Translations under genes and position numbers: made by a program
From: Candidatus Methylomirabilis limnetica
Lineage (GTDB): Bacteria > Methylomirabilota > Methylomirabilia > Methylomirabilales > Methylomirabilaceae
Length of the DNA stretch: 32,000 bases
Assembly: GCF_003044035.1 (NCBI RefSeq)
Contig: NZ_NVQC01000026.1
Coordinates: forward strand, 1 to 32,000
Reading direction: 5' to 3'
The notes under the pieces: generated by a model
The model's input: the letters and a program-made list of their open reading frames with translations, nothing else
What the model was told of the DNA's origin: nothing
Database searches by the model: none
Shown: positions 1-32,000 of the stretch, in pieces
Position numbering within the stretch: position 1 is the stretch's first letter
How the letters are laid out: the number at the start of each line of letters is the position of its first letter

Positions 1-293
1 AGCGCCGTGGTGATCGTCTTGGCGTGGCGGCCGGCATAGCGGGCCGCTGCACCACACCCACACGCAAGCTGCGGGCCGGCGTGGTCGGATTCGTCGGCGT
101 TGAGGCGCCCCTCCACCGCGCGACAGGCGACCCCGAGCGCCTGTCGGCGTACCGCCGTCTCGATCGCCTCGAAGTCGATCCCCTCGGCCGTGCCCGGACC
201 GATCAGCGCGTCGACCTCGGCTTCGATCTCGGCAACGAAGGCGCTTTTGAAGCCCCCTTTTTGGCCGCCGAGGGTTCGGCCGCCTGGGGGGCT
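1..293 (-). CDS. IS-type transposase, N-terminal part only (continues past position 1); lies in the -1 frame relative to the 203..628 ORF
   Basis: The minus-strand frame is open from 293 to 1 with no start codon. It translates to ...GFKSAFVAEIEAEVDALIGPGTAEGIDFEAIETAVRRQALGVACRAVEGRLNADESDHAGPQLACGCGAAARYAGRHAKTITTAL. I recall the LNAD-x-SDH ... C-x-CG ... ARYAGR-x-KT pattern from N-terminal regions of ISKra4-family transposases (memory only, not searched). Confidence 0.5.
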
Positions 294-628
294 TTAAGCT
301 GATCGTTACACAGTTTTTCGCTGACATCGACCAACTCACGGATCAGGCGACGAAACCGACGATATGCTGTAATCTGCTCCAGGGTCTGCGACACCGCCGC
401 GGCCGGGATAATCTTGGTCCGGGTCTTGCCCTCCACCGCATGGGTCAAGGACCAGCTGGGGCCATGCCCTCGCTCGCCCTGACCCGCACATCGGCAGGAG
501 GGCTTGCCACACTTGCGATAGCGCGCCACCAGAGAGCCGGGCCGCATATCCCCTACGGAGACGAGTTGCGCCCGCAGTGCATCACGTTGCCTTGAGAGTG
601 CATCAATCGGCGGAGTAGATGGTCCCAT
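203..628 (-). CDS. small Cys-motif protein, DUF6788-like (IS orfA-like)
   Basis: ORF track 203..688. I prefer the internal ATG at 628 because AGGAGG (complement of 633-638) sits 4 nt upstream. The product MGPSTPPIDALSRQRDAL...GSLVARYRKCGKPSCRCAGQGERGHGPSWSLTHAVEGKTRTKIIP matches my recollection of the DUF6788 signature (GSL-x-RYRKCGK-x-C-x-C ... HGP-x-x-SLT ... GKT). Confidence 0.6.
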   Translation of the reverse strand: MGPSTPPIDALSRQRDALRAQLVSVGDMRPGSLVARYRKCGKPSCRCAGQGERGHGPSWSLTHAVEGKTRTKIIPAAAVSQTLEQITAYRRFRRLIRELVDVSEKLCNDQLKAPQAAEPSAAKKGASKAPSLPRSKPRSTR

Positions 629-991
629 GGGGCCTCCTTTCTGACAGTTAATAAGACTGTCAGAATTATACCCCAAGCCCGCGCCCACTGCAACTCCCTA
701 AGCAGCCTCACTTTTATGTCGTGCACCCCATACGCTGGAACGATTTGCTAGGCACATCCTCTTTGTGTATCAAACTTAAACATGCTTATCCGGTTGACTC
801 CGAACGCTTCACCGGCCCCTGCAATGGGCCTGAGGGGCATTCCCATGGCCAGGGAAGGCCCCTGGGCTCCCAGAGAGCTGCGTTCTCTTGTTTCATCTCA
901 CGGCGACTCTTGCGGCGTCAGAGGAGACCAGGACGCAGATTTACGCGAACGAATCGTTTCGGAGTTAACTCAATAAGCATGAACTTAAATG

Positions 992-1116
992 GTCGCTGTC
1001 CCGAATGGCGCTAGTTTAAGGATTATTTGCATGAAAAAAATAGGTGAAAACATTGACTAAACCGGAACAGCTATTGTGCGGCGACAGCTTAAACTAGCGC
1101 CATTCGTCGCTGTCCC
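992..1116. repeat. MITE-like or palindromic element: 18-bp perfect inverted repeats flanked by an 11-bp direct repeat
   Basis: GTCGCTGTCCC (992-1002) + GAATGGCGCTAGTTTAAG (1003-1020) + 67-bp AT-rich core + CTTAAACTAGCGCCATTC (1088-1105) + GTCGCTGTCCC (1106-1116). It lies 24 nt downstream of the stop of the last R-M operon gene. Confidence 0.6.
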
Positions 1117-1139
1117 TATTTACACGGCTTATGCCATCG

Positions 1140-2240
1140 TTAAAATCCGAGGGATGCCAATCCCGGTTTCAGCGCTGCCTCCAGCTTGGTCATTGTCTCG
1201 ACCATCTCCGACTGAATCTCCGGCCATTGCGACTCCGGACTGCGGTAGCCGCCTCGCTCAATCACGTGTTTGATGCGGCAGGCGCGCTTGGTGTCGAGAC
1301 GTTCCCATGAAAGCGGCCCGCCGAACGCCTTTTCGATTTCGTCTTTGTGGGCGTGGAGCTGGTCGAAAATACGTTTGTTTTCAGTGGCCTCGCCCCGGTC
1401 AATGTAGAGTTCAGCGATGCCGTATTCCTGGACGATGGCGTAGTTGAGTCCGAGGCCGCGAATGCCAGAGCTTGCCCCCAGCCAACTGTGAGAGCCAGGC
1501 TTTATGTTGGCGTGCCGCGTCTTGCGGCTGCGGGCAATGGCGATCAATCCCGCCCAGAATTTCAACCGCACGTCGTAGCGTTCCGCCCGCTTCTTACGGC
1601 CCACCTGCTCTTTTTCCCTATGCTGCACTTGATACTCGTTGGCCTCGGGGAGAGGGATGATCTGCTGCACGTCGATCAACCGTTTCTCGCCGTCTTGGTA
1701 GGGGCGCAGGCGAACGCAGCGGATGTCGATGTCTCGCTCGCGCAGCCAGAGCACGGCGGTGGTGAGCTCCTTTCCGAAATCTTCAGAAACCAGCACAATG
1801 CGCACATCGGGGGCGAAGGCTTCCTCGTCTGGCTCTTCCCAGCCCAGAAAGGTGAGCATACGGGTGCGGGCTTCTTCAGCCGGTACGCCGATACGGGTCA
1901 GAAATTCGCCATGGATCTGCTCTGCCCTCGAAAACGTCATCGCTGACACCATGCTGGCGTAGCGGATGGCTTGGAGTTCCATGTGCCCGCCGTCGTTGGT
2001 GCGCTTCAATTCAATCACGACGAGATTCGCCTGCGGATCGATGGCGAGCAGGTCGATGCGGCGGCGGCTGTCGTCCCAATCGCCGAACTCCTCCGAGAGC
2101 ACATAGAGATCATCGCCCAGCACGTCGATTTGCGTGCGCAACAATCGCTGGAGGTCATCGCGCTCGCGCACCTTGAGGTCGGCAAACGACGATTGGCTGA
2201 GCGGGTGGAAGGCGTCTGGAGTCATTTCGTAGAGCGGCAT
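1140..2240 (-). CDS. PD-(D/E)xK nuclease-like N-terminal domain fused to a DUF4268-like C-terminal domain; fourth gene of the Type I R-M operon
   Basis: 366-aa ORF that starts 18 nt after the hsdS stop. The N-terminal part reads RRIDLLAIDPQANLVVIELKR (a D...E-x-K nuclease core). The C-terminal part (YDVRLKFWAGLI...SWLGASSGIRGLGLNYAI...ELYIDRG...FDQL...IEKAFG..L.WERL) matches my memory of DUF4268. Confidence 0.8.
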   Translation of the reverse strand: MPLYEMTPDAFHPLSQSSFADLKVRERDDLQRLLRTQIDVLGDDLYVLSEEFGDWDDSRRRIDLLAIDPQANLVVIELKRTNDGGHMELQAIRYASMVSAMTFSRAEQIHGEFLTRIGVPAEEARTRMLTFLGWEEPDEEAFAPDVRIVLVSEDFGKELTTAVLWLRERDIDIRCVRLRPYQDGEKRLIDVQQIIPLPEANEYQVQHREKEQVGRKKRAERYDVRLKFWAGLIAIARSRKTRHANIKPGSHSWLGASSGIRGLGLNYAIVQEYGIAELYIDRGEATENKRIFDQLHAHKDEIEKAFGGPLSWERLDTKRACRIKHVIERGGYRSPESQWPEIQSEMVETMTKLEAALKPGLASLGF

Positions 2241-2258
2241 GGCAATGGTTCTCCGGTG

Positions 2259-3725
2259 TTATGTTTGGGTGGTGAGTTCGGCGACGAGGGCAGAGAGGAG
2301 GTTCGCGGCGGTGGCGCGGGAGGAGGCGAGCTGCGTTTCCAACGCGTCCACCAAGGCCATCAGTTGCTCCACTTTGGCCACGATCCGGCGTTGTTCGGCG
2401 AGGGAAGGGACTGGAATCTCGAATTGTTCGATCATCGCTTTGGTTAACGCCTCGCGCGTTGCTCCGACTTGAACATCGTCAATCAAGTTTTGGACAACCG
2501 GACTCGCGAGAAACAATTCCAGGAATGGGGGAATGATTTCTGCACTCGGTCGAAGGATGCAGACGTGCTGGTTGACTCTCGCGCCTTCCATGTCTTTCGG
2601 CGCAGTGGCTACACGGCCAATCGAGGCACCTGTGATGTTCAGCAATACATCGTCAGCTTTGACGGTCACGTTTTTGAGCTTTTCGGCCTGCTCAGCGTTC
2701 AAGAACGCGAGGCCATGCCGCACAAATCCGCCGAAGTGGACATTCATCGACCGAATCAATGGCACTCCGGATTCTTGGTAGGATTCCTTCCCGCCCGACG
2801 GAGTGGAGCCGCTTCCGATCTTCGTGGTCAGTTCCTTCAGCTTTCGTGTTTCCCAGTCGGCCGATTCAGGATCATGCGGCACAAGCAAACCTTGGACGGC
2901 GAGGGTGAGGATGGATTTGCGGAGGTCGGCGGGGGGGATGGCGTAGGACGGGTGGAAGAGGAACGGGAGGTTGGCCGGGGTGGGCGCGTCGGCAAAGCGG
3001 GCCAGCGACGCGCGGGCGAGCGCGGCGTGCCGCGTCTCCCGTTCCTGCTGCTGCAAGACCAGCCGATCACACAACGCCATCAACTCATCCACCTTCGCCA
3101 CGATTCGCTTCTGCTCGGCGAGCGGTGGGACGACGACCAATAGGTCGCGAAGGTCGCCGAGAGAAACGTTGGGCATCGCGCCTCCCCGAGCTTTTGCCTT
3201 CACCTTGTTCGCAACGAACGAATCCAACTGCATTTTTAAAAACGGGATCTCGAATGACGCGCTAAAGCCTCGGATTATCGCCAACGCCTGATTGGTGTTC
3301 GCGGGCACGTCTCCAGAGCCAACGACGCAGGTCTTCCCGATTGTTCCCGCGATGGAAAAAAGGATGTCGCCACTTTCCAATTGGGATCGCTTCAGAAACT
3401 CATGCGTGGCTTCTGAGATGAACTGCTCCATCGAGGAACGATTGATGACTCCATCCGCGATGTTCTCCACCTTTACGAAAGGAATCCCTGATGCCTCATA
3501 TTGGTGACCGTAGGAGGTCGGCGTTGATCCCTTCGTAATCAACGATGCGATGCTCCCGAGAGTTTGTTTTGGCCATCCGCCGTTGGCCTCGAGCTCCGCA
3601 CTTTCGGAGGTTCTCAGGAGGCGGCCACCTATTGCGAAGTCGAGAATCAGCTCGCGCATCTTCGCCACCGCATCGGGCGCGTCGGCGAACTGGTCGAACT
3701 TCTCAAAAAACGTTTCCAGCTTCAT
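2259..3725 (-). CDS. hsdS: Type I restriction-modification specificity subunit
   Basis: 488 aa with two target-recognition halves, each followed by the conserved helix (LAEQKRIVAKVDELMALCDRL and LAEQRRIVAKVEQLMALVDALE). The start overlaps the hsdM stop as ATGA at 3722-3725. Confidence 0.95.
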   Translation of the reverse strand: MKLETFFEKFDQFADAPDAVAKMRELILDFAIGGRLLRTSESAELEANGGWPKQTLGSIASLITKGSTPTSYGHQYEASGIPFVKVENIADGVINRSSMEQFISEATHEFLKRSQLESGDILFSIAGTIGKTCVVGSGDVPANTNQALAIIRGFSASFEIPFLKMQLDSFVANKVKAKARGGAMPNVSLGDLRDLLVVVPPLAEQKRIVAKVDELMALCDRLVLQQQERETRHAALARASLARFADAPTPANLPFLFHPSYAIPPADLRKSILTLAVQGLLVPHDPESADWETRKLKELTTKIGSGSTPSGGKESYQESGVPLIRSMNVHFGGFVRHGLAFLNAEQAEKLKNVTVKADDVLLNITGASIGRVATAPKDMEGARVNQHVCILRPSAEIIPPFLELFLASPVVQNLIDDVQVGATREALTKAMIEQFEIPVPSLAEQRRIVAKVEQLMALVDALETQLASSRATAANLLSALVAELTTQT

Positions 3726-5197
3726 TCAGCAGTCCCGGCGGTGGCGGTGAGGGCTTGGTGGAGTTCCTGTTTCAGCGCGGCGCGGGTGGCGGCGATCTGG
3801 GCGAGGAGCTTTTCGTATTCGGGCAGGAGGTGGTCCACGTCGCCGGGGCCGGTGTCGGGGTTGTGCGGGTTCTTGAGGTCGAGGTTGAAGTTGCCGGCCT
3901 TGATGGTGTCGATGGAGACGCGCCAGGCTTGCTCGTTTTCCACGCGGGACTTGAAGCCGTCTTTTTCCTCGCCCCACCAGGCGCGCTCGGCCTCGAACTC
4001 CTCGATGCGGATGGGTTTGCCCTTGTTGTAGCTTTTGGCGCCGGGCGGATAGGGGTGCTCGTAATACCAGACGTGGGTGGTGGGCGCACCTTTGGTGAAG
4101 AAGAGGAGATTGGTGCGGATGCCGGTGTAGGGATTGAAGACGCCGTTGGGCAGGCGGACGATGGTGTGAAGGTTGCACTCGGTGAGGAGGGCTTCCTTGA
4201 TGCGGGTCTTGACGCCTTCGCCGAAGAGGGTGCCGTCGGGCAGCACGAGTCCGGCGCGGCCACCGGGCTTGAGGATCTTCATGAGGAGCACGAGAAAGAG
4301 ATCGGCGGTCTCGCGGGTGCGGAACTCGGCGGGGTAGTTGGACTCGATGCCGTCCTCCTCCATGCCGCCGAAGGGCGGGTTGGTGACAATGACGACCACG
4401 CGCTCCTTGGGCGACCAGTCGCGCAGCGGCCGGGCAAGAGTGTTGTCGTGCCGCACATTTGAGGGGACATCAATGCCGTGCAGGAGGAGATTCGTCATGC
4501 ACAGGACGTGCGGGAGGTGCTTCTTCTCGATGCCGGCGAAGCAGTCCTGGATGGTGCGTTCGTCGACCTCGGTCTTCGCCTGTTTGCGCAGGTGCTCGAT
4601 GGCGCAGACGAGGAAGCCTCCGGTGCCGCAGGCCGGGTCGAGGATGCTCTCGCCGAGCCTGGGGTCGACCTGCTCGACGATGAACTGGGTGACGGCGCGC
4701 GGGGTGTAGAACTCACCCGCGTTACCGGCCGACTGCAGGTCCTTGAGGAGCTTCTCGTAGATGTCGCCGAACATGTGGCGGTCATCGGAGGCGTTGAAGT
4801 CGATGCCGTTGACCTTGTTGATGACCTGCCGCATGAGTGTGCCGTTCTTCATGTAGTTGTTGGCATCTTCGAAGGTCATGCGGATGAGGCCGGCAATCTT
4901 GTCTGCGCCACCGGTCAGCGACTTCAGTTTGGGCAGAAGGGTGTTGTTGACGAAGTCGAGCAGGGCATCGCCGGTAATGCCCTCGGCGTCAGTGGCCCAG
5001 GTGGACCAGCGGAGGTGCGGCGGCAGCGGCGACTTGTAGTTGTCGCGAATAAGTTCGAGTTCCTTTTCGCGGTCGTCGAAGATCTTGAGGAAGAACATCC
5101 AGCCGAGTTGTTCGAGGCGCTGGGCGTCGCCGTACGTTCCGGCGTCCTTGCGCATGATGTCCTGGATGGACTTGACAATACTGGAGACGTTGGACAT
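3722..5197 (-). CDS. hsdM: Type I R-M N6-adenine DNA methyltransferase subunit
   Basis: 491 aa with an HsdM N-terminal region (FFLKIFDD), a SAM motif (DPACGTGGFL) and a catalytic NPPFG motif (VTNPPFGG). Confidence 0.95.
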   Translation of the reverse strand: MSNVSSIVKSIQDIMRKDAGTYGDAQRLEQLGWMFFLKIFDDREKELELIRDNYKSPLPPHLRWSTWATDAEGITGDALLDFVNNTLLPKLKSLTGGADKIAGLIRMTFEDANNYMKNGTLMRQVINKVNGIDFNASDDRHMFGDIYEKLLKDLQSAGNAGEFYTPRAVTQFIVEQVDPRLGESILDPACGTGGFLVCAIEHLRKQAKTEVDERTIQDCFAGIEKKHLPHVLCMTNLLLHGIDVPSNVRHDNTLARPLRDWSPKERVVVIVTNPPFGGMEEDGIESNYPAEFRTRETADLFLVLLMKILKPGGRAGLVLPDGTLFGEGVKTRIKEALLTECNLHTIVRLPNGVFNPYTGIRTNLLFFTKGAPTTHVWYYEHPYPPGAKSYNKGKPIRIEEFEAERAWWGEEKDGFKSRVENEQAWRVSIDTIKAGNFNLDLKNPHNPDTGPGDVDHLLPEYEKLLAQIAATRAALKQELHQALTATAGTAE

Positions 5198-5200
5198 GGG

Positions 5201-7570
5201 TCAGGCGGCTTCCTGGTAGAGATGGGTTTCGAGTTCTCTGATGGCGGCGAGGTACTTCTGCTTGCCACCAAAGAAGTTCACGATTTCGACCGGTGTGCCA
5301 AGCGTGGTTAGCGGATCGACCTTGAGGATTTCGAGAGACTCGACGCTCTTCAAGCCAGCGTCAGCGTACTTTTCGAGCAGAGCATCGAGCACGGCGCGCG
5401 CCCTGTCGCCATACTTGGCGAACACGTTGCGCTTGCGGACGTTCGCGGCTCGTTCGCGGCGCGTGAGCGGCGGTTGATCGAAGGCGACGTGACAGATGAG
5501 ATCGAAGGCGTCGAGGTCTTGGCCGACCTGTTCAGCCAGCTCGTCGAGGAACACCCCCTGACCGGCCAGCTCTTCGACGATGGCCTGCTTGCGGGCGGCG
5601 TCGTGCCAGGCATTCAGGAAGGCATTGAGTGATGTGTAGGCCTTGCGCACCGCCTTGCGGGTGTAGTCCTTGAGCGACTCGGTGATGAGCTTGCCGTCGA
5701 CGTCGAGGTATTGGACACGCTCGGTAACGACGGTGACTTCAACGTCGTTGACGTAGTACTTGACCGGCGTCTCGTGGATACCGAACGGCTTGGGCTCGAC
5801 GCCCCCTTCTGCCGTGGGGTCCGGGTACATGTCCTCCGACTCCGGCAAGGGTGCATCGTCGGGCGGTACCGGCGATTGATCTGCCTTCGGTTCGTAGATC
5901 TGGACGGGATCGCCGTCGAAGGTCGGGTCCGCAAACAGCGCAGTGGCCCGCTTGAAGTCCATTATGGTGAAGAAGAACTTGTTGTAGTCCTCGTTAATGC
6001 GCGTACCGCGGCCGATGATCTGCTTGAACTCGGTCGGGGAGTTGATGCGCTTGTCGAGCACGATCAGGTGGCAGGTCTGCGAGTCGACGCCGGTCGACAT
6101 CAGTTGCGAGGTGGTGACGATGACCGGGAAGGTGGACTCCGGATCGATAAAGTTGTCGAGTTGCGCCTTACCCTCCTCGTTATCCCCGGTTATCCGCATG
6201 ACGTACCTGCTGTTGGCAGCGGCAAGATCGGCGTTGGCGTTCACCAGCGCCTGGCGCATGCGCTCGGCGTGGTCAACGTTCGCGCAGAAGACGATCGTCT
6301 TGGCGAAGCGGTCGGTGGCCTTGAGGAACTCGGTGATCTTGGCGGCCACCAACTCAGTGCGTTTCTCGAGGACCAGACGCCGATCGAAATCGAGGTCGTT
6401 GTACTCCCGATCTTCAATCTCCTGACCGTACTTGTCGGTCTTGCCTTTCTCCGGACGCCACCCTTCGAGATCCTTATCGATACCGATGCGGACCACCTTG
6501 TAGGGCGCCAGGAAGCCATCTGCGATTCCCTGCTTGAGCGAGTAGGTGTAGATCGGGTCGCCGAAGTACTCGATGTTGGAGACGTCCCGGGTTTCCTTGG
6601 GCGTAGCGGTCAGGCCAATTTGCGTGGCCGACGAGAAGTAATCGAGTACCCTGCGCCAGGCCGCGTCGTCGGCCGCACTCCCGCGGTGACACTCATCCAC
6701 GACAACCAGGTCGAAGAAGTCAGGCGAGAACTGCTTGTAGATGTTCTGCTCTTCGTCGGTACCCGTAACCGCTTGGTACAGCGACAGGTAAATCTCGAAC
6801 GCCTTGTCGACTGTACGATTAGTGATCTTGGTCATCGCCTTACCGAACGGCTTGAAGTCGTTAATCTTGGTCTGGTCGGCGAGAATATTACGGTCGACGA
6901 GGAAGAGGATCCGCTTCTTGGCACCCGCTTTCCAGAGACGCCAGATGATCTGGAACGCCGTGTAGGTCTTGCCGGTGCCCGTCGCCATGACGAGCAGGAT
7001 GCGGTTCTCGCCGCGGGCGATGGCCTCGACCGTGCGGTTGATGGCGATAAGTTGGTAGTAACGCGGCGTTTTTCCCGAGCCGTCGTCGTTGTAGTCCTGG
7101 GTGGTCACCGCCTCCTGCGCGGCGGTGTAGCCCTTGCCCGCCCGGTAGCGTGCCCACAATTCTTCGGGCGACGGAAACTGGTCTAGCGGGATCTCCCGCT
7201 CCACGGTGCCGCCGGACCCTGTCCTGTCATGTTCCAGGAACGCGTCGCCGTTGGAGCTATAGGCGAAGGGTACATCGAGGATCTCTGCGTATTCGAGCGC
7301 CTGCTGGATACCTGCCCCCACCGCGTGCGTGTTGTCCTTTGCCTCGATGACCGCGATCGGGATGCCCGGCTTGTAGTAGAGGAGATAGTCGGCCTTCTTG
7401 GCCTCACCACGCTTGACAGTCTTACCCCTAACGATGACCCTGCCCTTCGTGAAATAGAACTCCTCGCGCAGCTGCGTCATCACGTTCCACTTGCTGCCGG
7501 TCGGGCCGACGAGCGCGGGGGTGATGAACTTCGTGCGGATGTCCGTTTCGGTCAGGGTCTTCTTATCCAT
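5201..7570 (-). CDS. hsdR: Type I restriction enzyme R subunit (helicase/endonuclease)
   Basis: 789 aa with an N-terminal nuclease region (ADYLLY...VIEAKD), helicase motif I (MATGTGKT) and motif II (VVDECHR). The C-terminal region resembles the EcoEI-type R C-terminal domain (recollection). The stop lies 3 nt before the hsdM start. Confidence 0.95.
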
Positions 7571-7871
7571 TGTTCCTGCGATCGCGGCTCACGCTCCAGG
7601 CCAGTAGGGTATGCGAGGCTAGCGGCATGGCAACGACTTCAGTGATCGATGTCATTCCGGGCTCTCGCAACCCCACAGTTCCCTCGTCTAGCCGATGCGC
7701 CCAACCATGAAGTGAGCCGCGTTAGAGGTCGACAAAGGCCGGCGACCCATCTCCCAAGAAAGCTCCACTTCTCAACGACGAATTTGTTCGCAATCTCCCA
7801 CACTTACCCCAACCGGTCAAGACTATTTAGCCGACAAACGCTGCCAGCTTCGGTGGCCTATCTCGGCCGCC

Positions 7872-8774
7872 CTATAGGCGATCAGCGGAGCTATTGGCCC
7901 CCAGTCCACCCCGGTTCAACATGTGGGCGTAGATCACCGTAGTGCTCACATCCAGATGACCAAGCAACTCTTGGACCGTCCGAATGTTATAGCCACTTCA
8001 CACAGGTGGGTGGCAAACGAATGACGGAAGGTGGGGCACTGCAGGTTGAGAGCACCCAGCGTCACGAGTCGCCTGCTTCACGGCCCGCTGCAGGACGGAC
8101 TCGTGTCGGTGGTGCCTGCGCTGTTCGCTGGTGATCCGGTCGGTGGCGTGGCGTGAGACCGGAACGACCCATTGCCACCCCCACTCCTTCAGCTAGACTG
8201 GCGTGGACCGGGCCGCGCCGGATGTCGCCCTTGAGTTGGACGTACCCTGCGACGGCTGGTGCCCCAAGGGGCGCAACGGCCGGGCCGGGCTCGGTGTCTA
8301 CGATCCGCTTGCTGGTCTCCCGATGCTCTGGAATCCGGCGACCGGGTAGCGTTACAGCGTGGGGAAGGGGAACAGATGACAGCGGGGATGCCACCCTTGA
8401 CATCGCGGTGTCCACCTCGCTTGACATGACCACCGCATCGCAGCGTCGATTACCACCACGAATCTGCCCTGCGGGAAGTCAACATGACGGGAGTGTAATC
8501 TGCACCACCCTCGGTGGCAGACGCGGTCCCTGTGGGCATCACTAACATACACTCTGCCACCTCATGCACGGCTCCCAAGGAACCTTTAGATAATCGCGTC
8601 GCGAAGGCTGGTCGAACTCTCAACGGGATCCTAGCCTACCTCCCTGACCGGGCGATGATCCGAATCACATACGAAGCGGCCCAGGGCCGCATGCCCCCTG
8701 CTGAGGCACCGATGTTCGCCACCAGACGGTACCACGCCCTGTTGCGGCAAGCTGGGCTGCGGCAGTTGCAGCAT
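7872..8774 (-). pseudogene. intI: integron-integrase-like tyrosine recombinase, decayed by several frameshifts and in-frame stops
   Basis: Manual minus-strand translation gives, in shifting frames: ...EWGWQWVVPVSRHATDRITSEQRRHHRHESVLQRAVKQATRDAG, then CPTFRHSFATHL, then [40 protein letters not shown]-stop (stop at 7872-7874). This tracks the IntI1 C-terminus as I remember it (W-x-W-x-VF...RRHH...QRAFK.AV..AGI.K.AT.HTLRHSFAT.LL..GYDIRTVQ.LLGH.DVSTTMIYTHVL..GG.GV.SPLD). The longest intact ORF in the track here is only 123 aa. The N-terminal limit (ATG at 8774) is approximate. Confidence 0.75.
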
Positions 8775-8805
8775 CTTGTTTTACGGCGAGCCGGCGTCTC
8801 CGGGA

Positions 8806-10458
8806 TTAGAAGTACTCGACCTCCTCAGGCGGACCGCTCACCGGGATCATCTCTTCGCCGGTGGGAATAGGTCTGCGCGGCGTGTATGTCGCGTGTGCCT
8901 GCTCGTCGTAGAAGTAGACTCCGGCTGCCTTGAGGGGTTGAAAATTCGGGTCTGCTGCGACGTGATCGCCCCCTCCGACAGAAGGAAGCCAGCCCTTAAG
9001 GTTGGCTTCATAGCTGAGGAGCCAAAGACGACCACGAAGCTCATCTGCGGTCATCGCTTGCTCCCATTGAGCAAGAGATGTGGTCCGCGACGCTTGGCCC
9101 TTGCTCCGAAGGTCGAGCGCAAGGAGGGCTACGACCACGTCTTCGAGGGTAGAGACGGCCTTCATCGCGTAATCATCGAGAGGGAGACCAAACAGGAGCA
9201 AGCCCCAGAGAGCCCACGCCACCTCGCTTCCGTGGCCCCTTGGCGCATGGTCAGCAAGGATGTTGTGCAGCGCCGAATGTAGGTTCTGCGTGTCGAGCTT
9301 GTAGCCTGCGTCCACGTACCGCTTGAGTTGCTCGATTGCGAACGGAAGGGTTCCGGGCTCAGAACACGCGGCTTGAAGCAGGAGATGCTGAAAGAGAGCC
9401 CAGTTTGAAGGAGCAACGATTAGCGACGACGCGCGGCTGATTGCGTACCGGAGAACCGGATCACCAGGGTTTGCCGACGCGAGTTCAAAGGAACGATCGA
9501 AGTATCGGATGAGGTCGTATCGCTGTGAGCGAACCCCGGGGCGGAAGGAGAAGATCCGGAGTTCCGAAGACCAAGGGCTGTCCACTGGACTCGGCAGATC
9601 GATGATGCGGGTCTTGGTGGGATTGAGCTGAAGCTCGAACTCGTTCAGTACGCCCTGGAGGATTGAGAGCGCCCTTTCTGCATCGGAGTAGCTGGCGAAG
9701 CCCAACTCGTAATCGTCGATGTAACGGAAGCCGTTGAGAGCCACCTGCTTGGCCAGAAGAACGTCGGCCGCAGTGAGAACCACCTCAGCGATCACGAGGG
9801 AGGTGTCCGGACCAATCGGGATTCCGATAGTCTGCTGATCTTGCGCGTTTCGCAGGCATCGGTCGATCATGTTGCCGAGTAGGGCAGTTGACGTCTTCTG
9901 GATCTTGGCGACGGCCTTGAAATGGAGCGCCCACGGCACGCTGTGTGTGTAGAGAGATGGGTAGAACTGCGAAATGTCCGCACGGAGGATCACGCGTGAT
10001 GTTGATTGGACCCGGGCGCGGTGGATTGGACGGTCGCTGAGTGCGGCTTTGCGGTCGATGGCCCGTTTGCCGGAGGCGTCGACCTGGGGGCTGGTTAGTG
10101 AAATCGGCGATTTGACGCAGTGTGCCACGATCGTCTGCCAGTGCGCCGCAACTAGTGAGGCAATCTGAGAGAAGCTCACGGGGTTTGGGATGCCCAGCCG
10201 TCGCCGAAGGCTGCCCGGTCGAGCGAGGTTGTGGACTGCGATCTGGGAAGAAAATGGAGGCGGCGGGTTCGGGTGAAACGCCGCGGGCAAAACAGTCAGT
10301 CTTGAGGCCGCGAGCGAGGCGAAGGGCTTCGTGGTAAATGGAGGAGGAAGCTCCCTCGCGAAGTAGCCGCGAGCTATCAGAGCGCCAAGGTCAGCCACTC
10401 GACTCGTACACTCCTTGCCCTCCAGCGCTAGCCCGCTCAGCCGGGCACCATCAGGCAT
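8806..10458 (-). CDS. stand-alone reverse transcriptase, UG/Abi (defence-associated) type, with a helical C-terminal extension
   Basis: 550 aa. RT motifs seen: LRRRLGIPNPVSF, RADISQFYPSLYTHSVPWAL, GIPIGPDTSLVIAEVVL, RYIDDYELGF (YxDD, encoded at ~9712-9723) and LQLNPTKTRI. After these comes ~270 aa of helix-rich sequence (NWALFQHLLLQAA...EVAWALWGLLLFGL...VVVALLALDL). I recognise no group II maturase/En domain and no nuclease, nitrilase or primase domain. Confidence 0.85.
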   Translation of the reverse strand: MPDGARLSGLALEGKECTSRVADLGALIARGYFARELPPPFTTKPFASLAASRLTVLPAAFHPNPPPPFSSQIAVHNLARPGSLRRRLGIPNPVSFSQIASLVAAHWQTIVAHCVKSPISLTSPQVDASGKRAIDRKAALSDRPIHRARVQSTSRVILRADISQFYPSLYTHSVPWALHFKAVAKIQKTSTALLGNMIDRCLRNAQDQQTIGIPIGPDTSLVIAEVVLTAADVLLAKQVALNGFRYIDDYELGFASYSDAERALSILQGVLNEFELQLNPTKTRIIDLPSPVDSPWSSELRIFSFRPGVRSQRYDLIRYFDRSFELASANPGDPVLRYAISRASSLIVAPSNWALFQHLLLQAACSEPGTLPFAIEQLKRYVDAGYKLDTQNLHSALHNILADHAPRGHGSEVAWALWGLLLFGLPLDDYAMKAVSTLEDVVVALLALDLRSKGQASRTTSLAQWEQAMTADELRGRLWLLSYEANLKGWLPSVGGGDHVAADPNFQPLKAAGVYFYDEQAHATYTPRRPIPTGEEMIPVSGPPEEVEYF

Positions 10459-10908
10459 CGTCGAACCGCCGGCTGCAGCGGCTTGCTGGGTATCGAGTTG
10501 TCCTCAGCGGCCAGACGGAGAAACAAAGCAGAACTGATTTCTCTCCACCGCGTTGGGCGGCCGCCCTTTCCAGTCTACTCCACCGCCGCGGTCCCAGGTG
10601 TGGGTGTTGGTGGGTGCCTCTCGAGCCGAGGCGGCGGTGCGGCCGGACGGTGCTCCCCTTCATCGGCGAGCATCCTGGCAGAGCGGAGGGCGGGACGTCA
10701 TGCGCTCCGACGACCCCCGCACGGGGACCGGCGCTCGTCGGGTGCGAGCCTCTGCATCGTCGTCTCAGCTCCGCAGCCACCTGTATCCGTGGATGCACGC
10801 GAGTAGGCGCTAGGACGCGCTGGGCCACGTTGAGCAAAAGATGGCGGAGAAGCAGCCAGCGATCGTCGAGGTTACGGCACCTGCAGGGCAGCCACCCGCC
10901 GTTCCTCA

Positions 10909-11817
10909 CTAGAGCATGTCCATTCGAAGCTGCGCGAACGCGAAGGCCCAGTGAGCCCAAGCGGATGGCGGGCGGGGGGCACTGAGAATTTCATCCGCCT
11001 GGGGGACCGAACCAACCACCTCCACTAACTGGTCCTTCAAGGGAAGGAGCTCTGTGAGGGGGGCAGGGTGCGCGCGAAGCCATCCAAGTAAGATCTGCGG
11101 GGAGGGCACCTTCGTCACCGCCGACAGGGAGCCCGCCACGAACTCACCGCCACTCGAGGCGCCTTTCGAGGAAGTGAAACTGATCCCGGATTGGAAGCCA
11201 GCCTGGAGCTGCCCACTGAGGTGCACCTGGCCGGAAAGCGTGCGGCCGACAGGATTGGCCACCCAGAGCAGCTCGGGGGCGAGGTGATCGAGCCGGCAGA
11301 CCGCGGGCGTCACATAATAGAATGCCCCAGCCTGATCGACCCCCCCGAGCCCGACCATCTCGATAGTCTCCTGCGTGGTAGCCCTGGCAGCCGTCGCCAC
11401 CGGGTCGCGGCGCAGATCGACTCCACAGCGAGCGACCCGGAAATGCAGGACGCGTAGCCACAGCCCCATCCCGGACTCCGCCAGCAACGAGAGGCTAGCC
11501 CGTACGCCCGCGGGGCTCGGCCGCGCCGCATTGAGAACCACATCGACCTCCTCCGGGGCCCAGGGCATGACGAAAATCTGACCGAGGCCCCGCAGCAGCC
11601 AGAGGGGGGAAATCTGATACCGGTCAGCCAGCACGCTAAGGTGCGGGCTTCGCAGCTCCACCTTCCCCGTCTCGGCCGACGAAATCGCATTCAGGCCCAC
11701 CCCCAGCGCTGCGGCCATCGTGGTCTGCGTGAGCCCCAGGGCGGCCCGCACGAGGGCCAGGCGGCGCCCGACCTCTTGGAGCTGCAGGCGCTCTTGACTA
11801 GATCGCTCTCTTCTCAT
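10909..11817 (-). CDS. XRE-family HTH protein with an uncharacterised ~220-aa C-terminal domain
   Basis: ORF track 10909..11946. I place the start at the ATG at 11817, because the product MRRERSSQERLQLQEVGRRLALVRAALGLTQTTMAAALGVGLNAISSAETGKVELRSPHLSVLADRYQISPLWLLRG is a canonical Cro/CI-type HTH. The 43 codons upstream cross an AT-rich promoter-like region. I do not recognise the C-terminal domain. Confidence 0.7.
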   Translation of the reverse strand: MRRERSSQERLQLQEVGRRLALVRAALGLTQTTMAAALGVGLNAISSAETGKVELRSPHLSVLADRYQISPLWLLRGLGQIFVMPWAPEEVDVVLNAARPSPAGVRASLSLLAESGMGLWLRVLHFRVARCGVDLRRDPVATAARATTQETIEMVGLGGVDQAGAFYYVTPAVCRLDHLAPELLWVANPVGRTLSGQVHLSGQLQAGFQSGISFTSSKGASSGGEFVAGSLSAVTKVPSPQILLGWLRAHPAPLTELLPLKDQLVEVVGSVPQADEILSAPRPPSAWAHWAFAFAQLRMDML

Positions 11818-11828
11818 GTGAATTTCAT

Positions 11829-11857
11829 TTGACAAAAGAAATATAGCTATGTAAGAT
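11829..11857 (+). promoter_or_regulatory. sigma-70-like promoter reading towards the transposon end and tnsAB
   Basis: TTGACA (11829-11834), a 17-nt spacer, then TAAGAT (11852-11857). The spacer contains the 8-bp palindrome ATAGCTAT (11843-11850). Confidence 0.4.
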
Positions 11858-11868
11858 AGGTCAGACGA

Positions 11869-12128
11869 TGTGGCGTATGTGACACCAAGCATCTCACATG
11901 ACACGAGAATCTTCAATCGCAAAGGCCTGGACGCCCAGCGAGGCAATCGCCGTGTCTCGGTTTAGGTGGCCACCGCGCTAGCGCCACGGAGCCGGTGGAC
12001 ACCCAGGACCGGACGCCGGATCAACTAGTTGCTGACGGAGGTGACCTCTTGCCAGACGCGTCACTTGGAGAATCCGTAGCAGTCGCTCCGACCGGTAGCG
12101 TCAATCGACGAAAACCTGTCACCAAGGG
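11869..12128 (+). repeat. candidate Tn7-like right-end region with reiterated GAC(A/G)CC(A/C)AG motifs
   Basis: TGTGGCGTATGTGACACCAAG starts at 11869 (the Tn7 family terminus is TGT...). Direct copies of the core are GACACCAAG at 11881, GACGCCCAG at 11930 and GACACCCAG at 11999, with related GTCACCAAG at 12118. The region sits directly upstream of tnsA, where Tn7-type right ends lie. Confidence 0.3.
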
Positions 12129-12154
12129 ATCTCGGTTTCGAGGAAGAGGACAAG

Positions 12155-14857
12155 ATGCTAACCAGCGATGATCTCCGTGCGTGGTCTCAACGTCTGAGTC
12201 TCTCGGAGGAGGGGCGGGCCGCAATCGATCGTGTGCGATGCTCCCCTCCTTCTCGCCTCGTGGGGGGCGGTAGGAACAACGTCAGCGGGCGGTACCCGAG
12301 CAAAAAGATGGGCGCCATGATCCAGTTTGAGAGCCACCGCGTGGAGTTGCCCACGATCTATGAACTGGAGCACGATCCCGACGTGCTCGAGTTCTACGAT
12401 CAGCCACCCCCGATCGAGTTGCGCTACGAGAGCAAGAGGGGGCGGCGGCTGATTGTTTCACACACCTCAGATTTCTTCGTCCTCCGAAAGGAGGCGGCGG
12501 GATGGGAAGAATGCAAGACTGAAGAGGGGCTGGTCAAACTTGCCGACGACGCCCCTCACCGGTACCAGCACACGGAGAATGGTCGCTGGCGCTGTCCGCC
12601 GGGCGAGGCCTATGCCGCGCCACGCGGCCTCTACTACCGCTTCCGCTCATCGCAGAAGATCGACTGGGGCCTCCAGCGGAACCTGCAGTTCCTGGACGAT
12701 TACTTCCGTGGGGAGCGCGTCCCCGTAAGTCCCGACGCCGAGCAGGCCGTGCGGGCCCAGCTCCGGACTGAGCCGGGGATCACATTGGCCGCCCTCGTGC
12801 GCAAGACTGAGGGGGCCGCGACGCAAGACGACATCCATTTCCTGATCGCCCGTGAGGAGATCTACGTGGGCCTATCGGCCGCGTTTCTCGGGGAGCCGGA
12901 CACGGTGCGGGTCTTTGTGTCGAAGGAGACCGCAGTCGCGTATGGGCGGGTGGTGAGCCCGCACCCTGGCCCGGCCCCCGCTGGGTGCCCCTACCTGGAT
13001 CTGCGCGTGGGAGGCGCGCTCGTGTGGGATGGGAGGGTCCGCAAGATCGTAAATGTCGGACAGACGACGATCAGCCTCCTGGGCGACGACTCGCACGTGG
13101 TGGACCTCTCGGAGGCGCAGTTGGAGGCGTTGGTGCGAGATGGTCGGATTAGCCCTGTCCCGGAAGCATCGGACGCGAGACCCCACGAGGAGGTGCTCCA
13201 GCGTCTCCAGGCAGCAGATGACCGAACGCTCGCAGTCGCCAACCGTCGGGACCGGATTCTCCGCGGCCAGGTGGGCGGGGACCCGCCTCCCAACGAGCCG
13301 CAGGTACCGGAGCGGACCCTCCGGCGTTGGAAGGCCTGGTTCCGGCAGGCCGAGGCGCACTATGGGAACGGCTTCGTCGGGCTCTTGCCGCGCACCCGTC
13401 AGCGGGGGAATCGGACCCCGAGGTTGTCAGAGGAGGTGAAGGCACTGCTTGAGGAGGCCATCCTGACGGACTACGAAACGCTCAAGCAAAAGACTAGGTA
13501 TGCCTGTTGGCAGGCGCTTAAGCTGAGATGCAATGCGCAAAAGGTTGTCGCCCCCAGTTACCCGACATTCTGCGAGGCGGTGAAAAAGCGTCCACAACTC
13601 CTAAAAACGCGCAAACGGCAGGGCCGTCGGGCCGCCTACGCGCATGAAGTACCTTATTTGTATTTAGACCAAACCACACCCCGTCATGGAGATCGGCCCT
13701 TTGAGATCGGGCATATCGACCATACCCAACTGGATTTGGAGTGTGTGAGTGCCGACGACGGCACGGGGCTCGGACGTCCATGGCTGACCCTTTTCACTGA
13801 TGCCTACTCCCGTAGGGTCTTGGCCTTCTACTTATCGTACGATCGGCCCTCGTCTCGCGCCTGTATGATGGTCGTCCGAGAGTGTGTCCGCCGGCACAGG
13901 CGGCTCCCGCAGATCGTGGTAGTGGACGGAGGTGCCGAGTTCGGGGGGAACTACTTTGAGGGCCTACTGACCATGTTTCAAATCCTGAAGAAAGTCCGGC
14001 CGCCAAGCAAGGCCCGGTTCGGCTCGGTGTGTGAGCGGATGTTTGGGACCACCAATACACAATTTTTGTACAACCTTGCCGGCAATACCCAGCTCACCCG
14101 ACGCCCTCGGCAGGTGACCAAGTCCACAAATCCTAAGAAGCACGCCGTCTGGTCCCTCGGCGAGCTCTACGAGCGCCTCGATGAGTACCTATACGAGGTT
14201 TTCGATACACTGTCCCATCCGGCACTGGGTCAGAGTCCCCGCGAGGCCTTTACGACGGGACAGGCGCAGAGTGGGCTGCGCTCCCATCGGCTCATTCCGT
14301 ACGACGAGACCTTCTTGCTTCTCACGTTGCCCCTCACGGCCAAAGGAACGGCCAAGGTCATGCCGGGGCGCGGTGTGAAGATCAATCATCTCTACTATTG
14401 GGCTGAGGTCTTTCGCGATCCTGAAGTCGAAGGGCAGTCGGTACCTGTGCGCTACGACCCCTTTGACGCGGGGCTCGCGCATGCCTTCGTCCGGGGCAGG
14501 TGGCAGCGGTGTCATTCGGAGTACTACCACGTGTTCCAAGGCCGGACGGAGCAAGAAGTGCGCCTCGCGACGAAGACACTCCTGGCGATGCGCCGTCAAT
14601 ACGCTCAGGACCGGGCCATCACCGCCAAGCGGCTCGCCGAACTGGTGCAATCCGTCGAAGTCCAAGAACAGCAGCTCATACAGCGGCGACGGGACCAGGA
14701 GAGTCTGAGGATACGGGGCGTCAGCACGGGGGCGGTGAGCGCTCCCGTGCCGCCCCGTCCTGCGGCTTCGCCACAGACCAGTGGCAGGGCTGCCGCGGGG
14801 GACGCGCCCGAACCTGAAACACCCGCACCGGATCGTAAGCCGTATGGGAGATTCTAA
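12155..14857 (+). CDS. tnsAB: fused TnsA-like endonuclease / TnsB-like DDE transposase
   Basis: 900 aa. The N-terminal part reads NVSGRYPSKKMGAMIQFESHRVELPTIYELEHDPDVLEFYDQPPPIE...SHTSDFFVLRKEAAGWEECK, which is the TnsA N-terminal E/D/K layout. The C-terminal ~550 aa form a Mu/TnsB-type core with IGHIDHTQLDL, LTLFTDAYSRRVLAF, VVVDGGAEFGG and GSVCERMFGTTN (DDE). It is a single uninterrupted frame. Confidence 0.9.
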   Translation: MLTSDDLRAWSQRLSLSEEGRAAIDRVRCSPPSRLVGGGRNNVSGRYPSKKMGAMIQFESHRVELPTIYELEHDPDVLEFYDQPPPIELRYESKRGRRLIVSHTSDFFVLRKEAAGWEECKTEEGLVKLADDAPHRYQHTENGRWRCPPGEAYAAPRGLYYRFRSSQKIDWGLQRNLQFLDDYFRGERVPVSPDAEQAVRAQLRTEPGITLAALVRKTEGAATQDDIHFLIAREEIYVGLSAAFLGEPDTVRVFVSKETAVAYGRVVSPHPGPAPAGCPYLDLRVGGALVWDGRVRKIVNVGQTTISLLGDDSHVVDLSEAQLEALVRDGRISPVPEASDARPHEEVLQRLQAADDRTLAVANRRDRILRGQVGGDPPPNEPQVPERTLRRWKAWFRQAEAHYGNGFVGLLPRTRQRGNRTPRLSEEVKALLEEAILTDYETLKQKTRYACWQALKLRCNAQKVVAPSYPTFCEAVKKRPQLLKTRKRQGRRAAYAHEVPYLYLDQTTPRHGDRPFEIGHIDHTQLDLECVSADDGTGLGRPWLTLFTDAYSRRVLAFYLSYDRPSSRACMMVVRECVRRHRRLPQIVVVDGGAEFGGNYFEGLLTMFQILKKVRPPSKARFGSVCERMFGTTNTQFLYNLAGNTQLTRRPRQVTKSTNPKKHAVWSLGELYERLDEYLYEVFDTLSHPALGQSPREAFTTGQAQSGLRSHRLIPYDETFLLLTLPLTAKGTAKVMPGRGVKINHLYYWAEVFRDPEVEGQSVPVRYDPFDAGLAHAFVRGRWQRCHSEYYHVFQGRTEQEVRLATKTLLAMRRQYAQDRAITAKRLAELVQSVEVQEQQLIQRRRDQESLRIRGVSTGAVSAPVPPRPAASPQTSGRAAAGDAPEPETPAPDRKPYGRF

Positions 14858-16047
14858 TGGATTCTGCGGAACATGCATTCCCCCCCACCCTCCTGACTCA
14901 GCCGTGGCCCGAACGGCTCAAGCACTTTCACGGCTATATCATGGGGCACCCGCACCTGGTGGCCGCCAAGGATCGACTGCTGGCAGCCATTCGAGAACTA
15001 GAGCCCAATTCGCTGGTTCTGGTCCTCGGTCCCACCGGCGTCGGCAAGACGACGTTAAAGAACGGAATTGAGAAAGAGCTCACCAAGGGCCTCCAGGAGG
15101 CAATGGTGACCGACCCCGGGAGGATGCCGTTCATCAGCGTCGAGGCGGTCGCGCCCGAGTCGGGCAACTTTAACTGGCGCGACTACTTCCGGCGGCTCCT
15201 GCTCCAGGGGGCAGAGCCGCTGGTGGACCACAAGCGGAAGGGCTCGCTGACGGAGGAAGAGGGCATGCCTGTCCTGCCGCTCATTCCCGGTACGAGAAGG
15301 ACCGGAGCGGAATACCAGCACGCCGTCGAACAGCTTTTGCGCTGCCGACGGCCGGAGGCGGTCCTGATTGACGAAGCGCAACACCTCGCCATCATGGTTT
15401 CAGGGCGTAAATTGTCCGATCAACTCGATGTCATCAAGTCGCTTGCGAATCGCAGCAGCACGCCCCATGTCCTGTTCGGGACCTATGGACTGCTCCCGTT
15501 CCGCAACTTAAGTGGTCAGTTGAGCCGCCGCAGCCTGGATATCCACCTTCCGCGCTATCGGGCCGACGACTCCCGGCAATGGGAGATTTTCCTCCATGTA
15601 CTGCGGGACTTCGAGTCGCAGCTACCGCTCCGGGAGCGCCCGGACCTCGTCCAGCATGCGGATTTTCTGTACGAACGCAGCATTGGCCTCGTGGGGGTGG
15701 TCAAAAACTGGTTGCTGCGGACGCTTGCCCCCGCGCTGGAAGCCGGGAAGACGACCCTCACTCTGCGCGACCTGGAGCGGCATGTACTCTCCGTCCCGCA
15801 ATGCCAGAAGATTTTGTCAGAGGCGCTGAACGGTGAGGACCAGATGGCCGAGAGCGCCGCTGAGCGCGCGCGGCTGCGCACGACCCTGGGGCTGGATACC
15901 AATCACACTGGCGCACAACCGCGGACAACGGAGGGGGCCACCCAGAACGGCTCCAAGGCCGCTGCGGCGCGGGCCACGAAGCTCCGACCTGGTCGGCGCC
16001 GGCCTAAGCGCGATGAGATTGGCACCGTGGTCTCCAGCCATGTATGA
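14857..16047 (+). CDS. tnsC: AAA+ ATPase of the TnsC/TniB family
   Basis: 396 aa with Walker A (LGPTGVGKTT) and Walker B (VLIDEAQHL). The ATG overlaps the tnsAB stop (TAATG at 14855-14859). Confidence 0.9.
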   Translation: MDSAEHAFPPTLLTQPWPERLKHFHGYIMGHPHLVAAKDRLLAAIRELEPNSLVLVLGPTGVGKTTLKNGIEKELTKGLQEAMVTDPGRMPFISVEAVAPESGNFNWRDYFRRLLLQGAEPLVDHKRKGSLTEEEGMPVLPLIPGTRRTGAEYQHAVEQLLRCRRPEAVLIDEAQHLAIMVSGRKLSDQLDVIKSLANRSSTPHVLFGTYGLLPFRNLSGQLSRRSLDIHLPRYRADDSRQWEIFLHVLRDFESQLPLRERPDLVQHADFLYERSIGLVGVVKNWLLRTLAPALEAGKTTLTLRDLERHVLSVPQCQKILSEALNGEDQMAESAAERARLRTTLGLDTNHTGAQPRTTEGATQNGSKAAAARATKLRPGRRRPKRDEIGTVVSSHV

Positions 16048-17950
16048 GCCCTGGGACCTGTCCCCTCCTGTCGTGCCACCGCGAAGTTCCCTATACTGCC
16101 TGGAGCCCATCGGCATTGGCACACCCTTCGTAGAGAGTCTCACAGGCTATATTGCCAGGCTGGCATGCGCGCATGCGGTTTCGGTGGCAGATCTGGTTAA
16201 GCTGAAGCTTATAGGAGATATGGCGAAGAGTCTACCGTTGAGCCCTCAAGGGGGAACACCGCATTGGACCTCTCGGCATGGCTTCAACCCGATGGGTTAT
16301 ACCCTCAATTGCATGACAGACACATCAGGAAAATGGATCGAGGCGTTGGAAGCCGCCACCCTACGCCGGGATCTCTCCGCGTTAACCCTCCTACCCTTTG
16401 CAGGTGGGGTCACCGCGCCGTTCCTTGTTCGCAAGGTTCGCGCGTGGTGCCCACGCTGTTATCAGGAGAGACGAGAGGCGAACAGCGACGTGTATGACTC
16501 CCTGCTCTGGGCTCTCCGCGTGGTAACAGTCTGCCCGCGGCATCAACAGCAGTTAGTAACCACGTGCCCGCACTGTGATCGAGAGCAACACCCCCTGGCC
16601 GCCTATTCGTACCCTGGCTCTTGCTCGCGATGTCGGCGCTGGCTTGGTCTTCAACAAGACACGAGCGGGGCCGACGGGGCAACTCGCCAAGAGGTAGTGG
16701 AGTATCAGTTCTGGGTGGCCAACACTCTCGGCGAATTCCTCGCGACGGCGCTACGCTTGCCGTCTCGATTGCCAAGGCCCAATATTAGGCAGAATCTCTG
16801 GTCCTATGTCAATCACCTCACCGGGGGCAACATGACGGCCTTCGCCGACCTCGTCCAGTCCCCTCGGATCCGAATCTGCTCCTGGCTAGCAGGGCAGCGT
16901 ATCCCACGTCTCGATTCCCTACTGCGGGTATGCTACCACCTGGGGATCTCACTGGTCACGCTTGTCACCGGCGATCCGTGGGACCCCGATGTCAGCGGGC
17001 CTCTGAAGGAGTCAGCCCGCTTCCGGCCCAACAGAGGCCGTGTGTGGCCTCATCGCCCGAACGAAGTACGTCGTGTGCTCAAAGCGGCCCTTCATGAGGA
17101 ACCCACTCCCAGCGTTGCTGCAATTGCCCACCGCATGGGTTACAGTGGGACAGGCCGCCTCTACCAAGTCGATCAAGATCTGTGCAGACGGATTACGGCC
17201 AACCACCGCAGGGCAAGATATTCCCCGGGGCGGAAAAGGCCGGGGGCGGGAAGAATCTGTGATGAGGCCACTATCAAGCAATCTCTCGAGCAATCCCTCG
17301 CCCAAGCGCAGCCCACCGCGCTCCATCGTCTTGCCCAGCGCCTCGGATACGCCAATGCTGTTGTCCTGCGCTCGAAGTACCCCGATCTCTGTCGGGCGAT
17401 CAGTGCTAAGCGCATTGCGTTGAGGAAGACCCGTCTAAACGCAGTTGAACTAGCACTACAAGCAGCCCTCGAGGAGGATCCGCCACCCTCATTGCGCGAG
17501 ATGACTAGACGACTAGGCCCCTCATGGCTCCAATCCCTGCGACAGCATTTCCCAGTCCTGTGCGACGCCCTTGAGAACCGACGCAAACAATACCGCGACA
17601 GCCGCGGGGCAGAACTGCAAAAAGCATTTATGGCCCTGTTGTCCGAGGATCCACCGCCCTCTGTCGTCAAGGCATGTCAGCGGGTTGGGGTATCGCAGGG
17701 CACCTTTTCTTCAAAGTTTCCCGATCTACGGAGTGCTGTTGCGGCAAGGTATGTGAAGCATCGGGCAGAAGCTAAACAAAAGCGGAAAGAATTGTTGCGT
17801 GAAAAAATACGTCATAGTGTGTTGCAGCTTCATCGTCAGGGTATATTCCCTTCTTGGTCACGTGTGATGAGTCTTCTAAGCAAAGACTCTCTGAAAGATT
17901 GGGATCTTCGCGCTAGATATTTCAAGGAAGCCAGACAAGAGTTAGAATGA
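16040..17950 (+). CDS. tniQ: TniQ/TnsD-family target selector with a C-terminal tandem HTH-like repeat array
   Basis: ORF track 15833..17950. I place the start at ATG 16040 (MYEPWDLSPPVVPPRSSLYCLEPIGIGTPFVESLTGYIARLA, a typical TniQ N-terminus). This start overlaps the tnsC stop as ATGTATGA. A Cys cluster follows: WCPRCY...VCPRH...CPHCD...CSRCRRW. Five ~57-aa repeats follow from 17060. Confidence 0.88.
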   Translation: MYEPWDLSPPVVPPRSSLYCLEPIGIGTPFVESLTGYIARLACAHAVSVADLVKLKLIGDMAKSLPLSPQGGTPHWTSRHGFNPMGYTLNCMTDTSGKWIEALEAATLRRDLSALTLLPFAGGVTAPFLVRKVRAWCPRCYQERREANSDVYDSLLWALRVVTVCPRHQQQLVTTCPHCDREQHPLAAYSYPGSCSRCRRWLGLQQDTSGADGATRQEVVEYQFWVANTLGEFLATALRLPSRLPRPNIRQNLWSYVNHLTGGNMTAFADLVQSPRIRICSWLAGQRIPRLDSLLRVCYHLGISLVTLVTGDPWDPDVSGPLKESARFRPNRGRVWPHRPNEVRRVLKAALHEEPTPSVAAIAHRMGYSGTGRLYQVDQDLCRRITANHRRARYSPGRKRPGAGRICDEATIKQSLEQSLAQAQPTALHRLAQRLGYANAVVLRSKYPDLCRAISAKRIALRKTRLNAVELALQAALEEDPPPSLREMTRRLGPSWLQSLRQHFPVLCDALENRRKQYRDSRGAELQKAFMALLSEDPPPSVVKACQRVGVSQGTFSSKFPDLRSAVAARYVKHRAEAKQKRKELLREKIRHSVLQLHRQGIFPSWSRVMSLLSKDSLKDWDLRARYFKEARQELE

Positions 17951-18034
17951 CGTTCCAATCATTAAGATCCTCCTTTTCCATGCCATAGAGAACTACCCCA
18001 CAGCGAGCCGCGGGGCATCAACCCTCCCAGATTG

Positions 18035-18071
18035 AAACCATAACATGGCCGCAGCGGCCATGTTATGGTTT
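18035..18071. terminator. 37-bp perfect palindrome, a hairpin resembling a bidirectional terminator
   Basis: AAACCATAACATGGCCGC-a-GCGGCCATGTTATGGTTT. A 15-bp GC-containing stem is followed by TTT on either strand. It lies 85 nt after the tniQ stop. Confidence 0.45.
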
Positions 18072-18111
18072 AAGTGACATCTCTCGCTGTTCCTGGGCTC
18101 GGAGAAAGCGC

Positions 18112-18141
18112 TTGACATCCCCCGCGTTCCGCATTGATATT
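18112..18141 (+). promoter_or_regulatory. sigma-70-like promoter upstream of the methyltransferase gene
   Basis: TTGACA (18112-18117), an 18-nt spacer, then GATATT (18136-18141). Confidence 0.35.
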
Positions 18142-18251
18142 GCACATGATATGCGCTTGAAGCCGCTGCTTACCTTTTCATCGTGTCGTGAGCATCGGCC
18201 ATATCGTGGGACGCGGCTGAGCCTTGCAGTGAGTGGGCGTGGAGAGTGAGG

Positions 18252-18989
18252 ATGGGTCATAAGAAGGCGGGATATGTCCCGGCGCTGGGCTGGGATTTTC
18301 TCACCCCGCTCTACGATCCCCTGGTTCGCCTTACTACGCGCGAGATGAGCTTCAAAAGTCGCCTCCTGGATGAAGCAGGCATCGACGAAGCCGCTCGGAT
18401 TCTCGACGTGGGATGCGGCACGGGGACGCTACTCCTGCTAGCGAAGCGCAGGTCAAAATCTCTGTTGGCTATTGGCCTGGATGGTGATATGAACGTTCTG
18501 GGTATTGCGAGGTCAAAAGCCCACAGGCAGGTCGAAGAAATCGCGCTGGTCCAGGCGTTCTGCTTTGATATCCCGTTTGCCGATGGCGCGTTCGATCGAG
18601 TCCTCTCGAGCCTGATGCTGCACCATCTGACGCGATCCGAGAAGGTCCGAACGCTGGAAGAGATCTTTCGCGTCCTGCGCCCAGAGGGAGAGCTGCACGT
18701 CGCCGACTGGGGGCGACCCCACACCCTGCTCATGCATGCGCTGGCTTTTTCTGTGCGCCTCGGTGACAGTTTCGCCAGGACTGCTGACAACATGAAGGGG
18801 CTCCTGCCTGCGCTCTTCCGGGACGCCGGGTTTGAGGAAGTCTCGGAAACGGCTCGGCTTGCAACGCTATTTGGTACGTTGTCGCTGTATAAGGCGCGCA
18901 AGCCATCCACGGCTGCCGCTCAGGGGCACGCCGGAAGCTTCTCTGTGCGTAACTACAAGGTAGATAGGCTAAAGACTGAAGGTTGTTAG
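18252..18989 (+). CDS. class I SAM-dependent methyltransferase
   Basis: ORF track 18246..18989. ATG 18252 is preferred because GGAGAG lies 5 nt upstream. The SAM motif ILDVGCGTGTLLL and later FDRVLSSLMLHHL / LRPEGELHVADW are typical of the Methyltransf_11/25 fold. Confidence 0.85.
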   Translation: MGHKKAGYVPALGWDFLTPLYDPLVRLTTREMSFKSRLLDEAGIDEAARILDVGCGTGTLLLLAKRRSKSLLAIGLDGDMNVLGIARSKAHRQVEEIALVQAFCFDIPFADGAFDRVLSSLMLHHLTRSEKVRTLEEIFRVLRPEGELHVADWGRPHTLLMHALAFSVRLGDSFARTADNMKGLLPALFRDAGFEEVSETARLATLFGTLSLYKARKPSTAAAQGHAGSFSVRNYKVDRLKTEGC

Positions 18990-19107
18990 GGGTAAAGCAG
19001 TGATCACGCAACACTTCGGGCATATGAGTTGGATGGTGAAATCGCAATGCGTTGAAGAGCCTTCAGCCTTCGGCCTAAACACCTAAGTAGTTACCTCGGA
19101 GGTTACA

Positions 19108-19539
19108 ATGGTTACTGTAGCCGCTATACTCTTTGTAGTGTTGGCCTTATTTGGTTTTGCTTGGCCTTTTCTTCACTCTTATCGACTGAAGAGGAGACGG
19201 ATCAACCTGGATACGGAGATCCGGCTTTCCCAGAATCGGATCACTGTAGTCACCTCCGACTCCATCCCGGAGCGTGTAACGGAACAGGTGCTGGGTTCAA
19301 TAACGGGAACGTCGCAAATACCCGCCTCAAACGATGAGGAGCGGAAGCTGGCCGAGCGAGAGGCGATGTACAGCCTTATCGAGCAAGCGCTACAGTTGGG
19401 GGCCAACGCGGTTATCGATCTGAACATGACCACAGAAAGTTTCGAGTTCACAGAACCGAAGAAGTTCCTCGTCTTCCCCGCTGCCACTTGGACGGCCACA
19501 AAGGTGATCTACGTGGGGACGGCTGTGAAGGTGATCTAG
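19108..19539 (+). CDS. YbjQ/UPF0145-like protein with an N-terminal transmembrane helix
   Basis: 143 aa with GGAGG upstream. The N-terminal hydrophobic segment is VAAILFVVLALFGFAWPF. The C-terminal part reads EAMYSLIEQALQLGANAVIDLNM...YVGTAVKV, as in YbjQ-family proteins. Confidence 0.7.
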   Translation: MVTVAAILFVVLALFGFAWPFLHSYRLKRRRINLDTEIRLSQNRITVVTSDSIPERVTEQVLGSITGTSQIPASNDEERKLAEREAMYSLIEQALQLGANAVIDLNMTTESFEFTEPKKFLVFPAATWTATKVIYVGTAVKVI

Positions 19540-19739
19540 ACCAATTTCCTCGGGGCTGATGGCCATAAGCTTGGACTGTTCTGTCACCCCCTGGAAATAA
19601 CTTGACTCTATTTTCTCTGGCATGGTATCGGTTGCACGGTTTCTGCTGGATTTCTTTCCAGGTTCGTCTGTGTGCCCCACCCGACGCGAAAATAAGGCCA
19701 TGGGGCGATCGCCGTTGTGCTTATCCGGGGAGTTTGTGG

Positions 19740-20990
19740 ATGACCTCATGCCTCCGAGCCACCGCAGCTCTTTTGCTGATCCTTTGGGTCGGATGGTTCG
19801 TCCGTTCCGCCGAGGCTAAGGATCTCAAGAATACCATCAGGAATCTCTACGGCATCCAGGGGATTCACGTCGAGCCGAGCCCCTTTTTCCCAGTGGAAAC
19901 CAGTTTTCAGGCATCGTCTCTCCAGGGACTCGACCAACTTAACAATCAGGTGACCTCCGCTATAGGAGTTCCCTCGTTCAACTCATCCGTGACCGGGTTC
20001 ACCTTCGATATTGAACGCGGAATCCCGGTCCGCACCACTGAAAGCCTCGGCCCCATGCTCACGGAGCGCGCGACCACCCTGGGGGTCAGTAAGCTCAACG
20101 TGGCAGGCAGTTACACTCGGGTCAGCTTCACCAGGCTAGATGGAAAAGATCTCAACAATCTGCAGCTAACCTTCCGCCGCAACGATGCGGGCGAGGGCTG
20201 TGATCCCAGCATTCCACAATCTCTAGCACGTTGCGACACTATCCGCGCCAAGCTCAAGGTCGATCTCAGCGAAGACATTTTTGCATTTATCGCGACCTAC
20301 GGCCTCACCTCTGTATGGGATGTGGGGCTCGTCGTCCCCCTTACTCATATTCGACTCTTTGCCAGGACTTCTGCTGATATCTTCCATGTTGACACTCTCG
20401 GTATCACCAAGCCAGGTACTACCCAAATAGGCAACATCCCGATCCACCAGTTCGGACCCAATTCGACTCCACCCGACGCCTCCGGAGGCGGCGATGAGAC
20501 CGGCCTCGGGGATATCATCCTTCGAACGAAATACAACTTCCTGCGCAACTCCGGCGGCTTGACCCCGGACCTGGCATTTCTGTTCGAAGTGAAGCTTCCG
20601 ACAGGAGATGAGAAACGGCTCCTGGGAACCGGCGGGACGAACCTGGCTGGCCTCCTTATAGCATCCAAAACCTATGGGCGATGGCTCACGCCTCACGTCA
20701 ACGTTGGCTACGAGATCAACACTAAGGATCTTGAGCAGAACACCATCAGGTATGCCCTCGGTTTCGACGCGCGCCTTCTGTCAGAGCTGTCGTTTGACGC
20801 CGACGTGATCGGTCGCCATAAGCCTGAAGGAAACGGAACCGGGAACCACATCATGGACCTGTCCCTCGGCGTGAAATGGAATCCTCTCAATTCCTTGATC
20901 TTCCGGACGAACGTCCAGATTCCCCTGAACAAAAATAGCGGCCTCCGGGCAGATTTTATTCCCACAGTAGGGGTCGAGTATCTTTTCTAA
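19740..20990 (+). CDS. outer-membrane beta-barrel protein (MetA/phenol-degradation-type transporter-like)
   Basis: ORF track 19602..20990. ATG 19740 gives the signal peptide MTSCLRATAALLLILWVGWFVRSAEA, with GGGAG upstream. The sequence has alternating beta-strand character and a C-terminal ...VGVEYLF ending in Phe. Confidence 0.7.
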   Translation: MTSCLRATAALLLILWVGWFVRSAEAKDLKNTIRNLYGIQGIHVEPSPFFPVETSFQASSLQGLDQLNNQVTSAIGVPSFNSSVTGFTFDIERGIPVRTTESLGPMLTERATTLGVSKLNVAGSYTRVSFTRLDGKDLNNLQLTFRRNDAGEGCDPSIPQSLARCDTIRAKLKVDLSEDIFAFIATYGLTSVWDVGLVVPLTHIRLFARTSADIFHVDTLGITKPGTTQIGNIPIHQFGPNSTPPDASGGGDETGLGDIILRTKYNFLRNSGGLTPDLAFLFEVKLPTGDEKRLLGTGGTNLAGLLIASKTYGRWLTPHVNVGYEINTKDLEQNTIRYALGFDARLLSELSFDADVIGRHKPEGNGTGNHIMDLSLGVKWNPLNSLIFRTNVQIPLNKNSGLRADFIPTVGVEYLF

Positions 20991-21008
20991 GGTCCCAGGA
21001 TCTCCTGA

Positions 21009-21956
21009 ATGTCACTCCTGACAACTCGCATCGCTTCCCTCATCTTTGTAGCTTGCGTCATCGTTGGAGCGATTGTTCACTCCTCGACGCCGGCAGAGGC
21101 CGCAAAGATTATTGCGCTCAAGAGCGCCGATGTCGATGTCTATAATGAAGCGCTGGAGGGATTCAAGAGCGTTTTGCAGGGATCGGCTATCGTCGAGTAC
21201 GATATGGAGGGAGACCTCCAGAAGGGTAAGAAGTTCCTGGCGCGACTCAAGTCAGGCCCCAAGCCGGATCTCATCCTTGCGGTAGGGATCTGGGCCTTAC
21301 AGGCTGCGATCGAAGAGATACAAGACATCCCAGTTGTCTTTGCCATGGTGTTGAACCCCACCACAGTGATCAGACAGGACACCCGCAATATCACCGGGGC
21401 CAGTATGAATATTCCTAATGAGCAACAGCTTGCCCTGCTAAAAAAAGTCTCGCCCCAGATAAGAAGAATCGGCATCATCTATGATCCCTCTCAGACCGGC
21501 TTTTTGGTGAGGCAGGCTGAACGAATCGCCAAAGATCATGGTCTCAGGCTCGTCACAAAGGCCATTACCTCGCCCAAGGAGTCGTTCGCTGCCCTCGATG
21601 CCATGCAGGATGAGATCGACGCTCTCTGGATCTTGCCGGATCTGACCGTTCTGGCGCCGGAATCGGTCCAGTACATGCTGCTCTTCTCCTTCAGACATAA
21701 GATTCCTGTTCTGGGTCTCTCAGAAAATCAGGCTCGGATGGGCGCCCTACTCGGCCTCTCCTTTGAAAGTGGATGGGATATCGGGAGCCAGGCCGCTGAG
21801 TTGGCGGACGAGATCCTTTCCGGTCGAAACGTCGAGGACATCCCATATACGACAGCGAGAAAGGTGCGGTTAACGGTGAATCTGAAAACCGCCGTTAAGC
21901 TCGGTGTGCATATCCCGAAGGAGCTCCTCGACCGAGCGGCCGTCGTGATCCGATAG
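21009..21956 (+). CDS. ABC-transporter-type periplasmic substrate-binding protein (ABC_sub_bind family)
   Basis: 315 aa with a signal peptide. DLILAVGIWALQAA, IPVVFAMV.NP, ITGAS, IGIIYDPSQ and GALLGLSF match my memory of PF04392 proteins, which are often encoded next to sensor kinases. Confidence 0.8.
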   Translation: MSLLTTRIASLIFVACVIVGAIVHSSTPAEAAKIIALKSADVDVYNEALEGFKSVLQGSAIVEYDMEGDLQKGKKFLARLKSGPKPDLILAVGIWALQAAIEEIQDIPVVFAMVLNPTTVIRQDTRNITGASMNIPNEQQLALLKKVSPQIRRIGIIYDPSQTGFLVRQAERIAKDHGLRLVTKAITSPKESFAALDAMQDEIDALWILPDLTVLAPESVQYMLLFSFRHKIPVLGLSENQARMGALLGLSFESGWDIGSQAAELADEILSGRNVEDIPYTTARKVRLTVNLKTAVKLGVHIPKELLDRAAVVIR

Positions 21957-21992
21957 CTCAAGAGGGACCAGGGGTGGCATAAGGGTGAACAG

Positions 21993-24206
21993 ATGGTAAT
22001 CAGACGGATGACCAGATTCAGGACAAAGGTCTTGTGGTCGATCATGCCGATGATCCTGGCGCTCTGCGTCCTCTTTGGCGGGATGTCGCTCTATCAGCAC
22101 AACAGATTACTGCATCGAGAGTTTGTGAAACAGGGAAAGGCTCTTGCCAGTAATCTGGCCGCCAGCGGCGAACTGGGCGTGTTCAGTGAGGACGAGCGGT
22201 TTCTCAATGCCTCGTTGCGCGGGATCACCGGCGAAGAAGATGTTGCCTACGTCTTTATTTACAACGACGCTGGAAAGCGTCTGATCGGCGGAGGCAGGAC
22301 CCTGACCCAACCCGGTTCAGCATTGACCACCGAACCCTTGAGTGATGATATCCGTACCCGGATCCTCGCCACCCACCAACCTGTCAGCAGGACCCTCAAG
22401 GGTACCGGGAGCGAGTCGTTCCTGGAGTTCTACGCCCCGATCCTCTCTGCTGAAGTCCGCCTGATCGAGGAACAATTCTTCGGGATGCCCAGGTCCGATC
22501 GAGGTCTCGGTGAGAATCGGACTCGAGTCATCGGGATTGCACGGGTCGGCCTGTCGATGCGAAACATCGATGCCCACTCAGCCTACTTGATCAAACTCTG
22601 GGCCATGCTGTCTATTGTCTTTTTGGCTGCCGGCGCCATCGCCGCATACGCCCTCTCCCGGATGATCACGCGGCCAATCACCCGATTGACAGAATCTGCC
22701 GCGCGGATGGCCGAGGGGCAGATCGATCAGGAAATCCCGGTCGATTCTCGAGATGAGATCGGGACATTGGCAACAACGTACAACCAAATGGCCAAGGCAT
22801 TGAAACGAACCCTCGATGAGCGGACGAGGGTAGCCACGGAGCTCCGGGACTTGAACCGGAATCTGGAAGATCGGATCCGCGAGCGGACCTCTCAACTACG
22901 CCACCTGCACCAGCTCGGCGTGTCCATGCAGGAACCGCTCCCACTGTCAGAACGGCTGAACTTAATTCTGAAGGGGGTGCATGAAGTTATTGGGTTTGAT
23001 CGAATTATTATCTGGCTACCGGATCGCGAGGATCTTTCTCTTGAGATGGTTGCCGCTGTCGGTTTTTCATCAGCACCAGGAACCGTTCAGGTTCCAATCT
23101 CCGACGAGGTGCCCACGTTAGCGCGGGCCTATCGAGATCGAGTCGAGATCGTCATTGAGGAGAGGCATGAGGTTCCGCCGGAGCTTCGGGTGCAGCCCCC
23201 GCACGATAAGGTGCCGGCCCTTCGCTCTCGCAGCTTCGTAGTCTTGCCGCTGATCTCTCGAAGACGTTCTGTTGGAGTCCTTGCCGCCGACAACGCGGTT
23301 AGCCGAAAGCCGATTGCGCCGCAGCTCGACCTGCTGCGCATCTTCGCCTCTCAGGCGGCAGTGGCTATAGAGAACGCCCAGCTCTTCCAGGAGGTGGAAG
23401 AGACGAACCGTCAGCTCGCGCGGGCGAGTCGTCACAAATCAGAGTTCCTGGCCAATATGAGTCATGAGTTACGGACGCCTCTGAACGCGATCCTGGGATT
23501 TACCGAGTTGATCATCGATGAGATCTACGGCAAGGTTCCAGACGAGTTGCGAGAGCCGATCGAAGATATCCACACAAACGGCCGGCATTTGCTCAGGCTC
23601 ATCAACGATGTGTTGGATCTCTCGAAGATCGAAGCCGGACACATGCAGTTGAATCTGGGTGAATACTCTGTTCAGTCATTTATCGACTCTGTGATCTCAG
23701 CAACGCGATCCCTCGCAGTAGAAAAGCGACTGGAGTTGATCAGCCGAGTTGAAGAGGGTCTGCCGGCGGCGGTGAGCGATAGCAAGCGCATCATTCAGAT
23801 CCTGATGAATCTGGTGGGCAATGCCATCAAGTTTACCCCATCGGGGGGGTCGGTTATCGTTACGGCGAAGCGTGTTTCGAGTTCGGAGTTTCGAGTTTCG
23901 AGCTTGGAACCCGAAACCCGAAACCCGAAACCCGAAACATCAAAAATCCCTGACTTCTTGGAGGTTTCGGTCGCAGACACGGGAATCGGTATTCCCACCG
24001 AAGAACTGAAGAGTATTTTCGGCGAATTTAGCCAGGTCGACAGCTCCATTACCAGGGAATACGGCGGAAGCGGTTTGGGACTCAGCATCGCCAAGCGGTT
24101 GGTCGAGATGCATGGGGGGTCTATCTGGGCGGAAAGCCAGGTCGGAAAGGGGTCGATCTTTTACTTCAGGATTCCGCTCCGGACCCAGTGGGACGACAGC
24201 CCATGA
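21993..24206 (+). CDS. membrane sensor histidine kinase (HAMP-GAF-HisKA-HATPase)
   Basis: 737 aa. It has an N-terminal TM helix and a sensor region, a second TM helix, HAMP (ITRPITRLTESAARMAEGQ...DEIGTLATTYNQMAKAL), GAF (ILKGVHEVIGFDRIIIWLPD), an H-box (SEFLANMSHELRTPLNAI), an N-box (NLVGNAIKFT) and G-boxes (DTGIGI, GGSGLGLSI). Confidence 0.92.
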   Translation: MVIRRMTRFRTKVLWSIMPMILALCVLFGGMSLYQHNRLLHREFVKQGKALASNLAASGELGVFSEDERFLNASLRGITGEEDVAYVFIYNDAGKRLIGGGRTLTQPGSALTTEPLSDDIRTRILATHQPVSRTLKGTGSESFLEFYAPILSAEVRLIEEQFFGMPRSDRGLGENRTRVIGIARVGLSMRNIDAHSAYLIKLWAMLSIVFLAAGAIAAYALSRMITRPITRLTESAARMAEGQIDQEIPVDSRDEIGTLATTYNQMAKALKRTLDERTRVATELRDLNRNLEDRIRERTSQLRHLHQLGVSMQEPLPLSERLNLILKGVHEVIGFDRIIIWLPDREDLSLEMVAAVGFSSAPGTVQVPISDEVPTLARAYRDRVEIVIEERHEVPPELRVQPPHDKVPALRSRSFVVLPLISRRRSVGVLAADNAVSRKPIAPQLDLLRIFASQAAVAIENAQLFQEVEETNRQLARASRHKSEFLANMSHELRTPLNAILGFTELIIDEIYGKVPDELREPIEDIHTNGRHLLRLINDVLDLSKIEAGHMQLNLGEYSVQSFIDSVISATRSLAVEKRLELISRVEEGLPAAVSDSKRIIQILMNLVGNAIKFTPSGGSVIVTAKRVSSSEFRVSSLEPETRNPKPETSKIPDFLEVSVADTGIGIPTEELKSIFGEFSQVDSSITREYGGSGLGLSIAKRLVEMHGGSIWAESQVGKGSIFYFRIPLRTQWDDSP
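23874..23931. repeat. imperfect hairpin built from heptamer arrays, lying in frame inside the kinase ATPase domain
   Basis: The left arm GTTTCGAGTTCGGAGTTTCGAGTTTCGAG (23874-23902) faces the right arm (CCCGAAA)x3 + C (23910-23931). It encodes SSEFRVSSLEPETRNPKPET, between the N-box segment and DTGIGI. Confidence 0.7.
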
Positions 24207-24574
24207 GCGGAAAGTTAGTCTTACATGTTGAGGACAACGAATACAATCGGAAGATCATCAGAGACCTTCTCTCCAAAAACAGCTACGAGATCGTGGAAGC
24301 TCATAATGGGGAGGACGCGCTCGATGCGCTGGCTCGACAGCGCCCTGATCTTATCCTGATGGATGTTCAGTTGCCAAAGCTCTCCGGCCTCGAGGTGACT
24401 CGCAGGATCAGGGCGGATCCCTTGCTTGCCCAGATCCCGGTAATCGCCATCACCTCATTTGCCCTCAGCGGCGATGACCGGCTGGCCATCGAGGCGGGGT
24501 GTAACGCCTATATCGCGAAGCCCTTCCGGCCACGGGACCTCTTGGAGATGATTCGACGCTTCATAGGTCCATGA
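24203..24574 (+). CDS. stand-alone receiver-domain response regulator (CheY-like)
   Basis: ORF track 24188..24574. ATG 24203 overlaps the kinase stop as ATGA. Receiver residues are present: VEDNEYN, the phospho-acceptor context LILMDVQLP, and IAITSF...KP. Confidence 0.9.
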   Translation: MSGKLVLHVEDNEYNRKIIRDLLSKNSYEIVEAHNGEDALDALARQRPDLILMDVQLPKLSGLEVTRRIRADPLLAQIPVIAITSFALSGDDRLAIEAGCNAYIAKPFRPRDLLEMIRRFIGP

Positions 24575-24652
24575 GCGCTGGTTGGGAAGAGACTGTCGAA
24601 ACCGGCAGGCAGGGGTTGGTGAGTGTAGGAGGGACTCTTTGCTGGAGGAGAG

Positions 24653-26038
24653 ATGGAAGGATATAGCGCAAAAGTTCTGATCGTCGACGATGATGCATCG
24701 GCCAGGAAGATTCTCCAGAGCCGGTTGCGAGCGATGAACGTGCAGGTTCTTGTCGCGTCCAGCGGCTCTGAGGCCCTGGATCAAATCCGGCGAGAGACAC
24801 CCGCGATTGTCCTGCTTGATCTGCAGATGCCGCAGATGTCAGGGATCGACGTCCTCAGATCATTGAAACGCGAAGGGTTGGAAACGACGGTGATCGTTGT
24901 AACCGCGCACGCAACCATCGAAGCCGCAGTAGAGGCCATGAAAGAGGGCGCCTACGACTTTATCACCAAACCGGTCGATGTAAAGCATCTGGAGATCGTC
25001 CTGGGTAAGGCATTCGAGCGGGAGGCCCTACGAGCACAAAGTCGCTTTTTGCAGACAGAAATGGAGGGCCGCCTCGTCCAGGTCGTCACGGAAAACCCAG
25101 CTATAAATACTCTGCTGCAGCTTGCCCGCCGCGCCGCCAGCAGTAGTTCAACCATCCTGGTCCTTGGCGAGAGCGGGACAGGGAAAGAGGTCCTGGCCAG
25201 AAGCATTCACCGGTGGAGTCCTCGGGCCAACTATCCATTCACTGTCGTCAATTGCGTGGCCATCCCGGACCAGTTACTGGAAAGTGAGCTCTTCGGCCAC
25301 GAAAGAGGAGCCTTCACGGGCGCCCATCAGCTTAAAAGAGGGAAGTTCGAGATTGCGGATCGCGGCACGGTATTTCTCGACGAAATCGTAGAGGTCCCGG
25401 CAAGCATCCAAACGAAACTGCTCCGAGTTCTGCAAGACCATGAGTTTGAACGGGTTGGGGGAACGCGTACGATCAGGACCGACATTCGTGTTATCGCCGC
25501 TACCAATGGCGACCTCGAACGAGCTATGCGGGAGGGCAGCTTTCGTGAAGATCTCTATTATCGACTGAACGTCGTCAGCCTGAAGCTACCGCCGCTGAGA
25601 GAACGGAAGGAGGATATCCCGGTTTTGATCGAGTACTTCCTGCGAAAGTATGCGGGCGAGTTGAAGAAGCCTGTGAAGCTACTTGCCCCAGGCACGCTTG
25701 ACGACTTGACCGCGTATCACTGGCCGGGAAACGTCCGCGAGCTGGAGAACGTCATCGAACGGGCCATGGTTTTGAGTACGGGGGAGCAGATCGGCCCAGA
25801 GGACCTCCCCCCTCAGGTGACCGCAGGCCCACGCCGCGACACATTTAGAGGAAAGGAGTTCCACGAGGCCGTCAAAGAGTTCAAGCGGTGGGCGATTCAG
25901 GATGCCCTCAAGCGTTCGCATGGCAATCAGACGAAGGCGGCAGAGATCCTTGGACTCCAGCGCACATACCTGGCCAAGCTTATCCGGCTGCTTGAGATCA
26001 AGGTGGTCCCGAGCCTCACCGAGAAAGATCGCTCTTGA
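24653..26038 (+). CDS. sigma-54-dependent response regulator (NtrC family: REC-AAA+-Fis HTH)
   Basis: 461 aa with GGAGGA upstream. REC domain (LIVDDD...LLDLQMP); Walker A (GESGTGKE); the GAFTGA loop that contacts sigma-54 (ERGAFTGA); Walker B (TVFLDEI); and a C-terminal HTH (GNQTKAAEILGLQRTYLAKLIR). Confidence 0.95.
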   Translation: MEGYSAKVLIVDDDASARKILQSRLRAMNVQVLVASSGSEALDQIRRETPAIVLLDLQMPQMSGIDVLRSLKREGLETTVIVVTAHATIEAAVEAMKEGAYDFITKPVDVKHLEIVLGKAFEREALRAQSRFLQTEMEGRLVQVVTENPAINTLLQLARRAASSSSTILVLGESGTGKEVLARSIHRWSPRANYPFTVVNCVAIPDQLLESELFGHERGAFTGAHQLKRGKFEIADRGTVFLDEIVEVPASIQTKLLRVLQDHEFERVGGTRTIRTDIRVIAATNGDLERAMREGSFREDLYYRLNVVSLKLPPLRERKEDIPVLIEYFLRKYAGELKKPVKLLAPGTLDDLTAYHWPGNVRELENVIERAMVLSTGEQIGPEDLPPQVTAGPRRDTFRGKEFHEAVKEFKRWAIQDALKRSHGNQTKAAEILGLQRTYLAKLIRLLEIKVVPSLTEKDRS

Positions 26039-26227
26039 CGCAGCCAAAAAGTTACGTTCCGCGTACCTCTTTTGATTCTACGTTGTATTCGATTGGGTAC
26101 TATCTACTGATGCCTCTCTGGAGCCTGTCGGATTTCACCTTCTCACCAGATCCCACATTAGGCAAATAAATCAATAAGATAGCGCCTCATTATTTTTCAC
26201 AACAGATTCAGCCGCCGAGATATGATG

Positions 26228-26243
26228 TGGCACGCTTGTTGCT
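26228..26243 (+). promoter_or_regulatory. sigma-54 (-24/-12) promoter
   Basis: TGGCAC-GCTTG-TTGCT is an exact match to the TGGCAC-N5-TTGCW consensus. It lies 190 nt downstream of the sigma-54 activator gene, on the same strand. Confidence 0.65.
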
Positions 26244-26382
26244 TAAATGATCATGGTATCACCGTTGATTCAATGGTCGTTAGTAGCGGTTGCTGCGATG
26301 TGCAAACTGAGATAAATGCGTCGTCGCAGGGTCGTTCAACTGGCGACCGATTCCCGAACATGTACGTCGCGTCCATTGGGCT

Positions 26383-26426
26383 AAAGAGGAGAGCCTCACC
26401 GATTCCCCCCGGGGGGCTCTCCTCTT
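26383..26426. terminator. strong hairpin (12-bp stem) without a U-tract; possible 3' end of the sigma-54 transcript or of a minus-strand micro-ORF
   Basis: AAGAGGAGAGCC (26383-26394) pairs with GGCTCTCCTCTT (26415-26426). The loop contains CCCCCCGGGG. Confidence 0.3.
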
Positions 26427-26790
26427 ACCCTATCCCACCCCAACCGTCTTCTGGTTTTTCCCCTTTAATTGGTTCAGCCATCTCGATGTACTCCCTCTGC
26501 TGACCTAACAGCGAGAAGACACCATCTAAGGAAGATCCCTATTTTTTGCTTAGCTGGCAACAGCCGGATTTTTTAAAGTTTTTGCGTACTAATCGGTCGG
26601 CTTTGGAATCTGTCAATACCTGTGAGACACCTGACATCCGAATTTGGTTTAGCACCTCATCGCTCCTGGAGACCGGCCTTGGTTTATTATACGTATTGCA
26701 AGAAGTGCGGTTTTGCGGTCCGTCACGTGACGGCACGGAACCCGCAACTCATCACGAAGAAAGATGCTCGCCTTCATTTTGTTGAGGGTA

Positions 26791-26950
26791 GATACCCCGC
26801 GGCTTGCCGCGAGTTCGTCATACCGGCGGAAACCGGTATCCAGAGGGCCAGAATGGATTCCCCCGTATCAAGTACGGGGCAGGCGTGTCAAGCACGGAAT
26901 GACGGTCCAGAACAGAAGACGATACCCCGCGGCCTGCCTCGGGGTAGTTA
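26791..26950. repeat. REP/MITE-like multi-hairpin element bounded by an 18-nt direct repeat
   Basis: GATACCCCGCGGCTTGCC (26791-26808) and GATACCCCGCGGCCTGCC (26921-26938) match 17/18. Between them are the hairpins ATACCGG-cggaaa-CCGGTAT (26820-26839) and CCCCGTA-tcaag-TACGGGG (26861-26879). Spurious translations (VIPAETGIQ, ...ARNDG) resemble the widespread VIPAKAGIQ / RGNDG repeat-derived pseudo-proteins. Confidence 0.55.
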
Positions 26951-27021
26951 ATTGCCAGGAGCTGGTCTGTTTCCCCAACGAGAACTGCTCGAAACTTGCC
27001 TCCTGTATTGTCCCCCACCTG

Positions 27022-27030
27022 TGGTATACT
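27022..27030 (+). promoter_or_regulatory. extended -10 promoter candidate for nadA
   Basis: TGgTATACT (TGn + TATACT) lies 40 nt upstream of the nadA ATG. There is no well-spaced -35 element. Confidence 0.35.
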
Positions 27031-27069
27031 CCCATACGAGACGAAACATCGCAGTCACGGAGCCAAGAG

Positions 27070-28032
27070 ATGAAAGTCGGCGGTCTTATTGAAGAAACTG
27101 AGGTGAGTGCCCTGCTTGATCTCGAAGGAGAGATCGAGCGACTGAAAGAAGATTTACATGCAGTTGTGCTCGCGCATTACTACCAGGACTCTGAGGTTCA
27201 GGATGTCGCCGATTTCGTCGGCGATAGCCTGCAACTCTCCCAACAAGTGGCAAAAACAAGCGCCGAGGTCATTGTCTTTGCCGGCGTCCACTTTATGGCG
27301 GAAACGGCAAAAATCTTGAACCCCTCTAAGCAGGTATTGCTTCCCGACTTAGGGGCCGGTTGCTCGCTGGCGGAAGGGTGCCCGGCGCCTCTCTTCAGCC
27401 GCTTCCGGCAAACATATCCGGACCACATCGTCATCAGCTACATCAATTGCACTGCTGAGATCAAGGCGATGAGTGATATCATCTGCACCTCTAGCAACGC
27501 AGAAAAGATCATCAACCAGATCCCGAAGGAGCAGCCGATTCTTTTTGCGCCCGATCAAAACCTAGGGCGCTATCTTATCAAGAAGACCGGTCGTAATCTG
27601 ACGCTGTGGCCTGGCACCTGTGTGGTGCACGAGATGTTTTCTGAAAAGAAACTCGTGCTGCTTATGCTGCACCATCCTCATGCCAAGGTACTCGCGCATC
27701 CTGAATGCGAGGCGGGCGTGCTTCAGCATGCCGACTACATCGGCTCAACGAGCGGAATCCTGAATTACGTGAAGCAGAGCGAGGCTGCCGAATTCATCAT
27801 CGCGACCGAGCCCGGCATCATTCACCAGATGGAGAAGGCCTGTCCGCACAAGACATTTATTCCAGCTCCTCCAGATGGGGATTGTGCCTGTAACCAGTGC
27901 CCCCATATGCGACTCAACAGCCTGGAGAAGCTCTACCTGTGCATGAAACACCGTGCGCCAGAAATTACACTGGATGAAGAGCTGCGACTTCTTGCATTAC
28001 GGCCAATCCAGCGTATGCTGGACATGAGTTAG
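27070..28032 (+). CDS. nadA: quinolinate synthase
   Basis: ORF track 26764..28032. ATG 27070 is preferred (GGAG 7 nt upstream), because the upstream 102 codons are repeat-derived. Motifs: [45 protein letters not shown] and CPHM. Confidence 0.95.
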
Positions 28033-28050
28033 GACTCTCTCCTTACTCCC

Positions 28051-28914
28051 ATGCCCCTCTCCCTCCTTCAGACCAGTCGCCGAGAAGCCCTCAAGAGGTT
28101 CCTTAAGGAAGATATCGGACAAGGTGATGTGACAACCCTCGCGATCGTACCGCCCGATCAACAGGCGATCGGCCATTTTGTGGCCAAGGCGCCTCTCGTG
28201 CTGGCGGGGATCGATCTGGCTATCGAAGCCCTCACCCTTTTAGATAAAGGCTTAGCCGTTAAGAGCCGCCATCGTGATGGTGATGATCTGTGCGAAGGCG
28301 ATCTGGCAGCATCCGTTCGTGGTCAGGCCAGGGCTCTGCTGACCGGCGAGCGTGTGGCCACAAATCTGCTCCAGCGACTCTGCGGAATTGCTACGCTGAC
28401 AAGACGATTCGTTGAGGCTGTCTGCGGAACGCAGGCAAAAATTCTCGACACACGAAAAACTACGCCAGGGCTACGGGTGTTTGAGAAGTACGCGGTTACC
28501 GTCGGCGGCGGGATCAACCACCGCTTTGGGCTTGACGATGCGGTCCTGGTCAAAGATAACCACATCAGGCTGGCGGGCGGTATCTGTACGGCTATTGAAG
28601 CAGCACGGCTGCATGCGAGCCGTTCGCACCGATTTGAGGTCGAGGTCACCACGCTCACAGAGTTACAGGAGGCCCTCCAGTACGATCTCGACGCCGTTCT
28701 CCTTGATAACATGAACCCGGACATGGTTCGAGAGGCGGTGACGTGCGTGCGCGATCACGAGAGCGGCAGCAAGATCGTGGTCGAAGCGTCAGGCGGAATG
28801 ACCCTCGACAATGTTCGAGCATTTGCGGAGGCCGGTGTCGATTGGATCTCCATCGGAGCATTGACGCATGCTGCCCCAGCCGTTGACATGAGCTTCAAAA
28901 TTCACCCCGTATAA
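28051..28914 (+). CDS. nadC: nicotinate-nucleotide pyrophosphorylase (carboxylating)
   Basis: 287 aa with DTRKTTPGLR, EKYAV..GGG.NHRFGL.D..L.KDNH, and LDNM...VEASGG. Confidence 0.95.
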   Translation: MPLSLLQTSRREALKRFLKEDIGQGDVTTLAIVPPDQQAIGHFVAKAPLVLAGIDLAIEALTLLDKGLAVKSRHRDGDDLCEGDLAASVRGQARALLTGERVATNLLQRLCGIATLTRRFVEAVCGTQAKILDTRKTTPGLRVFEKYAVTVGGGINHRFGLDDAVLVKDNHIRLAGGICTAIEAARLHASRSHRFEVEVTTLTELQEALQYDLDAVLLDNMNPDMVREAVTCVRDHESGSKIVVEASGGMTLDNVRAFAEAGVDWISIGALTHAAPAVDMSFKIHPV

Positions 28915-28921
28915 GCCAGCC

Positions 28922-30475
28922 GTGAAAACTGATATTCTGATAATAGGCAGTGGCCTCGCAGGATGTGCCGCGGCGCTGGCGGCGGCCAAGCAGGGTGCTG
29001 AGGTCACGCTGCTCACAAGATCGCCTCACCCGGAGGAGAGCAGTACCTTCTGGGCTCAAGGGGGGATCATCTATCAGGGAGTGGACGACTCCCCTCAAAA
29101 GCTGGTGGCTGACATTGTTGCCGCTGGCGCAGGTCTGAGTTCGCCAGAGGCAGCGTCGCTGGTCAGTCGTGAGGGCCCTAGGCTGGTAAAGGACATCCTC
29201 ATCGATGAGCTTGGGGTTCCGTTCGACGAATCCTCTAAAGATTCAACCCGATGGGATCTGACTGCCGAGGCCGCACATTCACTCCCACGTATCCTGCATC
29301 AGAAAGATCGAACCGGATCGGCAATCCAGCGCGCGTTCATCGAAAAGATGGCCTCGTATCCGAGGGTGAAGTTACTCTGCGGAGCCACCGCAGTCGATCT
29401 GCTTACGATTTCTCATCATTCGGTCGAACCGCTTGATGTCTATAAACCTCCGACGTGCATTGGGGCGTATGTACTGGACCAAGCGAGCGGCGAGATCTTT
29501 CCCATCCTCGCGAAGGAGACGATCCTGGCGACGGGAGGGCTGGGTCGTGTCTTTCTGCATACCACCAATCCTGCCGGCACCCGCGGCGATGGCATTGCGA
29601 TGGCCTACCGGGCCGGCGCCCGTTGTATCAATATGCAGTACGTCCAGTTCCACCCCACAACGTTCTTCCATCCCAGCGGCCGATTCCTCATCTCTGAAGC
29701 GATGCGGGGGGAAGGGGCCCGTCTAGTGGACGGTAAGGGCCGGGAATTCATGAACGATTATCACCCCGATGGATCACTGGCCCCTAGGGATGTTGTCGCA
29801 CGCGGGATTCACCAGATGATGTTGGAATCAGGCGAGCCGTGCGCACATCTCGACATCTCCCACAAACCGGCCGATCAGGTCCGCGAGCGGTTTCCAGGGA
29901 TTTATGCGCACTGCCTGAAGTGCGGAATTGATATGACCAAAGAATCCATCCCCGTCGTCCCGGCCGCGCACTACAGTTGCGGCGGCGTGGCTGTTGATGA
30001 GTGGGGACGATCAAATCTGCATCGTCTTCGCGCCGTTGGTGAGGTCGCCTGTTCGGGGCTACATGGTGCCAATCGCCTGGCCAGCACGTCCTTGTTGGAA
30101 TGCCTGGTGTGGGGAACCCGGGCAGGCGAACAGACCGCAGCGTTCATCGCACGGGGTGAGGAGTATTATTTTCCCCAGATTGCGCCCTGGCGGTATGAGC
30201 GTGAACCGGTTGATCCGGCGCTGATCGCACAGGACTGGCTCAGCATCCAACAGACCATGTGGAATTACGTGGGCCTCGTTCGCAGCGAAAAACGGCTGAA
30301 CCGAGCCCACGAGATCCTGCGAGAGCTCCACCTTGAAATCTTGAGGTTCTACGAAAAGGCCGAGGTGACGGACGCAATGGTTGGCCTTCGTAACGGCATT
30401 CAGACCGCGCTGGCCATCCTGCTGGCTGCCATGGAATGCCGCCAAAGCCTGGGCTGCCACTATCGCATCGATTGA
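28922..30475 (+). CDS. nadB: L-aspartate oxidase
   Basis: 517 aa with a GTG start. FAD motif ILIIGSGLAGCAAAL, then AQGGI, FHPT, HYSCGGV and GANRLASTSLLE. Confidence 0.95.
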   Translation: MKTDILIIGSGLAGCAAALAAAKQGAEVTLLTRSPHPEESSTFWAQGGIIYQGVDDSPQKLVADIVAAGAGLSSPEAASLVSREGPRLVKDILIDELGVPFDESSKDSTRWDLTAEAAHSLPRILHQKDRTGSAIQRAFIEKMASYPRVKLLCGATAVDLLTISHHSVEPLDVYKPPTCIGAYVLDQASGEIFPILAKETILATGGLGRVFLHTTNPAGTRGDGIAMAYRAGARCINMQYVQFHPTTFFHPSGRFLISEAMRGEGARLVDGKGREFMNDYHPDGSLAPRDVVARGIHQMMLESGEPCAHLDISHKPADQVRERFPGIYAHCLKCGIDMTKESIPVVPAAHYSCGGVAVDEWGRSNLHRLRAVGEVACSGLHGANRLASTSLLECLVWGTRAGEQTAAFIARGEEYYFPQIAPWRYEREPVDPALIAQDWLSIQQTMWNYVGLVRSEKRLNRAHEILRELHLEILRFYEKAEVTDAMVGLRNGIQTALAILLAAMECRQSLGCHYRID

Positions 30476-30499
30476 GAAGAGTCTGAAGGAGCGCGCTGA

Positions 30500-31531
30500 A
30501 TGAAAGCGGTTCGATTCCACGAGCACGGAGGGCCGGAGGTCCTGAGGTACGAAGATGCCCCCGATCCCACCATTGCCCCGCATGAGGTGCTGGTGAAGGT
30601 GAAGGCCTGCGCCTTAAATCACCTGGATCTCTGGTGCCGAAAAGGGATGCTCGGGATCACGATCCCCCTGCCCCACATCTGCGGTTCCGACATCGCCGGT
30701 GAGGTGGCGGCGGTGGGGAGCATCGTGACCCGTATTACGCCAGGTCAACGGGTAGTAGTATCACCAGGGGTAAGCTGTGGCCAGTGCGTTCACTGCCTGT
30801 CCGGCCACGATAATCTCTGCCACTCCTACCAAATTATCGGCGGCTACCGGATAGACGGTGGATACGCGGAGTACGTGAAGGTCCCGGAGGTCAACATCCT
30901 GCTCATGCCGGAAGGTATGTCCTTCGAAGCTGCGGCGGCGTTCCCGCTCACGTTTCTCACCGCCTGGAACATGCTGGTGAATCTCGCGCATGTGAAAAGG
31001 GGTGATGAGGTGCTGGTGATGGGGGCTGGGAGTGGGGTTGGAAGCGCCGCTATCCAGATTGCCAAGCTGCTCGGCGCTCACGTTATCGCTGCTGCCGGCG
31101 GCGACGAGAAGCTTGATAAGGCCAGGGCGCTTGGCGCGGATGACGGGATCAACTATGCCGGCCAGGATCTGGTCGCCGAGGTGCGGCGCCTCACGGCAAA
31201 GCGAGGAGCGGACGTGATCTTCGAGCATGTGGGGGGCGCTGTGTTCGAGAAGCTGATTCCAGTCCTGGCCACCGGGGGCCGCCTGGTGACCTGCGGCGCG
31301 ACAGCCGGCCACCTGGCTCAGACCGATATCCGGTACCTCTTCATGCGGCAGGCGTCGATCATGGGCGGCTTCATGGGACCGAAGGCCGACCTGCTGCAGA
31401 TCGTGCGGGAGATAGAGCGCGGAACGCTTAAGCCGGTAGTGGATCGCGTATTCCCGCTCAAAGACGCCTCAGAGGCGCAACGCGCGATGGAGGATCGCAA
31501 GCTGTTCGGTAAGCTGGTCCTGGTAGTGTAG
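30500..31531 (+). CDS. zinc-type MDR oxidoreductase (alcohol dehydrogenase / quinone oxidoreductase family)
   Basis: 343 aa with AAGGAG upstream. Motifs: ALNHLDLW, PHICGSDIAGEV, the structural-zinc Cys cluster CGQCVHCLSGHDNLC, and the NAD(P) site GAGSGVGSAAIQ. Confidence 0.9.
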   Translation: MKAVRFHEHGGPEVLRYEDAPDPTIAPHEVLVKVKACALNHLDLWCRKGMLGITIPLPHICGSDIAGEVAAVGSIVTRITPGQRVVVSPGVSCGQCVHCLSGHDNLCHSYQIIGGYRIDGGYAEYVKVPEVNILLMPEGMSFEAAAAFPLTFLTAWNMLVNLAHVKRGDEVLVMGAGSGVGSAAIQIAKLLGAHVIAAAGGDEKLDKARALGADDGINYAGQDLVAEVRRLTAKRGADVIFEHVGGAVFEKLIPVLATGGRLVTCGATAGHLAQTDIRYLFMRQASIMGGFMGPKADLLQIVREIERGTLKPVVDRVFPLKDASEAQRAMEDRKLFGKLVLVV

Positions 31532-31581
31532 TCAAGAGACAGACCGGTAGATGGGTGGAGCGTGAGGTCAGGAGGAGTACC

Positions 31582-32000
31582 ATGACGCTGAACATCGCGC
31601 ATCGGGGGGCTGCGGCGCTTGCGCCCGAGAATACGATGGCGGCCTTTGCAATGGCGGTCGAGTTGGGGGCCGATGCCATCGAGTTGGACCTTCACGTAAG
31701 CCGCGATGGCGAGCTGGTCGTCATTCACGATAACACGCTCGATCGGACCACCGATGGTGAGGGACCGGTTCATGCGCGTAGCCTGCAGGAGCTCAAGCAA
31801 CTGGATGCCGGTCGATGGTTTGGCGAGAGCTTTGCCGGTCAGCGTATCCCGACCCTCGATGAGGTCCTGGATCGTTTCTCCGGAAAGGTCCCGCTCGCGC
31901 TTGAGATCAAGGCAGGGTCAGCCTTTTTTCGCGGCATTGAGGAGCGGGTGGTAGCGGTCCTGCGTGAGCATCGGGTCGTCTCACGGGTCGCTGTCGCGTC
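31582..32000 (+). CDS. glycerophosphodiester phosphodiesterase family protein (3' end outside the window)
   Basis: It is absent from the ORF track because it lacks a stop. GGAGGAG lies upstream of ATG 31582. The product MTLNIAHRGAAALAPENTMAAFAMAVELGADAIELDLHVSRDGELVVIHDNTLDRTT carries the GDPD signature HRG...ENT...E.D......HD..L.R. Confidence 0.85.
   Translation, partial: MTLNIAHRGAAALAPENTMAAFAMAVELGADAIELDLHVSRDGELVVIHDNTLDRTTDGEGPVHARSLQELKQLDAGRWFGESFAGQRIPTLDEVLDRFSGKVPLALEIKAGSAFFRGIEERVVAVLREHRVVSRVAVA

Follow-up and report, generated by a model that had tools for sequence, protein, structure and literature searches.

The reverse transcriptase (RT) gene at positions 8806 to 10458 of the window, the whole 32,000-nucleotide stretch of DNA that was analysed, very probably encodes a class 1 UG/Abi RT of group UG12 (i.e., DRT6) that is self-sufficient as a single gene, the upstream helix-turn-helix (HTH) gene being an unrelated neighbour. 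The protein was identical to CLG94_10305 of Ca. Methylomirabilis limnetica, which is on file as a 'hypothetical protein'. An earlier note on this DNA had taken the RT, RNA from a 450-nt spacer and the HTH gene for a single uncharacterised defence module. The features considered were as follows:

7881..8210, minus strand: tyrosine recombinase remnant, C-terminal third, downstream of the RT (tblastn, L048 integrase as query)
8806..10458, minus strand: stand-alone defence RT, very probably of DRT6/UG12 type, 550 aa (PADLOC Drt6, PDB 9wy8_A and Pfam RVT_1 matches)
10459..10908, minus strand: unconserved non-coding gap upstream of the RT (no periodicity, Rfam match or excess fold)
10909..11817, minus strand: XRE/Cro-CI-type HTH protein with a rare C-terminal domain of about 220 aa (HTH_3, HTH_31)
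11815..11908, no strand: AT-rich DNA separating the HTH gene from tnsAB and resembling a divergent promoter/operator (repeats, inverted repeat, promoter-like site)

One flank of these features comprised the Type I restriction-modification (R-M) genes hsdR, hsdM and hsdS together with a DUF4268 gene. The other comprised a Tn7-like operon: a TnsA-like/rve/Mu-transposase-C fusion (tnsAB), then a TniB-like ATPase (tnsC) and TniQ. Searches of 10700-12150 and 17900-19700 for Tn7-like ends (terminal inverted repeats, repeated TnsB-type sites) returned nothing convincing. The recombinase remnant matched residues 246-356 of the L048 integrase at 49% identity (E 1e-25) and carried in-frame stops and a frameshift. 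The defence-island setting described previously, with a Type I R-M operon and a dead integrase on one side and a Tn7-like transposon on the other, was thus borne out.

Probable assignment of the RT to DRT6

The RT was of the UG/Abi defence type, as had been proposed, according to both PADLOC profiles and NCBIfam. Among the PADLOC profiles, Drt6 (UG12; PDLC03748) scored 573 bits (E 1.6e-172), with its positions 4-486 of 511 aligned to residues 24-526. Models from the same UG classification scored as follows: Drt4/UG15 (PDLC03752) 259 bits, UG30 172 bits, and UG14 151 bits. Two older PADLOC models labelled Drt4 scored almost as high as Drt6 (PDLC02177, 561 bits; PDLC02179, 534 bits), so the label given to this RT hinges on the model set that is trusted. 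The NCBIfam models for Drt4, Drt3, retrons and group II introns were all far under their cut-offs; Drt4 gave 240.7 bits, under an equivalog cut-off of 450.

The best solved structure was 9wy8_A (phmmer, E 2.3e-83), in which chain residues 402-893 aligned continuously with RT residues 24-521. UG15/DRT4 structures matched at E 4e-28 and AbiK at 2e-12. Entry 9wy8 is an MBP-fused RT with six chains. The DD of its YVDD motif occupies chain residues 621-622, as expected for D223/D224 if a tag of about 398 aa precedes them. The term DRT6 is absent from the name that the depositors gave the molecule; taken together, its fusion to MBP, its six chains and the position of the DD indicate that the entry is probably DRT6. 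The C-terminal helical (alpha-repeat) domain of the RT was homologous to that of this probable DRT6.

UG12 has been validated as DRT6, and the RT catalytic site is needed for defence (PMC9226505). The HMM comparison with UG/Abi profiles called for in the earlier note therefore placed the RT, by its Drt6 score and by 9wy8, in a known and validated single-gene class (PMC9226505, PMC12783706), and the term 'uncharacterised' does not apply to it.

Three other kinds of RT were considered and rejected. For a retron, the St85 RT model gave 25.9 bits (cut-off 235), and no Rfam match was found in 10300-12200 at E<=1. For a group II intron, TIGR04416 gave 44.6 bits (cut-off 300), and no Rfam intron match was found across the whole window. 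For a diversity-generating retroelement, direct repeats in 7000-12500 did not exceed 23 nt. The exclusion of these three types by the earlier reading held.

Proposed mode of action

DRT6 is described in a preprint as an RT alone, assembling into hexamers (bioRxiv 10.64898/2026.04.29.721553, citing Wang et al. 2025). Its synthesis is template-independent and its product is covalently bound to the enzyme (PMC12783706). ORF55 activates it, its defence is of the abortive-infection type, and knocking out sbcB renders it toxic (PMC12783706). The reference protein defends E. coli against T5 and ZL-19 (PMC9226505, PMC12783706).

By homology, the RT would form a hexamer and constitutively make short ssDNA. 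This DNA would be made without a template and kept covalently on the enzyme, an attachment that in DRT6 follows from protein-primed synthesis. Host 3'-5' exonucleases, e.g., SbcB, would normally clear it. When a phage infects, its ssDNA-binding protein (ORF55 in T5) would shield the 3' end, and the build-up of ssDNA would lead to growth arrest or death before the phage cycle is completed.

The surroundings may be accounted for separately. The 450-nt stretch probably consists of junction DNA and the promoter/5'-UTR of an RT gene gained by horizontal transfer. The HTH gene probably belongs to a small backbone held in common with the adjacent Tn7-like tnsAB, and the DNA behind it holds defence genes that differ between lineages: here the RT and a Type I R-M system; in relatives, another Type I R-M system with an AAA/S8 protease and DarTG.

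The HTH gene and its relatives

Counted from an ATG start shared with its relatives, the HTH protein was 302 aa long; the longest ORF extended to 11946, and the NCBI annotation gives 327 aa. Its N-terminus matched HTH_3 (31.8 bits) and HTH_31 (30.8 bits), both over cut-off. No Pfam, PADLOC or NCBIfam profile matched the remaining residues, confirming that about 220 aa of this protein fall outside any family. AlphaFold2, given a 4-sequence alignment, produced a model with pLDDT <50 across most of residues 85-302.

In total, four matches to the HTH protein were found in 5.8e9 clusters; one was the protein itself, leaving three relatives. Exhaustive HMMER searches of 1.84e9 representatives found two true relatives of the C-terminal domain. 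A third match was a repeat protein aligned only via a repeated motif of about 13 residues, LAPELLWAADDVG, and was regarded as spurious. JGI metagenomes yielded only generic XRE HTH-domain matches at residues of about 16-82. An RT was found downstream of none of the three HTH-gene relatives.

The contigs of the two closest relatives (L001 and L003) were 91% identical to each other and gave a combined order of tnsAB, a divergent HTH gene, then hsdM-AAA-S8-hsdS-DarT-Macro. Synteny between the window and these contigs stopped at the relatives' HTH stop codon. The copy in the window was about 20 C-terminal codons shorter, and homology to L001 and L003 continued past its stop, ending at 10857 and 10846, respectively, inside the spacer. 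The HTH-proximal part of the spacer, about 55 nt (about 10846-10908), is a relic of the ancestral HTH 3' end beyond a premature stop. By sequence comparison, the HTH protein and the RT are neighbours, not conserved partners.

The region between the HTH gene and tnsAB contained three copies of ATGTGA/TCACAT (at 11816, 11877, and 11894), a 15-nt inverted repeat with arms at 11807-11821 and 11894-11908, and a predicted promoter-like site on the plus strand at 11829-11857. A 40-nt block within it and beyond (11887-11926) was 90% identical in L003. An operator common to the HTH promoter and the RT was sought and rejected, there being no copy of ATGTGA/TCACAT in the spacer upstream of the RT. No intrinsic terminator was predicted between the HTH gene and the RT; read-through transcription, and hence some local regulation of the RT by the HTH protein, is therefore possible.

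An ordinary DRT6 could be accompanied by a local transcription factor acting on the defence genes downstream of it, here the RT, perhaps along with the Type I R-M operon. The repeat cluster and inverted repeat in the HTH gene's own promoter region would suit such a factor, its conserved C-terminal domain could bind a signal, and in both lineages the gene lies 5' of co-oriented defence genes (RT and hsdRMS in the window; hsdM-AAA-S8-hsdS-DarTG in L001). However, the repeat motif does not recur upstream of the RT, the copy in the window has lost its last 20 or so codons relative to its relatives, and the conserved neighbour is the divergent tnsAB, so that the transposition operon is an equally good regulatory target. 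This explanation was judged unlikely. A gene of this kind would resemble the regulators that head defence islands, functional in the strain without being a conserved system. A further suggestion, considered quite unlikely, is that the HTH protein serves as a dedicated sensor or regulator at the edge of the Tn7-like backbone, placed over an exchange slot for defence cargo and gating DRT6 here.

Neighbours of the RT in other genomes

RT relatives were encoded in at least 596 species genomes. For comparison, 80 RT-bearing genome loci were fetched, and five metagenomic contigs carrying closer or similar RT relatives were added (closest, 69-73% nucleotide identity). Whether RT homologues keep the HTH neighbour and the spacer had been singled out in the earlier note, which had set as a refuting outcome an RT of an already characterised single-gene class whose homologues lack a conserved HTH-gene neighbour; this was the outcome obtained. 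No relative of the HTH protein was present at any of the 80 loci (tblastn returned noise only), and none was present on the five contigs.

No other gene took its place. The 385 ORFs neighbouring the RT loci formed 322 clusters, the biggest of which contained Type I R-M subunits from seven loci; the next biggest reflected local synteny between related cyanobacteria. In a Pfam scan of 136 immediate RT neighbours, no family occurred more than four times, and HTH_3 was absent from the families seen at least twice. The upstream products on four RT contigs with recorded gene calls were: RadC, DUF4268, Gp49/HTH_37, and a family-less product of 109 aa. On two further contigs, the upstream side lacked any gene call (L087) or had just a fragment of 42 aa (L085). 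DNA similarity was confined to the RT coding sequence, with none beyond either end (blastn; 80 loci and closest contigs). The upstream gap in RT relatives had a median of 127 nt and was at least 419 nt in 10 of 67, so a length of 450 nt is not exceptional. The HTH gene and spacer did not travel with the RT elsewhere, which argues against a new two-part system.

The spacer itself gave no coding signal in any of the six frames, in agreement with its earlier description as lacking a convincing ORF. Codon-position GC periodicity was absent, with GC of at least 0.62 everywhere compared with GC2 of 0.39-0.51 in local genes. A hidden gene was rejected: the overlapping ORFs of 169 aa (minus strand) and 215 aa (plus strand) had no Pfam family and no periodicity. 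A non-coding RNA was likewise rejected, as there was no Rfam match (gathering thresholds; E<=1), the minimum free energy z-score against shuffled sequence was +0.42 (i.e., the spacer folds no better), and no similarity to the 80 RT loci or the closest RT contigs was found by blastn at word size 7.

These results bear on the proposal of a single uncharacterised DRT/Abi-like system with several components, namely the RT, RNA from the spacer and the HTH/unknown-domain protein, the last acting as sensor, regulator or effector. The two genes are adjacent and co-oriented with no predicted terminator between them, no family can be assigned to the C-terminal domain of the HTH protein, and an upstream ncRNA is required by some other DRT classes, namely DRT2, DRT3 and DRT9 (PMC9226505, PMC13213688). 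However, the pairing was private to this locus: HTH relatives were missing from all 80 RT loci, the closest RT contigs had other upstream genes or none, and the closest relatives of the HTH gene had no RT beside them. In addition, there was no conserved neighbour family or flanking DNA, the spacer was unconserved, unstructured and without an RNA family, and the RT family is experimentally sufficient alone (PMC9226505, PMC12783706). The single module is accordingly very unlikely, and the DRT6 assignment, with the HTH gene as bystander, is preferred.

Integrity of the RT gene

The intact 550-aa RT with a full palm reported previously was present, with the motifs IPNP, RADISQFYPSLYTH, GIPIGPDTS, RYIDDY and LQLNPTKT all at the expected coordinates and no fused effector domain, also as reported. 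Pfam RVT_1 scored 42.5 bits (cut-off 29.6). D248 and D249 were invariant in a 33-sequence alignment. Similarity in RT relatives started at about residue 21-24. An alternative GTG start, with AAGGAG just before it, lies at 10398 and would stretch the untranslated gap to about 510 nt.

That the RT is a decaying, functionless relic of a dead mobile element is most improbable: its immediate downstream neighbour is a degraded tyrosine recombinase, the gap on its upstream side has an unusually high GC content and length, and the first 20 or so codons are not conserved, but the ORF is full length and uninterrupted with normal codon-position GC (0.65/0.47/0.68), the catalytic YIDD and all residues invariant among 32 relatives are kept, and the Drt6 profile is matched over nearly its whole length.

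With the RT read as DRT6, CLG94_10305 can be annotated as a DRT6-type antiviral RT, a result of little significance beyond annotation. It places the DRT6 family, with its relatives in at least 596 species, in the NC10 phylum. The locus also illustrates that a neighbour in the same orientation and a long gap upstream are not enough by themselves for a multi-component system. A mildly interesting by-product is that a rare HTH gene stays with Tn7-like tnsAB, while the defence genes behind it differ by lineage.

Comparison with known systems

The DRT6 reference is Sphingopyxis sp. PHR10625.1, with 9wy8 as its probable structure. The RT described here resembled it in its N-terminal segment, YxDD palm and C-terminal helical domain, in the nearly full-length profile match, in being a single gene without a conserved partner or RNA, and in its defence-island location with adjacent R-M genes. 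It differed in showing only moderate identity, in its NC10-phylum host, and, if the ATG start is used, in an extra non-conserved N-terminus of about 20 residues.

DRT4 (UG15) is of the same class and has the same domain layout. The RT presumably shares with it protein-primed, template-independent synthesis of ssDNA that becomes toxic when shielded by an SSB-like protein of the phage (PMC12783706). Unlike DRT4 itself, the RT matched DRT4 structures, the UG15-derived PADLOC model and NCBIfam Drt4 only at the lower levels given above (E 4e-28, 259 bits and 240.7 bits). The priming residue Y125 of E. coli DRT4 paired with K137 of the RT in one pairwise phmmer alignment (chain 21ou_A).

AbiK, Abi-P2 and AbiA are also class 1 stand-alone Abi RTs with a palm and a helical C-terminal domain. 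They make untemplated, protein-linked DNA, and the RT may by analogy do the same. Unlike a family member, it matched them over the palm only, at about 110 bits (AbiK 113), across residues of about 83-290 or 156-285.

The ncRNA-dependent systems DRT2, DRT3 and DRT9, together with retrons, share with this locus a defence RT gene preceded by a non-coding stretch. The RT differed from them in its scores (Drt2, 14.8 bits; retron model, 25.9 bits), and the stretch upstream of it differed in being unconserved and unstructured and in belonging to no Rfam family.

Locus organization

The reverse transcriptase (RT) and the HTH gene lay in the same orientation on the minus strand with a spacer between them.

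Features of the locus (coordinates, strand, description)
7881-8210 (-): remnant of an IntI/Xer-like tyrosine recombinase (C-terminal third), interrupted by in-frame stops and a frameshift and located between hsdR and the RT
8806-10458 (-): RT ORF, 550 aa, from ORF call and Pfam RVT_1
10459-10908 (-): spacer, the gap separating the RT and HTH ORFs
10909-11817 (-): HTH ORF, 302 aa, with its ATG at 11817, a start common to its relatives
11807-11926: divergent HTH-tnsAB intergenic region with three ATGTGA/TCACAT copies and a 15-nt inverted repeat
12155-17950 (+): Tn7-like operon encoding a fused TnsA-TnsB (900 aa), a TniB-like ATPase and TniQ (705 aa)

An earlier note on this stretch had described the locus accurately. 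All of the RT motifs it quoted were present in the 550-aa protein, which Pfam RVT_1 matched at 42.5 bits (cut-off 29.6). The N-terminus of the HTH protein was an XRE-type HTH (Pfam HTH_3 and HTH_31 above their cut-offs), and the remaining ~220 aa, which the note could not assign, had no family match in Pfam, NCBIfam, PADLOC or PHROGs. The spacer, in which the note saw no convincing ORF, is truly non-coding: codon-position-2 GC was 0.39-0.51 in real genes of the window, GC in the spacer was at least 0.62 at every codon position in all frames, and neither of the two long ORFs that overlap it had a family match. The flanks were also as described, with Type I restriction-modification (R-M) genes (hsdR, hsdM, hsdS) and a DUF4268 gene on one side and Tn7-like genes (a 900-aa TnsA-like/integrase-core/Mu-transposase-C fusion, the TniB-like ATPase, and TniQ) on the other. 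The dead integrase corresponded to the degraded recombinase at 7881-8210, and its position beside the RT is a hint that an integrative element, now decayed, brought the RT in.

Assignment of the reverse transcriptase

A search against PADLOC-DB gave Drt6 as the best of the UG-based models (573 bits, E 1.6e-172), aligned nearly end-to-end (RT residues 24-526 to positions 4-486 of the 511-position profile). Other UG-based models scored 259 (Drt4/UG15), 172 (UG30), and 151 bits (UG14), and the AbiP2 and AbiK models ~113 bits. Two older PADLOC models labelled Drt4 scored 561 and 534 bits; the older label therefore evidently lumps UG12-like sequences. The proposed likeness to UG/Abi enzymes held. 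The NCBIfam models for retrons, group II introns, Drt2, Drt3, and Drt5 stayed far under their cut-offs and no DGR-type repeats were found at the locus. The RT catalytic motif was intact. The identical protein is on record for Candidatus Methylomirabilis limnetica as CLG94_10305, a hypothetical protein, and the profiles of standard defence finders would assign its label automatically.

Of the solved structures, the RT matched 9wy8 best (E 2.3e-83, residues 24-521), a six-chain entry for an MBP-fused "reverse transcriptase domain-containing protein"; UG15/DRT4 (E 4e-28) and AbiK (2e-12) structures came next. A literature search found no paper naming this entry. We infer that 9wy8 is a DRT6 hexamer because DRT6 was expressed as a His-MBP fusion and mutated at D223/D224 in the DRT4 paper (PMC12783706), numbering that fits the DD of the 9wy8 YVDD (chain residues 621-622) after a ~398-residue tag, and because bioRxiv 10.64898/2026.04.29.721553 cites a cryo-EM structure of DRT6.

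Gene neighborhoods of RT relatives

Scanning one genome per species revealed RT relatives in at least 596 species of bacteria and archaea, and 80 loci were taken with 6-kb flanks. The HTH protein gave only noise against these loci (tblastn). Taking the three ORFs closest to the RT on either side gave 385 ORFs, which formed 322 clusters. The largest, Type I R-M subunits, occurred at seven of 80 loci, and the next largest reflected local synteny among related cyanobacteria. Among 136 immediate neighbors no Pfam family was seen more than four times, and HTH_3 was absent from the families seen at least twice. The closest RT genes, at 69-73% nucleotide identity, resembled the window only within the RT coding sequence. 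Four RT contigs had an upstream gene call on record. It was RadC in L004 and DUF4268 in L084; L086 had a toxin-antitoxin-like Gp49/HTH_37 pair set among housekeeping genes, and L088 a 109-aa product for which no family was recorded. Upstream of the RT, L085 carried only a 42-aa fragment and L087 no called gene.

The earlier note's HTH-RT pair was not borne out: the RT falls into a characterised single-gene class and its homologues kept no conserved HTH-gene neighbor, the outcome that the note itself had named as refuting its proposal. No HTH relative occurred in the 80 loci, and the HTH relatives on contigs L001 and L003 lacked an RT.

In several unrelated genomes (L016, L017, L019, L079, L081) a DRT6-type RT lay directly 3' of co-oriented Type I R-M genes, and no other class of neighbor recurred. 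Separately, the last gene of the window's Type I R-M operon encodes DUF4268 (1140-2240, -), and another DUF4268 gene (L084:570-1514) is the immediate upstream neighbor of an RT with 72% identity; genes of this kind may recur as companions in defence islands.

Spacer and intergenic region

Even at E<=1 the spacer matched nothing in Rfam, and it folded no better than dinucleotide shuffles (z = +0.42). Together with the lack of similarity beyond the RT coding sequence, this argues against the spacer RNA that had been entertained. Among upstream gaps in the RT family it is toward the long end without being exceptional: the median was 127 nt, and the gap was at least 419 nt in 10 of 67 loci. ATGTGA/TCACAT repeats were absent from the spacer and clustered in the HTH gene's own promoter region. 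Within 11807-11926, a 40-nt block was 90% identical in L003, above the flanking genes. This region is likely an operator/promoter, or possibly a transposase-binding region.

HTH protein and Tn7-like element

A word-indexed search of 5.8 billion clusters returned four matches to the HTH protein, one being itself. When the C-terminal domain was used for an exhaustive HMMER search of 1.84 billion representatives, two true relatives emerged; a third match, a repeat protein, was regarded as spurious. A metagenome scan gave generic HTH-domain matches only. Outside the HTH domain, the AlphaFold2 model, made from an alignment of four sequences, could not be relied on (pLDDT <50).

L001 and L003 (91% identical), representing a sister lineage, together gave the order tnsAB, divergent HTH gene, hsdM, AAA ATPase, S8 peptidase, hsdS, DarT, Macro-domain gene, with no RT alongside. 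Window positions 10846-11817 corresponded to L001:24-1033 and L003:601-1609. Behind the HTH gene the window differed, carrying DRT6, the integrase remnant, and hsdRMS-DUF4268. Because synteny ends at ~10846-10857, exactly the relatives' HTH stop codon, a slot of defence-gene exchange behind the HTH gene is suggested. The window copy has a premature stop ~20 codons earlier than its relatives; therefore the first ~55 nt of the spacer are a relic of the HTH coding tail. A further relative, on L002, was 38% identical and had unrelated neighbors; downstream of it, a 69-aa ORF (L002:2414-2623, -) resembled, by eye, a group II intron maturase at its C-terminal tail.

No terminator was predicted between the HTH gene and the RT. 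Most simply, the HTH protein is an independent transcription factor on a backbone shared with the Tn7-like tnsAB gene. The reading, drawn from only two lineages, that this rare protein governs a defence-cargo exchange slot next to the Tn7-like element is very improbable.

Downstream of tniQ lay only a small methyltransferase gene (18246-18989) and, from 19602, an outer-membrane-type gene followed by housekeeping genes (ABC substrate-binding protein, two-component system, nadA/C/B). A search for the element's ends did not locate them. Just 3' of tniQ (~18020-18075, +) was a perfect 18-bp-stem hairpin, AAACCATAACATGGCCGC-AGC-GGCCATGTTATGGTTT, which could be a terminator or a transposon-end/recombination site.

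Comparison with known systems

The association of UG12 with defence islands had led to its prediction as a defence gene. When cloned under its native promoter, it gave E. coli moderate protection against T5 and ZL-19; this protection required the RT catalytic site, and the system received the name DRT type 6 (PMC9226505). The near-full-length match to this named system is at odds with the earlier description of the RT as uncharacterised. DRT6 parallels DRT4 (PMC12783706), and a 2026 review places it among single-gene systems as a relative of DRT4 (PMC13213688).

A self-sufficient DRT6 is the best-supported reading, given the family membership seen in its sequence, the intact catalytic motif, the stand-alone habit, and the defence-island context. 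By analogy with the characterised DRT6 homologue, the RT would form a hexamer and constitutively make ssDNA in a protein-primed, template-independent manner. A host 3'-5' exonuclease would remove this product until a phage ssDNA-binding protein stabilised it, and the stabilised ssDNA would lead to growth arrest.

On the curated NCBIfam Drt4 equivalog the RT scored only 240.7 bits (cut-off 450). The priming residue of DRT4, Tyr125, aligned with Lys137 of the RT in a single pairwise alignment. The locus lacks the tested features of DRT4, retrons, group II introns, DGRs, and the proposed two-gene module. Judged by its sequence, the RT has every testable defining feature of DRT6/UG12 and adds one member to the already known DRT6 family, not a two-part system.

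Follow-up and report, generated by a model that had tools for sequence, protein, structure and literature searches.

The 32,000-nucleotide stretch of Candidatus Methylomirabilis limnetica DNA analyzed here (the window) carries a Tn7-like transposition module in which TnsA and TnsB appear as one polypeptide, which raises the questions of whether this fusion is natural, to what kind of element it belongs and how the element selected its insertion site. The module consists of three genes:

12155-14857, plus strand: tnsAB (fused TnsA and TnsB), a single open frame of 900 aa with no internal stop
14857-16047, plus strand: tnsC (AAA+ adaptor), with AAA_22 and TniB matches and a match to PmcTnsC
16040-17950, plus strand: predicted tnsD-type TniQ gene, 636 aa, with a match to Pfam TniQ (PF06527, 63 bits)

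The first-pass annotation had described an uninterrupted frame combining a TnsA-type endonuclease layout with a TnsB/Mu-type DDE core, and comparison with homologues bears out both halves. The TnsA part contains the motifs QFESHRVE (residues 57-64), HTSDFFV (103-109) and WEECK (117-121); its PD-(D/E)xK nuclease residues, i.e., E59, D106, E119 and K121, are invariant in an alignment of 19 homologues, and the Pfam model TnsA-like_N (PF08722) matches residues 74-162 with 26.3 bits, 0.2 bits below the cut-off of 26.5. The DDE residues D522, D591 and E627 (spacings of 69 and 36 residues) are likewise invariant in the 19 homologues, and rve and Mu-transpos_C match residues 538-616 and 728-774, respectively. 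The C-terminal tail reads KPYGRF, of which YGxF (Y897, F900) is invariant in the same homologues. The TnsAB of PmcCAST (9bw1_M, 898 aa) aligns over residues 6-859, N-terminal domain included (E 2.5e-288, bit score 962); this alignment ends before the YGxF tail, a candidate hook for the TnsC ring. Matches to the TnsB structures 9y7b, 8rdu and 7svw range from 1e-11 to 1e-14. In the 9bw1 chain, an alanine stands opposite the first DDE aspartate, D522; this chain perhaps represents an engineered inactive mutant.

An assembly or frameshift artefact merging separate tnsA and tnsB genes would also yield a 900-aa frame, and the draft status of the assembly (40 contigs) is the sole basis that we found for this reading, which we consider exceedingly improbable. 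Against it stand more than 3,500 homologues of the same length; the database matches to TnsAB (>3,564) are approx. 885-905 aa long and share 50-78% identity, near-full coverage and the same architecture, with the nearest relatives among the matches listed (P0004-P0006) showing 73-78% identity. The solved 898-aa PmcTnsAB also aligns along nearly the whole length. Moreover, contigs assembled in two other studies cross the frame without gaps, i.e., X9 contigs spanning 12112-13428 and 13442-14053 and an X7 contig spanning 13332-15525, for which no indel is listed inside tnsAB; no stop or frameshift between the halves was found in the parts of the frame that these contigs cover. The TnsA-TnsB fusion is a genuine, natural single polypeptide.

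The close coupling of the three genes was also seen as first described. The tnsC ATG uses the last A of the tnsAB TAA stop (1-base overlap, TAATG; TTCTAATGG), and the ATG of the third gene, at 16040, overlaps the tnsC TGA by 8 nt (ATGTATGA). A longer GTG frame from 15833 was rejected as the start of the third gene because both PDB and locus homologues align from its residue 70-71, which corresponds to 16040. TnsC has an intact Walker A (GPTGVGKT, residues 58-65) and an intact Walker B (D172/E173) and matches PmcTnsC (8fcu_Q, 9g0f_A) at E 1e-87. Overall, the three genes are all intact, and their translation is coupled.

The third gene had been named tniQ, and a TniQ domain is present, but the protein matches PmcTnsD (8v32_J) at 1.6e-76 as compared to 1e-36 for PmcTniQ; judged by these matches, it is a TnsD-type selector. 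Its TniQ core is followed by four tandem HTH-like repeats of approx. 60 aa in the C-terminal third (approx. residues 340-580), with repeat-versus-repeat z scores of 8-14 against shuffles. A fifth repeat was unsupported (z <1.5). A metagenome scan with this TnsD recovered only distant relatives, with at most 34% identity.

The boundaries of the element on the tnsD side are the following:

17951-18079, no strand: transposon end adjoining tnsD ("left end" in the naming of Hsieh & Peters), with the terminus ...AAGTGACA at 18079
18080-18084, no strand: 5-bp target-site duplication TCTCT, with its second copy at G000:C1:91436-91440

Within the left end, two ATAACATGGCC sites in opposite orientation (inverted pair at 18040-18066) make a perfect 18+18 palindrome at 18035-18071, and an anatomy of the same kind was found in the left ends of four related loci (L027, L042, L052 and L044). 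The other end lies off the window on contig C1, where it begins at C1:91441, directly after the second TCTCT copy; it starts TGTGACTTAC... and contains four direct sites. The termini are TGT...ACA with repeated ATAAnnTGGCC sites, and the end pattern has two matches only in the genome (C1:91441 and window position 18079), even when 3 mismatches are allowed. All three genes read toward the nearest transposon end. An end upstream of tnsAB, the Tn7-like expectation, was rejected, as the approx. 209-bp spacer (11947-12154) lacks any end-like sequence; the layout norm of the clade is tnsAB, tnsC, tnsD, end and target, with the end placed after tnsD. The empty site is preserved in six genomes of the same genus, in which the sequence at C1 approx. 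91200 adjoins that at C4 approx. 18100, and a TnsAB homologue is absent from 40 relatives, the sole match being a weak DDE-domain match (E 4e-4). The genome has a single copy of the element, which is a simple insertion flanked by the 5-bp duplication.

The size of the element, at least 22.8 kb, is given as a lower bound because an IS (UPF0236 transposase) and a 729-bp repeat interrupt the assembly of the interior, the gap lying between C1:96167 and C4:1; the repeat carries a DUF6788 gene. The cargo occupies at least 17 kb and, within the window, includes:

1-729, no strand: assembly-breaking repeat inside the element, identical to C21:1-729; its bases 9-729 equal the end of contig C27
1140-7570, minus strand: type I R-M operon hsdR-hsdM-hsdS, then a PDC-S11/DUF4268 gene
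8806-10458, minus strand: DRT6-type defence reverse transcriptase (PADLOC Drt6, 573 bits)
10909-11946, minus strand: Xre-type HTH gene, divergent from tnsAB

As predicted from these matches, anti-phage defence (DRT6, type I R-M and PDC-S11) makes up most of the cargo. The divergent HTH gene was considered as a conserved regulator of tnsAB and rejected, as no homologue was found in 79 related loci. In an RNA library (X6), contig depths were approx. 146 for the cargo, approx. 5 for tnsAB and approx. 23 for tnsC-tnsD; these differences might point to weak expression of the tns genes, but depths of contigs do not allow genes to be ranked.

The closest solved relative, PmcCAST (type I-B2, Peltigera membranacea cyanobiont 210A; PDB 9bw1, 8fcu, 8v32, 9g0f), closely resembles this module. 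Its TnsAB has 898 aa as compared to 900 aa here, the published nuclease (73-172) and DDE (509-634) regions correspond to residues 74-162 and approx. 518-630, and it has homologous TnsC and TnsD proteins in an identical gene order. On the other hand, its TnsD has 462 aa, as compared to 636 aa with four HTH-like repeats here. PmcCAST also carries Cascade genes, a CRISPR array and a second small TniQ, the components that mark CASTs of types I-B2 and I-D when found inside an element; none of these was found in the assembled sequence of the element described here, the interior of which is incompletely assembled. The window itself contains no CRISPR-like array, and no Cas domain was found in its ORFs of at least 140 aa, in agreement with the first-pass annotation. 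It is nevertheless conceivable that the element is a CRISPR-associated transposon with its cas genes, array and small TniQ in the unassembled interior, as this interior is broken at a repeat and the nearest solved relatives are CASTs. We regard this as very unlikely, however, as the whole 99%-complete assembly has no match to Cas7/DevR, Cas5 or Cas1 and only one TniQ gene, the window lacks an array and members of the clade are mostly Cas-free (PMC9881144).

Taken together, these data indicate that the locus is very probably a Tn7-like transposon that looks complete, is Cas-free and belongs to the published fused-TnsAB clade (Hsieh & Peters 2022, PMC9881144; Faure et al. 2023, PMC10293859; PMC11915506), the studied members of which are PmcCAST, McCAST, CyCAST and Tn5469. 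The initial view that such fusions have been noted only in a minority of Tn7-like lineages needs refinement; the fusion is neither rare nor unstudied and defines this whole clade, with a solved structure (9bw1). Fused TnsAB was found at 79 genome loci, which belong to Acidobacteriota, Cyanobacteriota and further phyla, and phylogenetic placement, which had been proposed as a check, nested the TnsAB described here inside a sub-clade dominated by Acidobacteriota (98% local support).

TnsAB is likewise fused in McCAST and CyCAST (type I-D) and in Cas-free cyanobacterial tRNA-targeting elements (PMC9881144, PMC10293859), and the active-site aspartate is numbered D106 both in McCAST and here. This group also shares with the element the sites in both orientations in the target-facing end (a published feature of left ends in the clade; PMC9881144), the 5-bp duplication and the position of tnsD beside the end. 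By contrast, the host is here not cyanobacterial, TnsAB branches with acidobacterial sequences and the attachment site is intergenic and promoter-proximal rather than on the 3' side of a tRNA gene. The cyanobacterial Tn5469 is likewise Cas-free and combines a fused TnsAB and TnsC with one gene of the TniQ family, but it has no cargo, whereas the element described here has a long TnsD-type selector and cargo of at least 17 kb; for Tn5469, insertion is considered not to depend on a fixed site. E. coli Tn7 has in common with the element a nuclease and a DDE transposase, an AAA+ adaptor and a TniQ-domain selector, as well as TGT/ACA termini, repeated transposase sites and a 5-bp duplication. It differs in having separate tnsA and tnsB genes and a tnsE, and the direction of its tns genes is inward from the right end, as opposed to outward, to the target-proximal end, in the element described here; similarity at the sequence level is marginal (7pik TnsB, E 0.005).

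We also considered whether the fused TnsA domain might be poorly active, such that movement would be largely replicative and cointegrate-forming. PmcCAST is reported to show a notable cointegrate rate despite its TnsA domain (PMC9881144), and an engineered PmcCAST-derived variant gave 15.7% cointegrates, described as comparable to native PmcCAST (10.64898/2026.05.29.728539). Since this closest solved relative forms cointegrates, clean cut-and-paste is not guaranteed here. In McCAST, on the other hand, wild-type TnsAB gave cointegrates in 0 of 150 events, as compared to 149 of 150 events with the D106A mutant (PMC9881144). Together with the invariant E59, D106, E119 and K121 and the simple, single-copy insertion with its 5-bp duplication, this makes largely replicative movement improbable for the element described here.

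With regard to the insertion site, the left end faces the following feature:

18099-18145, plus strand: genus-conserved block upstream of a SAM-methyltransferase gene at 18246, with a promoter-like TTGACA-18-GATATT at 18112-18141

The insertion lies 28 bp upstream of the conserved promoter-like site, and the block is 20-65 bp from the left end. By analogy with studied homologues, TnsD would bind the DNA beside the left end, here the conserved promoter block, and would then recruit a TnsC ring, on which the C-terminal tail of TnsAB may dock. For CyCAST (type I-D), TnsAB, TnsC and TnsD sufficed for homing (PMC10293859). The block at 18099-18145 is thus the predicted TnsD recognition region; with a single known insertion to go on, we infer that targeting by TnsD is site-specific.

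The site differs from those of the tRNA-targeting branch, in which the left end follows a tRNA gene, downstream of it at a distance of approx. 25-35 bp. The target of PmcCAST is a tRNA-Leu gene, and seven related loci (L029, L038, L062, L063, L068, L072 and L084) have a minus-strand tRNA approx. 300 bp past tnsD. No tRNA gene was found in the window or in contig C4, and an Rfam search of the flank beside the end gave no RNA family, with chance-level matches only. A shared target was also not found beside the left ends of the four acidobacterial relatives with a long TnsD; no common site emerged because the flanks of L027, L042, L052 and L044 are unrelated (TSCPD, NACHT, ThiF/E2 and no match).

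It is possible, although we think it rather unlikely, that sequence-specific recognition of the promoter block by TnsD played no part in the choice of the site, and that the element arrived through a relaxed or untargeted pathway or recognizes something on the other flank. The single known insertion, a site unlike the tRNA sites of studied relatives and the absence of a common gene from the flanks of the four acidobacterial relatives are consistent with this explanation, as are the description of Tn5469, which has one TniQ, as an element that does not insert at a fixed site (PMC9881144) and the TnsABC-driven off-target integration revealed when PmcCAST lacks Cascade. However, the long multi-HTH C-terminus of TnsD is typical of DNA-binding TnsDs, and the both-orientation end faces the conserved block at approx. 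20 bp, similar to the 26-33 bp in tRNA-homing relatives; both observations argue for recognition of the block.

For the field, the fusion itself carries little weight, as publications, mutants, engineered forms and cryo-EM structures of natural TnsAB fusions already exist, and homing has already been shown with a related set of three proteins, the TnsAB, TnsC and TnsD of CyCAST. The unusual points are limited to the host and the non-tRNA landing site beside a promoter. The analysis accounts for a defence island of at least 22.8 kb as a single transposon, the ends of which are defined and which links two contigs, and documents the clade in a non-cyanobacterial host with a non-tRNA landing site and a possible new TnsD specificity. 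It is conceivable, although less probable than not, that the 636-aa, four-repeat TnsD defines a new kind of attachment site for fused-TnsAB elements, i.e., a conserved sigma-70-type promoter block before a housekeeping gene. If this is true, insertion would occur upstream of a gene and not downstream of a tRNA, and the branch comprising acidobacterial and NC10 elements would home to the promoters of protein-coding genes.

The three-gene module that the first-pass annotation had described as Tn7-like, with a natural TnsA-TnsB fusion followed by tnsC and tniQ, comprises the co-directional features below; the uninterrupted 900-aa frame and the overlaps of 1 and 8 nt reported there were all recovered.

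12155-14857, tnsAB, 900 aa, stop-free frame
14857-16047, tnsC, its ATG starting on the final A of the tnsAB stop codon (TAATG)
ATG at 16040 (real start), third gene, predicted tnsD-type, 636 aa, overlapping the tnsC stop by 8 nt (ATGTATGA)

The longest frame for the third protein (705 aa) was rejected in favor of 636 aa, because homologue alignments begin exactly at ATG 16040. Pfam matches were TnsA-like_N (residues 74-162; 26.3 bits, cut-off 26.5), rve (residues 538-616) and Mu-transpos_C (residues 728-774) for TnsAB, and AAA_22 and TniB for TnsC.

Three lines of evidence show that the fusion of TnsA and TnsB in one polypeptide is genuine. TnsAB residues 6-859 align (E = 2.5e-288) to chain M (898 aa) of PDB 9bw1, the TnsABC structure of the CRISPR-associated transposon PmcCAST, whose TnsAB is described as naturally fused, its nuclease occupying 73-172, its DDE domain 509-634 and its C-terminal hook 855-898 (PMC11915506). 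A protein search returned at least 3,564 relatives, the best 120 of which span 852-916 aa with query coverage of 92-100%, and a genome scan found 79 loci in Acidobacteriota, Cyanobacteriota, Myxococcota, Actinomycetota, Bacillus and others. Contigs assembled from other studies' sequencing runs cover tnsAB gap-free (X9 at 12112-13428 and 13442-14053, X7 at 13332-15525) and list no indel inside the gene over these intervals; these contigs show no stop or frameshift between the two halves.

Across 19 aligned homologues, which share 50-78% identity with the window's TnsAB, nuclease residues E59, D106, E119 and K121, DDE residues D522, D591 and E627, and tail residues Y897 and F900 were invariant, which, together with the 9bw1 alignment, bears out the proposed TnsA-type endonuclease and DDE core. 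In the TnsAB of McCAST, another CRISPR-associated transposon with this fusion, D106A converted simple insertions to cointegrates (149/150 vs 0/150; Hsieh & Peters, PMC9881144).

TnsC matches PmcTnsC at 1e-87 and keeps both Walker A (58-65) and Walker B (D172/E173). The third protein is predicted to be a TnsD-type DNA-binding selector, because its match to PmcTnsD (1.6e-76) is far stronger than that to PmcTniQ (1e-36) and because it carries at residues 340-580 four tandem HTH-like repeats of ~60 aa (z 8-14 vs shuffles); a long multi-HTH C-terminus is the TnsD hallmark in the literature (PMC10293859). The original label tniQ holds for the domain, which Pfam matches, but TnsD is the better type. 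While in related loci L019, L018, L020, L062, L063 and L068 tnsC is followed by a tandem pair of TniQ-family genes (dual TniQ-TnsD), this element has one, and no second TniQ was found in the 99%-complete assembly. Nor were cas genes, extending to the whole assembly their reported absence from the window.

To the right of tnsD, same-genus genomes show homology from 18099-18102 onward; left of that start, the sequence in six such genomes matches not the window but another contig of this assembly, C1, up to ~91200. A Tn7-type end with four direct ATAAnnTGGCC sites begins at C1:91441 (TGTGACTTACTCGATAATTTGGCC), and its inverted partner terminates at window position 18079 (reading inward, TGTCACTTAAACCATAACATGGCC), where a second site in opposite orientation completes a perfect palindrome (18035-18071). 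TCTCT flanks both ends. A genome search allowing up to 3 mismatches matched only these two ends, from which the pattern itself was derived. Given the paired ends, the TCTCT flanks and the same-genus flank matches, the element extends from C1:91441 to the contig end, across an unassembled join, and through window positions 1-18079 (at least 22.8 kb). Repeats, namely IS copies, caused the assembly break inside the transposon: a UPF0236 transposase fragment (ISLre2-like) lies where C1 ends, and the window opens with a 729-bp repeat. The latter (1-729), which contains a DUF6788 gene, matches C21:1-729 exactly, as it does the end of contig C27 over bases 9-729; its depth is very high in all sequencing runs compared. 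Outside the element, C1:91208-91436 (~229 bp, this genome only) separates the conserved flank from the transposon end and consists of multiple short G/C-rich hairpins (CCCTCTTTTCCAAAGAGGG, CCCCCTTTGAAAAAGGGGG, CCCCCTTTGCCAAAGGGGG); relatives have ~60 bp there. Between the tnsD stop and the palindrome, a 35-40 nt hairpin-forming sequence (17987-18026), also present in other same-genus genomes and similar to 26784-26818 and 26921-26948, may be a host-type repeat that colonised the transposon, or else a terminator.

The tns genes read toward the nearest element end, opposite to Tn7; outward reading is normal in the fused-TnsAB clade. Fused-TnsAB elements have a left end with sites in both orientations, placed beside the target in >99% of insertions (PMC9881144), and acidobacterial relatives show the same arrangement as here just past tnsD, i.e., transposase sites in both orientations, then a ...TCACA terminus. 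Seven cyanobacterial loci have a minus-strand tRNA gene ~300 bp past tnsD; no tRNA or known RNA was found adjoining the element end at 18079. The flank block at 18102-18145 is almost invariant across the genus and holds a promoter-like TTGACA-18-GATATT (18112-18141) upstream of a SAM-methyltransferase gene, the insertion point lying 28 bp upstream of the -35 hexamer. From the geometry in relatives, we infer that TnsD may recognise this block, a putative site given that a single insertion is known. Farther right, the intergenic space separating the methyltransferase gene from the YbjQ gene contains a ~145-bp repeat (18949-19094) that recurs many times in this genome (C3, C5, C7, C14, C40) and in relatives; contigs of several runs break there.

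By analogy with studied homologues, on which all steps rest, TnsD bound beside the insertion point would bring in a TnsC ring, onto which the TnsAB tail would dock; the DDE domain would cleave and join the 3' ends and the fused nuclease would cleave the 5' strands, giving cut-and-paste transposition with a 5-bp duplication. PmcCAST, although it has a TnsA domain, forms cointegrates in part of its events, so cut-and-paste may not be the sole outcome here.

Within the window the cargo comprises an Xre-type HTH gene, a gene for a DRT6 reverse transcriptase (573 bits), a type I R-M operon and a PDC-S11/DUF4268 gene; 1.2 kb without a long ORF (7571-8805) separates hsdR from the DRT6 gene. One metatranscriptome-library contig (1077-11657) covers the whole cargo block and another (13751-17059) the tnsAB 3' end, tnsC and part of tnsD. 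The tns contigs have far lower depth than the cargo contig, which hints no more than weakly at low expression of the transposase.

In a FastTree phylogeny of 41 TnsAB sequences, the window's protein grouped with three database proteins (P0004-P0006); this group is nested, next to the cyanobacterial clades, in a set made up mostly of Acidobacteriota sequences (98% local support). No TnsAB homologue was found in any of the 40 relatives searched, and the element is therefore a lineage-specific acquisition. It belongs to a fused-TnsAB clade already well described (PMC9881144, PMC10293859, PMC11915506), with a solved structure; the sole, modest new point is its non-tRNA landing site.
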